A stretch of 64,000 bases of DNA from positions 5,446 through 69,445 of the forward strand of contig JBEBWZ010000002.1 in assembly GCA_040391865.1 (NCBI GenBank), given 5' to 3'. Origin of the DNA: Solimonas flava. Lineage in GTDB: Bacteria > Pseudomonadota > Gammaproteobacteria > Nevskiales > Nevskiaceae. Position 1 is the stretch's first letter. Each line of letters starts with the position of its first letter. Both the position numbers and the translations under genes were made by a program. The notes under the pieces were generated by a model. The model was given only the letters and a program-made list of their open reading frames with translations, had not been told where the DNA came from and did no database searches. Below, piece by piece: positions 1 through 64,000 of the stretch.

Positions 1-1707
1 CACATCAAAATCAAACGAGAAGTCATAGACATCCGACTCGGCCTCATAGATCGGCTTGAGCACCGAGGAGATGGTGCGCAGGTCCTTTGACTGGCCCCGC
101 TTGCGATACGGGTCCGGATTGCAGATGTTGAGTGGCGTGACGAAAGTGAATTGTGCTTCTGCCGCGCAAGGAGGATTCGGGTCAGCTCTACGAATCAGGA
201 GCCCGGTGGGCGAGCCTCCGAGTCGATAGTCCACATAGGGATTCATGCCCAGATGCCCAGAACCACCATTGGCGAAGATGCCGCCCGCACGCGCACCCCA
301 GAACAAGCCCCCCACGAAGGGCAGCGCTGCGCCGTTAGGTGTGCCGTATGCACCATGCAAGGCACCGGCCGGATCGTCCTGACCCAGTCCCGCCACCCCC
401 TTGTCGTACAACGACCCCGGCACGCAGCTCTGCGAGAGAATGGTGACGCGATAGATCTCCAGTACCTGAGTCACGTCCGCCGAGCGCACCTGCGACGGGC
501 CCGGATCGTGATGGCATAGCTGTTTGGACGTGCGCGTGCGCTCGTCTTCTTCCTGGAAGTGCTCCCACAGCAGGTTTGCACGGAAGCGATCATTGGGTTG
601 CCAACCCAGAGTGAGGCGGCCGGTCCAGAGGTCGCGATTGTCGACGTCGGCGCCGTTGTATTCGTTGAAGCCGAACCCGTCGCGCTTGGTAGTGGCGTAG
701 GCGCCACGCAGCGCGAACTCATCACCCAGCGGCACGTTGACGTGACCGCGCAGACGCTGCGCCTGGTAGTTGCCGATTTCCATCTTCAGTTCGCCGCCCC
801 ATACCCCCATTTCCGGCTTGGCAGAGATGACGTTGATGACGCCGGCAGTTGCATTACGTCCGTAGAGCGTGCCTTGCGGGCCGCGAAGAACCTCGACACG
901 TTCGATGTCGAGATATTCCTGCTCGAACAGTCGGTTCACGATCAGCGTCGTGTTGTTGAAACTCACAGCTACGCCGGGATCGGTCGTGGCGGAAATCGCT
1001 TGCGTACCAACACCGCGAATCTGGAAGTTATAGCCGGTGAAATTCGTCTTGCTGAAGGTGACGTTGGGCACGCCCTTGAGCAGATCGAAACCGCCTTCGA
1101 TCTTTTGTGCGTCCAGATCTTCCATGCTGAATGCACTGATCGCGATCGGTACGTCCTGAATACGCTCAGCCTTCTTCTGACCGGTGACGATGATCTCTTC
1201 GATGCCGCCGCGGCGCACGGTTTCCACTGACGCAGTCGTGGCTTCGCCGGTGAGGTTCACGCCGGGATCAAGGTCCGGATCAACGACCGTCGTTTCGGAT
1301 TGCGCGAGACCGACGGCTGCGTTCGCGTCCGCTGCGTTTCCCGAGTCGGCTCCCGCTGGCGGTGTCACCACATAGCCACCGCTTTGATTGCGCTGAAAGC
1401 TGAGTCCGGTACCGGCGAGCAGTTGTTGCAGCGCTTCTTCCATCGTCAGCGCGCCGTGCAGCGGCTGCGCCTGCATGCCTTGAACCAGCTCCGCTGGAAC
1501 GAAGATGCCGATGCCGGTCTGCTGCGACAGCTCGATCAGCGCGTTTTCCAGTGGCTGCGCGTCAATGGCGATCTCGACGCTGGCAACATCGGTGGCTGGG
1601 GACTGGGCGTTCGCGGTTGGCGCGGCCAGTAGTGTGGTCAGTAACAGCAGCGCGATGGGCCAGTGGCGCCCATACGCCAGCCGGCCGGGTTGGCTGTCAG
1701 AATTCAT
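1..1707 (-). CDS. TonB-dependent outer-membrane receptor/transducer with N-terminal signalling extension (FecA-like); 3' end runs off the window
   Basis: Absent from the ORF track because its stop lies outside the window. Hand translation of the minus strand from ATG 1707..1705 gives MNSDSQPGRLAYGRHWPIALLLLTTLLAAPTANAQ (signal peptide). Next comes VEIAIDAQPLENALIELSQQTGIGIF...LTMEEALQQLLAGTGLSFQ (STN-like signalling domain), then plug-like GGIEEIIVTGQKKAERIQDVPIAISAFSME. The parts I translated by hand contain no stop and the frame reaches base 1 (...NPDPYRKRGQSKDLRTISSVLKPIYEAESDVYDFSFDFDV). Lies downstream of fecI-fecR. Confidence 0.85.
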   Translation of the reverse strand, partial: MNSDSQPGRLAYGRHWPIALLLLTTLLAAPTANAQSPATDVASVEIAIDAQPLENALIELSQQTGIGIFVPAELVQGMQAQPLHGALTMEEALQQLLAGTGLSFQRNQSGGYVVTPPAGADSGNAADANAAVGLAQSETTVVDPDLDPGVNLTGEATTASVETVRRGGIEEIIVTGQKKAERIQDVPIAISAFSMEDLDAQKIEGGFDLLKGVPNVTFSKTNFTGYNFQIRGVGTQAISATTDPGVAVSFNNTTLIVNRLFEQEYLDIERVEVLRGPQGTLYGRNATAGVINVISAKPEMGVWGGELKMEIGNYQAQRLRGHVNVPLGDEFALRGAYATTKRDGFGFNEYNGADVDNRDLWTGRLTLGWQPNDRFRANLLWEHFQEEDERTRTSKQLCHHDPGPSQVRSADVTQVLEIYRVTILSQSCVPGSLYDKGVAGLGQDDPAGALHGAYGTPNGAALPFVGGLFWGARAGGIFANGGSGHLGMNPYVDYRLGGSPTGLLIRRADPNPPCAAEAQFTFVTPLNICNPDPYRKRGQSKDLRTISSVLKPIYEAESDVYDFSFDFDV

Positions 1708-2081
1708 GTGTACTCCCTCGGTCGCATTGAATATCCGTGGAGACGGTCTTTTCCGTCTTCTCATGGGTGGGATGCTTCAGCGAAGAATTTTTTCCAGCGG
1801 CGGTCCTTTGGGAGGATCTGCGGCGATGGGACTCACTCTAGTCCCGAGCGGAGTTCCATGGATATGCGCACGACAGCCAGCCGCTTTGTCGCGGAACTGG
1901 CGCTGATGTGCGTGCCGGGTGCCAGCGCTTCTGGTGCGTTGCTACGCCCGCGAATCAAGCTCAGCCGCGAGCGGGGCGCAGAGGAAAAGTCGGCTCCGCG
2001 CTTGAGGCCGATCTACGACAAACGCGGCGACTCGATCACGTATCGGTCCGATGCCCGCTAATGTCGTGACACACGTCTGAT

Positions 2082-2161
2082 GAGGGAGCGCCCTCAAGGG
2101 CAGCGCCGGCTTGCGCCAGCGCCCCCTCACCCTAGCCCTCCCCCCGCATGCGGGGAGAGGG
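2082..2161. repeat. REP-like GC-rich intergenic palindromic element
   Basis: GAGGG-agcg-CCCTC (2082..2095) and the imperfect hairpin CCCTCCCCCC-gcatgc-GGGGAGAGGG (2136..2161, one mismatch). This sequence type is dispersed between genes in Xanthomonas and Pseudomonas genomes and yields spurious ORFs such as PLPACGGRARVRG. Only one copy is in this window, so repetitiveness cannot be shown here. Confidence 0.45.
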
Positions 2162-2189
2162 AATGTTGTGAAATCGTTGTGCCGTAACA

Positions 2190-3245
2190 CTAGCGCGCGT
2201 GGACTACGACGCGGTTGCGTGACGGGGTGATTTCCACGGAATAGCTGGCCGTGAGGCCGGCCAGGAGCTGGTCGGTCTGGTCGGTCTGGAAAGAGGTGGT
2301 GATGCGCAGGTCGCCGAGGCTGGCATCGGCCAGGACGATGGGGCTGTCGCGATAGCGATTGACCTCGGCGACGATCGATTCCAGGCGGGTGTTGACGTAG
2401 TGCAGGTGGCCGGTTTTCCAGCCGAGGTCTACGCCAGGATCAAAGCGTTCCGGCGCGGCGACCAGGGCTCCGTCCAGCTTGGCCAGCAATTTCTGTCCGG
2501 CCTCGATCCGACGCACCGCCGGGGCTGGCTGTTTGCCCAAGGGGTTTTGATCGGGAACCGCGGCGGCATCGCGCACTTCCACCAGACCGTGGGTAACCGA
2601 GACCTCGACACCGCCCGGGCTTTTGTTGACGTCGAACGCGGTGCCCACCACGCGGATTTCGGTGGCGGCCACTTTGACGAAGAAAGCGCGCTGCGGGTCC
2701 GGGACCACGTCGAAATAGGCGCGGCCGCTGACCAGTTCCACGCGGCGTTCGTGCTCGGAGAGATGGGCAACGATGGCGGAGGCACCGCTCAGCGTGACCA
2801 CGGAGCGGTCGGCCAGTTCGATGGTTCTGATTTCACCCGTTGCACTGCTGTAACGCGTTGTCGCTGGATCGTGGAACTGGAACCAGCCCAGCGCGAATAC
2901 GGCGATGAGGGTTGCTGCCATTGCAAACGCCACACGAAGCCGGCGTGGTTTCGGTTGTGGCCGCGATGTTTGCTGGGCGGCAGGAATGGCCTGCGGATTT
3001 TTTTGCGGCGCAGGCTGCGTGCGCGCCGCGGCCATGCCCAGATCCCGCCACAGTTGTTCTGCCTGGGCGTAGGCCGATGAATGGGCGGGTGACTCGTGCA
3101 GCCACTGAGAAAACTGACGCCGGTCGGCATCGGTCGCAACACCGGAATACAGGTAGGCCAGCCACGCATCGGCTTGCTCGTCCACGCTGCCCTTGCCCGG
3201 GCGCGGGGGGCGGAGCGGCTCTACCAGGTTCACCACGTCTGCCAT
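2190..3245 (-). CDS. fecR: FecR-family anti-sigma factor / transmembrane iron-signal sensor
   Basis: 351-aa ORF. The N-terminal anti-sigma region contains the WL..L/W...A motifs (ADAWLAYLYSG...RRQFSQWLHESPAH...AYAQAEQLW). A central TM segment (VAFAMAATLIAVFALGWF) is followed by a periplasmic FecR-like domain (GEIRTIELADRSVVTLSGAS...YFDV...FFVKVAATEIRVVGTAFDV). It sits 3 nt downstream of the ECF sigma gene. Confidence 0.9.
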   Translation of the reverse strand: MADVVNLVEPLRPPRPGKGSVDEQADAWLAYLYSGVATDADRRQFSQWLHESPAHSSAYAQAEQLWRDLGMAAARTQPAPQKNPQAIPAAQQTSRPQPKPRRLRVAFAMAATLIAVFALGWFQFHDPATTRYSSATGEIRTIELADRSVVTLSGASAIVAHLSEHERRVELVSGRAYFDVVPDPQRAFFVKVAATEIRVVGTAFDVNKSPGGVEVSVTHGLVEVRDAAAVPDQNPLGKQPAPAVRRIEAGQKLLAKLDGALVAAPERFDPGVDLGWKTGHLHYVNTRLESIVAEVNRYRDSPIVLADASLGDLRITTSFQTDQTDQLLAGLTASYSVEITPSRNRVVVHAR

Positions 3246-3248
3246 CGC

Positions 3249-3872
3249 TTATCTCGTGGAAACACCGACTTGAGTCGTGTCTTCCTGATCGTCGCCGTCA
3301 TAGGTTTGCAGTGCCTGCCGCATGGTCGCGAGCGCCTGCGTCAGTTGTCGCGAGATGTCGGCCAGGCTCCAGCCGGTTTCGGCGCTGATCTGCTCATAGG
3401 TCTGACCGCCGATCCGGTTGCGCGTCACGATGTCTCGCTGTTTTTCGGACAACAAATCCATTTGTCCGAGCACCACGTTCAAGCGCTCTCTGGATGAGTG
3501 GATTCTTTCCGGGGAAAGTTCTTCCAGCCGCGCGCCGGTATCTTCCAGCTCGCGATCGATGAACTGCTGGGTGTGGACGAACGCACGAATACCCATCAGC
3601 GCGGTATTGGCGGCGATGGTGAACAGGTAGGCGCGGGGATTTTCGATCAGGCTGCGATCTTTCACCTCGGCCATTTTCAGAAAGGCGGCCTGGGCGATGT
3701 CTTCCGGTTCCGGCGGGCCTGCGCCATAGCGCCAGCGCAGCCAGGTACACAGGTCTTTCCAATGGAGGCGATACAGGGCTTCGACGTCGGGCGCTATCTC
3801 GCCGATGCGCTGGCGCACCGCCTTTCGTGCGATCCCCTCGCCTCCACGGATCGTCGTTACCCGTATCTCCAT
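3249..3872 (-). CDS. fecI: ECF (sigma-70 family, FecI-type) RNA polymerase sigma factor
   Basis: 207-aa ORF with a region-2-like segment (EDIAQAAFLKM...NPRAYLFTIAANTA) and a region-4 HTH (LSEKQRDIVTRNRIGGQTYEQISAETGWSLADISRQL). Operon order is sigma, anti-sigma, receptor. Confidence 0.9.
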   Translation of the reverse strand: MEIRVTTIRGGEGIARKAVRQRIGEIAPDVEALYRLHWKDLCTWLRWRYGAGPPEPEDIAQAAFLKMAEVKDRSLIENPRAYLFTIAANTALMGIRAFVHTQQFIDRELEDTGARLEELSPERIHSSRERLNVVLGQMDLLSEKQRDIVTRNRIGGQTYEQISAETGWSLADISRQLTQALATMRQALQTYDGDDQEDTTQVGVSTR

Positions 3873-4090
3873 GGCCGCCCCTCCATGTCTGTTGCAACTC
3901 GATGCAGGGGCGCAGCGTACTTGATCTGGCGGGCGGTGGAATAGCGCGGATGCCGGCTTTGCGCGAGATAACCTTCGGATGTCGGCTCCGCGCTACGCGC
4001 TTGTGACCGATCTGCGATGAACGCGCCGCCGCTTGATCTCGTGTCGGTCGGATCAAGCCGCAGGCGGCTCCGACGCTGCGCTACGGCCTG

Positions 4091-4465
4091 TCAGCGACCG
4101 CAGACCGCGTAGTCTTCGCGGCGGCGTTCGATCTCGATGCCGACCGCTTTTGCCTCCGGTACTGCGCCCGGCTTGGCGATGTTGAGCCGCAGGCTGAGGA
4201 TCGGGAACTGGTCGAACAGGGCGCGTGCGATGGTTTCCCCCAATGTTTCCAGCAGGGCCGGTTGCCGCTCCTGCGCCACTTTGGTCACCGCCGCACTGAC
4301 GGCCGCGTAGTCGATCACGTCACGCACGTGGTCGCTGGCCGCCGCGGCGCGCAGGTCGGCACCGAGTTCGAGATCGAACAGCAGCGGACGCGGCAGCTGC
4401 CTCTCCCAGCCGTAGACGCCGACGATGCATTCGACTTTCAGCCCGCGGATGTAGACCTTGTCCAT
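4091..4465 (-). CDS. folB: dihydroneopterin aldolase
   Basis: Internal ATG at 4465 gives MDKVYIRGLKVECIVGVYGWERQLPRPLLFDLELGADLRAAAASDHVRDVIDYAAVSAAV...PGAVPEAKAVGIEIER, the typical FolB sequence pattern. The 47-aa upstream extension in the ORF track (to 4606) looks non-coding. Confidence 0.85.
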   Translation of the reverse strand: MDKVYIRGLKVECIVGVYGWERQLPRPLLFDLELGADLRAAAASDHVRDVIDYAAVSAAVTKVAQERQPALLETLGETIARALFDQFPILSLRLNIAKPGAVPEAKAVGIEIERRREDYAVCGR

Positions 4466-4677
4466 GAGGGAGTGACGCTGAAGAGTGGTGTGAGGGAAGC
4501 AGCGGGCGGCAGTATAGGTTTTGCACTGGCGCGACAGTAGCGGTCCGGGTGCAGGCTGGAATGGAGGTTCCGGACAGGAGCCTGGCGGTTGCAGGATTCC
4601 TCGCATCCGAGTGCGGTTCTGTGAGCCCGCACTCAGGATGCGACAAGGTTTCCCCGAGCGGCGCCAGAACCGCGCTG

Positions 4678-5949
4678 TCAGCTCTGGGCTAGGCGGAAGG
4701 CGCTTGCCATCTGGTCCTGCTCACGCTGAGGAATCCCTAATCGTGCTGCAAGTGCAGGCCAGCGACTGACGGTCGCGCGGCTGCGCTCGATGAATTCTCC
4801 GGCCGCCTGCTTGCCGACCCGGAAAACCGGGGCCACCGACCGCGCCAGTTCGAGATCCAGCGCGTTGTCAGCCTCGCTGACATTGAGTCGCAGGCCGGCG
4901 GAGTCGGCGACGGGATTCATGTCGTAAGCCCTGGAGAGGCGCCAGCCCCGACCCGGTTCCAAGATGAAGCCATGGTTGCGCAGATGGTCATCGGTGTTCG
5001 AGACCAGCATGTTGAAGACGATGCGCCGCCAAAGCTCTTCCAGATCGGCCTTGGCCTGCACGCCGTGGCGGATCAGCACCTCCGCCAGTTCCAGGTAACT
5101 GGCGCCGGTTGAAGCGTCATCACCATCCTTACGGCCCGTCAGCGTCATCGCCGACGCGAAATGCAGCCGCCGTCCATCGGCGGTGCGATCGAAGCGCTGG
5201 ACCAGAAAGCTGTGATGGGCACCCGCGAACTTGCGGGCTCTTGCCAGCGGCACAGACAGGCCGCACAGACCCGCCAGCGTCTGGACGATCAGCTCCCAGG
5301 CGCCGACGTTGTGCTCATCGCGCACGCTGGGAAACTTGGCGATCCAGAGTTGTCCTTCGGGATCGACGACCGTCGCCTTGGGGCGCGCGCCACCCAGCGA
5401 ACCGCCGGGCGCGATCAGCATCCGCAGCCAGTCGTCGCCTTCCGCTGCGGTGTTGTCCTCGTCGCGCTCCAGCGCCAGGCTGGCCGCTTCAAGCGCGCGC
5501 AGTTGCACGAAAGGCGGCGCCGCGATGCCGTGGCGGTCGTCAAGGAATTCGCCGGTATCGTTGCGCTTGAACCGCAAGGCGCCCACCCGGAAAGCGTCAT
5601 GCACGCCGAGCAGATAGTCCGACTCGCGCAAGCGTGCATCGCCGAGCTGGCGCCCCGCGCGCTTCTCCCGCTCCATCCGCCGCTGCATCAACAGCCGCCC
5701 CCAGCGATCGGGGCTGGCGTCAGCGAACAGGCCGAACGTCGCACTGCCTTCCGGCGGATACTGGCGCCCCTCGTAGGGGAACAGCCGCGGGTCGAGTTGC
5801 AGGTTCTGAATGGCGGGATCGGCCAGTGCCTGACCATCGAATTCAAACTCGAACAGTTCCCGTCCGGCGGTGCCACGCGCGTTCAGCATCCCGAGCCGCA
5901 AGGGGGCATCGAGCCCGTCCCAATCCGCATAGACGGCGATGGCGGTCAT
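4678..5949 (-). CDS. hipA: HipA-family type II toxin serine/threonine kinase
   Basis: 423 aa. N-terminal coupling domain (FGLFADASPDRWGRLLMQRR), GGSLGGARPKATV, IAKFPS, FLVQRFDR, and the catalytic NTDDHLRNHGFIL motif. Its start lies 3 nt after the stop of the upstream XRE gene. Confidence 0.9.
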   Translation of the reverse strand: MTAIAVYADWDGLDAPLRLGMLNARGTAGRELFEFEFDGQALADPAIQNLQLDPRLFPYEGRQYPPEGSATFGLFADASPDRWGRLLMQRRMEREKRAGRQLGDARLRESDYLLGVHDAFRVGALRFKRNDTGEFLDDRHGIAAPPFVQLRALEAASLALERDEDNTAAEGDDWLRMLIAPGGSLGGARPKATVVDPEGQLWIAKFPSVRDEHNVGAWELIVQTLAGLCGLSVPLARARKFAGAHHSFLVQRFDRTADGRRLHFASAMTLTGRKDGDDASTGASYLELAEVLIRHGVQAKADLEELWRRIVFNMLVSNTDDHLRNHGFILEPGRGWRLSRAYDMNPVADSAGLRLNVSEADNALDLELARSVAPVFRVGKQAAGEFIERSRATVSRWPALAARLGIPQREQDQMASAFRLAQS

Positions 5950-5952
5950 GGC

Positions 5953-6606
5953 CTATCGCTTGCGCCGGCTTGGCGCCGGCTGAATCAGGGCGGCCAGGTC
6001 TTCGGCACTGACGTAGCCTTCCTCTTCCACGACAGCGTCGCCTTGCATCACGGAGCGCCGGGTCGTCGCGGGAGCCGAGGCCCTTGCAGCATCCATCGCG
6101 TCGATCACCCGCTGCAGCGGCTGCGTCGCAAGCACCTTGCGCATCTGCTGGACGGACGATCCGCCTCGCGTGCCGCTTGCGCGTTTCCCGCGGAGCGATT
6201 GGAGGGCGCGGGCCTGTTGCTCGGCCGACAGCGCACGGAACTCGTCCAGCCACTCCTCGTCTGCGGCACCGGCGACCAGGTGCGGCGGCGGCAAGGGCAC
6301 CGTCACCGACCGCGTTTTCGTCGCCAGCCGGCTGTCCTGCAATTGCCGCCCCCAGGGGTCTTCCTCGGCCAGCCGTTCGAGATTCTTCTCGATACCCAGC
6401 ACCTGCATCACGGCCAGGTAAGCGCCGATCGTGACACCGGGGCCGCCGCGCTCGACGTTCCGCAAGGTCATCGGCGCCATGCCCGCGCGCTCCGCGACCT
6501 GCTTCGCCGTCAGCCGGCGCCGCAACCGGGCCAGGCGCAGCCGGTCGCCAAACTGCCGCAGCAATTCGGTCGTGGACGGCAGCAGTGGGGAAACGTGATT
6601 AGCCAT
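5953..6606 (-). CDS. hipB: XRE/HipB-like HTH antitoxin with a long C-terminal extension
   Basis: HTH segment LRLARLRRRLTAKQVAERAGMAPMTLRNVERGGPGVTIGAYLAVMQVLG. ATG at 6606 (MANHV...) is preferred over the TTG at 6645 used by the ORF track. About 130 residues follow the HTH, which is unusually long for HipB. Confidence 0.75.
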   Translation of the reverse strand: MANHVSPLLPSTTELLRQFGDRLRLARLRRRLTAKQVAERAGMAPMTLRNVERGGPGVTIGAYLAVMQVLGIEKNLERLAEEDPWGRQLQDSRLATKTRSVTVPLPPPHLVAGAADEEWLDEFRALSAEQQARALQSLRGKRASGTRGGSSVQQMRKVLATQPLQRVIDAMDAARASAPATTRRSVMQGDAVVEEEGYVSAEDLAALIQPAPSRRKR

Positions 6607-6645
6607 ATCGCCATTATTGTGCTCTTTTTCAATAGAAATGGTCAA

Positions 6646-6728
6646 AATAATTACACTTCTTATTTCAGAACAGCCATAAAATGTAATTATTCAGGCTCTA
6701 TTTCACCTTGAAAGCCAGAATAATTACA
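6646..6728. promoter_or_regulatory. AT-rich hipBA promoter region with three copies of a 10-nt motif (candidate operator array)
   Basis: AATAATTACA at 6646..6655, its reverse complement TGTAATTATT at 6682..6691, and AATAATTACA again at 6719..6728. Spacing is about 36-37 bp. The array lies immediately upstream of the hipB-like start in the only strongly AT-rich stretch of this neighbourhood. Confidence 0.5.
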
Positions 6729-6796
6729 TTCCGATCGGGATTTCCCGTTCAGCAGCGGGCAGGCAAGCGAAAGTCGGCATCGGCGTCATGCTGAAC

Positions 6797-6822
6797 AAAA
6801 AAAGGGCCGCACCAGGCGGCCC
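6797..6822 (-). terminator. rho-independent terminator downstream of the LysR gene
   Basis: The minus strand reads GGGCCGC-CTGGT-GCGGCCC followed by TTTTTTT (7-bp GC stem 6804..6810 / 6816..6822; A-run 6797..6803 on the plus strand). Confidence 0.75.
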
Positions 6823-6872
6823 CAATCTCAGATGGCAACTGTGAGGCGGACTCACGGTGCAGACGATAGGTG

Positions 6873-6901
6873 GGCACTGGCTCAAAACCTGAGCCAGTGC
6901 C
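6873..6901 (-). terminator. perfect 12-bp stem-loop abutting the LysR stop codon
   Basis: GGCACTGGCTCA-aaacc-TGAGCCAGTGCC at 6873..6901, directly adjacent to the stop codon at 6902..6904. No U-tract follows. Its function (RNA stability or a REP-like element) is unknown. Confidence 0.5.
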
Positions 6902-7822
6902 TCACAGCTCGTCGGGATTCTCGAACGAACCCATCAGTTGCTCGCGCAGCCAGCAGTTGGCCGGCTCGCTTTCGACGTTGGCGTGCCAGTAGAGATAGGC
7001 GTCCAGCGTCGGCAGTTCCAGCGGGAACGGCAGGATCACGTTGCCGAACTGGCGGTTGGTCACCTGCGCGTAGCCCTGCGGCATGGTCAGCATCAGATCG
7101 GTCTGACTGACCACGCGGCAGGCGGAAAAGTAATGCTGGCAGCGCAGGCGCACGCGCCGCTGCAGGCCGAGACGGCTCAGTTCCACGTCTTCGAGCCCGG
7201 GACCGCTGCGGCGCGAGCTGACCAGGATGTGGCCGAGACGCAGGTAGGTTTTCAGATCCAGCTTGTTGCCGCGCCGTAGCGCCGGGTGGTCCTTGCGCGC
7301 CACCACCACCATCGGGTCCAGCGCGACGCGGGTGCGGTGAATCGCTGGCGACACCGGCAGGAACACGTCGATCGCGGCATCGATGGTGCCCATCGCCAGT
7401 TCCGATTCGAGTTGCTTGCGGTCGCCGCGTACGGCAGCGATATCGATCTGTGGTGCCTGGGCGCTGACCCTCTGCATCAGGGTTGGCAGCAATGTGGACT
7501 CCAGCACGTCGCGCACCGACAGGGTGAAGCTGCGCACGGTGGTCGCGGGATCGAAGCGGCTGACTTCATTGAGCGTGATCTCGAGCCCGCGCAGCGAGCG
7601 CCGCACCGGTTCGATCAGGCTGCGTGCCAGCGGCGTCGGCACCATCATCCGGCCTTCACGTTCGAACAGCGGGTCGCCGAACATGTCGCGCAGGCGGCCC
7701 AGCGCGTGGCTGATCGCCGGCTGGGTGAGGTTGAGGGTGCGGCTGGCGCGGGTGATGCCGCCCTCCGTATAGATCGCTTCGAAGACGACGAACAGATTCA
7801 GGTCGATGCGATTCAGATGCAC
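6902..7822 (-). CDS. LysR-family transcriptional regulator
   Basis: 306 aa. N-terminal wHTH IDLNLFVVFEAIYTEGGITRASRTLNLTQPAISHALGRLRDMFGDPLFER followed by a LysR substrate-binding domain. GTG start. Divergent from the SDR/kinase/ACAD genes. Confidence 0.9.
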   Translation of the reverse strand: MHLNRIDLNLFVVFEAIYTEGGITRASRTLNLTQPAISHALGRLRDMFGDPLFEREGRMMVPTPLARSLIEPVRRSLRGLEITLNEVSRFDPATTVRSFTLSVRDVLESTLLPTLMQRVSAQAPQIDIAAVRGDRKQLESELAMGTIDAAIDVFLPVSPAIHRTRVALDPMVVVARKDHPALRRGNKLDLKTYLRLGHILVSSRRSGPGLEDVELSRLGLQRRVRLRCQHYFSACRVVSQTDLMLTMPQGYAQVTNRQFGNVILPFPLELPTLDAYLYWHANVESEPANCWLREQLMGSFENPDEL

Positions 7823-7839
7823 GAAACTTATGCCCGGAA

Positions 7840-7860
7840 ATTCAAACTATTCATTTGAAT
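7840..7860. promoter_or_regulatory. candidate LysR-type binding dyad (T-N11-A style) in the divergent promoter region
   Basis: Perfect inverted repeat ATTCAAA-N7-TTTGAAT at 7840..7860, between the LysR start (7822) and the SDR start (7950), in a locally AT-rich stretch. Confidence 0.5.
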
Positions 7861-7949
7861 GATTGTAGTGAGCGGCATACGCTGCCAGCAAGCTGCCCCT
7901 TGTCAGCTTTGGCGCGTCACTGCGGCGACGCGAGCCACCGGAGATCTGC

Positions 7950-8780
7950 TTGAACACTTTCACGGGTAAAACCGCGGTCATTACCGGCGCTGCCAGCGGC
8001 TTTGGCCGCGAACTGGCGATCCTGTGCGCGCAGGAAGGGATGAATCTGGTGCTGTCCGATGTCGACGCGCAAGGTCTCAGCGGCACCCAGGCGCTGCTGC
8101 CGAATGGCACCCGGACGCTGCTGCAGACCTGCAATGTCGGCGACGCCGCCGAGGTGGAATCGCTGGCGCAGCAGGCCTACGCGCGTTTCGGCAGCGTGGC
8201 GCTGCTGTTCAACAACGCCGGCGTGGCCGTCGGCGGCCCCACCTGGACCACGACGCTCGAAGACTGGAAGTGGGTGCTCGACGTGAACCTGATGGGCGTG
8301 GTGCACGGCGTGCGCAGCTTCGTGCCACGGATGCTGCAGCAGACCGAGCCAGCGCACGTGATCAACACCGCGTCGGTGGCCGGCTTGCTGTCGGTGCCGG
8401 CGTCCAGCGTGTATTGCGTCAGCAAGCATGCGGTGGTGACGCTGTCCGAGTGCCTGCACCACGAGCTCACGGCGGCGAGTGCCGCGATCAAGGTCTCGGT
8501 GCTGTGCCCGGCTTTCGTCAACACCGGCATTGCCGACGCCGCGCGCAACCGGCCGAAGGAACTGGCGGCAGCCAATCCGCTGGCGGCGCCCTATGAGGAG
8601 CGCGTGCGTCAGGCGACACGCGCCGGCAAGCTTTCCGCCGCGGATATCGCGCGGATCACTTTCGACGCGATCCGCGAGGAGCGCTTCTACATCCTGCCGC
8701 ACCGTGCGATCAAAGCCGCGGTCGAGATGCGGATGCAGGACATCCTCAACGAACGTACCCCCACCAATCCGATGCCGTGA
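7950..8780 (+). CDS. short-chain dehydrogenase/reductase (SDR)
   Basis: TTG start preceded by GGAGA. TGAASGFG cofactor motif (KTAVITGAASGFGRELA), NNAG, and the S...YCVSK catalytic pattern. Confidence 0.85.
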   Translation: MNTFTGKTAVITGAASGFGRELAILCAQEGMNLVLSDVDAQGLSGTQALLPNGTRTLLQTCNVGDAAEVESLAQQAYARFGSVALLFNNAGVAVGGPTWTTTLEDWKWVLDVNLMGVVHGVRSFVPRMLQQTEPAHVINTASVAGLLSVPASSVYCVSKHAVVTLSECLHHELTAASAAIKVSVLCPAFVNTGIADAARNRPKELAAANPLAAPYEERVRQATRAGKLSAADIARITFDAIREERFYILPHRAIKAAVEMRMQDILNERTPTNPMP

Positions 8781-8840
8781 GCGCACCGCGCTCGCGTCTC
8801 GTCCATCCACGATCCGGCACGCCAGGAGTTTGCGCAGGCC

Positions 8841-9929
8841 ATGACTTCAAGCAATAACCAGAACAGCACCGATTCCACACCGACGACTCCGGCAAAGGCG
8901 CAGCAGTCCTTCGATGTCGCACGGCTGCAGGCATATCTGCAGGAAAAGATTCCCGGCTTCGGCGGTGACCTGCAGGTGGCGCAGTTCGAGGGCGGGCAAT
9001 CGAACCCGACGTTCCGCCTGACCGCCGGCGCTCAGCGCTATGTGCTGCGGCGCAAGCCGGCCGGCAAGCTGTTGCCGTCGGCACATGCGGTGGATCGCGA
9101 GTTCCGGGTGATCTCGGCGCTGCATGGCAGCGAAGTGCCGGTCGCAAAGCCGTATGTGCTGTGCGAGGACGACAGCGTCATCGGCTCGGCGTTCTACATC
9201 ATGGAATGCGTCGATGGCCGCGTGCTCTGGGACCCGTCGCTTCCGGGCTTCGACAAGGCGCAGCGCACGGCGATGTTTCATGAGATGAACCGCGTGATCT
9301 CGGCACTGCATCGCGTCGATCCGGCCAGCGTCGGGCTGGCCGACTACGGCAAGCCGGGCAATTACTTTGCACGCCAGATCGATCGCTGGAGCAAGCAGTA
9401 CCGCGCCTCGGAAACCGAGACCATCGATGCGATGGAACGCCTGATCGAATGGTTGCCGGCCAACATCCCGCCCGGCGAGGAGGTGTCGATCGTGCACGGC
9501 GATTACCGCCTCGACAATCTGATGTTCCACCCCACCGAGCCGCGCGTGCTCGCGGTGCTGGATTGGGAGTTGTCGACCCTCGGCCATCCGCTGGCCGATT
9601 TCTCGTATCACTGCATGACCTGGCAGATTCCGGCGGGTGCGACTCGCGGACTCGGGGGCGCCGATCTGGCCGCGCTGGGCATTCCGTCCGAGTCGGAATA
9701 TGTCGCCGAGTACTGCCGCAATACCGGCCGCGCCGCGATCGATCCCGGCCACTGGAATTTCTACATGGCCTACAACCTGTTCCGCCTCTCCGGCATCCTG
9801 CAGGGAATCATGGGTCGTGTGAAAGACGGCACCGCCACCAGTCAGCGCGCGCTGGAAATGGGCCGCGCCGCACGGCCGCTGGCCGAGATGGGCTGGCAGC
9901 GCGTCGAAAAAATCCTGCGCGGTCGCTGA
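8841..9929 (+). CDS. phosphotransferase-family (APH/choline-kinase-like) protein, equivalent to the ACAD10/11 N-terminal kinase module
   Basis: 362 aa. [12 protein letters not shown]...YVLRRKP nucleotide-binding lobe, catalytic [13 protein letters not shown], and [14 protein letters not shown]. Lies immediately upstream of an ACAD10/11-type dehydrogenase. Confidence 0.85.
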
Positions 9930-9970
9930 AGTTTCCTTCAGCACCGCCCCCCTGTTACCGGAGCCTTCCG

Positions 9971-11215
9971 ATGAATTTCGAATACTCACAGAAAACCCTG
10001 GCGCTGATGGCGCGACTCAATGCGTTCATGGATGAAAACATCTATCCGAACGAGCAGCGCTTCTTCGACGAAGTGGCACAAGGCGATCGCTGGCAGCCGA
10101 CGCAGATCATCGAGGAGATGAAGCAGAAGGCCAAGGCCGCCGATCTGTGGAATCTGTTCCTGCCGCAGTCGGAGCGCGGTGCCGGCCTCAGCAATCTCGA
10201 ATACGCGCCGCTGTGCGAGATCATGGGCCGCGTGGTCTGGGCACCGGAGGTGTTCAACTGCTCGGCGCCGGATACCGGCAACATGGAAGTGCTGGAGCGT
10301 TACGGCAGCGAGGAGCACAAGCAGCAGTGGCTGCAGCCGCTGCTCGAGGGCCGTATCCGTTCCTGCTTCGCGATGACCGAGCCGGAAGTCGCGTCCAGCG
10401 ACGCCACCAACATCGCCAGCGTGATCCGTCGCGAGGGCAACGAGTATGTGATCAACGGCCGCAAGTGGTGGTCGTCCGGCGCCAACGATCCGCGCTGCAA
10501 GATTTTCATCTTCATGGGCAAGACCGACCCGGACAACCCGAGCCGCCACAGCCAGCAGTCGATGATTCTGGTGCCGCGCGATACGCCGGGCGTGAAGATC
10601 CTGCGCCATCTGCCGGTCTTCGGTTACGACGATGCCCCGCACGGTCACGCCGAGATCCTGTTCGACAATGTGCGTGTGCCGGTGTCGAACATCCTGCTCG
10701 GTGAAGGCCGCGGCTTCGAGATCGCGCAGGGGCGGCTCGGACCGGGCCGCATTCATCACTGCATGCGTCTGATCGGCCTCGCCGAACGCGCGCTGGAGAA
10801 GATGTGCCGGCGCGCACTGTCGCGCGTCGCTTTCGGCAAACCGGTGGCAGCGCAGACGGTGACACTGGAGCGCATTGCCGAAGCACGCATCCTGATCGAT
10901 CAGGCGCGGCTGCTGACGCTGAAGGCGGCGTACATGATGGATACCGTCGGCAACAAGGTCGCCGCGAAGGAAATCGCGATGATCAAGGTCGCGGCACCGA
11001 ACATGGCCTGTCAGGTGATCGACTGGGCGATCCAGGTGCACGGCGGCGGTGGCGTCACCGACGAATTCGGCCTGTCCTACGCCTACGCGCAGGCGCGCAC
11101 GCTGCGTCTCGCCGACGGTCCGGATGAAGTGCATCGCAACCAGATCGGCAAGCTCGAACTGGGCCGCTATGCGTCTCCCGACGTGCTGCGCGCGTTTGGA
11201 AGCAAGGGCCGATAG
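9971..11215 (+). CDS. acyl-CoA dehydrogenase of the ACAD10/ACAD11 type
   Basis: ATG at 9971 ([28 protein letters not shown]...). Long motif matches to the ACAD10/11 dehydrogenase domains as I recall them: [72 protein letters not shown]. The 174-aa upstream extension in the ORF track overlaps the kinase gene and is rejected. Confidence 0.9.
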
Positions 11216-11247
11216 TGGCCTTTTAAGCAGCCGCCACGCGGCTGGAT

Positions 11248-11300
11248 CGGATGGGTACAGATAGACCGACAGCGCTTCTGTACCCATCCGGTTTGCTGTT
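11248..11300 (+). terminator. probable terminator after the ACAD gene
   Basis: Perfect 13-bp stem CGGATGGGTACAG (11248..11260) / CTGTACCCATCCG (11278..11290) followed by the T-rich GTTTGCTGTTCTCTGTG. A second small hairpin CAGCCGC-cac-GCGGCTG lies at 11228..11244. Confidence 0.6.
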
Positions 11301-11473
11301 CTCTGTGTCTGTGAAATCTCCCCCTTGTCCGCATACTGAAGTCATCTGCCATCGTCTTTGCGGTTAGCGCACCATCCGTGTGAAACCGTACAGAGCGTTG
11401 CCGCAGCAATAGCTTCTTATGAGAGCGACGGCACCTGCCGCCGACGGTTACGTGTGACAAAGGAGAGGAGACA

Positions 11474-13420
11474 ATGAGAGCAATGCTCAGAGGAGCGCTG
11501 TGCCTGGGCGCGGGTGGCATCTTGCTGGGGGCGCCGTTCGCTGCATCGGCACTTCCGTTTTCATTCGGCGAGATCGAAGGAAAGTTCGATACCACGCTGT
11601 CGATGGGTGCGACCTTCCGCATGCAGGACGCCGACCCGACCCTGATCGGCATCTCCAACGGTGGCCTGGCCCGCTCGGTGAACGAGGACGATGGCAATCT
11701 GGCCTTCGACAAGGGCGATGCGGTTTCCGCCGTCGCCAAAGCCACTCATGATCTTGAATTGAAGTGGCGCGAATTCGGCCTGTTCACCCGCTTCAGCTAT
11801 TTCTACGATGCCGTCGCCGCCGATGCCGATCATCGCGAACGGCGCGTGCCGCCGGGCGGATTTCCCAACGCCGACCGCGGTGAACACCAGTACGAACTGG
11901 GCGCCCGTGGCCGTGACCGCCTGGAATCGGAAATCGATCTGCTGGATCTGTTCGTTTACGGCCGTTTCGATTTCGGCGGTGGCCGCACGCTGGCCGTGCG
12001 CGCCGGCAACCAGGTCGTGAGCTGGGGCGAAAGCACGTTCATCCAGAACGGCATCAACGCGATCAACCCGATCGACGTCGCACGCATTCGCGTGCCCGGT
12101 TCCGAGCTGAAGGAAGCCTTGCTGCCGATTCCCATGCTGTGGGCGTCGTTCCAGCTCACCGAGTCCCTGAGCATGGAAGCGGTGTGGATGACCTCCTACA
12201 AGAAAACCGAGATCGATCCGCGCGGGAGCTTCTTCTCGACCAACGATTACGTCTCGGATGACGGCGATCGCGCACTGGTCGGCTTCGGCCGGCGCCATGA
12301 CGATAGCGTCATGCTCAATCCGGCCAATCCGAGTTCCATGGGGCCGGGCTCCGCCGCCGCATGGGTACCGCGCCAGGGTGGCCCCGATGTCGAGGACGCC
12401 GAGAAACAGTTCGGCGTGGCCTTGCGCTATTTCGCCGAGAACCTGGGCAGCACCGAGTTCGGTGCGTACTACCTGACCTACCACAGCCGCATACCGCTGA
12501 TCTCCGGTTTCCGCGGTGCCGCCAGCAGTCCAGCCAATCTGCTGACCCCCACTCCGCCACCGCTGTGCTCCAGCGATGCGGCGGCGGCCGGCTGTCGCGG
12601 CAGCTTCTTCACCGAGTATCCCGCCAACATCGATCTGTACGGCCTGAGCTTCAACACCGACGGCCCGCTCGGCATCGCGCTGCAAGGTGAATACTCGTTC
12701 CGACCGAAGCAGCCGATCCAGTTGGCCGGCACCGAAGTCCTGCTGCGCGGACTCGGCGTTCCCGGCAGCCTGGGCGCGGTGCCGCTGCCTGCGGGCACCT
12801 ACATCCAGGGCTGGCGCGAGATCGAAATGCATCAGGCGCAGATGACCTTGACCAAGGCCTTCGGTCCGATGGCCGGCGCGCAGCAGTTCATCATGCTCGG
12901 CGAGGTCGGCGTCAACCATCTGGCCCTGCCCGACGAGCTGCGCTTCAACGGTCCCGGCGCACACCTCCCTGCCTGCGGCTTTTCGGACCCCGCCACGGTG
13001 CTGGTGGCCGCCTCGAACGGCTCCTGCCAGTCGGACGGTTTTGCCACCGATACCTCGTGGGGCTATCGCATCGTCAGCCGCATGGATTTCGAGAACGTGG
13101 TCGGCGCCGCGAGCCTGTCGCCGCGTCTGGTGTTCGCGCATGACGTCAATGGCGTCGGCCCGAACTTCAACCAGGACACCAAGGCGGTGACCGTGGGCGT
13201 CGGCTTCAACTACCTGCAGCGCTGGCAGGCCGATATCGGCTACACCACGTTCTTCGGCGGCCGCACCTACAGCGGCGTCGACGCCGCGCCTCTGGGCTTC
13301 GAGTATGCGCCAGGCGCCTATACGCCCGGCCATTCCAGCCAGACCGCCCCTTATTCCAGCAGCGCCAACCCGAACAAGGATCGCGACTTCCTCGCGATCA
13401 GTGTCTCGTACGCATTCTGA
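11474..13420 (+). CDS. DUF1302-family outer-membrane protein
   Basis: 648 aa. Signal peptide (LGAGGILLGAPFAASA), then FSFGEIEGKFDTTLSMGATFRMQD and a C-terminal ...FLAISVSYAF, typical of the DUF1302 beta-barrel family. RBS AAGGAGAGGAG upstream. Paired with DUF1329. Confidence 0.8.
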   Translation: MRAMLRGALCLGAGGILLGAPFAASALPFSFGEIEGKFDTTLSMGATFRMQDADPTLIGISNGGLARSVNEDDGNLAFDKGDAVSAVAKATHDLELKWREFGLFTRFSYFYDAVAADADHRERRVPPGGFPNADRGEHQYELGARGRDRLESEIDLLDLFVYGRFDFGGGRTLAVRAGNQVVSWGESTFIQNGINAINPIDVARIRVPGSELKEALLPIPMLWASFQLTESLSMEAVWMTSYKKTEIDPRGSFFSTNDYVSDDGDRALVGFGRRHDDSVMLNPANPSSMGPGSAAAWVPRQGGPDVEDAEKQFGVALRYFAENLGSTEFGAYYLTYHSRIPLISGFRGAASSPANLLTPTPPPLCSSDAAAAGCRGSFFTEYPANIDLYGLSFNTDGPLGIALQGEYSFRPKQPIQLAGTEVLLRGLGVPGSLGAVPLPAGTYIQGWREIEMHQAQMTLTKAFGPMAGAQQFIMLGEVGVNHLALPDELRFNGPGAHLPACGFSDPATVLVAASNGSCQSDGFATDTSWGYRIVSRMDFENVVGAASLSPRLVFAHDVNGVGPNFNQDTKAVTVGVGFNYLQRWQADIGYTTFFGGRTYSGVDAAPLGFEYAPGAYTPGHSSQTAPYSSSANPNKDRDFLAISVSYAF

Positions 13421-13445
13421 TCGGGACCGAACGGAGCATTCATTC

Positions 13446-14801
13446 ATGAAACTCACCACTCTCATTTCCGCCAGTTGCCTGCTGCTGGCTTCCGGCGTCA
13501 CCTACGCGGCGGTCTCCGCGGAGGAAGCGGCCAAGCTCGGACAATCACTGACGCCGATCGGCGCGGAGAAAGCCGGCAACGCCGCGGGCACCATTCCTGC
13601 CTGGACCGGCGGCCTGACCAAGGCCGTACCGGGTTTCGTCCCGGGCGGTCACTACCCGGACCCGTACCCGGACGACAAGATCCAGTTCACGATCGACGCT
13701 AAGAACATGGCGCAGCACAAGGACCACCTGTCTCCCGGCCAGATGGCGCTGCTGCAGCGTTATCCCAGCTGGAAGATGCACGTCTATCCGACACGCCGCA
13801 GCGCCGCGTTCCCGCAGGGCATCTACGACGAGAGCAAGGCCAACGCCACCAAGGTGAAGCTGGTTGCGGGCGGCAACGGCTTTGAAGGCGCCACCGGCGG
13901 CGTCACCTTCCCGATTCCGCAGAACGGCCTCGAAGCGATCTGGAACCACATGACCGCCTACAAGGGCGAGCTGTACGCAACGTCATGGGCACAGGCCGCA
14001 GTGACTGCCAGCGGCGCATACAACCTGGTGCGCTTCGATTACGAGTACGACTTCATCTACGGCAGCCAGAAGCGCAAGCCGGAAGACCGCAACTCGGACC
14101 TGCTGTTCTACTTCCTGCAGACGATCAAGGACCCGCCGCGCCTGGCCGGCGGCATCCTGCTGGTGCACGAGTACGCCAATCAGGTCGCCAATCCACGCAA
14201 GGCCTGGACCTACAATCCCGGTCAGCGGCGCGTGCGTCTTGCACCCAACGTCGCTTACGACAATCCGGGTACCGCGTCCGACGGACTGCGCACCAACGAT
14301 GACTTCCTGATGTTCAACGGCGCCACCGACCGTTACGACTGGAAGCTGGTGGGCAAGAAGGAAATGTACATCCCGTACAACTCGTACAAGATCAGCGGCC
14401 CCCAGCTCAAGATCAAGGATGTGCTGCAGGCCGGCCACGTCAATCCGGAACCCGCGCGGTATGAGCTGCATCGCGTCTGGGTGGTCGAGGCCACGCTCAA
14501 GCCGGGCACTTCGCACCTGTACAAGCGCCGCACCTTCTTCCTCGACGAGGACAGCTGGGTCATCCACGTCCAGGACAAGTACGACAACCGCGATCAGCTG
14601 TGGCGCGTGGACGAACTGCACACCACGCAGTTCTACGATGTGCCGTTCCTGAATGCGGCACTGGAGGTGAAGCATGACCTGCAGTCCGGCCGTTACCTCG
14701 CGATGAACATCCGCAACGAGGACACCAAGATCTATCAGCCGGTCAACCGTACGCCTTCGGACTTCACGCCGAACGCGCTGCGCGACAAGGGCACCCGCTA
14801 A
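13446..14801 (+). CDS. DUF1329-family periplasmic/outer-membrane lipoprotein-sorting-like protein
   Basis: ATG at 13446 gives MKLTTLISASCLLLASGVTYAAVSAEEAAKLGQSLTPIGAEKAGNAAGTIPAWTGGL, the characteristic DUF1329 N-terminus. The canonical partner DUF1302 is immediately upstream. Confidence 0.8.
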   Translation: MKLTTLISASCLLLASGVTYAAVSAEEAAKLGQSLTPIGAEKAGNAAGTIPAWTGGLTKAVPGFVPGGHYPDPYPDDKIQFTIDAKNMAQHKDHLSPGQMALLQRYPSWKMHVYPTRRSAAFPQGIYDESKANATKVKLVAGGNGFEGATGGVTFPIPQNGLEAIWNHMTAYKGELYATSWAQAAVTASGAYNLVRFDYEYDFIYGSQKRKPEDRNSDLLFYFLQTIKDPPRLAGGILLVHEYANQVANPRKAWTYNPGQRRVRLAPNVAYDNPGTASDGLRTNDDFLMFNGATDRYDWKLVGKKEMYIPYNSYKISGPQLKIKDVLQAGHVNPEPARYELHRVWVVEATLKPGTSHLYKRRTFFLDEDSWVIHVQDKYDNRDQLWRVDELHTTQFYDVPFLNAALEVKHDLQSGRYLAMNIRNEDTKIYQPVNRTPSDFTPNALRDKGTR

Positions 14802-14839
14802 GCCGTCGCATTCCCCGGCGTCCGCTCCTTGGCGCCGGC

Positions 14840-14882
14840 AACCCCGCAGTCAGCCCGCAAGGGCGCTGCGGGGTTCTTTTTT
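14840..14882 (+). terminator. rho-independent terminator
   Basis: AACCCCGCAG (14840..14849) pairs with CTGCGGGGTT (14866..14875), followed by CTTTTTT. Confidence 0.8.
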
Positions 14883-15139
14883 GGGGCAACCCTTCTGATT
14901 CACCCGTTCATGTCGCGCGCCACAGGGAGGGGCTATGCACAGCCCGACGCAGTCGGATGTATCGAGACACGCCGTGCCTGCCTAGGTCACATCAATCCCT
15001 CGATACACCGCACAGCGTGCGGCTGTGCGTAGCCTCCCAGTGGGACTCGGGACGAAAGCAGTTGAGTTGTTCCTCGAACCACGTCCATAGAATCGCTGGA
15101 AGATGGTTCCGATTCCGTGATCCTTCCGCGCGCTGCGAC

Positions 15140-16258
15140 TCAGGCAACCAGGGCGTCACCAAACAGGCCGAGATGATGCTCGGCATCGCCGAACAGCAAC
15201 CCGATCATCGTCAGCCGCTTGAAGAGGTGGCTGACCGCCAGTTCATCGGTGACGCCGATGCCGCCGTGCAACTGCACCGCCTGTTGCCCGACGAAGCGTG
15301 CGGACTGTGACACCAGCACCTTGGCAGCCGAGATCGCCTGGCGCCGCTCGGCGCGATCCGCGGTCAGCTTCGCCGCCGCCAGATACGCCATCGAGCGCGC
15401 CTGCTCGGCGTGCAAGTACATATCCACCGCGCGATGCTGCAAGGCCTGGAAGCTGCCGATGGGCACGCCGAACTGCTTGCGGGTCTTGAGGTAGCTCACC
15501 GTCGCTTCGATCGCCGCCGCCATCGCGCCCACGGCTTCGGCGCACAAGGCAGCGATGCCATGATCCAGCGCCAGTTCCACCATCTCCAGGCCCGCACCTG
15601 CGGCACCGATCAACGCATCGGTGCTCAACCGCACCTGCGTGAAGCGGATCTCGGCGGCACGCTGGCCATCCTGCGTGGGATACGCCTTGCGCGAGACGCC
15701 CGGCGCCTGGGCATCGACGATGAACAACGACACCCCCTGCGGCGTCTGCGCGGAGACCAGCAGATGGTCGGCCGCGCCGCCATGCAGCACCACCGACTTC
15801 CGGCCGTTCAGCACATGGCCCTCGCCCTGCGCATCGGCCTGCGTGGTCACGCCATCCAGCTGATACCGCTGGCCGGGCTCGTGATGCGCGAGCGCCAGCA
15901 GACTGTCGCCGGCAATCACGGCGGGCAGCAGCGCCGATTGCTGCGCGTCACTGCCGTGGCGCGCCAGCAACCCGGCACCGAGTACCACGGTCGACAGATA
16001 CGGTTCGAGCACGAGGCCACTGCCCAGGGCCTCCATGACCAGCAGCGTGTCGAAACCATCGCCACCGAGACCGCCCTGCGCTTCCGGCAGACCGATGGCC
16101 AACAGGCCCATGTCGGCAAACTGCCGCCAGACCTCGCGGCTCCAGCCGTCGGTCGAGCGCAGGATCTCGCGCCGCTTCTCGAAGCCGTAGTCCTTGCGCA
16201 CATAGCGCTCCAGCATCTCGCGGAGCTGGCGCTGTTCATCGCTGAAAGTGAAGTCCAT
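15140..16258 (-). CDS. acyl-CoA dehydrogenase family protein (second subunit of a probable pair)
   Basis: 372 aa. ACAD-like N-terminal and middle domains and a C-terminal helical domain (FGVPIGSFQALQHRAVDMY...QLHGGIGVTDE). Lies 15 nt downstream of another ACAD gene. Confidence 0.85.
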   Translation of the reverse strand: MDFTFSDEQRQLREMLERYVRKDYGFEKRREILRSTDGWSREVWRQFADMGLLAIGLPEAQGGLGGDGFDTLLVMEALGSGLVLEPYLSTVVLGAGLLARHGSDAQQSALLPAVIAGDSLLALAHHEPGQRYQLDGVTTQADAQGEGHVLNGRKSVVLHGGAADHLLVSAQTPQGVSLFIVDAQAPGVSRKAYPTQDGQRAAEIRFTQVRLSTDALIGAAGAGLEMVELALDHGIAALCAEAVGAMAAAIEATVSYLKTRKQFGVPIGSFQALQHRAVDMYLHAEQARSMAYLAAAKLTADRAERRQAISAAKVLVSQSARFVGQQAVQLHGGIGVTDELAVSHLFKRLTMIGLLFGDAEHHLGLFGDALVA

Positions 16259-16273
16259 GTTCAGATCGCCTTT

Positions 16274-17473
16274 TCAGAATCCGAGAATCATCTTGGAGAT
16301 GATGTTTTTCTGGATCTCGTTGGATCCGCCGTAGATGGTGGTCTTGCGCAGGTTGAAGTAGTGGCCGCTGAGCGGCACGCCATACCCGGGGCCGACGATC
16401 TCGCCGTCATAGCCCGCGTCCATCGCATCGTGCTGATACGGCAGCGCGTCGTGCCCCAATGCCTGCATCAGCAGTTCGGACAAGGTCTGCTGGATTTCCG
16501 AGCCGCGGATCTTCAGCAGCGAGGCTTCGGGCCCCGGCGCACGCTGTTCCATCTCTGCGGCGATCACGCGCAGGTTGGTGATCTCCAGCGCCATCAGGTC
16601 GATCTCGACCTGTGCTACGCGATCGCGAAAGCGCGCATCGTCGATCAGGCGACGCCCGTCCGAACCCGGCTGCCGCGCAGCGATTTCCTTGAGCCGCTTC
16701 AGTTCGCGCTTGGAACGGCCGACTCCGGCGATGCCGGTGCGTTCATGGCCGAGCAGGAACTTGGCGTAGGTCCAGCCCTTGTTCTCCTCGCCGATGCGGT
16801 TCTGCACCGGCACCTCGACGTTGTCGAACCAGACCTCGTTCACCTCGTGCTCGCCGTCGAGCATGATGATCGGACGCACGCTGACACCCGGCGTGTTCAT
16901 GTCGATCAGCAGGAAGGAGATGCCCTCCTGATTGCGCACGTCGACCGCCGTGCGCACCAGGCAGAAGATCCAGCTGGCGTGATGGCCCAGCGTGGTCCAG
17001 GTCTTCTGGCCGTTGACCACGTAGTGATCGCCCTTGCGCTCGGCGCGGGTCTTCAGCGAGGCCAGGTCGGAGCCGGCGCCCGGCTCCGAATAGCCCTGAC
17101 ACCACCAGTCTTCGCCGCTGAGGATGCGCGGCAGGAAGTGCGCCTTCTGCGCCTCGTTGCCGAAGGCCATGATCACCGGCGCCACCATCCGCAGCGAGAA
17201 CACCGAGAGCAGGGGCGCACCGGCATCGGCGCATTCCTCGTCGAAGATGTGCTGCTGCACCGGACTCCAGCCGGTGCCGCCGTATTGCTGCGGCCAGTTG
17301 GGCGCGATCCAGCCCCTGTCGTTGAGGATCACATGCCAGCGGTAGTAGTCGTCCTTCTGCAGCCGCTGGCCGCCCAGGACCTTGTCGCGGATGTCGGACG
17401 GCAGCTTGCCGTCGATGAACTGCCGCACTTCGGCGCGGAACGCCTGTTCCGCGGCGGTGAAATTGAGATCCAT
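16274..17473 (-). CDS. acyl-CoA dehydrogenase
   Basis: 399 aa. MDLNFTAAEQAFRAEVRQFI..., WCQGYSEPGAGSDLASL, VVNGQKTWTT, YGGSNEIQKNIISKMILGF. Confidence 0.9.
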   Translation of the reverse strand: MDLNFTAAEQAFRAEVRQFIDGKLPSDIRDKVLGGQRLQKDDYYRWHVILNDRGWIAPNWPQQYGGTGWSPVQQHIFDEECADAGAPLLSVFSLRMVAPVIMAFGNEAQKAHFLPRILSGEDWWCQGYSEPGAGSDLASLKTRAERKGDHYVVNGQKTWTTLGHHASWIFCLVRTAVDVRNQEGISFLLIDMNTPGVSVRPIIMLDGEHEVNEVWFDNVEVPVQNRIGEENKGWTYAKFLLGHERTGIAGVGRSKRELKRLKEIAARQPGSDGRRLIDDARFRDRVAQVEIDLMALEITNLRVIAAEMEQRAPGPEASLLKIRGSEIQQTLSELLMQALGHDALPYQHDAMDAGYDGEIVGPGYGVPLSGHYFNLRKTTIYGGSNEIQKNIISKMILGF

Positions 17474-17595
17474 GCAGAAGGCTCCATCAGGTCAGACTGG
17501 AGCATAGAGACCGCCTGTGTCGCGAACAAATGCGCCGTTTGCATGCAGACCCATCAACGCGGCGCATGGTGGCCGCGCCGACGGGCGGGCCTGCA

Positions 17596-18876
17596 TCAGG
17601 GAATCGCGTCCAGGCGCAACTGGCCGCAGGCCGCCAGCAGGCGATACGCGGCCAGCGCGCGATCGCGTTCGCTGCCGACCAGGTTCACGTGCGCCGCCAG
17701 GCGCTCGCGCTCGGCGTCGAGCAGGTCGAGCGTCGTGCGCGATCCGACATCCAGTTCCTTGCGTACGGTCTCCAACGCCAGCTCCGACGCCGCGACCTGC
17801 GCCTGATAGGCCGGTACTGCCTGCAAGGTGGCCTGCCACAGCTCCCAGGATTCGATCGCGGCCTGACGTGCCGCGCGTTGCGCATCGCTGGCGGCGTAAT
17901 CGGCCTGCGCCGCTTCCGCGCGCGACTGCGCGATCTGCGCACTGACCGCGCCACCCTGATAGATCGGCACCGTCAGCTTCAGCAGCGCCGACCAGGTGTC
18001 GAGCCGCTCGTACCCGAATTCGGTGTTGTCGCGGGTATTGCCCTGGGCATCCAGCGACACCGTCGGCAGGCGCGCGCCGGCAGCAACCTTGGCCCGCTGA
18101 TGCGCACCACGCGCCTGCGCACTGGCGGCCTGCACGATCGGCGATTCACCGGCCCAGCGCAGCGCCTCGTCGAGGGAGGCTGGCAGCTGCGGCGGTGCGC
18201 CGATCGGCGCCAGCCCTTCGGCGCGCTCGCCGGTCACACGTTCGTACGCCGCTTCGCCGGCACGTACACGTGCCTGCGCACTGGCCAGCAGCGCCTGCGA
18301 TTCCGCGGCACGCGCATCCGCCTGCGCGACATCGCTGCGCGTCACTTCACCGGCGTCATAGCGTTTGCGGGTGTCGCTGGCGGCGGTCGACAGCGTGCGC
18401 TGACTGGCCTGAGCCTGTTCCAGCACTGCGCGATCGCGCAGCACATCGAGATAGGCGGCGATCGCCTGCAGCATCAGCTGCTGGGTCTCGCCCACCGCGC
18501 GCTGGCGGCTGGCATCGAGCCCGGCATCGGCGACGGCCAGCTGTGCCTCGGTACGACCACCGCGATACAGCGGCTGCGACAGTGCCAGCGTCACGCCATT
18601 GGGATTGCGCAGGCCACTCTCCGGAAACGGCGCATCGGTCTGCAGATCCATGCGCCCCAGCTCGGCACTCAGCAGCACATTGGGCTTGTAGCCGGACAAC
18701 GCCAGCGCCCGTTGTGCAGCCGCCGCTTCGACCGCGCTTTGCAGGGCCGCTGCGCGCGGATCGTTGCGCAGCGCGGCGGCGGCCGCATCGCGCAGGTTGG
18801 TGGCCGCCGCTGCGGGCATCGCGACGCCGACACTCACAACAGCCATCAACAGGGTCGCGGACAGGATGCGGGACAT
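17596..18876 (-). CDS. TolC-family outer-membrane efflux protein
   Basis: 426 aa. Signal peptide, then the two-repeat TolC pattern (LRDAAAAALRNDPRAAALQSAVEAA..., YKPNVLLSAELG, ...LDVGSRTTLDLLDAERE). Sits in an efflux locus with tetR and emrAB. Confidence 0.85.
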   Translation of the reverse strand: MSRILSATLLMAVVSVGVAMPAAAATNLRDAAAAALRNDPRAAALQSAVEAAAAQRALALSGYKPNVLLSAELGRMDLQTDAPFPESGLRNPNGVTLALSQPLYRGGRTEAQLAVADAGLDASRQRAVGETQQLMLQAIAAYLDVLRDRAVLEQAQASQRTLSTAASDTRKRYDAGEVTRSDVAQADARAAESQALLASAQARVRAGEAAYERVTGERAEGLAPIGAPPQLPASLDEALRWAGESPIVQAASAQARGAHQRAKVAAGARLPTVSLDAQGNTRDNTEFGYERLDTWSALLKLTVPIYQGGAVSAQIAQSRAEAAQADYAASDAQRAARQAAIESWELWQATLQAVPAYQAQVAASELALETVRKELDVGSRTTLDLLDAERERLAAHVNLVGSERDRALAAYRLLAACGQLRLDAIP

Positions 18877-18887
18877 GGCGGGTGGCC

Positions 18888-19538
18888 TCAGATGGGTCGC
18901 GTGCAGCCGTAAAGGAAGGTGCGCACGGCATCGCGCAGAAAGGCATCGAGAGCGCGCCCCGGCGGCATCGGCGCCAGGCCGAGCAGCATCCGGAATACCG
19001 GGAACGAGCGCACGATGTTCATGAAATGGATCGCCGCCAGTTCGGCATCCGGACAGACCATCAGGCCGGCCTCATGCTGGCGCGCGAAGAACACCGACAA
19101 CGATTGCATGCCGCGCTGCGGCCCGCTCTCGTACATGCGCTGCGCCAGTTCCGGGAACTGTCCGGCGGCGGCGATCATCGCACGATGCAGGCGCAGCCGC
19201 TCCGGCGACAGGAACAGGCGCATGGCGCGGTGCGCCAGCTTGATCAGGGTCTTTTCCAGATCGTCTTCGACCTGCGCCGGAATCGCCACTTCATCGAGCA
19301 TCAGCTGGCACTGCGCTTCGATCATCGCGCCGAACAGACCGTCCTTGCTGCCGAAGTACTGATAGACGCTGGCCTTCGAACCGCCGACCCGGCCGACGAC
19401 ATCGTCGATGCTGGCCGCGAGATAACCCTTTTCCATGAACACTTCACGCGCCGCTTCGAGAAACGCCTCGCGGCGCTGCTCGCCACGGCGCGTCAGCGTT
19501 GGCGGTGCGGGGGTTTTCTTCGCGTTGACTTTGGCCAT
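18888..19538 (-). CDS. TetR-family transcriptional regulator
   Basis: ATG at 19538 (MAKVNAKK...). HTH REAFLEAAREVFMEKGYLAASIDDVVGRVGGSKASVYQYFGSKDGLF. Its stop is 12 nt upstream of the tolC-like start. Confidence 0.85.
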   Translation of the reverse strand: MAKVNAKKTPAPPTLTRRGEQRREAFLEAAREVFMEKGYLAASIDDVVGRVGGSKASVYQYFGSKDGLFGAMIEAQCQLMLDEVAIPAQVEDDLEKTLIKLAHRAMRLFLSPERLRLHRAMIAAAGQFPELAQRMYESGPQRGMQSLSVFFARQHEAGLMVCPDAELAAIHFMNIVRSFPVFRMLLGLAPMPPGRALDAFLRDAVRTFLYGCTRPI

Positions 19539-19550
19539 GCCCAAGATCAG

Positions 19551-19575
19551 AATGAACTGTAACGTTCAGTACATT
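19551..19575. promoter_or_regulatory. candidate TetR operator (imperfect palindrome) in the tetR/emrA divergent region
   Basis: AATGAACTGTAAcGTTCAGTACATT: 9 of 12 positions pair around the central C. It lies between the tetR start (19538) and the emrA-like start (19612). Confidence 0.4.
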
Positions 19576-19611
19576 ATCAGCAGCACCACGAACTCCGCAA
19601 CCAGCGACCCC

Positions 19612-20673
19612 ATGGCCACTTCCCAGAAAGCCCGCACCGTCCGCATTGTCCTGCTGTCCGCCCTCGTGCTGGTCGCGCTCGGTTTCGGCGCGCGCTGGTG
19701 GCTGCATGGACGGTTCATCGAAAGCACCGACAATGCCTATGTCCGCGCCGACATCACCGCGATCACTTCGCGCATCAGCGGCGAGATCCTCGAAGTCGCC
19801 GTGACCAACAACCAGGCGGTGCGCAAGGACGATCTGCTGCTGCGCATCGACGCCGCCGATTACCAGGCACGTCTGGCCAACGCGCGCGCGGCCGTCTCGG
19901 TGCGTGAAGCGGCGCTGGTCGCCAACGATGAGCAACAGACGCTGCAGCAATCGCTGATTGCCGAAGCCCGCGCAACGCTGCGCGCCGCCGAGGCCGAAGG
20001 CACGCGCCTGCAGGCGGACTGGAAACGTGCGGAAACCCTGGTCAAGGACGGCGTCGCCAGCAAACAGCGGCTGGAAACCGCGACCGCCGCATATCAGTCT
20101 GCGCGGGCGCAGGTGGAGCGCGCCCATGCCGGTGTGCAGGCGGCGTTGCAGCAGGTGGCCTCGCTGGTGGCCGACCGCGCGCGGATCGGCGCCGAGCTGC
20201 AGGCGGCGCAGGCGGGCGTGAAGCTGGCCGAGATCGATCTCGCCGCCACCGAGGTGCGCGCACCGCGCGACGGCAGTGTCGGCGATCTGTCGGCACGGGT
20301 CGGCGAGCGCATCACTGCCGGGCGACGGCTGCTGTCGATCGTGCCGCTCGATGAGGTGTTCGTCGAAGCCAATTTCAAGGAAACCCAGCTGACGCGGATG
20401 AGCGTGGGCCAGCAGGTCGAGATCAGGATCGATGCCTATCCCGGCCAGGCACTGGCCGGGCGTCTGCAAAGCGTCTCGCCCGCCAGCGGCGCCGAGTTCG
20501 CACTGCTGCCGCCGGACAACGCCACCGGCAACTTCAACAAGATCGTGCAGCGCGTCCCGGTCAAGATCCTGTTCGACACTTTCGGCGAACTCGGCGGTCG
20601 CCTGCGCCCCGGCATGTCGGTGGAAGTGACGATCGATACCCGCACCACGCCGACGACTGGCAGCGCTCACTAA
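19612..20673 (+). CDS. emrA: HlyD/EmrA-family membrane fusion protein
   Basis: ATG at 19612 gives MATSQKARTVRIVLLSALVLVALGFGARWW (TM anchor), followed by TDNAYVRADITAITSRISGEILEV, a coiled-coil segment, and the C-terminal NATGNFNKIVQRVPVKI. Confidence 0.85.
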   Translation: MATSQKARTVRIVLLSALVLVALGFGARWWLHGRFIESTDNAYVRADITAITSRISGEILEVAVTNNQAVRKDDLLLRIDAADYQARLANARAAVSVREAALVANDEQQTLQQSLIAEARATLRAAEAEGTRLQADWKRAETLVKDGVASKQRLETATAAYQSARAQVERAHAGVQAALQQVASLVADRARIGAELQAAQAGVKLAEIDLAATEVRAPRDGSVGDLSARVGERITAGRRLLSIVPLDEVFVEANFKETQLTRMSVGQQVEIRIDAYPGQALAGRLQSVSPASGAEFALLPPDNATGNFNKIVQRVPVKILFDTFGELGGRLRPGMSVEVTIDTRTTPTTGSAH

Positions 20674-20691
20674 TCCGCGGATCGCGCTGCG

Positions 20692-22287
20692 ATGAACGAC
20701 GACGTTCTCGGACCCGGCCACGGCGCGATGAGCGCCGAGCAGCGGCGCGCGGCGGAACGGCGCGCGTGGTTCGGCTTCTTCGCGATGATCTTCGGCAATT
20801 TCATGGCGATCCTCGATATCCAGATCGTCGCCAGCAGTCTCAATGAAATCCAGGCCGGACTCTCCGCCAGCGCCGAGGAACTGACCTGGGTCCAGACCAG
20901 CTATCTGATCGCGGAGGTGATCGCGATCCCGCTGTCCGGCTTCATGTCGCGGCTGCTGTCCACCCGCATCTACTTCGTGCTGTGTGCGGTCGGGTTCACG
21001 CTCGCCAGTGTCGCCTGCGCGTTTGCGTGGAACATCGAATCGATGATCGTGTTCCGCGCACTGCAGGGCTTTCTCGGCGGCGGCATGATTCCCACCACCG
21101 CCGCCACCATCTTCATCATGTTCCCGCCGGACAAGCGCACCATGCCGCTGGTGGCGATGGGCCTGGTCTCGACCCTGGCGCCGGCGCTGGGCCCGACCAT
21201 CGGCGGCTATCTGACGCAGCTGTTCTCGTGGCACTGGCTGTTCCTGATCAATCTGGTGCCGGGCCTTGCGGTGTCGGTGATCGTCTGGTCGCTGGTGCAT
21301 ATCGACAAGCCGGACTGGTCGCTGCTGCGCACCATCGATTTCATCGGCCTGGCGCTGATGGCCTGCTTTCTCGGCAGTCTCGAATACGTGCTCGACGAAG
21401 GACCGCGCAAGGACTGGCTGGCGGACGGCCACGTCCGCATCATGGCTCTGGTCGCGGTGCTCGGCGGCATCGGCTTCTTCTGGCGTTCGTTCACCGCGCA
21501 ACATCCGATCGTGCAACTGCGCACCTACCACGATCGCAACTTTGCCGCCGGCAGCGTGGTCGCGTTCGTGGTCGGCGTATTGCTCTACGGCATCGTCTAT
21601 CTGGTGCCGCTGTATTTCGGCAGCGTGCGCGGCTACAACAGTCTGCAGATCGGCCACGTGATGATGATCACCGGCATCGCGATGTTCCTGTCGGCACCGC
21701 TGGCCGGACAGGCACAGAAGCGGCTGGAGCCGCGGGTGATGCTCGCTTACGGCCTCGGCATGGTGGCACTGGGCACCTGGCTCAACGCCAACCTGACCAC
21801 CGAGTCGGGCATGGTCGAGTTCCTGCTGCCGCAGCTGCTGCGCGGTCACGGCTTCATGTTCTGCATGCTGCCGATGACCAATCTCGCACTGGGCACGCTG
21901 CCGATGCACGAGGTCAAGAACGGCAGTGGCCTGTTCAACCTGATGCGCAACCTCGGCGGCGCGATCGGTCTGGCGGTGATCAACACGCTGCTGGCCGAAC
22001 GCAACGCCTTCCACTGGTCGCATCTGTCGAACAGCGTTTCGCTGTCGCGCGAGCCGGTGCGTGAAGCACTGCAACAAGGCACCGAGGCCCTGACTCCCGC
22101 GCTCGGCGCGGTCGATGCGCAGGCAGCGGCGGTCGCGATGCTCGGCCACCGCGTCGCGCAACAGGCGGCGGTGATGACCTACAACGACCTGTTCCTGCTG
22201 CTGTCGGCACTGGTCACGGTGGCGCTGCTGATGGTGCCGCTGATCCAGAAACCGAAAACCATCGTCAGTCCTGCGGAAGCGCACTGA
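20692..22287 (+). CDS. emrB: DHA2-family MFS drug efflux transporter (EmrB/QacA type, 14 TM)
   Basis: 531 aa. FMAILDIQIVASSL, FRALQGFLGGGMIP, and many hydrophobic segments. Immediately follows the emrA-like gene. Confidence 0.85.
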   Translation: MNDDVLGPGHGAMSAEQRRAAERRAWFGFFAMIFGNFMAILDIQIVASSLNEIQAGLSASAEELTWVQTSYLIAEVIAIPLSGFMSRLLSTRIYFVLCAVGFTLASVACAFAWNIESMIVFRALQGFLGGGMIPTTAATIFIMFPPDKRTMPLVAMGLVSTLAPALGPTIGGYLTQLFSWHWLFLINLVPGLAVSVIVWSLVHIDKPDWSLLRTIDFIGLALMACFLGSLEYVLDEGPRKDWLADGHVRIMALVAVLGGIGFFWRSFTAQHPIVQLRTYHDRNFAAGSVVAFVVGVLLYGIVYLVPLYFGSVRGYNSLQIGHVMMITGIAMFLSAPLAGQAQKRLEPRVMLAYGLGMVALGTWLNANLTTESGMVEFLLPQLLRGHGFMFCMLPMTNLALGTLPMHEVKNGSGLFNLMRNLGGAIGLAVINTLLAERNAFHWSHLSNSVSLSREPVREALQQGTEALTPALGAVDAQAAAVAMLGHRVAQQAAVMTYNDLFLLLSALVTVALLMVPLIQKPKTIVSPAEAH

Positions 22288-22328
22288 GCGCGCAGCTTCG
22301 GTAGGCTTGCGCCTTCCCTTCCAAGGTC

Positions 22329-22859
22329 GTGACCGCGATGAGCCCTTCCGAGAAAACCAGCCGCAGCGTTGCCTACTCCGCCGTCCTCGATCAGGTCTAC
22401 ATGGTGTTTCCCAACGACCTGAACGCCAACGACACGGTGTTCGGTGGCCTGATCATGGCGCAGATGGACCGCTTCGCGGCCGTGGTTGCCGATCGGCATG
22501 CCAGCAGTGTCTGCGTCACCGCCAGTGTCGACGCGGTGCATTTCATCGCCCCCGCGCGGCGCGGCGACGTGCTGATCTTCAACGCCGCGGTCAATCGCGC
22601 CTGGCACAGCTCGATGGAAGTCGGGGTCAAGGTCGATGCGCAGAGCCATGACGGCAACAACCGCCGCCACATCCTGTCGGCCTACCTGACCTTCGTGGCG
22701 CTGGACAGCGCCGGGAAACCGCGGCCGGTGCCGGAACTGCTGCCGGAAACACAGCTGGAGCAGCATCGCTACGAGGAAGCACAGTTGCGCCGCGAAGCGC
22801 GTCTGCGCCATGCCGAGGATCTGAAACAGCTGCGCGCGCAGCGCGGACTGCCGGGATAA
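22329..22859 (+). CDS. acyl-CoA thioesterase (hotdog fold, YciA-like)
   Basis: VFPNDLNANDTVFGGLIMAQMDRFAAVVADRH...VTASVDAVHFIAPARRGDVL...SSMEVGVKV. GTG start at 22329 (alternative ATG at 22338). Confidence 0.8.
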   Translation: MTAMSPSEKTSRSVAYSAVLDQVYMVFPNDLNANDTVFGGLIMAQMDRFAAVVADRHASSVCVTASVDAVHFIAPARRGDVLIFNAAVNRAWHSSMEVGVKVDAQSHDGNNRRHILSAYLTFVALDSAGKPRPVPELLPETQLEQHRYEEAQLRREARLRHAEDLKQLRAQRGLPG

Positions 22860-22999
22860 GCCGGTTCCGCGGGCAACGCAGGTCGGTCTCAAGCGCGCAG
22901 CGCGGAGCCGACCTCCGAATCTGAAGGCTTACAACCAATGCCTGCGGCTTGATCCGCCCGACGCAAAATCGCGGGGCAGCACACAGCCGGTCTGAACGC

Positions 23000-23167
23000 T
23001 CAAACCGCCAGCAGCGCCTGCAACAGACCCACGCCGCCGATCAGGATCGCCAGCACCGCAACGGCAAAATTGAGCGCTGCGATGCGCGGGCGGGAGCCGG
23101 CGCCAATGGGCTGAGCATCGGCCACCGCAGCCATGCGGATAAAGGGTTCACTGCGCTCGATGGTCAT
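23000..23167 (-). CDS. small (55 aa) hypothetical membrane protein
   Basis: ATG at 23167 is preceded by a near-perfect SD (AAGGAGGTGCGTC ATG on the minus strand). MTIERSEPFIRMAAVADAQPIGAGSRPRIAALNFAVAVLAILIGGVGLLQALLAV carries one C-terminal TM helix. The ORF-track extension to 23242 is rejected. Confidence 0.6.
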   Translation of the reverse strand: MTIERSEPFIRMAAVADAQPIGAGSRPRIAALNFAVAVLAILIGGVGLLQALLAV

Positions 23168-23278
23168 GACGCACCTCCTTAGGGCGCACCATTGTCGGGG
23201 CGGCACAGATAAATAACAGATACAGAAATTACCAATAAACAAAGCACAGACAGAGCACAGATGTCGTAAGCTTCAGCG

Positions 23279-23295
23279 GGATTTTCCGAAAATCC
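23279..23295. promoter_or_regulatory. perfect palindrome just upstream of the MocR start (candidate operator)
   Basis: GGATTTTC-c-GAAAATCC at 23279..23295, ending 10 nt before ATG 23306 and abutting the GGAG RBS. Five ACAGA repeats occur just upstream (23205-23261). Confidence 0.4.
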
Positions 23296-23305
23296 GGAGT
23301 TTTCG

Positions 23306-24790
23306 ATGTCAGACACTCTCCTTCCTGCCTCCCACACCGCCCGCGAGCCGCATTACATGGACGTCGCCCAGCGGATTCAGGACGACATCGGCAATGGCGC
23401 ACTGCGTCCTGGCGCCCGCATTCCGTCGGTGCGCGAGATGAGCCGCCAGACGCAACGCAGCGTCACCACCGTGTTGCGCGCCTACGAGCACCTCGAAGCC
23501 TGCGGGGCGATCGAATCGCGGCCGCGCTCCGGTTACTTCGTGCGCAGTGCCCTGGTCGCCGCGGAACCGCCGCCGCGCACCGCGGCGGTGCTGTCGGGTC
23601 CGCCCAGCCTGATCTCCACCGAACTGGTGTCGACGGTGCTGTCGACGCTGAATCAGCCGGATTTCTTCAGCTTCGGCCATACCGTGCCGGCACAGGCGCT
23701 GGCGCCGGTGGCGCAGCTCAACCGCATCGCACGCAACCTGATCAACACGGCGCCGAATCTGACGGTGCCCTATCTGATGTCGCCCGGCTACGAAAAGCTG
23801 CGGCAACAGATCGCGGCCCGGCTGAGCGCCCATCGCGTCGCGACCGAGCCCGACGACGTGATCATCACCAGCGGCGCACTCGAAGCGATCAATCTCGGCA
23901 TCCGCATGCTGACGCGGCCCGGCGACACCATCCTGATGGAAAGCCCGACTTTCTACGGCCTGCTGCAAGCCGCCGAGGAACATGGCTTGCGCGTGATCGA
24001 ACTGCCCAACGATCCGCAGCGCGGCATCGATCCGGACGATCTGCGGCGCGCGGTGCAGCGTCACCGCATCGCCTGCGCGCTGCTGGTGCAGAACTTCAAC
24101 AACCCCACCGGCAGCCTGATGCCGGAGGACGCCAAGCGCGAAGTGGTGCGCACCCTGAATCACGCCGGGATTCCGCTGATCGAGGACGACATCTACGGTG
24201 AGCTGGGGTTTGCCAGCGGCCGCGCAACCCCGCTGAAAGCCTACGACGAAGCCGATCTGGTGCTGTACTGCTCGTCGGTCAGCAAGACCGTGTCATCGGG
24301 CCTGCGCGTCGGCTGGATCGCCTCGCGGCGCCATGCGCGCGAACTGACGCGGCGCAAGTTCACGCTGAACTGCGCGGCGCCCTCCCTGTCGCAGGTCATC
24401 GTCAGCCGCTATCTCGAATCCGGCGGCCACGAGCGTCATCTGCGCAAGGTGCGCACGATGCTGTGGCAGTCGATCGAACGGTTTACCGCAACCATCCAGC
24501 ACTGCTTTCCGGAAGGCACCCGCATTGCGCGCCCTCAGGGCGGTTTCGTGCTGTGGCTGGAACTGCCGCGTACGGTCGATGCGGTGACCTTGTTCCAGGC
24601 CGCAGCGCGCGAGCGCGTTGCGATCTGTCCGGGACCGCTGTTCTCGGCCAGCGGCCAGTATGCGCACCACATCCGCCTGAACTGCGCTTTGCCGTGGACA
24701 CCGCAGACCGAGCAGGCCCTGCAGACACTGGGGCGGGTGGCCTGTGCGCTGGCACGCCTGCCCGCCGCGGCGCCCTACAGCGTCGCGTAA
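23306..24790 (+). CDS. MocR/GabR-type regulator (GntR wHTH fused to a PLP aminotransferase-like domain)
   Basis: 494 aa. N-terminal GntR HTH (PGARIPSVREMSRQTQRSVTTVLRAYEHLEACGAIESRPRSGYFV) plus a fold-type-I aminotransferase domain (NFNNPTGS..., SSVSKTVSSGLRVGW with the PLP lysine). Confidence 0.9.
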   Translation: MSDTLLPASHTAREPHYMDVAQRIQDDIGNGALRPGARIPSVREMSRQTQRSVTTVLRAYEHLEACGAIESRPRSGYFVRSALVAAEPPPRTAAVLSGPPSLISTELVSTVLSTLNQPDFFSFGHTVPAQALAPVAQLNRIARNLINTAPNLTVPYLMSPGYEKLRQQIAARLSAHRVATEPDDVIITSGALEAINLGIRMLTRPGDTILMESPTFYGLLQAAEEHGLRVIELPNDPQRGIDPDDLRRAVQRHRIACALLVQNFNNPTGSLMPEDAKREVVRTLNHAGIPLIEDDIYGELGFASGRATPLKAYDEADLVLYCSSVSKTVSSGLRVGWIASRRHARELTRRKFTLNCAAPSLSQVIVSRYLESGGHERHLRKVRTMLWQSIERFTATIQHCFPEGTRIARPQGGFVLWLELPRTVDAVTLFQAAARERVAICPGPLFSASGQYAHHIRLNCALPWTPQTEQALQTLGRVACALARLPAAAPYSVA

Positions 24791-25722
24791 CGATCCGCGG
24801 CCGCCACCAGCCGCGACAGGATGCCGGGCTCGCTGGCGGCATGGCCGGCATCGTCCACGATCTGGAAATCCGCTTCCGGCCAGGCCAGATGCAGATCCCA
24901 GGCCGAGCGCATCGGGCAGACCACGTCATAGCGTCCCTGCACGATCGTTGCCGGGATGCCGCGCACGCGAGCGATGTTGGCCAGCAGCTGATCGTCGCGC
25001 TCGAAGAACCCCTTGTTGAAGAAGTAATGGCATTCGATGCGCGCGAAAGCCTCGGCAAAGCGGTCTGCGCCGAAGCGCGCCGCCAGATCGCGGCTCGGCA
25101 GCAGTTTGCTGGTCGCGCCCTCCCAGGTGCTCCAGGCATGTGCGGCGGCCACACGCACCGTGGCATCGGGACTGGTCAGGCGGCGGTAGTACGCCGCCAC
25201 GAAGTCGCCGCGCTCCGCCTCCGGAATCGCGGCCACGTAATGCGCCCAGGCATCCGGATAGATCCAGCTGGCGCCTTCCTGGTAGAACCAGTCGATCTCC
25301 GCCTTGCGCAACAGGAAGATGCCGCGCAGCACCAGCGCCTTGCAGCGCTGCGGATGAGTCTCGGCATAGGCCAGCGCCAGCGTCGAGCCCCAGGAGCCGC
25401 CGAATACCACCCACTGTTCGATCCCGAGCAGCGTGCGGATCCGCTCCAGGTCGGCGACCAGATCCCAGGTGGTGTTCTCGCGCAGCTCCGCATACGGCGT
25501 CGATCGGCCGCAGCCACGCTGATCGAACAGCACGATGCGGTACTGCTGCGGATTGAAGAACTGCCGCTGCCAAGGTTCCACGCCGCCGCCCGGGCCGCCG
25601 TGCACGAACACCACCGGTTTGCCGGCAGGATTGCCGCATTCCTCCACATACAGTTCATGCAAGGCCGAAACCGGCAGTCGGTGCGTGCGGTACGGCTCGA
25701 TTGCGGCATAGGGCTGTGCCAT
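24775..25722 (-). CDS. pip: prolyl aminopeptidase (proline iminopeptidase)
   Basis: ATG at 25722: MAQPYAAIEPYRTHRLPVSALHELYVEECGNPAGKPVVFVHGGPGGG...FDQRGCGRSTP...GGSWGSTLALAYA. The 3' end overlaps the convergent MocR gene by 16 nt. Confidence 0.9.
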   Translation of the reverse strand: MAQPYAAIEPYRTHRLPVSALHELYVEECGNPAGKPVVFVHGGPGGGVEPWQRQFFNPQQYRIVLFDQRGCGRSTPYAELRENTTWDLVADLERIRTLLGIEQWVVFGGSWGSTLALAYAETHPQRCKALVLRGIFLLRKAEIDWFYQEGASWIYPDAWAHYVAAIPEAERGDFVAAYYRRLTSPDATVRVAAAHAWSTWEGATSKLLPSRDLAARFGADRFAEAFARIECHYFFNKGFFERDDQLLANIARVRGIPATIVQGRYDVVCPMRSAWDLHLAWPEADFQIVDDAGHAASEPGILSRLVAAADRYATL

Positions 25723-25865
25723 GGAAACGCTCTCGCTGGGAAAGAAATCTGGAGGGAACCATAGCTTAATCGACGCAATCTCCATTGCTGCGTTTCAGGG
25801 CGCGCAGTACCATCTGCGCAACAAGGTCACGCGCGACTTCACGCGCGCCGCCGTCCGGTTGAACG

Positions 25866-27701
25866 ATGGTGTCGAACTCCAGCATCAGGCCTTATCTCGC
25901 GGTGATTCTCGGCGGTTTCTGTGCGGCCGCGGCGGCACAAACGCCGCCCCCGCCTGCCGTCGCCGGCATGGCGGCAGCGCCCCCACCGGCAGCATCACTT
26001 CCAGGCGCGATCGTTGCACCGCTGCCGGCGGAAGCCCCTCCTGCCGCAACAGCGATCACCGCCGCTCCAGAGGCGGCAGCCGTGACTCCCGCCGCGACCA
26101 ATCCGCTGCCGTTTCCGGCACCCGCGGCCGCGCTCGCGGCTCCGGCCAAGAGCGATGCGCTGTTCCCGCGCTACGCGAAACTGAATCCGTCGGTGCAGTT
26201 CTGGACCAAGGTGTTTGGCCAGTACTCGGAACTGCAGAGCGTGGTGCATTCCGCCGCGCATCCCGAAAGGATCTTCGAGGTGCTGGATTTCCGTGCCGAG
26301 GCACAAAGCGCCGCCAACAAGTTCGTCCTCGAGAAATCGCGGGTCGCGCAGGAAAAGGCAGCGAAGGAACGCTTCGAGGATCTGCTGAAGCAGGTGCACC
26401 GCAAGCAGAACGCGCCGGAGACCATGACCTTCGACGAGCGTCGCGTCTACGAGATGTTCAAGCACCTCAGCGGCGAAAAACGGTTCCTGAACCTGCTCGG
26501 CACGGTACGCACGCAGCGCGGTCTGAAGGAGCGCACCGAACAGGCGCTGCAGATCGCCGACCGCTATCTGCCGCTGATGGAGCGCACGTTTGCGAGCTAC
26601 AACCTGCCGCCGCAGCTGACGCGCCTGCCGATCGTCGAATCCAGCTTCAACGTCGAGGCCTATTCGAAATCGCATGCCGCCGGCATGTGGCAGTTCATTC
26701 CCTCGTCGGCACGCATCTACATGCGCCTCGACGACGTGGTGGATGATCGCCGCGATCCGTGGACCTCGACCGACGCCGCCGCGCGCCATCTGCGTGACGA
26801 CTACGCGCTGCTCGGCGACTGGCCGCTGGCGCTGACCGCCTACAACCACGGCCGCAACGGTATCGCACGCGCACTGCAGGCGACCGGCGGCACCACGCTG
26901 ATGGACCTGATCGAGCGCCATGAACATCCGCGCTGGGGCTTTGCCGGCAAGAACTATTACGCCGAGTTTCTGGCGGCGCTCGATGTCGAACGCGAATACC
27001 GCCAGCGCACACAGCCGCAGCGCAGCAAGGATCCGTTCGCGTTCGAGGTGGTCGAGACCCGCCACTACGTGCCTTACGAGACCCTGCGACAGCTGTGCGG
27101 TGCCGACGACGAGATGTTCCGCAAGCTCAACCCCGCGTATCGGCCGGAAGTGATCGAAGGCAAGCTGTACGTGCCGCCGGGCCATCTGATCCGCGTGCCG
27201 GCGGGGCGCGCGCAGCCGTTCCAGGTGGCGTATGCGCGGCTCGGCGCCAACGAGCGCTTCGACGCGCAGCGCGTGCAGTTCCTGCTGCACCGGGTAAAGA
27301 AAGGCGAAGTGCTGGGTCGCATCGCCAACCGGTACGACACCACCACCGCCGCGATCCTGCGCGCCAACGATCTGCGCAGCGCCAACATGCTGCGTGTCGG
27401 ACAGGTGCTGAAGGTGCCGCCGCATACCGAATCGCGCCCGGGACCGATCACCGTCGCCGTCGGCGAGTCAAAGCCGGCGCAGACCCGCGCGCAGAAGCAG
27501 GCCGAGTCGCAGTCACGCAGCAGCAAGCCGGCCAGCAAGAAACCGGCATTCAAGGTGCACAAGGTGCGCGCCGGGCAGACGCTGCATTCGATTGCGCGCA
27601 GCTATCACGTGTCGGTCTCCGATCTGCGCACCGCCAACAACCTTGGCAATTCCAGCCACATCACGGTCGGGCAGAAGCTGAAGGTACCGGTCAGCAGCTG
27701 A
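25866..27701 (+). CDS. mltD: lytic murein transglycosylase with C-terminal LysM repeats (MltD-like)
   Basis: 611 aa. Signal peptide and an Ala/Pro-rich linker. SLT catalytic region (PIVESSFNVEAYSKSHAAGMWQFIPSSAR). Two LysM motifs (HRVKKGEVLGRIANRYDTTTAAILRANDL...VGQVLKVP and HKVRAGQTLHSIARSYHVSVSDLRTANNL...VGQKLKVP). Confidence 0.85.
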   Translation: MVSNSSIRPYLAVILGGFCAAAAAQTPPPPAVAGMAAAPPPAASLPGAIVAPLPAEAPPAATAITAAPEAAAVTPAATNPLPFPAPAAALAAPAKSDALFPRYAKLNPSVQFWTKVFGQYSELQSVVHSAAHPERIFEVLDFRAEAQSAANKFVLEKSRVAQEKAAKERFEDLLKQVHRKQNAPETMTFDERRVYEMFKHLSGEKRFLNLLGTVRTQRGLKERTEQALQIADRYLPLMERTFASYNLPPQLTRLPIVESSFNVEAYSKSHAAGMWQFIPSSARIYMRLDDVVDDRRDPWTSTDAAARHLRDDYALLGDWPLALTAYNHGRNGIARALQATGGTTLMDLIERHEHPRWGFAGKNYYAEFLAALDVEREYRQRTQPQRSKDPFAFEVVETRHYVPYETLRQLCGADDEMFRKLNPAYRPEVIEGKLYVPPGHLIRVPAGRAQPFQVAYARLGANERFDAQRVQFLLHRVKKGEVLGRIANRYDTTTAAILRANDLRSANMLRVGQVLKVPPHTESRPGPITVAVGESKPAQTRAQKQAESQSRSSKPASKKPAFKVHKVRAGQTLHSIARSYHVSVSDLRTANNLGNSSHITVGQKLKVPVSS

Positions 27702-27722
27702 GCGCGGCGCGCAAGCACGCGC

Positions 27723-28223
27723 TCAGATGAAGTACGCGAACACGAAGATCCCGAGCATCGCCAGCGAGATCGCCAGCTTGGCGACGGTACCGAGCAGCAG
27801 CCCGACCCAGGTCGCCACGCCTACGGTCGCCGCCTGTCCGACATCGCGGCGCGCGCTCAGCTCACCGATCACCGCGCCGACGAAGGGCCCGAGGATCAGT
27901 CCCGGCAGCCCGAAAAAGATGCCGACGATGCTGCCGAGCAGCGCGCCGGTAATGGCCTGACGACTGGCCCCCACCCGCTGCGCGCCCATCGCCGAAGCGA
28001 TGAAGTCCAGCGCCATGGCTATCACCGTCAGTATCGCCAGCACCACCACGGTCATCACGCTGACGCGCTCGTAGCCGTCGATATGCGCGCCCAGCCAGAA
28101 GCCGGCAAACGCCAGCGGGATACCCGGCAGTACCGGCACGATGATGCCGGCCAGACCGACGCCGATCAGGAGGATGGCCAGAGCCCACAACAGCCACGGC
28201 AGCAAAGACGCATCCATATGCAC
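27723..28223 (-). CDS. DUF456-family membrane protein
   Basis: 166 aa with four hydrophobic segments. GIIVPVLPGIPLAFAGFWL and GLILGPFVGAVIGEL are typical of DUF456. Confidence 0.75.
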   Translation of the reverse strand: MHMDASLLPWLLWALAILLIGVGLAGIIVPVLPGIPLAFAGFWLGAHIDGYERVSVMTVVVLAILTVIAMALDFIASAMGAQRVGASRQAITGALLGSIVGIFFGLPGLILGPFVGAVIGELSARRDVGQAATVGVATWVGLLLGTVAKLAISLAMLGIFVFAYFI

Positions 28224-28279
28224 ACGCTCCTGATAGACGGAGCGTCAGTCTAGCGGTCACAGATGAACCGCAGCCACGC

Positions 28280-29662
28280 TCAGCGACGGCCCGCGGCAAG
28301 AATCACCTGGGCCAGGCGCGGATAGTCGCCGTTGAAATGATGTCCGCCGGGCAGCACCACGATGCGGTGGTGGGCGCGATCCAGTCCTGCGCAGCCCGAT
28401 TCATCGTCGTCGCTGCAGATCAGCAGCACGCGCGGATCGTCCGCCAGCCGCGCCAGCTCCGGCGCGGTTGCGTCGGTGCCGCTACGACCGATCCAGTTGC
28501 TGAGATGGAATTCGAATGCGGCCTGCGTGCCGATCGCCATCGGTACCGCCAGGCGCACTTTCGCGGCACTGTCCGCCGGCAACCGATTGAGCGCGAACGG
28601 CAGCACATCGGCTCCTTGCGAATAGCCGAGCAGCCAGACCTCGCGCTTGTGCCAGCGCTGCAGATAGTGCTGGATCACCCGGTGCAGGTCCTGCGCCAGA
28701 CCGTCCGGCGTGCGCGCACGCCAGAAGTAGCGCAGCGAATCCAGACCCACGACCGGAACACCGTGTCGTGCCAGCGCTGCCGCGATGTCCTTGTCGAGCC
28801 CGGCCCAACCGCCGTCGCCGGAAATCAGGATCGCCAGCGCCGCGCCCTCGCCCGTCGCCGTGACTTCGACCAGGGGCAGATCGGCAACGTCGGCCGCCAC
28901 CACCGCCGGCACCGTCCGTGCAGCGGCGGCCAGTGGCGCATACGCCTGGCGCAGCGCCACCTGCCATGGCCCCCACGGCCGCAGCGTTCCGTCCGCGGCC
29001 GCGACAGTGATCAGTTGCGCGCCACGGGTCTCGCCGACAAACGCGCGCAATGCGGCCGGCGGATGCGCGCGATCCCGTTCACCCTGCAGGATCCGCAGCG
29101 GATCGCCCAGCGTGCGGTTGGCCTGCAGGCCATTGCCCTGGGGGCCGACCTTCACCTGCAGCGCCTTGCCGGCACACAGCGGTTTCAGCAGCGGCAGCTG
29201 CGGTTCGAACGCCAGCGCGACCGCGCCGGCAAAGGTCCCCGTGCCGGCCTGCGACAGTGCCGCGTAGGCCAGCGCGCCGCCCGCTTCGTAACCCACCAGC
29301 ACCGGTGCGCGGTAGTCGCGCAGTTGCGCGTAGGCCTGCACGAAGCGGCTGAGGTTGTCGAGATCCCCGGCCGGCAGCACGCAGGCATCGCCATCACTCG
29401 CCAGCGTCTGCAACAGTGGCGGCAGATCGATCCCGATCACCAGCGCCTGCTGCGCGACCAATGTGCGCGCCATCCCGTCGCTGTCGATGTTCCAGCCCTG
29501 TGCGCCGGAGAACAGCAACGCCACCGAGGTCGGCGCGGCGGCGGGACGGTACACGCGCAGGGTTTCAAAGCGCCCGTGCGACACCACCTCCGGTGGCGCG
29601 GCCTGCAGCAGTGGCGCCAGCAGCAGCAGGACCAGCAGGCACCATGCGCGGCCGCGCATCAT
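28280..29662 (-). CDS. acvB: AcvB/VirJ-family protein (probable aminoacyl-phosphatidylglycerol hydrolase)
   Basis: ATG at 29662 overlaps the mprF stop (ATGA). MMRGRAWCLLVLLLLAPLLQAAP signal peptide. Two alpha/beta-hydrolase-like halves (ALLFSGAQGW...; AILISGDGGWAGLDKDIA...LLGYSQGADVLPF). The 372-aa N-terminal extension in the ORF track is rejected. Confidence 0.8.
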   Translation of the reverse strand: MMRGRAWCLLVLLLLAPLLQAAPPEVVSHGRFETLRVYRPAAAPTSVALLFSGAQGWNIDSDGMARTLVAQQALVIGIDLPPLLQTLASDGDACVLPAGDLDNLSRFVQAYAQLRDYRAPVLVGYEAGGALAYAALSQAGTGTFAGAVALAFEPQLPLLKPLCAGKALQVKVGPQGNGLQANRTLGDPLRILQGERDRAHPPAALRAFVGETRGAQLITVAAADGTLRPWGPWQVALRQAYAPLAAAARTVPAVVAADVADLPLVEVTATGEGAALAILISGDGGWAGLDKDIAAALARHGVPVVGLDSLRYFWRARTPDGLAQDLHRVIQHYLQRWHKREVWLLGYSQGADVLPFALNRLPADSAAKVRLAVPMAIGTQAAFEFHLSNWIGRSGTDATAPELARLADDPRVLLICSDDDESGCAGLDRAHHRIVVLPGGHHFNGDYPRLAQVILAAGRR

Positions 29663-32262
29663 CTTCCGATCACGCCGCGCAGGCCGCCGCTGCTCAGCGC
29701 CGCGATATCGGCCAACGCGATGAATGGCTGCACGCCGCCGGGCGTGCACAGATAGCGCGGCTCCCAGCTGGGCTCGAACTTCTCCTTGAACGCGCGCAGG
29801 CCGCGGAAGTTGTAGAACTGTTCGCCGTGGCGGAACAGCAGATTGCCGAAGCGATGCCAGCGCGAACTCAGCGGGTGCTGCTTCAGGCCGGACAATGGCG
29901 CCATGCCCAGTCCGAAGCGCGTGTAACCCAGCGCCTGGTGATGCAGGATCAGTTGCACGACCAGGTAATCCATGGCGCCGCGCGGCGCATCGCGGCCGTA
30001 GCGCATCAGGTCGACCGCCGCCTCGCCACCGTTCGGCGCATCCAGCAAGGAGGCAAACGCGACGATGCGCTGCTGGCAGCGCACCAGCGCCATGGGAAAC
30101 CGGCACAGGTAATCCGCGTTGAACGCCCCCAGCGAAAAGCTTTTTTCCTGCGCTCGGTGCTGCGCCAGCCACTGCTCGGAGATCGCCTGCAACTGCGGCA
30201 GCAGCGGTGCGACTGCGGCCGCGCCGATCACCTCGAAGCTCATGCCCTCGCGCTCGCCCTTGCTGATCGCCTGCCGCATCGGCGCCCGCTGCGAGCCCTT
30301 GAGGCTGAAGCTGTGCAGCGGCACGCTGGCGTACTCGCCAAGCTTCAGCGCCTGCAAACCGGCATCGAGATACAGCGACAGCTGCTCCGGCTGCACCTGA
30401 TAGAACGCCGCGCGGCCGCCATGCTCGGCGGCCAGTTCCACGAAATCCCAGATCAGTTCCGGCCATTCCTCCAGCGGCCCGACCGGGTCGTACAGCGACA
30501 CCCAGGTGCGGCCGTTCTTGCCGTACATGATGAAGGCGCGGCCGGAAGCCGAGAACAGGAAATGCTTGTCGGCCATCAGCGCCAGGCCGGCATCGGCGCG
30601 CGACTGCGCATGCACGATCGCCGCGGCTCGCGCCAGTTCTTCCGGCGTCGGCGGATGCACCTTGCCGGAGGCCGGTCGCAGCCATTGCCACAGCACCAGC
30701 ACCAGCGCCAGCAGGCTCACCGCCAGCGTGGCGCGCAAGCTGCGCGGCGCATGCGCATCGAACGCGAACTGCCACCACAGGTCATCGGTGTACGGCACGT
30801 CGCGATAGACGAAGAACAGCAGCCAGGCCATCGCCGCCACGCTCAGCGCAAGGGTCACCAGCCAGCCGCCGGTGAACGCCTGCGCGAACAGCGAAGCGCT
30901 GCGCGAGAATTCCTTGCGCGTCGCGATCAGGGCCACGATCAGCACTCCCAGCACCAGCATCTCGGTCAGCGCCAGGCCCTTGGGGATCGCCAGCAGAAAA
31001 CTGAAGCCCGCCAGCAGCAGCGTCATCCACCACGCGGCATCCAGGCGTCGCAACAGGCCGCGCGCCGCAAACAGCAGCGCCAGACCGATGACACTACCGA
31101 GAAAGTGCGCGGACTCCACCAGCGGCAGCGGCACGGCCATCGACAACAGCGCGATCGCCTGATCGCTGGCGGGAATCACGCCGGAGATCAGCAGCATCAA
31201 TCCGACGATCAGGGTCATCGCCGCCAGCAGCAGCGGGCTGGTGCGGGTAGCCGCGCGCGCGAGGCTGCCACCCAGCGCGGCGCGCAATTCGTGCAGGCCC
31301 AGCACCAGCATGGCCAGCAACAGCGGCACCACGAAATAGATCACGCGATACAGCACCAGCGCGCCGGCCACCGCTTCCACCGGCACCCGTCCGCCGTAGG
31401 CCAGCAGGATCACTGCCTCGAACACCCCGAGCCCGCCCGGGACATGGCTGATGACACCGAGCGCGATGCCGATCGCATAGAACGCGAGGAAGCCGCCGAA
31501 ACCGATCGGCGCTTCCGGCAGCAGCACCCAGAGCGCGAGGCCGGCGAACAGGATGTCGATGGCCGAAATCAGGATCTGCTGCGATGCCAGCCCCGCGCTC
31601 GGCAATCGCAGCGGCCAGCGCCCAAACAACTGCACCTCGCGTCTGCGCACGCACATCGCAATAAACGCGACAGCCAGCACCAACACCAGCAGCGCCAGCA
31701 CCCGTATCGGGATCGCCGCCAGCGGCATCACCGTGGACACGATCGGTGCCGCCCAGATCAGTGCCACCGCACCGACCACGGTGATGCCGATGCCGAAACC
31801 GGCGGTGATGAATCCGATGGCGCGTGCCACCGCACCGGCCTCGACCCCGGCGGCGGTATAGATGCGGTAACGCACCGCACCGCCGGTGAGCACGCCGAGG
31901 CCGATGGTATTGCCGAGAGCGTAGGCGCAGAACGAGGCCATGCCCACCACGGCACGCGGCACCCGCGCGCCGGCGTAGCGCAGGCCGGTGTAGTCGTAAC
32001 CCATCAGCGCCAGATAGCTGGCGGCGGTCGCGAGCAGTGCCAGCGCGACATCGGTCCGAGGGGTGGCGGCGATCGCGGCGGCGACCTGGGCATAACTCAC
32101 TTCACCCAGCAGGCCGCGTACTGCGGCGAACAGCATGCCGCCGACCAGCAACGCAAACAGCCACGGCAGGATATGCAGCAGCCACCGCCACCCACGCTCG
32201 GTCTCGGCTTCCGGCTCAGGGGGTTTGGGGGCAATGTTTTGCGTCATCAGGACGCGGATCAT
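29659..32262 (-). CDS. mprF: MprF/LpiA-type bifunctional aminoacyl-phosphatidylglycerol flippase/synthase
   Basis: Many N-terminal TM helices plus a C-terminal DUF2156-type synthase domain (FIMYGKNGRTWVSLYDPVG...FYQV...SFSLGAF...AVDLMRY...GYTRFGLGMAPLSGL...FYNFRGLRAFKEKF). Start is uncertain (ATG 32262, 32247 or 32316). Confidence 0.85.
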   Translation of the reverse strand: MIRVLMTQNIAPKPPEPEAETERGWRWLLHILPWLFALLVGGMLFAAVRGLLGEVSYAQVAAAIAATPRTDVALALLATAASYLALMGYDYTGLRYAGARVPRAVVGMASFCAYALGNTIGLGVLTGGAVRYRIYTAAGVEAGAVARAIGFITAGFGIGITVVGAVALIWAAPIVSTVMPLAAIPIRVLALLVLVLAVAFIAMCVRRREVQLFGRWPLRLPSAGLASQQILISAIDILFAGLALWVLLPEAPIGFGGFLAFYAIGIALGVISHVPGGLGVFEAVILLAYGGRVPVEAVAGALVLYRVIYFVVPLLLAMLVLGLHELRAALGGSLARAATRTSPLLLAAMTLIVGLMLLISGVIPASDQAIALLSMAVPLPLVESAHFLGSVIGLALLFAARGLLRRLDAAWWMTLLLAGFSFLLAIPKGLALTEMLVLGVLIVALIATRKEFSRSASLFAQAFTGGWLVTLALSVAAMAWLLFFVYRDVPYTDDLWWQFAFDAHAPRSLRATLAVSLLALVLVLWQWLRPASGKVHPPTPEELARAAAIVHAQSRADAGLALMADKHFLFSASGRAFIMYGKNGRTWVSLYDPVGPLEEWPELIWDFVELAAEHGGRAAFYQVQPEQLSLYLDAGLQALKLGEYASVPLHSFSLKGSQRAPMRQAISKGEREGMSFEVIGAAAVAPLLPQLQAISEQWLAQHRAQEKSFSLGAFNADYLCRFPMALVRCQQRIVAFASLLDAPNGGEAAVDLMRYGRDAPRGAMDYLVVQLILHHQALGYTRFGLGMAPLSGLKQHPLSSRWHRFGNLLFRHGEQFYNFRGLRAFKEKFEPSWEPRYLCTPGGVQPFIALADIAALSSGGLRGVIGR

Positions 32263-32364
32263 GCCCGATTCCCCGGCCGCTACGGCAGCCCCCGGGGACC
32301 GCCGGGCGGACGTCATCCGTTTCCGGTATCGCAATGCAGCATTTCTGCCTACACTCGGGCCGCC

Positions 32365-33861
32365 ATGAGGAATCCACCCCGCACCGCCCGCCGCCTGATC
32401 GATCAGCGTCTGCTCGATCTGGCGCACGCCGACGACTACGCCAGCTGGAAGGAGATCGCGCTCGATCTCGACCGCCTCGAAGGCGCCGATGTCTGGAAGC
32501 AGGACGAGACCAGCGACGATTACGACTATCTGCTGCTGCGCGAGCGGCTCGCCGAGTTACGCGAATTGCGCCGCCGCGCCGATGTGCGCGAACTGGCGTT
32601 CGACCTGTACGACGGCCTGCACGGCAATCTCGGCAACATGTCGAACCGCGCGCTCTATGCCTGCTCGCGCGTCGGCACCAAGCGGCTGATCGAGGAATAC
32701 GTCGAAGAAGTCGCGCGCTGTCTCGATTTCATCTGCGCCGGCGACTTTCCCGATTTTCCGCTCGAGGAAAAGATCCAGTTCTTCAAGCGCACCGCCACCG
32801 CCTTCGGACGCTCGGCGCTGATGCTGTCCGGCGGCGGCACCCTGGGCATGTTCCATCTCGGCGTGATCAAGGCGCTGCATGAACAGCAGTTGCTGCCGCG
32901 GGTGCTGTCCGGCTCGTCGGCCGGCAGCATCATCGCCAGCGCCGTCGCCGTGCGCCGCGACGAAGAACTCGACGCGATGCTGCAACCGGGCGGGCTCGAT
33001 CTCGATGCGTTCAAGGCGCTGAGCCTGGCCGATGTCCTGAAAGGCGGCGCGATGATGGACGGCGCGCAACTCGAGCGCTGCCTCGCCGCCAATCTCGGCG
33101 AACACAATTTCGTCGATGCCTTCGAGCGTACCCACCGCATCGTCAGCGTCACCGTGTCGCCGGCCGAGCCGCACCAGCAGGGCCGCATGCTCAACTACCT
33201 GACCGCGCCGCATGTGCTGATGCGCCGTGCGGTGCTCGCCTCCTGCGCGGTGCCCGGCGTGTTCCCGCCGGTGATGCTGGAGTCGCGCGATTTCGATGGC
33301 CGCATCGTGCCGTACATGCCCAGCAAGCGCTGGGTCGACGGCTCGCTGTCATCGGATCTGCCGATGCTGCGGCTGGCGCGGCTGCACAACGTCAACCATT
33401 ACATCGTCAGCCAGACCAACCCGCATGTGGTGCCGTTCCTGTCGCAGATCGAACGCGAAGCGATGGCGCGCCGTGGTCTGGCACCACTGGCGCGGGAGCT
33501 GGTGCGCCACGGCAGCCGCGGCGCGCTGCAACTGGCACGCAAGCACCTCGATCCCTATGGCGGCGGACGCGTGCTCGGCAAGCTCGACAACATCGTGCGC
33601 CAGCGCTACTCCGGCGACGTCAACATCTTTCCGCAATACACGCAGCAGCGCGTCACGCGCGTGTTCTCGAACCCCAGCGAGGACGATATCCGCGGCTACA
33701 TCCGCCAAGGCGAACGCGCCACCTGGCCATCGCTGGAGCGCATCCGCGTGCAGACGCGCATCTCGCGCAGCTTCGAGGACTGCATCCGCCTGCTGAAGGA
33801 ACGCGAGCACACGCAGATCAAACCGCGCCCACGCAAGCTGCGCGTGGTCCAGGCGCAATAA
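32365..33861 (+). CDS. patatin-like phospholipase with N-terminal DUF3336-like region
   Basis: ATG at 32365. LMLSGGGTLGMFHLGVIKAL (oxyanion GGG), LSGSSAGSIIA (GxSxG nucleophile), WVDGSLSSDLP (catalytic Asp). The remainder of the 1481-aa ORF-track entry is antisense to mprF and is rejected. Confidence 0.85.
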   Translation: MRNPPRTARRLIDQRLLDLAHADDYASWKEIALDLDRLEGADVWKQDETSDDYDYLLLRERLAELRELRRRADVRELAFDLYDGLHGNLGNMSNRALYACSRVGTKRLIEEYVEEVARCLDFICAGDFPDFPLEEKIQFFKRTATAFGRSALMLSGGGTLGMFHLGVIKALHEQQLLPRVLSGSSAGSIIASAVAVRRDEELDAMLQPGGLDLDAFKALSLADVLKGGAMMDGAQLERCLAANLGEHNFVDAFERTHRIVSVTVSPAEPHQQGRMLNYLTAPHVLMRRAVLASCAVPGVFPPVMLESRDFDGRIVPYMPSKRWVDGSLSSDLPMLRLARLHNVNHYIVSQTNPHVVPFLSQIEREAMARRGLAPLARELVRHGSRGALQLARKHLDPYGGGRVLGKLDNIVRQRYSGDVNIFPQYTQQRVTRVFSNPSEDDIRGYIRQGERATWPSLERIRVQTRISRSFEDCIRLLKEREHTQIKPRPRKLRVVQAQ

Positions 33862-33886
33862 GCCCCGGCCCCTTGCGGGCCGGGGC
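33862..33886. terminator. GC hairpin between convergent patatin and mscL genes
   Basis: GCCCCGGCCC-cttgc-GGGCCGGGGC, a perfect 10-bp stem with no clear U-tract on either side. Confidence 0.5.
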
Positions 33887-33898
33887 CACGTCCAGCGG

Positions 33899-34300
33899 TT
33901 ACTTCTGCTTCAGCAGATCGCGGATTTCGGTCAGCAGCTGCTGATCGGGGGTCGGTCCGGCCGGGGCCGCTTCCACTTCCGGCTGCTGCCGCTTCAGGCG
34001 ATTGATGCCCTTGATCGCCATGAAGATCGCAAACGCGATGATGATGAAATCGAAGATCGTCTGGATGAACTTGCCGTAGGACAGCAGCACTGCCGCCTGA
34101 TCACCCTGTGCCGCCTTGAGCGTGATCGCGAGATCGGAGAAATCCACCCCGCCCACCGCCAGACCGATCAGCGGCGTGATCACGTCCGCCACCAGCGACG
34201 TCACGATCTTGCCGAAGGCCGCGCCGATGACCACACCGACGGCGAGGTCCATGACGTTGCCACGCATCGCAAACTCTTTGAACTCTTTGATCATGCTCAT
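33899..34300 (-). CDS. mscL: large-conductance mechanosensitive channel
   Basis: 133 aa. [46 protein letters not shown]... is the canonical MscL N-terminus. Confidence 0.95.
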
Positions 34301-34378
34301 CGGCCGACTCCTGCTGGGGACAAGGGTTGTTGAAAAACGATCCGGGAATTCTACGCAAGCCTGCCGCGCGCCGTCGCC

Positions 34379-35248
34379 CTAGAGCGAGGCCGGCAATCCC
34401 GACGCCAGATCCGGATGGCGCGGCACAAAGCCCAACTCATCGCGCATGCGCGTGGTCTGCAGCCGCTTCGACTCCTCCATGAACGACCACATCGCCGGCG
34501 TGAACACGCGGCGCGCTTCGTCCAGATCGACTTCCGTCGGCAACGGCAGGCCCAGCAACTGCGCACAGCGGGTGAAGTAATCGGCCATCGTCGTGGGATT
34601 GCCATCCGCGATGTTGTAGGCGCGGCCGGCAACGCCGCGTACTGCGGCATGCAGCGCCGCCTCCGCCAGGTCATCCGCGTGAATGCGATTGGTGTACGGC
34701 GACTGCTCCGCACGCAGCACCGGCATGCCGCGCTGCAGACGTTCCCGCGGCAAGCGCCCCGGACCGTAGATACCCGGCACCCGCAGGATCACCACCTCGC
34801 CACCGCCGGCAGCGGACCACTGCAGTAGAGCGTGCTCCGCATCCACGCGTCGGTGCGCACGCTCACTCTGCGGCTTGAACGGCTCGTCCTCGTCGATCCA
34901 GCGACCTTCGCAATCGCCATAAACCCCGGACGTGGAGATGTAAACGATGCGTTCGATACGCCCGCGCTGCACCCGCAGCCACTGACGCAGGCGCGCGTCC
35001 TCACTGCCGCTGCCCGGTGGCGGCGCAAACCAGAACAGCAGCGGCCAGTCGCCGACATCCTGCGGTTGATCGAGGTCCTGCAACAGGATGCGCACACCGG
35101 CATCCTGCAGTGGCCGGCTTTTTTGCGGGTCCCGCAGGATTCCCGTAACCTCGCGGGCCCTCGCCGCGACGCGGCGCCCGACACGCAAGCCGATATCGCC
35201 GCAGCCGGCAATCAGCACGCGCGCGGGTAGTTGTTCGAGAGAGTTCAT
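34379..35248 (-). CDS. NAD(P)-binding SDR/epimerase-family protein
   Basis: 289 aa. N-terminal Rossmann motif VLIAGCGDIGLRVG. Extended-SDR-like YISTSGVYGD and YTNRIHADD. Confidence 0.75.
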   Translation of the reverse strand: MNSLEQLPARVLIAGCGDIGLRVGRRVAARAREVTGILRDPQKSRPLQDAGVRILLQDLDQPQDVGDWPLLFWFAPPPGSGSEDARLRQWLRVQRGRIERIVYISTSGVYGDCEGRWIDEDEPFKPQSERAHRRVDAEHALLQWSAAGGGEVVILRVPGIYGPGRLPRERLQRGMPVLRAEQSPYTNRIHADDLAEAALHAAVRGVAGRAYNIADGNPTTMADYFTRCAQLLGLPLPTEVDLDEARRVFTPAMWSFMEESKRLQTTRMRDELGFVPRHPDLASGLPASL

Positions 35249-36266
35249 GACGCATCAAGTGTATCTGGCGGGGCGCCCTCAGCGCTTCGAAGTCGCGGAA
35301 GGCGAAACCGTGCTGCAGGCCGGGCGGCGCCAGCATCTGGCAATGCCCTTCGGTTGTCAGTCCGGCGGCTGCGGCTCCTGTCGCGTGCGTCTGCTGCAAG
35401 GCACGGTGCAGTATCCCTTCCCACCACCTGCGCTGTCGGCTGCCGAAATCGACGCCGGCTATGTGCTGATGTGCCTGGCACAACCGACTTCCGATCTGAC
35501 CCTGGACCTGCATCAACCGCCGCAGATCGAAGCGCTGCGGCCACGGCAATCGCCGTGCCGCGTGCAGTCGCGCGAATGGCGTTGCCACGACGTGCTCGGG
35601 CTGACGCTGAAACTGCCGAAAGGCAACGACTTCCAGTACCTGCCGGGGCAATACATCGACCTGCTGCTCGACGAAGGTCGTCGCCGCAGCTTTTCGATCG
35701 CCAATGCGCCGAACCACGAGACGCTGGAACTGCACGTGCGCGTCACCCCCGGCGGCCGCTTCGCGCACTGGGCGGCACACGAGATGCCGGACAAGGCGAT
35801 CCTGCGTTTCGAAGGTCCACTGGGTGCGTTCTACCTGCGCGAGGATTCGCAGCGCCCGATCCTGATGATGGCCGGCGGCACCGGCATCTCGCCGCTGCAC
35901 GCGATGCTGCAGGACCTGACGCAGCGCGAGTTCACGCGCCCGGTGCATCTGTACTGGGGCGTGCGCGGCCAGCGCGATCTGTATCTGCACGAACAACTGC
36001 AGCGCTGGACCGAAACCCAGCCCGGCTTCCGCTACACCCCGGTGCTGTCGGAAGCCGATTCCGGCTGGAACGGCGCCACCGGCTTCGTGCACGAAGCGCT
36101 GCTGCGCGACTATCCGCAATTGAGCGGCTACGAAGCGTATCTCTCCGGCCCACCGGTGATGGTCCGCAGCGGCAAGGACGCCTTCCTCGATGCCGGCCTC
36201 GATGCCGATCACCTGTTCTACGACTCGTTCGACTACGCCTTCGAGACCTGGCCGACACTGGGGTAG
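35247..36266 (+). CDS. 2Fe-2S ferredoxin fused to an FNR-like FAD/NAD(P)-binding reductase (CDP-6-deoxy-delta-3,4-glucoseen-reductase-like)
   Basis: ATG at 35247. CQSGGCGSCRV...C plant-type 2Fe-2S motif, RSFSIA (RxYS-type FAD site), and MMAGGTGISP NAD(P) motif. Confidence 0.85.
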   Translation: MTHQVYLAGRPQRFEVAEGETVLQAGRRQHLAMPFGCQSGGCGSCRVRLLQGTVQYPFPPPALSAAEIDAGYVLMCLAQPTSDLTLDLHQPPQIEALRPRQSPCRVQSREWRCHDVLGLTLKLPKGNDFQYLPGQYIDLLLDEGRRRSFSIANAPNHETLELHVRVTPGGRFAHWAAHEMPDKAILRFEGPLGAFYLREDSQRPILMMAGGTGISPLHAMLQDLTQREFTRPVHLYWGVRGQRDLYLHEQLQRWTETQPGFRYTPVLSEADSGWNGATGFVHEALLRDYPQLSGYEAYLSGPPVMVRSGKDAFLDAGLDADHLFYDSFDYAFETWPTLG

Positions 36267-36284
36267 CGGATCACCTCGTGCGAA

Positions 36285-37736
36285 TCAGGCGCTCGCCAGA
36301 TTCTCGAAGCGGGTGAAAGCGCCCAGAAAGGCCGTGCGCACCGTATCAATCGGGCCGTTGCGCTGCTTGGCGATGATGATCTCCGCAGTCCCTCTGTGCT
36401 CGGAGTCCTTGTTGTAGACCTCGTCGCGGTAGATGAATGCGACCAAGTCCGCGTCCTGTTCAAGGCCACCGGATTCGCGCAAATCCGCCAGCCTGGGACG
36501 GCGATCCTCGCGCTGCTCCACGCTGCGGTTCAGCTGCGACAGCAGAATGATCGGCACCGCCAACTCCTTCGCCAGCGCTTTGAGGCTGCGGGAGATTTCC
36601 GCCATCTCGTTGGTGCGGTTTTCCTTGGTGCCGGGAATCTGCATCAGTTGCACATAGTCGATCACGATCAAGCCAAGCCCATACTGCTTCTTGATCCGGC
36701 GCGACCGTGCACGAATATCCAAAGGCGACAATGCGCCCTGCTCATCGATATGCATCGGCGCTTCGCGGATCGCGATGGCCTGCGACAGCCGGTCCCAGTC
36801 ACGGTCATCCAACTCGCCGCTGCGCAGTCGCGACATCGGCACCCGTGCAAACGAGGACAGAACCCTCAGTCCCAACTGCTCAGCCGGCATCTCCATGCTG
36901 AACACCAGCACGGTCTTGTGCTCATGAATGGCCACATGCTCGGCGACGTTCATCGCAAACGTGGTTTTGCCCATTGCAGGACGGCCCGCAATGATCACCA
37001 GATCGCCGGGATGAAGCCCCGTTGTCAGCTGATCAAAATCCCGGAATCCCGTCGGCAATCCTGCCAAGGCACCGGCGTTCTGAGCCAGCCGCTCCAGGTT
37101 CTGATCGACCAGGTCCATGACCTCGGACATGATCAGACTTGAAGATCGCCCCGATTCGCTGCGTGAACGCAGGGCGAACACCCGCTGCTCCGCCAGATCA
37201 AGCAACTCGGCGTGCGAACGACCCGCCGGCTGATAGCCGAGATCGGCAAGATCGGCGCTGGCATGCAGCAGCTCACGCAGAACCGCCCGCCCGCGGACAA
37301 TATCCGCATAGGCCAACACATTCGCCGACGTCGGTGTGTCATTGGCCAGCGAGCCGATATACGCAAGCCCACCTACATTTTCCAACTGGTCCTTGCCCTT
37401 CAGATGCTCGGACAAGGTGACAAAGTCGCAGGGCTGATTGCGATCGGACAGTTCGCAGATCGCTCGAAAGATCAGCCGATGATTTTCCGAGTAGAAGTCG
37501 GCCTGCGAGATCCGATCGGCAAGATCATCCCAGCAGCGATTGTCGAGCATCAACCCACCCAGAATGGCTTGCTCGGCCTCCAAAGAGAACGGCGGTGTTC
37601 GCGGCTGAGATGTAATTTTAGTCTGCAATGGAGTATCTGCCTTATCTGTAACGCTCAAGGGGGCCTTGAGCTCCCCAGCTGGGGACAGCGGCGGGGCAAA
37701 TAACGCTAGCTCCTGATGCGACAGTACACGTCGCAT
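36285..37736 (-). CDS. dnaB: replicative DNA helicase
   Basis: PPFSLEAEQAILGGLMLDN..., Walker A GRPAMGKTTFAMN, IVIDYVQLM, SLKALAKELAVPIILLSQLNR, and ...AEIIIAKQRNGP. Start is uncertain: ATG 37736 is reported here, a TTG near 37653 would give an E. coli-like N-terminus, and the ORF-track start at 37799 overlaps the upstream gene's stop. Confidence 0.9.
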   Translation of the reverse strand: MRRVLSHQELALFAPPLSPAGELKAPLSVTDKADTPLQTKITSQPRTPPFSLEAEQAILGGLMLDNRCWDDLADRISQADFYSENHRLIFRAICELSDRNQPCDFVTLSEHLKGKDQLENVGGLAYIGSLANDTPTSANVLAYADIVRGRAVLRELLHASADLADLGYQPAGRSHAELLDLAEQRVFALRSRSESGRSSSLIMSEVMDLVDQNLERLAQNAGALAGLPTGFRDFDQLTTGLHPGDLVIIAGRPAMGKTTFAMNVAEHVAIHEHKTVLVFSMEMPAEQLGLRVLSSFARVPMSRLRSGELDDRDWDRLSQAIAIREAPMHIDEQGALSPLDIRARSRRIKKQYGLGLIVIDYVQLMQIPGTKENRTNEMAEISRSLKALAKELAVPIILLSQLNRSVEQREDRRPRLADLRESGGLEQDADLVAFIYRDEVYNKDSEHRGTAEIIIAKQRNGPIDTVRTAFLGAFTRFENLASA

Positions 37737-37739
37737 CAG
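37713..37739 (-). promoter_or_regulatory. perfect 10-bp hairpin enclosing the candidate dnaB ATG / downstream of the island operon
   Basis: CTGATGCGAC-agtacac-GTCGCATCAG at 37713..37739. It lies 53 nt downstream of the last island gene's stop (37792) and contains the ATG at 37736. Confidence 0.45.
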
Positions 37740-37791
37740 ATAATCTTGAAAATCACCTCTCGAGAACCAGAAGAAACGACAAGCCAAGAGT

Positions 37792-38862
37792 TCAGACATC
37801 CCTCGCAGAGAACTGAGCCGTCAAGCGGTCAACTAGTCTTTTTCCGTAGAGAGGATTCATTGAAACGGAGGTGCTAATCGGATGATAAATACCGAACTGT
37901 TGCCGAATCTCATCCGCAGGAAGACCAAAACTCAAATCGCTGGCCACGGCTTTCCATTTGACTGCAAGTCTATGACGGCATTTACCGCATAAGGTGTCTC
38001 CCGCTCCACCCTCAGGAACCAACCGATAAGAGCCAACATCGTCGACCACAGCCCACCCCACCGCACCGAACCCTTTTGCATAAGCAACAACAATGTCCCC
38101 CGGAATATATTTTCTTAGCAGTTTCTCACCTTGGTCTCCAGGTAAATCATCAAAACATGCCGGAATTTGACCCAGAGAAACCAAAGATTTCCACCATGCA
38201 TTATCTGCTTTCGCTATGTTATGCCAAAAATAACCGGGCTCTCGAACTGGGGAGTCAAATATAAGTGAATAAAGAGATTCCGGCGCACGGTCAAAAGCAA
38301 TCGAGAACGAAAGGAACCGCTCATCACCAACCTGGACTGGAAAATATGAAATACATCTAAAAGCGACATCTTTAGAGCATAGCCATTCACCTAGAGAGAA
38401 CACAGTTTCATCGAAGGATCGTGCAATCAGTATTACTCTGCTACGGCTATTGATTGTTTCTATGTCAACTTTCCCTCCAAGAAATCTGGAAACTACGTCT
38501 TTAAAGTATTCCGGATTCTCTGAGAAATTATTAATAAAGTTGACCCCTCTATGCTTTGAGAAATCAGATAAATACTGCATCGCCTGAGTCTCAATTCCCA
38601 GTCGCCCCTCGTCTTTTTTTAATTCGATAATTACACCATTACCAGCCCTATCCAACGCTAGTATGTCGGCCCTTTTACCTGCTTTGGTTTTAACTTGATT
38701 TCTTACAATAAGGAGAGGCTCTCCAAAAACAGACTCCTGCATGCTATATATTTCATCTTCGCGCGTTACCAAATAACGCTCTATAGCGAGTTCCTTAGGG
38801 CTCCAATTGGAGCGCATCGCTTCCAGCCGCCCCTCAAATTCATCATTTATTCTATATAGCAT
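37792..38862 (-). CDS. island gene D: NucS/DUF91-like PD-(D/E)xK nuclease domain fused to a C-terminal beta-rich module (possibly PUA/EVE/ASCH-like)
   Basis: 356 aa. ATG preceded by GGAG (TGGAGTAATC ATG). GKRADILALDRAGNGVIIELKKDEG gives D66...E80-x-K82, followed by ETQAMQYL (QxxxY) and SRVILIARSFDE, matching the NucS-type nuclease core. The C-terminal part (YFWHNIAK...IPGDIVVAYAKGFGAVGWAVVDD...HRLAVKWK) resembles small PUA-like barrels; that part is inference only. Confidence 0.75.
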   Translation of the reverse strand: MLYRINDEFEGRLEAMRSNWSPKELAIERYLVTREDEIYSMQESVFGEPLLIVRNQVKTKAGKRADILALDRAGNGVIIELKKDEGRLGIETQAMQYLSDFSKHRGVNFINNFSENPEYFKDVVSRFLGGKVDIETINSRSRVILIARSFDETVFSLGEWLCSKDVAFRCISYFPVQVGDERFLSFSIAFDRAPESLYSLIFDSPVREPGYFWHNIAKADNAWWKSLVSLGQIPACFDDLPGDQGEKLLRKYIPGDIVVAYAKGFGAVGWAVVDDVGSYRLVPEGGAGDTLCGKCRHRLAVKWKAVASDLSFGLPADEIRQQFGIYHPISTSVSMNPLYGKRLVDRLTAQFSARDV

Positions 38863-38929
38863 GATTACTCCAATTTTATGCTCGCCTTGGCAAGGCTCGA
38901 ACGAATTTAATCAAAACTGAACACGTACT

Positions 38930-39520
38930 CTATTCATCTTTATCGCCGATCCATCCATAAAATTCTTCCGGCACCCCATCTGCCAATTGCCTATTAGTCT
39001 TTATATCGATGGTCGAGTTACACCCCATAAGCGGCACCTCAATAATTTCCTCCTGCGCCGACCAATTCATCTCCAGATAGCGATTACCATCGCCATCATG
39101 CTTGATCCCGGTCACGCGCCCATGACCATGAAGGAGCATCGTCTTGCCGAACTGATTTCGCTTCTTGAGGATGATGAGATCGCCCGGCCATATGTTGTTA
39201 AAGCGCTCAAGCTGCTGCTTACTGCTAAAGAAGATAAAGGTACAGATACCTTTCGCCTTCCACTCGATATCAAGCCGGTTCTCGAAGTCGGCTCCAGGAC
39301 AAAACCCCATGAACACCATCGTCCTGTCCAATGGCGTTTTCGTATCGATCGCAGCGATCACGGCATCGACGCCGGCAGCCCCCTTGTCCCTCATCCGTAC
39401 AGCGTTGGCATGTAGCTTTACCAGATCCGTTCTCGTGTAGGTGCCATTACGGATTCTTTCAATCTGTTCTTGGTTTCCCATAACACTCCAGAGATATTGT
39501 TCTACTGCCTTGAGCAGCAT
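38930..39520 (-). CDS. island gene C: small hypothetical protein with a PGD[LI][IV][IV]-containing beta-rich module similar to the C-terminus of gene D
   Basis: 196-aa ORF. An alternative ATG at 39481 has a better RBS (TGGAGTGTT ATG). IWPGDLIILKKRNQFGKTMLLHGHGRVTGIKHD...YLEMNWS parallels IPGDIVVAYAKGFGAVGWAVV...LAVKWK of gene D. No family recognised. Confidence 0.6.
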   Translation of the reverse strand: MLLKAVEQYLWSVMGNQEQIERIRNGTYTRTDLVKLHANAVRMRDKGAAGVDAVIAAIDTKTPLDRTMVFMGFCPGADFENRLDIEWKAKGICTFIFFSSKQQLERFNNIWPGDLIILKKRNQFGKTMLLHGHGRVTGIKHDGDGNRYLEMNWSAQEEIIEVPLMGCNSTIDIKTNRQLADGVPEEFYGWIGDKDE

Positions 39521-39551
39521 TATTCCGCAAATTGGCTCAATGTCGGATATA

Positions 39552-40847
39552 TCAGAGTCCGTCTTTAGGGCCCTCTGGCTCGGAACTCAGCGCTTCGAGT
39601 TCAAGACCTTCAATCTCCTGCATGGATTTCCCTGCAATACCCTGCAGGTCGCCATACATCCCCACCGTGGCGGTCACGACACGGGCAATTTGCTGTTCGC
39701 GCTTGGCCCACTGCTTTGAGATCACTTTGCGCTCGCGATCCAGGTCTTCACGCATGGAGGTGAAGGTTTCGACGATTGCTTCGACACGATGGCGGAAGGC
39801 CGGTCCGGTCAGGTACTGATAGACCATTTCGGTTTTTGTCTGCTGACCTTCAGCGATCTGACGCGCCATGCTCACCTGCATCAGGCCATGCCGTAGCGAT
39901 GTTGCTACCGGAAGCGCGGCTCGCGGCGTGGTGATCCAGACGCCGTCGATGACGTCAAAGGTTTCGACTCCCTTTGGCAATACCTGCGAGACCAGAATGG
40001 CGATCTCCGCCTTGGCGGCGCGCTGATCGTCACGCAGCTTGGTGAGCCAGGTATCACTCCAGTGCCTGGTGCGCTTGGACTCCCACAGGATCGTGCCGCA
40101 GGCCTGCCCTCCGGGGCCGATGACTCGGTGCACGACATCTCCACCAAACTCTCCTTTCGGAACGGGCTCGATGCTGTCGAACGGAAATTTCCCTCGCAGC
40201 AGGCTTTCCAGTTCCAACTCCTGCACCTCTCCCTGCAGTTGCTGGGAGCCCTGATCGGCCTTCTGCTTGAGGTCATCGATCTTTTTCTGCATCGAGGCGA
40301 TGACGCGATCCCTCTCAGCAATCTTCAGCCCGATCGAGTCCTCGACCTCCTTCAGGGCTTGCCCCCTGACGGCAGCCAGTTCCTCATTCACTTTGTTCTG
40401 TACCGTCAGCCCTAACTCGCGGCGGGCGTCATCCAACTCCCGCTGCTTGCGGATCAGGTCGGCCTGCGCTCCTTGAGCCTCTGCCAGCTTTTCTTCTCGC
40501 TTCTGCAGCAGTTCTTTCAACTCCGAGAGCTCATTGGACTTGGCATCAAGGTCCGCACCCAACGCCAAGCGGGCCTTGCGCGCTTCCTCGGCAACAAGTC
40601 GGGCGCGCTCGGCCGCAAGCTGGACAAAGACTCCTTCCGAAATTTTGGAATCAATCGTGCGCCGCGCCTCGACAATGGACTGTTCCTGTTCACGGAACGT
40701 CTGCTCTCTCGCAGCCATCGCATTGTCCTTCTCAAGGATTCTGCGCTCGAAGTCCTGCCGTGTCGCAGCAATCAATGGCGCGGCGAGCGACTCTGTCAAT
40801 CGGATAGTGGTGGCACAGTTGGGGCAAACGATGGTGGGTTCGGTCAT
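39552..40847 (-). CDS. island gene B: DUF2130-type protein (N-terminal CxxC, long coiled coil, C-terminal PD-(D/E)xK-like domain)
   Basis: ATG at 40847 (MTEPTIVCPNCATTIRL); an overlapping GTG at 40859 is also possible. About 190 residues are heptad-rich and E/K/R/Q/L-rich. Then FPFDSIEPVPKGEFGGDVVHRV...GTILWESKRTRHWSDTWLTKLRDDQ...AEIAILVSQVLPKG (D241...E260-x-K262 in 435-aa ORF-track numbering). The overall pattern matches what I recall of DUF2130. Confidence 0.8.
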   Translation of the reverse strand: MTEPTIVCPNCATTIRLTESLAAPLIAATRQDFERRILEKDNAMAAREQTFREQEQSIVEARRTIDSKISEGVFVQLAAERARLVAEEARKARLALGADLDAKSNELSELKELLQKREEKLAEAQGAQADLIRKQRELDDARRELGLTVQNKVNEELAAVRGQALKEVEDSIGLKIAERDRVIASMQKKIDDLKQKADQGSQQLQGEVQELELESLLRGKFPFDSIEPVPKGEFGGDVVHRVIGPGGQACGTILWESKRTRHWSDTWLTKLRDDQRAAKAEIAILVSQVLPKGVETFDVIDGVWITTPRAALPVATSLRHGLMQVSMARQIAEGQQTKTEMVYQYLTGPAFRHRVEAIVETFTSMREDLDRERKVISKQWAKREQQIARVVTATVGMYGDLQGIAGKSMQEIEGLELEALSSEPEGPKDGL

Positions 40848-40855
40848 GGCCTTTC

Positions 40856-42328
40856 TCACACGGATAGCTTCTTGGCCAACACGAGCATGGCTTCAGTGTC
40901 GCGTTCGCAGTACCGCAGGAGTTGTGCGCGCAGCTGAGCCTTTCGGGCGACTGACGTCGTCGGCTGTAGGGATTCTGAGAACGCTTCCTGCGCCTGACCT
41001 CCATCCTTTACGCCTTCGAGATCGTCATACCGCAACTCTGGAGCAATCGTCGGCAGCACTTTCTTGATCGACCAGGAGCCCTGCATCTCGGGGTGGTAAT
41101 AGCCATCCCGCAACAGCGGCAACATGTCTTCGATTCTGGCGATGATGGCCGCGAGTTCCGCACGCAGATCCGGGAAGCGCTGCGCCAGTTCGCGAAGAAT
41201 GCGCTGCTCAAAGCTGCTGTAGACCACGATTGCGCCCTCCCGTCCCAGCATCGCGATCAAGCTCTCCGCAAACTCGCGCATCGGTGCCTGATCTCCGTGC
41301 GCCAGGTATTCGCGGTGAGCCACATCGCCGCTGGCCTGCTCGACATGGCAGGACCACTGAAACGGCAGTTGTTCGTAAGGTCGCGTTCCCGCCCAGATCG
41401 GAACGGCAAACTGAATCGTCTCGAAGTCCAGGTAATAGCGTGGGTACGAAATGGAACGGAGCTTTTCGGCAAGGTCTGCGGCAAAGATCGGGGCGCCCGC
41501 AACCGTGGCCTGCCAGACACGGATATGGGTCGGATTGCTGAGCGCACCTTCTGGAATCTCTCGAATGTCTTCGAACCCTTGACCCTGCAGTTGTTCGATT
41601 TGCGCTCTGCGGATACGCGGCAACATGGAAAGCGGATATTCCGGCTGCGGCCCTGCGCATTGCGCCATAAAGGGACATGGATAGGGGCGCCCGCATTGCG
41701 CGCCCATCTCGACTGTCGGCATTGCGCCGGACAGCGTTGCCCGTGCGCCTTCGGTCCACTGCGAAACCGCGGCAACCATTGGTTCCACGGCAGCGGCTAC
41801 ATCCACTTCTTTCAACAAGCCTTGATAGTTGCCGCTGCCGGAATAGACGAAGCCGGTGTCGACGTGGGCCAGCGCGTAACTTGAAAGTGGCAGCCCTTCT
41901 GCCCTGAGCACGGCAACCTGCACCGCCAGATCATCGAGATGTGGCTCTTTGACCGATGTCGATGATTTGACCTCGATGAGGTGATATCCGCCTCGCACCG
42001 GTTTTAGAACGTCGGCACGAATCAGCAGACCTGCATCGTCGAATGTCGCCTCGAATAGCGTATGGGCGTAGGGATGTCCCATTCTTTCTCGGGTCTCAGC
42101 CAGAGCAGCACGCAGTCCTCCCGCAGGCTCGACCAGCCACCCGGGTCCATACAGGTCACGCGCGATCGCTCCAACCTTGTTGCCGTCTGCAAAGCGTCGC
42201 TCAGCGTCTGCGGACTGTTCTCCCAGCTGCGGCCAGTATGTCTCCAGCCATAGACGTTTGGCACACTGCCGAAAGCTGAGTAAGCGGGATTTGGAGAGTC
42301 CCGTCCGCCCTCCAGGTAGTTGCTCCAT
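40856..42328 (-). CDS. island gene A: DUF2779-type protein (Cas4/RecB-like PD-(D/E)xK nuclease with a 4-Cys cluster, plus a C-terminal RNase-H-fold DEDD-like exonuclease)
   Basis: 490 aa. Strong SD (TAAGGAGGGGAG ATG). Motifs: C22 (FRQCAKRLW); D106...E119-V-K121 (IRADVL...HLIEVKSST); QVAVL; C212-x5-C218-x5-C224 (QCGRPYPCPFMAQC); then YYLDFETIQF (D301, E303), VVYSSFEQRIL, and LRYCERDTEAM (Y-x3-D). Confidence 0.8.
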   Translation of the reverse strand: MEQLPGGRTGLSKSRLLSFRQCAKRLWLETYWPQLGEQSADAERRFADGNKVGAIARDLYGPGWLVEPAGGLRAALAETRERMGHPYAHTLFEATFDDAGLLIRADVLKPVRGGYHLIEVKSSTSVKEPHLDDLAVQVAVLRAEGLPLSSYALAHVDTGFVYSGSGNYQGLLKEVDVAAAVEPMVAAVSQWTEGARATLSGAMPTVEMGAQCGRPYPCPFMAQCAGPQPEYPLSMLPRIRRAQIEQLQGQGFEDIREIPEGALSNPTHIRVWQATVAGAPIFAADLAEKLRSISYPRYYLDFETIQFAVPIWAGTRPYEQLPFQWSCHVEQASGDVAHREYLAHGDQAPMREFAESLIAMLGREGAIVVYSSFEQRILRELAQRFPDLRAELAAIIARIEDMLPLLRDGYYHPEMQGSWSIKKVLPTIAPELRYDDLEGVKDGGQAQEAFSESLQPTTSVARKAQLRAQLLRYCERDTEAMLVLAKKLSV

Positions 42329-42346
42329 CTCCCCTCCTTATCGATA

Positions 42347-42356
42347 TGTGATCACA
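42347..42356. promoter_or_regulatory. perfect 10-bp palindrome upstream of island operon (candidate operator of the WYL regulator)
   Basis: TGTGATCACA at 42347..42356, 19 nt upstream of the gene A start and just upstream of its SD, within the 121-bp divergent region shared with the WYL regulator gene. Confidence 0.4.
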
Positions 42357-42449
42357 ACCGTGCAAGAAGCCAACAGAGTAAGCTCCGCATGCGACGGCTT
42401 GTGACGCATTCATAAGTCCCCATAGTCACTCTGCCCGAAAGCCGAACTT

Positions 42450-43457
42450 ATGTCAGCCAACGATCTTGCCCTGCGTCAGTGGACCTTGTTGCGCAGCATT
42501 CCCCGATATCCGCAGCGGGCTTCGACCCGTGAACTGCGCGACCGGTTGCTGCAGCAGGGCTTCGAGGTAACGCCACGGTCGGTGCAGCGCGATCTGGCAA
42601 CGCTGTCGACAACCTTCGGCTATACCTCGGAGGAAGAAGGCAGAACACTGTTCTGGTTCTGGCCCAAGGATTTTGGCCTGCTGGATGTGCCGGGAATGGA
42701 ACCGGTTACTGCGCTGACGTTCACTCTCGCCGAGGCCCACCTGAACCAGATACTTCCGGCTTCGGCCCTGCAGTTACTGGCGCCCTATTTCAAGACGGCT
42801 CGCGGTGTTCTCGGCCAGTCGTCGGGCAGCCGGTACAGCCGCTGGCCGGAGCGCGTGCGGGTGCTCGGCCGCGGCCCGGGGCTGACAGTTCCACAGGTTC
42901 AGCACAAGGTTCTGGCAGTGCTCGAGCAGGGCTTGCTCGGAGAGCGCGTACTAAGGATCCACTACTGCCGGCGAGGTGAGGCCAAAGCATCGGTTCATGA
43001 GATCAGCCCACGCGCACTGGTGGTAAAGGATGGCATTTACTATCTGATCGCAACCTACGGTGCACAAATGCCGCCCTATCATTTCGCGCTGCATCGGGCG
43101 ACCGCAGCCGAGATTCTCGATCAGTCCAGTCCCAAACTCCCCGAGTTTGATCTGGACCGCTACATCCGCTCGGTGCGAGCCTTCGACTGGCCGATCGGCA
43201 GGCAACCGATTTCGCTGATGCTCAGCGTGACCGAGGGCGTTCGCGTGCATCTGGAGGAGCGCGCGCTGTCGTCGGATCAACGGATCAGCGCTACCGATGA
43301 CGGCCGCTATCGGGTCGAAGCCTCGGTAATGTCCACCAGCGAACTGCGCTGGTGGTTGCTGGGCTACGGCCCCGAGATTGAGGTCATCCGTCCAATCGCC
43401 TTGCGACGCGAGATCGCAGCGACTATCGCCGGTGCCCATGCGCTGTATCGATGCTAA
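42450..43457 (+). CDS. HTH-WYL-WCX transcriptional regulator (BrxR/CapW/PafBC-like)
   Basis: 335 aa. N-terminal wHTH (ASTRELRDRLLQQGFEVTPRSVQRDLATL), central WYL-type region (RIHYCRRGEAKASVHEISPRALVVKDGIYYLIATYG...PYHFALHR), and a C-terminal WCX-like ELRWWLLGYGPEIEVIRPIALRREI. Divergent from the four-gene operon. Confidence 0.85.
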   Translation: MSANDLALRQWTLLRSIPRYPQRASTRELRDRLLQQGFEVTPRSVQRDLATLSTTFGYTSEEEGRTLFWFWPKDFGLLDVPGMEPVTALTFTLAEAHLNQILPASALQLLAPYFKTARGVLGQSSGSRYSRWPERVRVLGRGPGLTVPQVQHKVLAVLEQGLLGERVLRIHYCRRGEAKASVHEISPRALVVKDGIYYLIATYGAQMPPYHFALHRATAAEILDQSSPKLPEFDLDRYIRSVRAFDWPIGRQPISLMLSVTEGVRVHLEERALSSDQRISATDDGRYRVEASVMSTSELRWWLLGYGPEIEVIRPIALRREIAATIAGAHALYRC

Positions 43458-43482
43458 GCCCCGGAACACGCTCGCAAGCAGA

Positions 43483-44667
43483 TTACCGCGCAGCCAATTC
43501 CAGCCCCTGCCGATAGAACTTCTGCGCTTCTTCCGGGCTTTGGGTCTGCTCGCATAGACGTGCCAGTTCCAGATACGCGGTCGCGGTCGGCTCGGTACGC
43601 ACCACGGCTTCGAGGTAGCTGCGTGCCTTGCCCCACAGTTTGTTGCGCAGGCAGGCGCGGCCGGCGGTGACCAGCAGCTCGGGCTTCTCGCCGTACTTGC
43701 CCAGCCATTCCTCGATCGCTGCCAGTTGCGACAGTGGCTCTCCGGCCTGCAGCGAGCCGTACAGCGTCGCCAGCACCGGATCCCATTCACGGCTCAGCGT
43801 GGCGCTGATCATCGCCGCGGCTTCGGCATCGGCATTGAGCCGCACCAGGCCACGCACATAGGCGCGACGCAGATCGGACTGATGACGGAATTCCTTCGGC
43901 AAGGCCTCCCACAGGGCCTTGAGCTGTTCGAGATGCGCGTCGCGCAGGGCTTCGCCCATGCGTTCCAGCTGCGCACGCGTCAGCAGCGCGCGATAGCGCT
44001 CGGCCGGCAGCAGTGCACGCACGCCGTCATCGAGCAGCAATTGCCGCAAGGGCTCCCACGCCGAAAGGCCGTAATAGCTTTCGGCCAATAGTTCGGCGGC
44101 GTAGGGATGCCGGGTATCGATTGCACGCAGCTTCAGCGCCGTATCGCGCGCCAATGCGTATTCTCCACGCTCGCGCTGCAGTTCGGCCTGGGTCAGCAGC
44201 GTCGCCACTTCCATTTCCGGTGCCGATTGCGTGGCCAGGCGCAGGTAGTGATCGCGCCGGTCGCCCGCGCCCAGACGCTGCGCCGCACGCGCCGCGCCCA
44301 GGTAGTTCAGATGCGCGGCGTGATGGTCGGCCGCGCGACGCACCAGTTCGACTTCCGCGCGCTTCCAGTTGCCTTCCAGCAGTTTCAGCAGGCCATCCTC
44401 GAACGAGCTTTGCGCCTTGTCGCGACGACGACGTTCCAGCGCCGCACGCACGGTACCCGGCAGGCGCACGCCGCTGACCAGCAGCCGCACCGCCCAGTAC
44501 AGCACCAGCAGGCCGACCACGATCGCGACGATCAGCCCCAGCAGGGAGGTTTCGATGGTCCAGTGATGGATGTTGATGAGAACGTAACCGCTCTCTTCCC
44601 GCAGGTAGTGCGCGGTGGCGGCACCTCCCGCGAGGAACAGCACCGCGATCAGCAGCACGCGAATCAT
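43483..44667 (-). CDS. hemY: HemY-family protein (heme biosynthesis-associated TPR membrane protein)
   Basis: 394 aa. MIRVLLIAVLFLAGGAATAHYL...GYVLINIHHWTIETSL, two TM segments, then TPR-like repeats. Follows hemC-hemD/X. Confidence 0.85.
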   Translation of the reverse strand: MIRVLLIAVLFLAGGAATAHYLREESGYVLINIHHWTIETSLLGLIVAIVVGLLVLYWAVRLLVSGVRLPGTVRAALERRRRDKAQSSFEDGLLKLLEGNWKRAEVELVRRAADHHAAHLNYLGAARAAQRLGAGDRRDHYLRLATQSAPEMEVATLLTQAELQRERGEYALARDTALKLRAIDTRHPYAAELLAESYYGLSAWEPLRQLLLDDGVRALLPAERYRALLTRAQLERMGEALRDAHLEQLKALWEALPKEFRHQSDLRRAYVRGLVRLNADAEAAAMISATLSREWDPVLATLYGSLQAGEPLSQLAAIEEWLGKYGEKPELLVTAGRACLRNKLWGKARSYLEAVVRTEPTATAYLELARLCEQTQSPEEAQKFYRQGLELAAR

Positions 44668-46511
44668 GGCGCGGCCGGCTCCAGATGCGTGCGCAGCAGG
44701 CTGAGGCTGCGGCTGATGTCCGGCAGCGGCGGATTGAAGTTCAGCGGCCGCAGGCGTTCCAGCTCGGCCTGTGCTGCCAGCACGCCGGGATCATCGACGC
44801 GGAAGTAGTCGGCCATCCAGCGCGAGGCCGATTCGCACAGATCGCGGAAGCTGACGGTATCGCCGCCGAGCATTGCCAGCCGCGCGCCTTCCAGCTTCAT
44901 GGCCAGCACCTGCGTCACCAGCGTCTCCTGCTCTTCCGTCAGTCGCTGCGCGGCCGGGCCGGCATTGCGACGCACGGTGAACAGGCTGCTGACCGCGGCA
45001 CGCACCGACGCCGCGGCGCGCTGCCACCAGCGGGCATCGGCGGGAACCACCACTGGTTCCGGTCGGGCCTGGAAATGCTCGGGGGGACGCGTCGCCAGCG
45101 GCAACCGCGGCACGCGTGCAATCAGGCTCGCCAACGTCAGCGCAGCGCCCGCCTGATCCGGTCGCGCAACGGCTTGCAGCGCGGTCCGTTCCTGCGCCAG
45201 CGCCTGACGCACCGCGAACTGGCGTGGGTCGCGCAGGGCTGCCAGCCGCTGATCGGCTTCGTCCAGCGCCACCACCGCGGCGTCGACGTCGCGCGCCAGC
45301 AGCAGGCGGTCGTTGGCGAGAATCAGCAGCTGCTCGACCGAGGCCAGCTGGAAACGGTCGCGGCTGCCGCTGATCTGTTCGTTGATGCGTCCGACGATTT
45401 CGTCGTGCGCGTCGATGCGTGCGCCGAATTCGGCCAGCGCGGAGCCGTTGCGCTGCCCGATCGCCGCAAGGTCGCCCTGGCGCTGATCGAGACGGTCAGC
45501 CTGTACTTCCAGCGCATTCATGTCCTGCGCCATCTGCTGCAGCTGCTGACTCTGCGCAGCGATGGTCGCTTGCAGCCGTTCGCTGTAGCGCCACAGCCCC
45601 CAGCCGGCCGCTGCGATCGCCACCATCAGCAGCAGTGCCAGCCAGAACCGCCCGGCGGCCGAAGACGGCGCGCCGTCTTCGGGCACCGCCAGCAGGCGGG
45701 AGTCAGTCAGCGTCGTATTGTCGTCCGTCATGCGCGATCTCGGGGGGATGCCGTGCTGGCTCCACCATTGCTCCAGACACTGTACATAGGCCGCGTCGGT
45801 GACTTGGTCCGGTACCAGCGGGGCGGGCGTGAAGCCCAGTTGCAAGGCTTGTTCTACCACACGCTGGCTGGGCACAACCAGCCGCGTGCTGTGAAGCAAT
45901 TCATTCCGTTGCGCTTCCGAGGTCAGCTGCAGCAGCCGCTCTAGCGCTTCGCCGCTGGTGATCAGCACCGCATGCGCTTCGTGCAGTGCCTGCGCCACCG
46001 CTTCCGGTGCATGCGGCAACGGAATCCGGCGATAAACCTCGACCCGTTGCGCCTCGGCACCACGCGCCTGCAGTTCCGGCGCCAGCATGTTGCGGCCACC
46101 TTCACCGGTGACGATCAGATAACGCTTGCCGCCGATCTCCTGCAGCTCCGGCAGTTCGAGAATGCCTTCGCTGGTGTAAGCGGAGGTCGGCATCAGCGAC
46201 GATTGCCCCTGCGCCGACAGCGCAGCGGCAGTGGCCGCACCGACGGCAATGCACTGCGGCCAGACGCCGGCATCGAGCTGCGCCGCGAAGCGCACGGCGT
46301 TGACGCTGGTGAAGATCCAGCCATCGGCTTCGCGCCCGGCCTGCAACTGCCGCGCGATCTGGGTCGACTGACGTACCGATTCGATCGCCTGCAGTGGCAG
46401 CTGGCGCACATCGGCGCCACGCGCAGCCAGCAGGCGGCACAGGGTTTCGGCCTGGGTTTGCGGGCGCGTGACCAGCACGCGCAGGCCACGCAGGGTCTGC
46501 GAGTCGTCCAT
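44664..46511 (-). CDS. hemD: fused uroporphyrinogen-III synthase (HemD) / HemX membrane protein
   Basis: Single 615-aa frame with no internal stop. The N-terminal half is LRVLVTRPQTQAETLCRLLAARGADVRQLPL... (HemD). A TM segment (FWLALLLMVAIAAAGWGLW) and a coiled-coil HemX-like C-terminal half follow. The start lies 2 nt after the hemC stop and the stop overlaps the hemY start. Confidence 0.8.
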   Translation of the reverse strand: MDDSQTLRGLRVLVTRPQTQAETLCRLLAARGADVRQLPLQAIESVRQSTQIARQLQAGREADGWIFTSVNAVRFAAQLDAGVWPQCIAVGAATAAALSAQGQSSLMPTSAYTSEGILELPELQEIGGKRYLIVTGEGGRNMLAPELQARGAEAQRVEVYRRIPLPHAPEAVAQALHEAHAVLITSGEALERLLQLTSEAQRNELLHSTRLVVPSQRVVEQALQLGFTPAPLVPDQVTDAAYVQCLEQWWSQHGIPPRSRMTDDNTTLTDSRLLAVPEDGAPSSAAGRFWLALLLMVAIAAAGWGLWRYSERLQATIAAQSQQLQQMAQDMNALEVQADRLDQRQGDLAAIGQRNGSALAEFGARIDAHDEIVGRINEQISGSRDRFQLASVEQLLILANDRLLLARDVDAAVVALDEADQRLAALRDPRQFAVRQALAQERTALQAVARPDQAGAALTLASLIARVPRLPLATRPPEHFQARPEPVVVPADARWWQRAAASVRAAVSSLFTVRRNAGPAAQRLTEEQETLVTQVLAMKLEGARLAMLGGDTVSFRDLCESASRWMADYFRVDDPGVLAAQAELERLRPLNFNPPLPDISRSLSLLRTHLEPAAP

Positions 46512-46513
46512 CG

Positions 46514-47437
46514 TCAGACGGCAATGCCCAGTGCGAGCAGAATCTCGCGCGCACCCGCATCGAGCAGACGCTGCGCCAGTTGCTCGCCGAGCTGCTCGGC
46601 GTCATCGCAGTTGCCGCTGATCTGCTGCCGCAGCACCCGCGAGCCATCGGTGGCGCCGACCAGACCTTCGAGCCGCAGTTGCGCGCCCTCGATCAAGGCA
46701 TGTCCCGCAACCGGCACCTGACAGGCACCGCCGAGACGCGCGTTCATGGCCCGTTCGGCGCGCAGGCGGATCGCCGAAGCCGGATCGTGCAGCGGCGCCA
46801 GCAGCGCTTGCGTGGCCTGATCATCGCCACGGCATTCGATCCCGATCACGCCCTGTCCGATCGCCGGCAGGAACCGCACCGGATTCAGGGCTTCGCGGAT
46901 ACGCTCGCCGAGCCCGAGGCGGATCAGGCCGGCGCTGGCGAGCAGGATCGCGTCGTACTGGCCTTCGTCGAGCTTGCGCAGACGGGTGCCGACGTTGCCG
47001 CGCAGATCGCGCACCACCAGATCAGGCCTTAGTGCCCGCAGCTGCGCCTGACGACGCAGGCTGGAAGTGCCGACCACCGCGCCCTGCGGCAGCGCGTCGA
47101 GCGTTTGATAACGATTGGAGACGAACGCATCGCGTGGGTCTTCACCGCTGAGGAAGCAGCTCAGCACCAGACCCGGCGGCTGCTGCACCGGCACATCCTT
47201 CATCGAATGTACCGCGAGATCGGCGCGCCCTTCGAGCATCGCCTGTTCCAGTTCCTTGACGAACAGGCCCTTGCCGCCGACGGTCGACAGCGGCGCCGTC
47301 TGCATCTGGTCGCCGGCCGTGGTCATCGGCAGCAGTTCGACCGTCAGCTGCGGATGTGCGGCACGCAGCCGTGCCGCGACATGTTCGGCCTGCCACAGGG
47401 CCAGCGGTGATTCTCGGGTGGCAATTCTTAGAAGCAT
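46514..47437 (-). CDS. hemC: hydroxymethylbilane synthase (porphobilinogen deaminase)
   Basis: 307 aa. [18 protein letters not shown]..., [33 protein letters not shown], and GGCQVPVAG with the cofactor cysteine. Confidence 0.95.
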
Positions 47438-47525
47438 CTTGAGGCGTAAAGGCAGTTGAAGACGTTAGCGGGCCAGCGCCGCGCCCGCACATCTTACCCG
47501 CTCACACCCCTCGGCTCCCGCGGTG

Positions 47526-48269
47526 TCACGACTCCGTGAGGAACCGCCGCACCTCGGCCAGACGCCGCCGCGACACCGGCAGCGCTTCCTGCGAGTGCTT
47601 CATCCGCAGCCAGTGGTGCTGATCGCCCTGGCGATCGCGCTCGAGACTGGCGATGAAACGGGTGTTGACCAGGGCCTTGCGGTGGATCCGCAGGAACCAG
47701 GGCTCGAAGTCGGTCTCCAGCGTCTTCAGCGATTCCTCGATCAGCACTTCGCCATGCAGGTGCTTGACGGTGGTGTATTTCTGATCGGCGAGGAAGTACA
47801 CGATGTCCTCGACCGCCACCCGCGCCAGACCGTCGCGCGTGGTCGCGAGGATGAATTCGCGCTTCGGCTTGCCTTCGATCACCGCCGGCTGCGTCTGCGG
47901 CTTCTGCGCGCGGGTCGGCTTGCGCACCCGCTGCAGTGCATCGCGCAGCTTTTCGAGGCGGATCGGCTTCAGCAGATAGCCCTGGGCGTTGGCATCGAAC
48001 GCCGACAGCGCATGTTCGGAATACGCGGTGGTGAAGATCACCGCCGGCGGCACATCCATTTCCGCCAGCTGCCGCCCGACCTGCAGGCCGTCGATGCCGC
48101 CCATGCGGATATCGAGCAGCACCAGATCCGGCTCCTCGTCATCGATCACGTCGAGCGCCGACTCGCCGTCACCGGCCTCGCCGACAATCTCGTAGCCGGG
48201 AAACTCCTGCAGCAGCCGCTTCAGACGCTCACGGGCCAGCGGTTCATCGTCAACGATCACCACGCGCAT
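47526..48269 (-). CDS. algR: LytTR-family response regulator (AlgR-like)
   Basis: ATG at 48269: MRVVIVDDEPLARERLKRLL...DLVLLDIRMGGIDG (receiver) plus a C-terminal LytTR domain (YFLADQKYTTVKH...LIEESLKTLE...FLRIHRKALVN). Conserved algZ-algR-hemC order. Confidence 0.9.
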   Translation of the reverse strand: MRVVIVDDEPLARERLKRLLQEFPGYEIVGEAGDGESALDVIDDEEPDLVLLDIRMGGIDGLQVGRQLAEMDVPPAVIFTTAYSEHALSAFDANAQGYLLKPIRLEKLRDALQRVRKPTRAQKPQTQPAVIEGKPKREFILATTRDGLARVAVEDIVYFLADQKYTTVKHLHGEVLIEESLKTLETDFEPWFLRIHRKALVNTRFIASLERDRQGDQHHWLRMKHSQEALPVSRRRLAEVRRFLTES

Positions 48270-48324
48270 CAGTGCAATCCCCTTGTTGTCGCGGCGAAGC
48301 ATCGCTTGCGCCGCCTACCTCATA

Positions 48325-49368
48325 TCATTCGGTCGGGCTTTCCTGCCGCGCTTCCCGGGGCAATACCAGCCGCGCCCGGAACACGCCGCCTTCGAGGCGC
48401 AGATCGCGCCCCAGTTCGAGGCGCGCACCGTCACCGTAAATCAGGTTCAGGCGTTGGGCAATGTTGTCGACCGCAACGCGGTTGCCAGACGACGGCCCAG
48501 CCGCATCGGAAGGCATCGGATTGGTCACCTCGATCACCATGCGTCCGTAGATTTCGCGCGCGGCAATGCGCACCACGCCCGGATTGATCAGCTTGGAAAT
48601 GCCGTGATGCACCGCGTTCTCGATCAGCGGCTGCACCACCAGCTTCGGCACCGGCCACTCCAGCAACGCTTCCGGAATATCCCATTCCACCTTGAGCTTG
48701 TCGCTCAGGCGCATCTTTTCGATGCGCAGATAGGCGTGACAGAGACCGATCTCCTCGACCAGCGGCGCCATCTGTCCGCGCTTCTCCAGACTGGCGCGGA
48801 ACAGGTCGGACAAGTCCTCGACCATCATCTCGGCGTCGTTCGGGCGCACCTGGATCAGCGCCGCGAGACTGTTCAGTGCGTTGAACAGGAAGTGCGGGCG
48901 GATGCGCGCGTTCAGCGCCTGGTAACGCGCCTCGCCTTCGGCGTGCACCTGCATGCTCCATTGGTTGCGCAGCCAGAAGTAGCGCAACAGCAGCATCGCC
49001 ACGATCGCTGCGATCGCGCAGTGGCGCAGCACGAACTCGACCCGGCCCTCGGCCGGCAGCATGAACGCCCAGTTCAGCATGACGCTGAGGCGGTAGGCCA
49101 GATCGGCGACCACCATCACGATCAGCACCATCATGCCCCAGCAGACGAAGAACACCACGCCGGGGCGCGCGACCTTGAACCAGCGCCGCGCCCAGCACAG
49201 GGCGCCGGCGGAACACAGTCCGATCCACTGCAGGTACAGCGAAATCAGCAGGAAGCGCTCCAGCGCCGGTGCGGAACCGTCGCCGCCGCCGAGGGTCAAC
49301 ACGATGGCGACCAGCTCCATGGTGAACGCCAGCGACAGGATGCCGCGGCCCTCACAGAAGTTGGGCAT
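48325..49368 (-). CDS. algZ: LytS/AlgZ(FimS)-type sensor histidine kinase
   Basis: ATG at 49368 (an in-frame GTG at 49407 is also possible). Several TM segments, then [18 protein letters not shown] (His_kinase/5TM-LytS family H-box) and [12 protein letters not shown] (N-box). The 298-aa upstream part of the ORF-track entry is antisense to argH and is rejected. Confidence 0.85.
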
Positions 49369-49606
49369 GATGTTCGGGTACTGCGACTGCGGCTTGATCC
49401 GTTCCACGTGGGGCGCGACTTCCGGGAGGTCCGTTGGAGAAAACCGGGAGAAAACTGAAGGGCAAGCCGACAGGGTCGCAGGCGGCCGCGCGCCGGGCAA
49501 GCGCCCCCGTCGGCCAAGCGATACCCCTTGCGCTGCCCACAGCGGGCGAGGCCCTATAATTCGCCGCCTGTCCTTCCCTCTTGGCTTTTCGCGCAGCGTC
49601 CGACCC

Positions 49607-51028
49607 ATGTCCCAGACCGGTAATCCCCAGCAGCCCAACAGCGCCGACAGCAGCGGCAAGAAACTGTGGGGCGGTCGTTTTTCCGAATCCACCTCGGCCC
49701 TGGTCGAAAAATTCTCGGAATCGGTCAGCTTCGACCAGCGCCTGTACCGCCAGGACATCCGTGGCTCGCAGGCGCATGCGCGGATGCTGGCCAAGGTCGG
49801 CGTGCTGACCCAGGCCGACTGCGATGCGATCGTCGCCGGCCTGGCCGGGATCCTCGCCGACATCGAATCCGGCAACTTCCAGTGGGACGAAAAGCTGGAA
49901 GACGTGCACATGAACATCGAGGCGCGGCTGACCGAGCGCATCGGCGACGCCGGCAAGCGCCTGCACACCGGCCGCTCGCGCAACGACCAGGTCGCCACCG
50001 ACATGCGCCTGTATGTGCGCGACGTGATCGATGAACTGGTGCCGCTGATCGAGCGCGTCGCCAATGCCCTGCTGGATCTCGCCGAGCGCGAGGCCGACAG
50101 CGTGATGCCGGGCTTCACCCATCTCCAGACCGCACAGCCGGTGACCTTCGGCCACCACATGCTGGCCTGGCGCGAACAGATGCTGCGCGATCGCACGCGC
50201 CTGCTCGACTGCCGCAAGCGTCTCAACCTGCTGCCGCTGGGCGCGGCGGCGCTGGCCGGCACCGTGTACCCGATCGACCGCCATTACGTCGCCGAGCAGC
50301 TCGGCTTCGACGGCGTCACCGAGAATTCGCTGGACACCGTTTCCGACCGCGACTACGCGATCGAATTCTGCGCCGCTGCCGCACTGATCCTGGTGCACCT
50401 GTCGCGCTGGAGCGAGGAACTGATCCTGTGGGCGACGCCGATGTTCGGCTTCGTCGACCTGCCTGACCGCTTCTGCACCGGCTCCTCGATCATGCCGCAG
50501 AAGAAGAACCCGGACGTGCCGGAGCTGGTGCGCGGCAAGACCGGGCGCGTGGTCGGCAACCTCAACGCGCTGCTGGTGCTGATGAAGGGCCAGCCGCTGG
50601 CGTACAACCGCGACAACCAGGAAGACAAGCCGCCGCTGTTCGATACGGTCGACACCGTGTCGATCTGCCTGGAGGTGTACGCGGAAATGATTCCGCACAT
50701 CGTGGTGCGGCACGACAACTGCCGCGCCGCGGCGGCGAAGGGCTTTTCCACCGCCACCGATCTGGCCGACTACCTGGTCAACAAGGGTCTGCCGTTCCGC
50801 GACGCACACCACGCAGTCGGCAGCACCGTCGGCTATGCCGCGAAGAAGAACTGCGACATCTCCGAACTGTCGCTCGAAGAGCTGCGCCAGTTCTCGCCGC
50901 TGATCGAAAGCGATGTCTACGAGCGGATCACGCTCGAAGGCTCGCTGAACGCACGCAACCACTACGGCGCCACCGCACCGGCGCAGGTCCGCGCCGCAAT
51001 TGCGCGCGCGCGCGCCGCCCTGCCCTGA
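49607..51028 (+). CDS. argH: argininosuccinate lyase
   Basis: ATG at 49607. [37 protein letters not shown], and [20 protein letters not shown] signature. Confidence 0.95.
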
Positions 51029-51037
51029 GATCACGCC

Positions 51038-51397
51038 ATGCGCCACCTCGTCCGGACTCTGTTGCTTGCAGGCATTCTGGGCATGGGCAATGCGCTGGCC
51101 GAGGACCCGCCACCACCGCCGGCCAACCCTGGCGAAGCCGCCCCGGTGATGACCCATATCCTCTCCGAAGGCGCGCGCGTGGCAAGCCCTCCTGCGGCCG
51201 ATGGCCCGAGCAAGGCGGAACAGGAGCAGGCCGCGCTGGATAGCGTCAACGCGGCCGCCGCCAATTTGCGCCGCATCGGCATCTTTGGCGGCGAATCCGC
51301 ATTGGCGCTGTTGATTGCCGGCGTGATCGGCGGCCTGATCGCAGTTCTGATCGCCGTGCTGCGTCGTCGCGGCGACGATTACGGTCCCCGCCGCTGA
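51038..51397 (+). CDS. hypothetical secreted / C-terminally anchored protein
   Basis: 119 aa. Signal-like N-terminus (LLLAGILGMGNALA), a Pro-rich stretch, and a C-terminal TM helix (ALALLIAGVIGGLIAVLIAVL) followed by RRRGDD. No family recognised. Confidence 0.45.
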   Translation: MRHLVRTLLLAGILGMGNALAEDPPPPPANPGEAAPVMTHILSEGARVASPPAADGPSKAEQEQAALDSVNAAAANLRRIGIFGGESALALLIAGVIGGLIAVLIAVLRRRGDDYGPRR

Positions 51398-51503
51398 AGC
51401 GACTTCATCGCCACGGCGGGCAGTGGCCATCCGCTTCTGCTAGCGTGCGCGGATCGACACGCTGCGGCCGGCGAACGGAACCGCACTGAGCGGGGGGATC
51501 GCA

Positions 51504-52226
51504 ATGAAGCAGCCGCACACCGATGACCGGCGGATGATGGCCGCCAGCGAAACGGCGCAACGCAATCCGATGCGGCCGCCCGACGATCTGCCTCGCGATG
51601 CGCGCCATGCGCTGCGACGGTTCTGGTCGCACCCCAGCCCGCTATGGATCAGCGCGTTCCTGCTGCTCTGCGGCGTCTCGCGCATCGCCCTCGGCAACTT
51701 CAGCTGGGTCGATGCACTGCTCGCGTTCCTGGTGCTGGCATATTTCCCGATCAACGAATGGCTGATCCATGTGCTGATGCTGCACTGGAAGCCGCGCCGG
51801 ATTTTCGGTCGCACACTCGATTTCTATCTGCCGGTGACGCACCGCCGCCATCATGCCGATCCGTGGAACCTGCGCTGGGTGTTCATTCCGCGCCACGTCC
51901 ATCGTCTGGTGGCACCGCTGATCGCGCTGCTGCTGTGGGCATTCTGGCCATGGCGTGAGCCGCTGCTCACGGTCCTGACGGTTTATCTGCTGCTGGGCCT
52001 GCATTACGAATGGGTGCACTTTCTCGCGCACATCCCGTGGTGCCCGCGCCGCGGAGTGCTCGGGGCTTATTACCAGCGCCGGGTGCGCGAACACCGCTAC
52101 CACCACTTCCGCAACGAGAATTACTGGTGGGGCGTGTCGATGGGGTTGGGTGATCGCCTGTTCGGCACCGCACCGCCGGTGGAAGACACCCGTCGCAGCG
52201 GCACCACCCATCAGGTCGGACACTGA
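51504..52226 (+). CDS. fatty-acid hydroxylase / sterol-desaturase superfamily membrane protein
   Basis: Histidine boxes HVLMLH, HRRHH, HYEWVH and EHRYHH, with intervening hydrophobic segments. Confidence 0.7.
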   Translation: MKQPHTDDRRMMAASETAQRNPMRPPDDLPRDARHALRRFWSHPSPLWISAFLLLCGVSRIALGNFSWVDALLAFLVLAYFPINEWLIHVLMLHWKPRRIFGRTLDFYLPVTHRRHHADPWNLRWVFIPRHVHRLVAPLIALLLWAFWPWREPLLTVLTVYLLLGLHYEWVHFLAHIPWCPRRGVLGAYYQRRVREHRYHHFRNENYWWGVSMGLGDRLFGTAPPVEDTRRSGTTHQVGH

Positions 52227-52289
52227 GCGCGCCGGTCCGGCGTCAGGCCGTGGCCTGCCCGCCGGACTTCATCGCCACACGATGCGTCT

Positions 52290-53162
52290 TCAGTGTCCGC
52301 TGTCGAACAGCCGGCGGTTGAGCCGGTACAGCGCCGAAATGTCTTCCTCGCCACGCCCTTCGGCCATCAGCGTCTGATACTGCGCCAGGGTGGTGTCGAC
52401 ACTCGGCAGGCTGCCGCCGAGTTGCGCCGCCATCTGCTGACAGATGGTCAGATCCTTGTGATGCAGCTCGATCTTCAGGCCCGGCGGGAAGTGGCCGTCG
52501 ATCATGGTGCGGCCGCGGTTCTCAACAAACCAGGAGCCGGCAGCGCCCGCGCCCAGTGCGTCGATCACCCGCGACATCGGCAGCCCCAGCGCCTCGGCGA
52601 AAGCCAGCCCTTCGGTCACCGCCTGCGCCACACCCGCCGCCATCGCCTGATTGACCGCCTTGGTGGCCTGGCCGCTGCCGGTCTCGCCCATGTGGATATG
52701 CTGCGCGCCCATCGCTTCGAACAGTGGAATCGCCGCCGCATGGTCCGCTTCGCTGCCACCGACCATGAACACCAGGCGGCCGTTGCGCGCGCCGTCGGTC
52801 CCGCCGTTGATCGGCGCATCGACAAAGCGCGCCCCGACCGCGGCCAGCAGCTGTGCCGCCTCCACCGCCGTTTCCGGTGCCACCGTCGAGCAGTCGACCA
52901 CCAGCTTGCCGCGCGCCGCCGGCGTCGCCAGCCCGCGCACCACATCGAGTACCGCGGCATCGTTGGACACGCAGATCACCACCGTGTCGCAATGCGCCCA
53001 GATCTCGGCCGGCCATTTCACTGCAGTGACGCCGTGTTCGCGGGCAAACAGCTCGGCGGTCTGCGGCGTGTAGTTGTGGACCGCGCTGAGTATGCCCTTC
53101 CTGGCCAGATTGGCCGCCATCAGCGCGCCCATCGCACCCAATCCGATAAAGCCCGTTTTCAT
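52290..53162 (-). CDS. NAD(P)-dependent 3-hydroxyisobutyrate/6-phosphogluconate-dehydrogenase-like oxidoreductase
   Basis: ATG at 53162 with GAGGAG RBS. MKTGFIGLGAMGALMAANL (Rossmann), FVDAPINGG, and QATKAVNQ. Confidence 0.85.
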   Translation of the reverse strand: MKTGFIGLGAMGALMAANLARKGILSAVHNYTPQTAELFAREHGVTAVKWPAEIWAHCDTVVICVSNDAAVLDVVRGLATPAARGKLVVDCSTVAPETAVEAAQLLAAVGARFVDAPINGGTDGARNGRLVFMVGGSEADHAAAIPLFEAMGAQHIHMGETGSGQATKAVNQAMAAGVAQAVTEGLAFAEALGLPMSRVIDALGAGAAGSWFVENRGRTMIDGHFPPGLKIELHHKDLTICQQMAAQLGGSLPSVDTTLAQYQTLMAEGRGEEDISALYRLNRRLFDSGH

Positions 53163-53340
53163 TCGTCTTATCTCCTCGTCGCAGCGATGAGCTTCGATTA
53201 TGGCCCGGTCCCGGCACTTTGCGGCAAGCAATGCGGGGATCGTCGCCGCGCGCCGCCGAATGCTGCACTGCAGGCTTCGCACTGCGGCCGGGGATTTGCG
53301 CTGGCGTGACGTTTTGCGGACCGCCTGAGCGGCGACGGAT

Positions 53341-53598
53341 TCAGACTTCCCGACATCGTCCGGGAATCAGCTCATTGGTGCTGCGCATGTATTCGGCGTA
53401 ACCCTTCTTGCGGCCGATCAACTGCGCTTCGCGCCTCGGCACGCCGGCGCCGCGCAGCAGCGAGCAGGTCACCACCACCGGCGCCAGCCATGCCAGCGGC
53501 AGATAGGCGAGCCAGTGCAGACACCTGAAGAAATAATCCGGATGTCGCGAACTGCCCCAGAGGCCACGGCTACAGACCCGATCGTGATTGCCGCGGAT
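53341..53598 (-). pseudogene. 3'-terminal remnant of a DUF1295 / steroid-5-alpha-reductase-like membrane protein gene
   Basis: Only the last ~85 codons of the 361-aa ORF-track entry look like real protein: RGLWGSSRHPDYFFRCLHWLAY...LLRGAGVPRREAQLIGRKKGYAEYMRSTNELIP. This matches the conserved C-terminus of DUF1295 proteins (GLW..SRHPNYF ... SGVP..E......Y..Y...T..FIP). The upstream part is antisense to the next SDR gene, so the N-terminal two thirds of the family are missing. Confidence 0.5.
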
Positions 53599-53751
53599 GC
53601 TGCGAAAGCGGTGCAATTGCTGCTGTACCCTCACTGTTGCGCGGGATTCTACGGCAGACCTTGCCGGGCGCAAGAAATCATCGCGATTCAAGGGCGCGCG
53701 CCACCGCGTAAAATGCAGCGGCGCATCCGCCTCGCGCACACAGGACCCGTC

Positions 53752-54501
53752 ATGATCGTTTTCGTCACCGGCGCCAGCGCCGGCTTCGGCACCGCCATCG
53801 CCCGCCGCTTCGCCAACGACGGCGCCCAGGTCATTCTCGCCGGTCGCCGCGGTGAGCGCCTGCAGACACTCGCCGCAGAACTCGGCGCGCGCACGCTGCC
53901 ACTGGTTCTCGACGTACGTGATCGCGACGCGGTGGCGACAGCAGTCGCCAACCTGCCGCCGGCCTTTGCCGAAGTCGACCTGCTGGTCAACAACGCCGGC
54001 CTGGCGCTGGGCCTCGAACCGGCGAATGCGGCGCTGCTCGACGACTGGGAGCAGATGGTCGACACCAACATCAAGGGCCTGATGTACATGACCCGCGCGC
54101 TGTTGCCGGGGATGGTGGCGCGCCGTCGCGGCCACGTGATCAACATCGGCTCGATTGCCGGCGAATGGCCGTATCCGGGCGGCAACGTCTACGGCGCGAG
54201 CAAGGCCTTCGTGCGTCAGTTCTCGCTGAACCTGCGGGCCGACCTGCTCGGCAGCAAGGTGCGCGTCACCGATATCGAGCCCGGTCTCTGCGCCGGCACC
54301 GAATTCTCCAACGTGCGCTTCCACGGTGACGACGCGCGCGCCGCGAAGGTGTACGAGAACACCCAGCCGCTGACGGCGGAAGATGTCGCCGACACCGTGC
54401 ACTGGGTCGCGACGCGGCCCGCACACGTCAACATCAACACGCTGTCACTGATGCCGGTCGACCAGGCGTTCGCCGGCATGGCGATCCATCGCGGCGACTG
54501 A
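53752..54501 (+). CDS. NADP-dependent 3-hydroxy-acid dehydrogenase-like SDR (YdfG-like)
   Basis: ATG at 53752: MIVFVTGASAGFGTAIARRF..., NNAG, and GNVYGASKAFVRQFS. Confidence 0.85.
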   Translation: MIVFVTGASAGFGTAIARRFANDGAQVILAGRRGERLQTLAAELGARTLPLVLDVRDRDAVATAVANLPPAFAEVDLLVNNAGLALGLEPANAALLDDWEQMVDTNIKGLMYMTRALLPGMVARRRGHVINIGSIAGEWPYPGGNVYGASKAFVRQFSLNLRADLLGSKVRVTDIEPGLCAGTEFSNVRFHGDDARAAKVYENTQPLTAEDVADTVHWVATRPAHVNINTLSLMPVDQAFAGMAIHRGD

Positions 54502-54534
54502 CGCCGGACAGCGCGGCGCTTCCAAAAATCGCGA

Positions 54535-55452
54535 TTGTCGTTAGCCTCGCTGCGCATCCCCTATCTCGACACGCGCGACGGCGCCCGCCTGCATTACTAC
54601 GATCTCGGCCGCGGCACGCCGGTGGTGCTGCTCCATGGCTTTGCGATGCCCGGCGCACTGTGGCTGCCGTTTGCGGCACCGCTGCTGCACCGCTACCGCT
54701 TCATCATTCCCGATCTGCGCGGCTTCGGGTTCTCGCATCGGGTGCCGCTGTCGCAGCCGCGTCTGCTCGATCAGCACGCCGACGATCTCGACGACCTGCT
54801 GACGCAACTCGATCTGCGGCAGATCCGCCTCGGTGGCCTGTCGATGGGCGCCTGTACCGCGCTGCAGTACCACAGCCGTTACGGCTTTGCGCGCGTGCAC
54901 AGCTATCTGCACATGGATCAGGCGCCGTGCGTGCGCAATGGTGCGGACTGGTCGCATGGCCTGCTCGGGGCGCAGCAGACAGCGCGCATGGGCGAGTGGC
55001 AGCAGCTGATGGAAACGCTGCGTCCATATCGCCAGCAACCGCTGCATGCGGTGCCGGCGCCGCTGCGACAACGGCTATGGCGCACGCTCGCGGAGTTCTT
55101 CGGCCACGCCTTTCACGGTCGCGGCTGGCAGCGGTTCACCGCACTGGCGCAGCGTGAATCGCTGATCCGCCATATCGCGCCAACCGCCAACTGGTCGATC
55201 TACATGGACTGCCTGCAGTCCTACCTGCAGGACGACTATGACTGGCGCGCAACGCTGCCCGCGATCGACAAGCCGATGACGGTGCTGATCGGCATGCAGT
55301 CGACGATGTACCCGGCCGCGGGGCAACTGCAGATCGCCCACCACGTGCCGCAGGCGCGGATGGTGCGCATCGACAACTGCGGCCATGCGATTCCGTTCGA
55401 GGCACCCCGCCGCTTCAACCGCGAACTGCGTCGCTTCCTCGCAGCGGGCTGA
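54535..55452 (+). CDS. alpha/beta-fold hydrolase
   Basis: TTG start. VVLLHGFAMPGALW, DLRGFGFS, the nucleophile elbow GLSMGA, and the C-terminal NCGHAIPFE. Confidence 0.8.
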   Translation: MSLASLRIPYLDTRDGARLHYYDLGRGTPVVLLHGFAMPGALWLPFAAPLLHRYRFIIPDLRGFGFSHRVPLSQPRLLDQHADDLDDLLTQLDLRQIRLGGLSMGACTALQYHSRYGFARVHSYLHMDQAPCVRNGADWSHGLLGAQQTARMGEWQQLMETLRPYRQQPLHAVPAPLRQRLWRTLAEFFGHAFHGRGWQRFTALAQRESLIRHIAPTANWSIYMDCLQSYLQDDYDWRATLPAIDKPMTVLIGMQSTMYPAAGQLQIAHHVPQARMVRIDNCGHAIPFEAPRRFNRELRRFLAAG

Positions 55453-55494
55453 GGCGCTGCCGCGCGGCGGGGCTCGATGCCGCTAGACTAGCCC

Positions 55495-57246
55495 ATGCCC
55501 TCTCCTTTTCTTGCCCGCCTGCAGGCATCGCTGCACCACGGCAGCACCCTGATCCAGCTGCTGGCCGGCAGCGCCACGATCCTGCTGGCCCTGCAGTTCA
55601 GCGACGACACCCTGTGCGTACTGATCAATGCCGGCCTGTTCCTGCTGCCCTTCCTGCTGGTGGCGGCGCTGACGGGGCGCCTGAACGCGGCCCTGGCCGT
55701 GGCCACCGTCAGCGCCCTGCTGCTGTGGGGCGTAGGCGAATTCAAGCTGCATTTCTTCGGCAACCGGCTGGCGCTGCTGGATTTCTACTTCCTGTCCGAA
55801 GGCGCCAACTGGAGCATCGTCAAGCGCTATCCGAAGGTACAGGCGGCGCTGGCAGCGTGGTTGCTGCTGTGCCTGGTGCTGGGCTTGCGTGCACGCCACG
55901 CCGATCAAGGCCGCACGCCGCTGCGCGTTCGCGGACGCACGCTGTGCGTGCTGCTGCTCGCCGGCTGGTGCGGCATCGCCTGGAGCAACCGCCATCAGCA
56001 CACCTGGGAAGTGTTCCGCGATGACGCCGACTGCGGCCTGAGCAAGACCTGCGGTGTGGTCTCACGCCTGCTGTATTCGTACAGTGTGTTCGAGTTCATG
56101 GAACCGCTGCCGCAGGCGGATGCCAGCCGCTTCCGCGCCGCAGCGGCCGAACTGAGCGCACTGCCGCAGCCCGATCTGGCGCAACGCCCGGACGTGGTGG
56201 TCTGGCTCAACGAATCGACGCTGGACCCGGCGCAGTATCGATTGCCCGGCGCGAAGCTGCCGCCGTTGCCGATGTTCCGGACCGCGCCGCAGACGATTGC
56301 GGCGGGCCAGTTGCGGGTACATACCTTCGGCGGCAAGACCTGGCTGTCGGAGTTCTCGCTGCTGACCGGGCTGGTGCCCAAGGATTTCGGCTCGCGCCGC
56401 AGCCTGGTGTTCAACAGCGTCGCACCGATGGTGTCCAGCACGCTGGTGCGCCGCTACGCCGCCGCGGGTTACGACACCGTCGTGCTGATGCCCACGCCGA
56501 AGCAGTTCTACGGCGCGGCACGCACCTACGAAGCGGTTGGATTCGAGCGCATCCTGACGCTGCGCGACTTTCCCAAGTACGACGCGATCAAGGGCGACGA
56601 ATGGGACATCGCCGACAGCACACGCATGGCCGAGGCGGCCATCACCCTGCTGCGACAGCAACGCGCGCGCAGCGATGCACGACCGCTGTTCCTATACCTG
56701 CTGTCGGTCAAGGAACATGCACCGTACTCCGGCCGCACGCCGGTGAACTACCAGTTGCAGCGCAGCGGCCTGAAACGCAGCATGGCCGCCAAACTCACCG
56801 ACTACATCGACCGGCTGCGCCTGCTCGATGCCGGCATCGCCAAACTGGAGAAGGCACTGCTGGCCTCGCCACACCCGGCGCTGTGGGCCTACTTCGGGGA
56901 CCACCAGGCCTACTTCGAGGAAACGCCACCGGCGTATCGCAAACCTCACCCCGAGCCGGATCTGGTGACGCAGTACCAGCTGCGCGCCAACTATCGCAGC
57001 GGCCTCGGCGAACAGCCGGCCCTGCTCGACATCGCACTGCTGCCGTCGCTGATCGTCGACAACAGCGGCCTGCCGACAGATCCCTATTTCGCTGCGCAGA
57101 CGGCCATGCGCCGCCTGTGTCAGGGGCGCCTCGGCGACTGCCCGGACACGGCGCTGGTCGACAGCTACAAGGGCCACGTCTTCGGCGATGAGATCGCACT
57201 GTTCGAACCGCTGCCCCCCGTCGTTGCGGCACAGGCCGCACCCTGA
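55495..57246 (+). CDS. membrane-anchored sulfatase/alkaline-phosphatase-superfamily protein (LTA-synthase/phosphoglycerol-transferase-like)
   Basis: 583 aa. About five N-terminal TM segments, then VVVWLNESTLDP, GGKTWLSEFSLLTG and SVKEHAPY. These resemble the metal-site and nucleophile motifs of sulfatase-fold transferases, but the match is degenerate. Confidence 0.5.
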   Translation: MPSPFLARLQASLHHGSTLIQLLAGSATILLALQFSDDTLCVLINAGLFLLPFLLVAALTGRLNAALAVATVSALLLWGVGEFKLHFFGNRLALLDFYFLSEGANWSIVKRYPKVQAALAAWLLLCLVLGLRARHADQGRTPLRVRGRTLCVLLLAGWCGIAWSNRHQHTWEVFRDDADCGLSKTCGVVSRLLYSYSVFEFMEPLPQADASRFRAAAAELSALPQPDLAQRPDVVVWLNESTLDPAQYRLPGAKLPPLPMFRTAPQTIAAGQLRVHTFGGKTWLSEFSLLTGLVPKDFGSRRSLVFNSVAPMVSSTLVRRYAAAGYDTVVLMPTPKQFYGAARTYEAVGFERILTLRDFPKYDAIKGDEWDIADSTRMAEAAITLLRQQRARSDARPLFLYLLSVKEHAPYSGRTPVNYQLQRSGLKRSMAAKLTDYIDRLRLLDAGIAKLEKALLASPHPALWAYFGDHQAYFEETPPAYRKPHPEPDLVTQYQLRANYRSGLGEQPALLDIALLPSLIVDNSGLPTDPYFAAQTAMRRLCQGRLGDCPDTALVDSYKGHVFGDEIALFEPLPPVVAAQAAP

Positions 57247-57328
57247 CACGGCCCGGAAACGGCGACGACGACCGCCGCGCAAGACAGCGGCACGGCCACA
57301 CAGGCGGTCCACCCTTCTTCACGCGCAC

Positions 57329-57364
57329 AAGAAAAACCCCACGGCAACCGGAGTCGCCGCGGGG
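57329..57364 (-). terminator. rho-independent terminator after the OmpA-family gene
   Basis: The minus strand reads CCCCGCGGC-gactccggtt-GCCGTGGGG (one G-U pair) followed by TTTTTCTT. Confidence 0.75.
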
Positions 57365-57402
57365 TTGGTTCTGCCCCGGCGCCAGGCCGGGTGTACCGCC
57401 TG

Positions 57403-58401
57403 TTACTTGATGCGGAACTCGACGCGACGATTGGCCTCACGGCCTTCAGCGGTCTCGTTGTCGGCGATCGGATTGCTTTCGCCGTAACCGTAGGCGCTCA
57501 GGCCGCTGGCCGGGACGCCCTTGCCGATCAGGTACTGACGCACCGACTCTGCGCGATTCTGCGACAGCTTCTGGTTGTACTGGTCGTTGCCGACGGCATC
57601 GGTGTAACCACCGATCTCGATCGCCAGGTTCGGCTGGTTCGACAGCGTGGCCGCAACGCCATCGAGGATCTGCTTGGCATCGTCGGTCAGCAGCGCGGAA
57701 TCGTTGTGGAACTTGACGCCACGCAGATCGAGATCGGTGACCGCGCCCACCGCGCTGTCCACCGGCACCACCTGCGGCGCCAGCTCGGGCTGCGGGGTGA
57801 CGTGTGCGTCACGATACAGCGGCAGGTTCAGCGGGAACTGCACGCCAATGCGGAACTGGTAGTCGACCAGCACGTCGTCGTTCGGCACCGACTTGTCGTT
57901 GACCTGCAGCAGCGCCACGGCTTCCGCACGCACCGACCACGAATAACGCGTCGGGAACAGCAAGCCGCCGCCGGCGTCCACGCCGAAGTGATAGTGCTTG
58001 TCGCCACGCACGTCTTCCTGCGCGGCGCCGATGCCGGCCAGCCAGTACGGCTTGAACGACGGCAGATACGACTCGAAGCCCTGCTCCGCGTTCCAGCGGT
58101 AGAGGCCGTAGTCGCGCACGTAGTTCAGGTGCAGGCCGCGCTGATAGTCTTCCTTGCCGTCGATGTCGCGATCACGTTGCAGGCTGTAGAACGCGCCTTC
58201 GACGGCGGTGTTCGCGCTCAGCGGATAACCCAGGTTCAGATGGAAGCCGTAGCCGTTGTCGGAATCGCGTGCGCTGGCACCGATTTCATACAGGCCGGAA
58301 ACTCCCAGATAGATCTGTTCTTCGTCGGTCGCGGTCACGGCCTGCGCCGCACCGGCAAACAAAGCTGCAATAGCTCCCAACCCCAATAGCTTGCTACCCA
58401 T
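57403..58401 (-). CDS. OmpA-family outer-membrane protein
   Basis: 332 aa. Signal peptide (LGLGAIAALFAGAAQA), an N-terminal beta-barrel-like region, and a C-terminal OmpA domain (IEIGGYTDAVGNDQYNQKLSQNRAESVRQYL...NRRVEFRI). Confidence 0.9.
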   Translation of the reverse strand: MGSKLLGLGAIAALFAGAAQAVTATDEEQIYLGVSGLYEIGASARDSDNGYGFHLNLGYPLSANTAVEGAFYSLQRDRDIDGKEDYQRGLHLNYVRDYGLYRWNAEQGFESYLPSFKPYWLAGIGAAQEDVRGDKHYHFGVDAGGGLLFPTRYSWSVRAEAVALLQVNDKSVPNDDVLVDYQFRIGVQFPLNLPLYRDAHVTPQPELAPQVVPVDSAVGAVTDLDLRGVKFHNDSALLTDDAKQILDGVAATLSNQPNLAIEIGGYTDAVGNDQYNQKLSQNRAESVRQYLIGKGVPASGLSAYGYGESNPIADNETAEGREANRRVEFRIK

Positions 58402-58512
58402 ACATCCCCCTTTGACTTAATTTGGTTGCATCCCACCCCGCGCATAGTGGCGTTTTGCGAGCCCGCTCGCCAGTTCTAATTTCTTACAAGGCCACAACCC
58501 AGGTCAGAAATA

Positions 58513-59052
58513 CTACTGCGGCGGGGCGCCCGGACCTTCCTTGCCAGCCTTGCGCCGGCCCAGCACGCGCTGGTAGACCCGGCGCTGACGCTCGCCCAGG
58601 GGCAGATCGGCGGCCGGGCCGGAGGCCCACTTGATGTCCTCGACCGCCAGCGGCTGACCGCCGGTCGATCGCAGCTGCAGCGGCGCAATCTCGCGACCGT
58701 TGCGGCGCTCCACCGCCCGCACCGATGCGCCCTGCGGCAGGCCCAGCCAGCGGTCGCCCCACTGCATCAATGCCAGCAGGCTGGGCAGCAGATCGCGCCC
58801 CATCGCCGTCAGCTGGTACTCGTGCCAGCGCCCCTCACCGATCGGCACCGCCTCCAGCACACCGCCAGCAACCAGCTTGCCAAGCCGGTCGCTCAGGACA
58901 TTGCGCGCCAGACCGATACTCTCCTGGAAATCCTGGAAGCGGCTCACCCCGAAAAACGCGTCGCGCACCACCAGCAGCGTCCAGCGATCGCCGATCAACT
59001 GCAGCGCACGCGCCACCGAACAGATCTCGTCCTGTTGCTTCAGTCGTGGCAT
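58513..59052 (-). CDS. HxlR-family (MarR-like wHTH) transcriptional regulator with C-terminal extension
   Basis: CSVARALQLIGDRWTLLVVRDAFFGVSRFQDFQESIGLARNVLSDRLGKLV...YQLTAMGRDL. Confidence 0.85.
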   Translation of the reverse strand: MPRLKQQDEICSVARALQLIGDRWTLLVVRDAFFGVSRFQDFQESIGLARNVLSDRLGKLVAGGVLEAVPIGEGRWHEYQLTAMGRDLLPSLLALMQWGDRWLGLPQGASVRAVERRNGREIAPLQLRSTGGQPLAVEDIKWASGPAADLPLGERQRRVYQRVLGRRKAGKEGPGAPPQ

Positions 59053-59130
59053 GGAGCACCCCGGGTGTTGCCGATAGTAGTAGCTTTATGAAACTATTTG
59101 TCCGAATCGTCAAGCCATCCGGAGTCCGCC

Positions 59131-59907
59131 GTGAGCGAAGTCGTCCTGCTGATCCATTCCACCGGCACCACGCCGCAGATGTGGTCGCGGCTGCTGGCCA
59201 GCGCGCCACTGAAAGTCCCCACGATCGCACCGCTGAACCTCGGCTACCCGCCCAACGCCCTGCTGCCGCAGGGCAGCGATTTCCACTGGTCCCAGGACCT
59301 CGCCAACCTGCAGCGCGCACTGCCGGCCGATGCCACGCGCGTGCATCTGATCGGCCATTCCTATGGCGGGCTGCTGGCCTTCAAGCTGGCGCTGGAACTC
59401 GGCGATCGCCTGGCGTCGATGTGGCAGTACGAGCCGGTGCTGTTCGGCAGCCTGCGTCAGGACGCGACCGCGATGGACACCAAGGCCCGGGAAGAAGCGG
59501 ACTGGCTGTACCAGCATCCCTGGTTCATGCCCGACCGCAGCCGCGGCGGCAGCGCCGAGTGGCAGGAAATCTTCATCGACTACTGGAATCGCCCCGGCGC
59601 CTGGCAGGCGATGCCGGAACCGGTGAAGCAGGCCACGCTGCAGGTGGGCTGGAAGATGTACCAGGAAGTGCGCGCCACCGGCTTCGACGAAACGCCGTTC
59701 GAGCACTACCGCCTGCCGGTGCCGATCACCCTGCTGCTCGGCGAGCATTCCCCCGCCGCACCGAAAGCAATGGCGGCAGCGCTGGCGCGCGTCAATCCCC
59801 AGACCGTGATCGAAACCATTCCCGGACTCGGCCACATGGGGCCGCTGGTCAAGCCGGCCGCCCTGATCGAATCATTCCGTCGTCATTTCGCCGCGCTGCT
59901 GGCTTGA
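59131..59907 (+). CDS. alpha/beta-fold hydrolase
   Basis: GTG at 59131 preceded by GGAG (the ORF-track TTG at 59098 is also possible). VVLLIHSTGTTPQMW, nucleophile elbow GHSYGG, and the C-terminal GLGHMGP. Confidence 0.75.
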   Translation: MSEVVLLIHSTGTTPQMWSRLLASAPLKVPTIAPLNLGYPPNALLPQGSDFHWSQDLANLQRALPADATRVHLIGHSYGGLLAFKLALELGDRLASMWQYEPVLFGSLRQDATAMDTKAREEADWLYQHPWFMPDRSRGGSAEWQEIFIDYWNRPGAWQAMPEPVKQATLQVGWKMYQEVRATGFDETPFEHYRLPVPITLLLGEHSPAAPKAMAAALARVNPQTVIETIPGLGHMGPLVKPAALIESFRRHFAALLA

Positions 59908-59926
59908 GTCGCAGCCGCGCAGACCT

Positions 59927-60250
59927 TCAACCCTCGCTCATCCTGGCGGCGCGATTCATGTCCTCGCCCGCAACCAGGACAAACTCGCCCTCGGAACCGG
60001 CGCGCCGGCTGGCCAGGAATGGCCGGTACTCCTCGCTCGCGTAGAACGCGAGCGCCGCCTCCTTCGAGGGCCACTCGATCATCATGAAGACGTGCGGGTT
60101 TTCTCTCTGCCCTTCCAGGCGCTCGATCCTGTTGGTGCGCGCCAGATAGCGCCCACCGAATCGCTCGACCATCGGCGTGACCTTGGCCACATAGTCGCGT
60201 GCCCAGCTGGGATCGGAAATGCTCAGTTCGGCTACCGCGTAGTACTTCAT
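59927..60250 (-). CDS. DUF1330-family protein
   Basis: 107 aa. MKYYAVAELSISDPSW...YVAKVTPMVERFGGRYLAR...VFMMIEWPSKEAALAFYASEEYRPF matches the DUF1330 pattern. Confidence 0.8.
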   Translation of the reverse strand: MKYYAVAELSISDPSWARDYVAKVTPMVERFGGRYLARTNRIERLEGQRENPHVFMMIEWPSKEAALAFYASEEYRPFLASRRAGSEGEFVLVAGEDMNRAARMSEG

Positions 60251-60295
60251 GCCTGCCCTCCCGTTTCAATGTTCAACACTCAATTCCTTGGGCAA

Positions 60296-60847
60296 TCACG
60301 CAGGGTCCGCCGCCTGCGGTGCACTGAGACTCTTGCTGTAGAAGCCTGATGGATCAAAGCAGCAGACCCGCTTCTTGCCCGACGACAGCATGTCGCAAGC
60401 GCTCTCCACCCGGCTTTTTCGGGTCTTGGCCTGCTTGGCGGACTCGATCCAGTGAATCCAGTCGACACGCGCAATGGTGGTCGTGTCTTGCCAGACCGTT
60501 CTGGCTGCGGGCGATGCCGCAAGCGCCTGCTGCAGATCGACCGGCAATTGCGGCTCCGGCTCCGGCGTCGCCGCTGAGATTTTCACTTCAACCACTTCCC
60601 CGGCGTTCACATGGGCCGCCTCACGCAGCGGCTTGTCCACCTTGAGCCAATGGCTGAGCTGGCCATCCGGATCGAGCGTCGCCTGAAAAGGCGCACCGTT
60701 GAGCGTGCCGCTCACCGAGGTCCTGCCGCGCCGCGGCAGCTTGTCGCTCGCATTTTTGGGCAATACCAGAAAGAGCCATGCATCGTCCTTGCCGGAGGTT
60801 GCGGGGCGAAGCAGCTTTGCCCTGAAGGTCGACGTCCTCGGTGTCAT
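60296..60847 (-). CDS. DUF1905 + YdeI/OmpD-associated family protein
   Basis: ATG at 60847. WLFLVLPKNASDKLPRRGRTSVSGTLNGAPFQATLDPDGQLSHWLKV (DUF1905-like), and the C-terminal WIESAKQAKTRKSRVESACDML (YdeI-like). Confidence 0.7.
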   Translation of the reverse strand: MTPRTSTFRAKLLRPATSGKDDAWLFLVLPKNASDKLPRRGRTSVSGTLNGAPFQATLDPDGQLSHWLKVDKPLREAAHVNAGEVVEVKISAATPEPEPQLPVDLQQALAASPAARTVWQDTTTIARVDWIHWIESAKQAKTRKSRVESACDMLSSGKKRVCCFDPSGFYSKSLSAPQAADPA

Positions 60848-60948
60848 TTCAGCTCCGGAAAAATCCCCCATACCGTACAACACCGCCACTCGGCGGTGGC
60901 GCAACCGCGCCCCAGCCGCCGAAGTGCCGGTCCGTTCCGGACCGGGCC

Positions 60949-61359
60949 CTAGCCCTTTGCCTCCACGTACCGGCCGAAGTTGTCCAGGATGGCCTGCCAG
61001 CCGGCGCGCTGCATCTCTTCCGGATTCTCGGTCTCCGCGTCGAAAAGCGTCTTCACCAGCACATCCCCCGAGCGTTCGACGAATTCAACCTTGACCGCCC
61101 GGCCATCCGCCATCTGATACTCGATGAGCTGCCGCGGCACGACCCGGGTGTAGGTCCCCTCGAAATCGAAACCCTCGCTGCCATCCCTGGCCTCCATGCG
61201 CGACAGGAACTTGCCACCTTCGCGCAGATCAACGGTGCTGCGGGTCGTGTGCCAGTCATCAGACGCAGCGTTCCATTGCTTGATATCCGCCGGATGGTTC
61301 CAGGCGTCCCAGATCCGGTTCAGGCTGGCCTTTACGGCTGTTTCAATCGCAATCTTCAT
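60949..61359 (-). CDS. SRPBCC-superfamily (AHSA1/START-like) protein
   Basis: ATG at 61359 with GAGGAAG RBS. MKIAIETAVKASLNRIWDAWNHPADIKQW...GGKFLSRMEARDGSEGFDFEGTYTRVVP. Confidence 0.75.
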   Translation of the reverse strand: MKIAIETAVKASLNRIWDAWNHPADIKQWNAASDDWHTTRSTVDLREGGKFLSRMEARDGSEGFDFEGTYTRVVPRQLIEYQMADGRAVKVEFVERSGDVLVKTLFDAETENPEEMQRAGWQAILDNFGRYVEAKG

Positions 61360-61468
61360 GGGAACTTCCTCAACGTTGGCGCCCACAGTCGGGCACTTTA
61401 TCGTCGGATGACGAAGGTTCAAATCGACACCGTCCGGTCATGCGATGGGGCCAACGCCGGGTTGCAGG

Positions 61469-61825
61469 TCACTTCCGCAGGATCTTGTCCAGCGTCTTTC
61501 CCTTTGCGAGTTCATCGACGAGCTTGTCCAGGCAACGGACCTTCCGCATCAGCGGATCTTCAACTGCCTCCACCCGTACGCCACACACCACGCCCTTTAT
61601 CAGCGCCGCATTGGGGTGGTAGGCCGGCGCCGCGGCAAAGAATGTCTCGAAGTCGCTCTGGCGCTCGATCTGCGCCTGCAGCTGGTCCTGACGATAGCCC
61701 GTCAACCAGCGGATGACCTGGTCGACTTCTTCCTTCGTGCGATTCCGGCGCTCAGCCTTCTGCACATACAGCGGATAGACGCTCGAAAATTTCATCCGAT
61801 AGATCCGGTGCTGAGACATCGCCAC
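61469..61825 (-). CDS. DUF2200-family protein
   Basis: [39 protein letters not shown]...[19 protein letters not shown] is characteristic of DUF2200. Confidence 0.8.
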
Positions 61826-61993
61826 TCCTCCCGTCGATCAACAGCGGACTCGCAGACTCCGGCACACCCGTCACCGCACAGCCGCAGAAGCCGGACTCCC
61901 CGCTCTGGTTCAGGGTCCGGAACGGCGGAAAAGTTCGGCCGCCGCCGCCCGCGGAACGGGCTGCGGCGGCCGGCGCCTGCTACGGGACAAGGC

Positions 61994-62401
61994 CTAGCCG
62001 GATGGAATCGCCGCCGGGTCCATCCACATGGCTTCCCAGATGTGGCCATCGGGATCGGCGAGATTGCGGTTGTACATGAAGCCCAGATCCTGCGGGGCAT
62101 TGATGTCGGCCGTGCCGCCATTGGCCGCCGCCGCATCGTTCATCGCATCCACGGCATCGCGACTCTCGCACGACAGGGCCAGCATCACCTCGCTCGCGGT
62201 CGCGGGCGGAATGGGGCGGTCGGTGAACGTGCGCCACTTGGCGTGGGTGAGCAACATCACGTGAATGGCCTCACTCCAGACCATGCACGCCGCCGTATCG
62301 TCGGTGAAGTGCGGATTGTTCCCAAAGCCGATGGACCGGTAGAAAGCCATCGACGCCTTGAGGTCGGAAACCGGCAGGTTGACGAAAATCATCTTGTTCA
62401 C
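61994..62401 (-). CDS. VOC (glyoxalase/bleomycin-resistance/dioxygenase) family protein
   Basis: GTG start preceded by GAGGGA. IFVNLPVSDLKASMAFYRSIGF...DPDGHIWEAMWMDP. Confidence 0.8.
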   Translation of the reverse strand: MNKMIFVNLPVSDLKASMAFYRSIGFGNNPHFTDDTAACMVWSEAIHVMLLTHAKWRTFTDRPIPPATASEVMLALSCESRDAVDAMNDAAAANGGTADINAPQDLGFMYNRNLADPDGHIWEAMWMDPAAIPSG

Positions 62402-62414
62402 AAGGATCCCTCGC

Positions 62415-62444
62415 GTTCAGGTTCAGGTTTAGGTTCAGGTTCTG
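62415..62444. repeat. hexanucleotide tandem repeat (5 units) just upstream of the VOC gene
   Basis: GTTCAG GTTCAG GTTTAG GTTCAG GTTCTG at 62415..62444, starting 14 nt upstream of the GTG start at 62401. Confidence 0.8.
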
Positions 62445-62639
62445 AAGTGTCATGGCTGACGCTTCAGGTGCGATCCACTCCGATCTCAGGGACGCTCGGC
62501 TTGGTTCACTATTCAGACGAACGAGTGCACCCAAAATCGACAGCCTCCGGAACATCACGGCAGGCCGGCAGCCGATCGCCGTGGAGACATTCGCAAAACC
62601 AGGCGTGCGGAACTCACGCCCACCACATCGAAGGCGGCG

Positions 62640-63359
62640 CTACCCGGCGTCACCGCTCCGCCTTGATAGCCACGCATGAATCAGCCCGGCCTGGAAAAAC
62701 GGCACGGGCGGCCCGAATCCACCTGCCTCGATCATGGCCGCAACCCGACCCGGCGGAACGACGCCGACATCATCGGCATAGGCGCTTCGCATGCGCGCCA
62801 TCGCCTCGGGCGAGACCTCTGCCGCCGACATCAGGCGCATCCAGGCAGGGAGCAGCACTTCATACTCGAATGACCCCACATCCGCAGCCAGATCAGCACT
62901 GGCAAGCAACCCTTCAGGCTTGAGCCGGCGCGATATTTCCCGAAAGAACTCGGAACGGGCTGCCGGGTCTAGAATGAATTGCGACACCAGAAAACAAGTC
63001 GCGGCGTCATGAGTCCCGGTGTCCGGGAGCGACGCCAGATAGCCTTCGTGAAACTGGCAGCGAGAGGAAAAATCTTCCGCTTCCGCTCGTTTCCGGCAGA
63101 GATCGAGCATCGCGCCGGACGGCTCCACCGCCGTAAAACGCCACGCAGGATGGTTACGCGCTAGATGCGCCAGCTCCGCTCCGGTTCCCACGCCCACACA
63201 AAGAATGTGCGCGTCTGCGGGCAGGCTGGAAAACAACGGCTCCAGCAGGAAGTGCAAGCAACTTTTGATCGGCGCCGTTCTCGCCCACTGCGTATCGTAG
63301 CTGGCGGCCTGCTGATCAAACATTGCCTTGATTCGGTCTTGATGCACCCTGTTCTCCAT
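62640..63359 (-). CDS. class I SAM-dependent methyltransferase
   Basis: ATG at 63359. Motif I ILCVGVGTGAE, then FTAVEPSGAML, and the post-I/II pattern DAATCFLVSQF...LKPEGLL. Confidence 0.8.
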   Translation of the reverse strand: MENRVHQDRIKAMFDQQAASYDTQWARTAPIKSCLHFLLEPLFSSLPADAHILCVGVGTGAELAHLARNHPAWRFTAVEPSGAMLDLCRKRAEAEDFSSRCQFHEGYLASLPDTGTHDAATCFLVSQFILDPAARSEFFREISRRLKPEGLLASADLAADVGSFEYEVLLPAWMRLMSAAEVSPEAMARMRSAYADDVGVVPPGRVAAMIEAGGFGPPVPFFQAGLIHAWLSRRSGDAG

Positions 63360-63429
63360 ATTCCCGAGACCTGCGCCAGCCCTCATCTGCGCCGCGCAGC
63401 GGTTCCGGCTTGAATCAATGTTCAGACCT

Positions 63430-64000
63430 TCATGCTGCGACGCCAGGCAACCCGGCCACTGCGCGTTTCACGAAGTGAACGAACGCCGTCAACTGCTCCG
63501 TGCGCGAGGACCAGCGCTCTGCCCCATGCCCGAGGTAAGCCTGCCGGGCTTCCATCAGAACGGATTGATGCTCGACGGGCAGCCGCTCCAGCACCCAACT
63601 GGCAGCAACATCCTTCGGCACGATCCTGCCGGTTGCAAGGCTGTGCCAAATGCGCGCCAGCGTCAGCACCACATTTCGTTCGTCACCCGCCCAGTCCGGC
63701 GGTGAATGCCAGAGCTCCAGGGTGCCCGTCAGCGTCCTGAACAGATCGCTGGCGGAAACCGGGGCAAAGAAATCCTCCGCCGGAGGACCTGCCAGGGCCT
63801 TGCCATGCTGCCTTGCCTTCGTGATCAGGATCGCCAGATCGGCATCGACAACAGCAGGCTCGAAGATGCCCCCAAGAATGTCCTTGCGCTGCCATTCCCC
63901 GAACTGCAATTCCCGTCTCGGCGGATAACGCCAGGGCACGATGTCGCTGCGCACGACCACGGTCACTTCCAGGGCGCGGAGCGTTCTGCTTTTCCCAGGC
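63430..64000 (-). CDS. ANT(3'')/AadA-like aminoglycoside nucleotidyltransferase, 5' end outside the window
   Basis: VTVVVRSDIVPWRYPPRRELQFGEWQRKDILGGIFEPAVVDADLAILITKARQHGKALAGPPAEDFFAPV...WHSPPDWAGDERNVVLTLARIWHSLATGRIVPKDVAASWVLERLP...LMEARQAYLG aligns almost motif-for-motif with the AadA C-terminal (DUF4111) region as I recall it. The frame stays open to the window edge, so the nucleotidyltransferase N-domain is cut off. Confidence 0.85.
   Translation of the reverse strand, partial: PGKSRTLRALEVTVVVRSDIVPWRYPPRRELQFGEWQRKDILGGIFEPAVVDADLAILITKARQHGKALAGPPAEDFFAPVSASDLFRTLTGTLELWHSPPDWAGDERNVVLTLARIWHSLATGRIVPKDVAASWVLERLPVEHQSVLMEARQAYLGHGAERWSSRTEQLTAFVHFVKRAVAGLPGVAA

Follow-up and report, generated by a model that had tools for sequence, protein, structure and literature searches.

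The island and its limits

The window, by which is meant the whole 64-kb stretch of DNA that was analysed, carries between a ferredoxin-reductase-type oxidoreductase gene on its left and hemY on its right a 7,218-bp insert, whose genes and sequence boxes are as follows.

36266..43483, no strand: strain-variable island, replacing a 62-bp spacer between the oxidoreductase stop codon and the hemY stop codon
36285..37799, minus strand: full-length DnaB-family helicase, longest open reading frame (Pfam DnaB N-terminal domain 1e-34, DnaB_C 2e-103)
37716..37736, no strand: box 2, a palindrome without mismatch (ATGCGAC-N7-GTCGCAT), ahead of the conserved core of DnaB
37792..38862, minus strand: D, N-terminal NucS-like PD-(D/E)xK nuclease and C-terminal EVE/YTH-like (PUA superfamily) domain
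38930..39520, minus strand: C, N-terminal three-helix region and YTH/EVE-like beta-barrel, low-GC cargo
39552..40859, minus strand: B, DUF2130, N-terminal CxxC, coiled coil and C-terminal PD-(D/E)xK domain
40856..42328, minus strand: A, DUF2779, Cas4/RecB-like PD-(D/E)xK domain with 4-Cys cluster and DEDDy-type RNase-H-fold exonuclease domain
42389..42409, no strand: box 1, ATGCGAC-N7-GaCGCAT, in the 121-bp bidirectional intergenic region between WYL and A
42450..43457, plus strand: WYL-WCX transcription regulator, the gene at the right end of the island (Pfam WCX 2e-17, WYL 6e-9)

The limits of the island are defined by relatives with 98-99.7% identity in the flanks, which possess 62 bp at the same site. 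Contigs L092-L094 align at 99.5-99.7% to window positions 32065-36265 and at 98.3-98.4% to 43484-45345, with only these 62 bp between, and L095 (99.0%) contains the right end of the island and thereby confirms the right junction. GC content is about 0.66 in the flanks and 0.41-0.62 inside the block. GC3 is 0.77-0.84 in the flanks, 0.65-0.72 in the WYL gene, A, B and dnaB, 0.60 in C and 0.39 in D. The island is foreign, as the earlier note had proposed from its composition; it differs among strains and is lacking in some near-identical relatives. That note had also taken dnaB for a core flank and had stated that the block encodes no helicase or ATPase; both statements are wrong, since the dnaB gene (GC 0.60, GC3 0.72) falls inside the insertion, is missing at the homologous site in the near-identical relatives and is therefore island cargo. 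Its product scores 490 bits against E. coli DnaB chains. The island and the adjoining sequence yielded neither a tRNA nor an integrase nor direct repeats at the flanks, and no primase, origin repeats or structural genes lie in or beside it.

Proteins encoded by genes A to D

All five open reading frames named earlier (WYL and A to D) are present with the reported positions and spacings, and Pfam agrees with the assignment of A to DUF2779, of B to DUF2130 and of the regulator to WYL and WCX. The catalytic residues proposed for A, B and D likewise prove invariant or near-invariant in family alignments. Zero PHROG matches are found for A, B, C and D.

Protein A matches DUF2779 (Pfam, 7e-43) and, weakly, Cas4 and the TM0106 RecB-like family; D106/E119/K121, C22/C212/C218/C224, D301/E303 and Y473/D477 are invariant or nearly so. 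Its two-domain layout has already been described for the family (PMC13621843, PMC3985635), and A has this layout with both active sites; the closest known proteins are the Cas4/AddB-type Fe-S nucleases and the TM0106/DUF2779 Cas4-DEDD fusions, among them MMSYN1_0389. A keeps all four cysteines, however, which the Mycoplasma protein does not, and unlike Cas4 it lies outside any CRISPR-cas context. A DUF2779 gene is quasi-essential in the minimal Mycoplasma JCVI-syn3.0 (PMC13621843). Neither WYL/DriD-box control nor motor partners were found for the DUF2779 family in the literature searched.

Protein B matches DUF2130 (Pfam, 3e-78), which is listed in the PD-(D/E)xK superfamily (PMC3424549), and both D241/E260/K262 and C12/C15 are invariant in the family alignment. 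It has more than 8000 relatives, with identities of 65-72% across phyla. Matches in phage records number seven of 50,697, all partial and none reaching 80% protein coverage. The neighbours of B elsewhere include DrmD-like SNF2 helicases, type III methyltransferases, SIR2-HerA, PDC-S06, PDC-S13, and OLD/AriA-like and Ppl-like ATPases, and defence islands often contain a B-type gene. The RmuC-type coiled-coil nuclease ShdA of Shield (PMC10270631) offers a similar layout, with a long coiled coil followed by PD-(D/E)xK; the likeness is one of layout and of setting, B differs in its N-terminal CxxC, and no RmuC match in Pfam and no Shield match in PADLOC was found. The junction between A and B is a 4-nt overlap if B starts at GTG, or an 8-nt gap if it starts at ATG as in the database copy P0001. 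As B is translationally coupled to A both in the window and in L083, the two may form a functional pair in this lineage.

The gaps between B and C and between C and D are 31 nt and 67 nt. C, which may truly start at Met14, has no match in Pfam, PADLOC, NCBIfam or PHROG and belongs to a small family of 69 representatives. Its structure model (pLDDT 90.4) has YTH and EVE domains as top structural matches (E about 2e-3 to 1e-2, TM 0.4-0.5), and elsewhere the C-type domain is fused to Sel1, WG or FtsK-gamma modules. On this model C is possibly a stand-alone modified-base reader. D is weakly matched by NucS in profile searches, Pfam among them, and gave no EVE or YTH match in Pfam. The D structure model (pLDDT 85.5) matches in Foldseek VcaM4I, the EVE proteins PH1033 and Atu2648, YTH domains and NucS 2vld. 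D66 and E80 are invariant in the family alignment and K82 is present in at least 90% of sequences. The suggestion that a module of D resembles C stands at the level of the fold, a YTH/EVE-like barrel being part of each protein, and fails at the level of sequence, where BLASTP (E = 0.33) and profile-profile comparison (probability 0.9%) reveal no relationship.

From its model and conserved residues D is predicted to be a modification-dependent (type IV-like) endonuclease. Like the type IV enzymes VcaM4I and TspA15I and the candidate PDC-S11, it combines an EVE/YTH-type reader with an intact PD-(D/E)xK site (PMC7641849, PMC6765204, PMC7897488) and is a solo gene with no partner methyltransferase. 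D differs from the type IV enzymes in that its nuclease is of NucS type and precedes the reader, which forms the C-terminal part. This reader-nuclease (PUA-family) layout is an already known architectural class. D homologues are solo genes in four other contexts, their neighbours including toxin-antitoxin or restriction-modification genes. The statement that the genes belong to no named system holds only in part: D matches PDC-S11, itself only a PADLOC candidate, with E = 2e-23 over residues 40-274, roughly two thirds of its length.

The WYL regulator and the DriD-like boxes

Box 1 is located 60 nt ahead of the start of A and 40 nt ahead of that of the WYL gene. On the A side a -10-like TACTCT follows 8 nt downstream, and then a strong AAGGAGG ribosome-binding site. 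Its arms are kept in L083 and L177, with a different spacer. Box 2 lies 55 nt downstream of the stop codon of D, and judged from the sequence the true start of dnaB is probably a TTG near 37658, downstream of this box. The 21-bp motif has only these two matches in the 64-kb window, both at island promoter positions; none is expected in the window by chance. With at most one mismatch, 22 sites were counted in 0.98 Mb of A-family loci (about 0.16 expected) versus one in 1.32 Mb of B-family loci. Sites with a gene start within 250 nt precede A, WYL, AAA, DnaB-like and NT5C genes among others, most of them with a -10-like hexamer 7-10 nt downstream, and in L104 and L141 the motif precedes a DnaB-like gene. 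A box with at most one mismatch is recognisable in only 14 loci, the window included, though a WYL gene is present in 36 of 80 A loci. Boxes 1 and 2 are candidate operators of the WYL regulator.

Among the closest known arrangements is the DriD regulon of Caulobacter crescentus, governed by an ssDNA-switched wHTH-WYL-WCX activator whose WYL and WCX architecture the island regulator shares. The DriD consensus is ATACGAC(N7)GTCGTAT, with the conserved core CGAC-N7-GTCG, and its boxes overlap the -35 (PMC10853764, PMC13004042); the island palindrome, ATGCGAC-N7-GTCGCAT, is nearly identical to it and keeps the core intact. In both cases a box lies over the -35 in a bidirectional promoter common to the regulator gene. 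DriD activates recJ, bapE and dnaG as well as the operon that diverges from driD itself, and its regulon includes recA, recJ, dnaG and bapE (PMC10853764, PMC13004042). The DNA-processing nature of these targets (recJ, bapE, dnaG) is matched among the candidate targets in the island by an exonuclease and a replisome helicase. There are also differences: the two regulators share little sequence identity, the host lies outside the Alphaproteobacteria, the island regulon is strain-variable with defence-type cargo whereas that of DriD lies among core genes, and A, B and DnaB are not among the reported DriD targets.

In the PDB the WYL protein is matched best in sequence by DriD chains and by PafBC (E 2e-4 to 1e-3), in the WYL-WCX region only. 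Pfam detects no HTH domain in it, and a wHTH is inferred. At the WYL position the protein reads IYYLIA, and the RWHVR motif typical of CapW/BrxR repressors (PMC11662680) is absent. BrxR and CapW belong to the same superfamily, occur beside defence-type genes and, for CapW, bind ssDNA; no BrxR/CapW chain is included among the PDB sequence matches, however, the one CapW binding site compared is unlike the island boxes, and PADLOC finds no BREX or CBASS genes in the island. That the regulator is divergent from the nuclease operon is confirmed, while its placement in the BrxR/CapW-type defence repressor branch is not, as operator and PDB matches point to DriD. The regulator is weakly matched to the branch of this DNA-damage activator and may either activate or repress its targets. 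Both the quasi-essentiality of DUF2779 and the standing of the DriD regulon as a DNA-damage response would suit repair and defence equally.

Gene neighbourhoods and the nature of the island

Neighbourhoods were surveyed in the 80 best-scoring A-family loci and the 82 best-scoring B-family loci, both non-random samples, and neighbours were called by a simple longest-ORF rule. A homologue of A occurs in one of the 82 B loci, and among the 80 A loci B occurs in one, D in one and C in none. None of the other D contexts, four in number, contains C, and the single further C context that was examined lacks D. The WYL gene is more frequent, with 30 of its 36 occurrences within 3 kb of A; a double-AAA ATPase is found in 16 A loci and a DnaB-like gene in seven (about 9%), against about 0.2 expected (Poisson 1e-9). 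Other neighbours of A are PDC-S08, also found fused to A, and GmrSD/HEC-05-like and Mrr-like genes. The claim that these genes come from families whose members elsewhere lie near defence genes is borne out. DUF2779 and DUF2130 are both found on plasmids, where transposases surround the module, and on one plasmid an A-family gene neighbours a PLD-domain protein and a DEAD-box helicase. The locus L083 aligns with window positions 39592-43429 (WYL-A-B) at 77% nucleotide identity, its WYL protein being 74% identical, with different flanks and with an unrelated low-GC cargo gene of 282 aa in place of C-D. A one-mismatch box lies just past this gene at the contig end, so that a dnaB gene downstream is assumed there. 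Beside the A homologue that comes next in similarity (55%), a WYL gene is once more divergent and accompanied by a box.

The earlier note regarded WYL and A-B-C-D as a single dedicated defence system with several nucleases, not described before and with cooperating parts. The tight same-strand packing, the overlap of A and B, the short gaps, the failure to find a convincing terminator between the genes, the intact nuclease active sites, the divergent regulator and the recurrence of WYL-A-B in L083 all speak for such a system. However, A and B are together in only about 1% of the loci of either family, C and D nowhere else, and the five-gene set does not recur among the 80 A and 82 B loci. L083 has another gene where C-D would stand, GC3 is 0.39-0.60 in D and C versus 0.65-0.72 in the others, and D is solo elsewhere and matches a single-gene candidate. 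A single system is therefore very improbable, and the island is a patchwork. A patchwork of this kind, with a variable low-GC cargo slot amid conserved genes and with DUF2130 and DUF2779 on plasmids, might also be a decayed fragment of an integrative mobile element or satellite, fixed at the site by homologous recombination, in which B, C and D are accessory defence cargo. The regulator, the exonuclease and the DnaB helicase would be its replication and recombination module, for which such a combination of genes is plausible. Yet the missing integrase, att repeats, tRNA, primase, origin repeats and structural genes, the want of PHROG matches for A-D and the few partial phage matches of B make this improbable.

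A horizontally mobile module for DNA-damage response or repair, rather than immunity, is an unlikely reading but deserves more weight. In it a DriD-like sensor would induce A, B and the extra helicase, C and D being hitch-hikers; A as an end-processing exonuclease and B as a recombination-type nuclease would act together with the helicase on damaged replication forks, restarting or repairing them. The operator close to the DriD box, the recA, recJ, dnaG and bapE genes of the Caulobacter regulon, the DriD and PafBC matches, the quasi-essential gene of JCVI-syn3.0 and the recurrent DnaB-like and AAA+ motors beside A are consistent with it. Against it, near-identical strains do without the island, the neighbours of A and B elsewhere are mostly of restriction or defence type, with the A-PDC-S08 fusion, and the module occurs on plasmids amid transposases and with the PLD-domain protein/helicase pair.

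The explanation we find reasonably probable is a mobile framework of WYL-A-B and DnaB under DriD-type control with a variable cargo slot. The framework would consist of the DriD-type regulator, a bidirectional promoter with box 1, A tightly coupled with B, and box 2 ahead of dnaB; the slot would be the low-GC stretch between B and box 2, occupied here by C and D. Single-stranded DNA from damage or from an invading replicon would bind the WYL domain, and the regulator dimer would then occupy boxes 1 and 2 over the -35 and switch on dnaB and A-B, transcription of the latter continuing into C-D. DnaB and the exonuclease domains of A (5'-3'/3'-5') would unwind and degrade DNA ends, and D would act by itself on DNA with a modified base. 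For the cassette as a whole, action against invading DNA is favoured over chromosomal repair, and this preference is the weakest step of the interpretation. Among the sampled A loci the recurring core is WYL and A, frequently accompanied by a motor of DnaB-like or AAA+ type, and the island of this strain would be a mobile nuclease-helicase cassette with a cargo slot, probably triggered by ssDNA.

Limits and gene content of the island

Four metagenomic contigs from close relatives (L092-L095), reached via a HemY protein at least 90% identical to that of the window, were used to compare the dnaB-hemY interval. L092-L094 match window 32065-36265 at 99.5-99.7% identity and 43484-45345 at 98.3-98.4%, and contain 62 bp in between where the window has 7,218 bp (36266-43483). 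Presence or absence of the block among close relatives is thereby confirmed. The gene order in these empty-site strains (hemY, a ferredoxin-reductase-type oxidoreductase gene, an epimerase gene, mscL and a patatin gene) is that of the window outside the insert. As the insert spans 36266-43483, the DnaB gene (36285-37799) lies inside it together with D, C, B, A and the WYL regulator gene; dnaB, taken in the earlier note for a core gene flanking the block, is itself part of the DNA that L092-L094 lack. The fourth contig, L095 (99.0%), enters the WYL end of the island by 30 bp and then ends, which independently supports the WYL-side junction. The junctions lie 19 nt past the dnaB stop and 26 nt past the WYL stop, and direct repeats, an integrase or a tRNA were not found at them; tRNA and Rfam scans of the 64-kb window likewise gave no match.

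Genes of the island (window coordinates, strand where given, product)
36285-37799, DnaB-family helicase (longest ORF)
37792-38862, minus strand, D, predicted NucS-like nuclease with a putative reader, 356 aa
38930-39520, minus strand, C, small protein modelled as a beta-barrel, 196 aa
39552-40859, minus strand, B, DUF2130 protein, 435 aa
40856-42328, minus strand, A, DUF2779 nuclease, 490 aa
42450-43457, plus strand, WYL regulator, 335 aa

The five ORFs reported before (A to D and the regulator) are all present with the spacing then described, and profile searches uphold their domain calls (A, DUF2779, 7e-43; B, DUF2130, 3e-78; regulator, WYL and WCX). In alignments with database relatives, the proposed catalytic residues of A, B and D show little or no variation. 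The low GC of the block also holds, at 0.41-0.62 against about 0.66 in the flanks; GC3 is 0.72 in dnaB and WYL, 0.70 in B, 0.65 in A, 0.60 in C and 0.39 in D, compared with 0.77-0.84 in flanking genes. In the flank itself, window 44664-46511 (minus strand) holds one 615-aa ORF with uroporphyrinogen-III synthase (HEM4) and HemX domains; since both fall in one ORF (Pfam labels on L095), hemD and hemX appear to be fused in the window organism and its relatives.

PADLOC-DB v2 profiles gave nothing significant for A, B and C, with weak partial similarities only (Cas4 0.006, LmuB 0.0015), and did not match the island DnaB. Hallmarks of named multi-gene systems, including restriction-modification, BREX, DISARM, Shedu, Gabija, Lamassu, Septu, Zorya and CBASS, were without match in the island in the same database. 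PHROGs matched none of A to D, and among PDB chains searched with family profiles A, B and C found nothing and D found only NucS at E = 0.06. A consensus promoter and terminator scan gave matches at chance level.

A DriD-like regulator and its candidate boxes

The regulator matches the WYL (6e-9) and WCX (2e-17) profiles of Pfam and no HTH profile; its N-terminal 70 residues resemble, by inspection only, a wHTH whose recognition helix carries R-x3-R. Five of its six PDB sequence matches are DriD chains and one is PafBC, with none from CapW or BrxR. The CapW/BrxR repressors carry RWHVR at a WYL position where the island regulator has IYYLIA, and BREX or CBASS proteins were not matched in the island. 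With DriD structures as most of its matches, RWHVR absent and a DriD-like box beside it, the regulator is therefore better termed DriD-like than assigned, as before, to the class that controls BREX and CBASS. DriD of Caulobacter is a wHTH-WYL-WCX activator that ssDNA turns on; its box, ATACGAC(N7)GTCGTAT with conserved core CGAC-N7-GTCG, overlaps the -35 at a fixed distance from the -10 element, and its targets are didA, recJ, bapE, dnaG and the operon divergent from driD (PMC10853764, PMC13004042, PMC9186387). The gene divergent from driD, CCNA_03891, is termed uncharacterised in the source paper.

Two candidate boxes that closely match this consensus were found in the island.

Candidate boxes (window coordinates, position)
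42389-42409, box 1, in the WYL/A spacer, ATGCGAC-N7-GaCGCAT
37716-37736, box 2, perfect palindrome, 55 nt past the D stop, ahead of the conserved core of DnaB

Box 1 came to light only when the 121-bp WYL/A spacer was aligned with its counterpart in L083, a Logan contig: the arms are conserved and the sequence between them has diverged. A generic repeat finder reported no inverted repeat in the WYL/A spacer. A degenerate box pattern has two matches in the 64-kb window, where none is expected by chance. Allowing at most one mismatch, 22 sites occur in 0.98 Mb of A-family loci (about 0.16 expected) versus one in 1.32 Mb of B-family loci, and none in the solo D and C loci. When boxes were assigned to gene starts within 250 nt, they were found upstream of A in the window, L083, L104, L138 and L177, and also upstream of WYL genes, of AAA ATPase genes (L141, L177, L179), of DnaB-like genes (L104, L141) and of NT5C nucleotidase genes (L177). 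L083 has a second box (one mismatch) directly after its own cargo gene, at the contig end, mirroring box 2 of the window. Most boxes are followed after 7-10 nt by a -10-like hexamer, so that the box would sit over the -35. As in DriD targets, candidate CGAC-N7-GTCG boxes would thus lie in promoters over the -35, the promoter shared by the regulator included.

The position of box 2 bears on the start of dnaB. The longest dnaB ORF begins with an ATG that overlaps the D stop codon at 37792-37799 (ATGTCTGA). Box 2 falls within the N-terminal extension of this ORF, and the homologues start some 60 codons further on; the annotated start is therefore probably placed too early, and a TTG near 37658, with GGGGAG before it, is the likely one. 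The encoded DnaB is full-length and canonical, with both the N-terminal and C-terminal domains, and its gene has a GC of 0.60. Because strains near-identical in the flanks have no dnaB there, the empty site argues that the gene is most simply an extra copy. Its product is 50-56% identical to many plasmid dnaB genes, a similarity that does not reveal its origin.

Distribution and neighbourhoods of the island genes

The genes do not recur as one set. Among 82 B loci surveyed with flanks of up to 10 kb to either side, one has an A homologue (L081, on the opposite strand), one or two have a WYL homologue, and none has C or D. Among 80 metagenomic A loci, one has a B homologue (35% identical, 5 kb off), one has D (about 3 kb off) and none has C, and D homologues in four other contexts have no C-like neighbour. 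The suggestion that WYL and A-B-C-D form one dedicated system is therefore not supported (A and B together in 1/82 and 1/80 loci). The earlier observation is largely real; its headline of one undescribed four-gene nuclease system between two core genes is not upheld, the gene set being unconserved and dnaB lying in the insert. The only B locus holding both A and WYL, L081 (Nitrosospira sp., 2478-9218), has B convergent to A and WYL 2.4 kb off, with a two-mismatch box upstream of a 357-aa/97-aa/A operon, and fits independent modules that met in one island next to tyrS.

The association that recurs is that of A with a WYL gene and a motor (table). In L083 the WYL, A and B proteins are 74%, 80% and 89% identical to those of the window, and the block is 77% identical in nucleotides over window 39592-43429, the similarity being bounded by gene ends. 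Beyond WYL lies a different host gene of 70% GC, and past B an unrelated low-GC 282-aa gene takes the place of C and D. The A homologue next in similarity (55%), that of L177, likewise lies divergent to a WYL-WCX gene, with a double-AAA ATPase gene following and without B, C, D or DnaB. The order WYL, box 1, A-B, variable low-GC cargo slot, box 2, dnaB may accordingly be proposed as the framework of the island.

Neighbours of A in 80 metagenomic A loci (best-scoring loci, not a random sample)
WYL homologue: 36/80, 30 of them within 3 kb
CDC48-like double-AAA ATPase: 16/80
DnaB or DnaB_C-like: 7/80, 5 of them within 3 kb (about 0.2 expected for a single-copy gene, Poisson 1e-9)
PF06189 5'-nucleotidase (PADLOC PDC-S08): 6/80, also fused to A
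GmrSD-like: 5/80
HD-domain: 5/80
ADP-ribosylglycohydrolase: 5/80
Mrr-like: 4/80

A passes PF11074 with 146 bits (cut-off 23.3) and is weakly similar to Cas4 and TM0106 RecB-like profiles. Its family alignment has invariant D106/E119/K121, four Cys, D301/E303 and Y473/D477, and the PF11074 domain joined to an N-terminal Cas4-like D/E/K triad places A in the predicted Cas4-DEDD nuclease family. The two-nuclease layout of DUF2779 has been described previously (PMC13621843, PMC3985635), and one published paper has proposed DUF2779 as a Cas4-related immunity factor. On a Rhodoferax plasmid the gene order is AAA, DUF2779, WYL, a hypothetical gene, a PLD-domain protein and a DEAD-box helicase. On a Sphingobium yanoikuyae plasmid (L180, NZ_CP053022.1, 5444-10668) a WYL-DUF2779 pair adjoins a second WYL gene divergent from a TM0106-family RecB-like nuclease, both pairs being flanked by transposases, and this paired arrangement suggests that Cas4/RNase-H fusion nucleases are under WYL control more generally. 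In P0221 (821 aa), L098 (845-3322) and L126 (11455-12381), DUF2779 is either fused to a PF06189 5'-nucleotidase or lies directly before one, and this nucleotidase matches the PADLOC candidate PDC-S08 at 8e-136.

B passes PF09903 with 263 bits (gathering score 26.7), has invariant C12/C15 and D241/E260/K262 in its family alignment, and belongs to a family previously assigned to PD-(D/E)xK (PMC3424549). The family is of very large size and unusually strong conservation, with over 8000 matches at 65-72% identity from Beta- and Gammaproteobacteria, Nitrospira and Desulfobulbus. In L008, L011, L012, L014, L017 and other loci, B (about 10001-11300) lies within operons, with a DrmD-like SNF2 helicase (about 1000 aa) on one side and a type III-like methyltransferase plus a putative restriction subunit of about 915 aa on the other; a variable ATPase (AAA_13/PDC-S06 or Ppl-like) is found between them as well. 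L021 and L030 instead have B coupled to, and upstream of, SIR2-HerA. Other neighbours are AAA_13/PDC-S06, Bro-N/PDC-S13 and OLD/AriA-like or Ppl-like ATPases, and stop and start codons of B often overlap those of its neighbours in other genomes. By these neighbours B is a frequent resident of defence islands, and it looks like a constant guest beside variable effectors. Membership of DISARM or type III restriction-modification operons was considered, and B is embedded in such operons in about 16 of 82 loci; it is assigned to no single system because it also adjoins SIR2-HerA, OLD/AriA-like and PDC-S06 genes. PADLOC has no model dedicated to B, and B is not a regular partner of A outside this lineage.

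DUF2130 is nearly missing from phage records; homologues occur in 32 Bradyrhizobium plasmid records and in 46 others, most of them rhizobial (50-57% identity among the records listed). On the one rhizobial conjugative plasmid whose gene neighbourhood was inspected (L181, Mesorhizobium, NZ_CP080527.1; 57% identity), the homologue lies near genes for a relaxase, ParA, the anti-restriction protein ArdC and ParB, unlike in the chromosomal defence islands. Some members (P0009 and P0015, 584-589 aa; P0023, 685 aa) exceed the 430-aa form by one or two additional copies of a coiled-coil stretch some 150 residues long, and the recurring LKxRDxKLAEAQKAQAELIKKQRELDD indicates that coiled-coil length varies by tandem duplication.

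D and C occupy the proposed cargo slot. The best PADLOC model for D is PDLC04916 (PDC-S11), with E = 2.3e-23 and partial coverage (residues 40-274 of 356, profile 33-268 of 358); four further PDC-S11 models cover its N-terminal half only. PDC-S11 is a single-gene candidate defence family, and D likewise stands alone elsewhere: in four other contexts its homologues (51-64% identical) are solo genes with none of C, A, B or DnaB directly beside them, namely beside HepT/MNT, after polA and beside HicA, next to a restriction-modification system, and about 3 kb from A (L161). D66/E80 are invariant in the family and K82 is present in at least 90%. D is NucS-like by weak profile similarity (Pfam, NCBIfam) and Foldseek. 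Modelled from 30 homologues (pLDDT 85.5; mostly 86-96 by block in the C-terminal half), its N-terminal half resembles NucS/EndoMS, and its C-terminal half resembles the EVE-HNH restriction enzyme VcaM4I, the EVE proteins PH1033 and Atu2648, and YTH m6A readers (E 3e-4 to 1e-2). No Pfam EVE, YTH or SRA domain matches D, which would therefore have a PUA-superfamily reader at fold level only. A PUA-family reader with a PD-(D/E)xK or HNH nuclease is the established layout of predicted modification-dependent (type IV) restriction enzymes (PMC7641849, PMC6765204, PMC7897488); D is a predicted nuclease with intact catalytic residues, and the island holds no methyltransferase that would be its cognate.

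C matches no profile, PHROGs included, and no plasmid record. Its model from 24 relatives (pLDDT 90.4) has a three-helix N-terminal region and a barrel nearest YTH and EVE domains and THYN1, with modest structural matches (E about 2e-3 to 2e-2, TM 0.4-0.5). The proposal that D contains a C-like module is borne out at fold level, both having YTH/EVE-like barrels, and not in sequence, where BLASTP and hhalign found no relationship. The one C homologue that could be placed (L176, 786-2363) is solo, without D; three dynamin-like GTPase genes lie about 1.5 kb downstream of it. The C-type domain also lies N-terminal in large Sel1/TPR and WG-repeat proteins (P0369-P0373, P0364; 520-1399 aa) and after an FtsK-gamma DNA-binding domain.

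Proposed working and significance

In the working proposed here, ssDNA would bind the WYL domain, and the regulator dimer at boxes 1 and 2 would activate dnaB as well as A-B, whose transcription would read through into C-D. The helicase and the Cas4-like 5'-3' and DEDDy 3'-5' exonuclease domains of A may then unwind and degrade DNA ends, and D may cut DNA in which its EVE/YTH-like domain recognises a modified base. Action against invading DNA is the favoured role, because strains can do without the island and A, B and D have defence genes as neighbours elsewhere. The serious rival is a mobile DNA-damage-repair module, for which the analogy with DriD and a quasi-essential DUF2779 gene of Mycoplasma both speak. 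Covering either role, we tentatively put forward, as possible rather than probable, that a DriD-type WYL regulator, a DUF2779 double exonuclease and a hexameric motor (DnaB-like or CDC48-like AAA+), wired by the boxes, form an undescribed, widespread, ssDNA-triggered mobile cassette that destroys the DNA ends of invading replicons or rescues damaged forks, its slot collecting defence cargo such as DUF2130, EVE-nucleases and PDC-S08 nucleotidases.

In the searchable literature, 7 papers mention DUF2779 and 4 mention DUF2130, and in these the two families are neither placed in a defence island nor linked to a WYL regulator. As far as that literature shows, the DriD-box-wired WYL-DUF2779-motor cassette with its cargo slot and the defence-island habit of DUF2130 are new. 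The supposed novel four-gene system resolves into testable units, namely a defined candidate operator, a proposed regulon (A-B, dnaB) and separable cargo, and the clean empty site provides natural strain pairs with and without the island for experiments. Two large uncharacterised families, each with thousands of members, gain contexts: DUF2779 with DriD-type WYL regulators and hexameric motors, and DUF2130 inside restriction-modification, DISARM-like and SIR2-HerA loci. If the cassette is immune or repair machinery, it would offer a handle on the role of solo Cas4-like nucleases, and the ssDNA-sensing DriD circuit would reach well past alphaproteobacterial core genes. If the proposal is true, that circuit would be a portable control module for accessory nucleases across Proteobacteria, beyond the damage checkpoint of Caulobacter.
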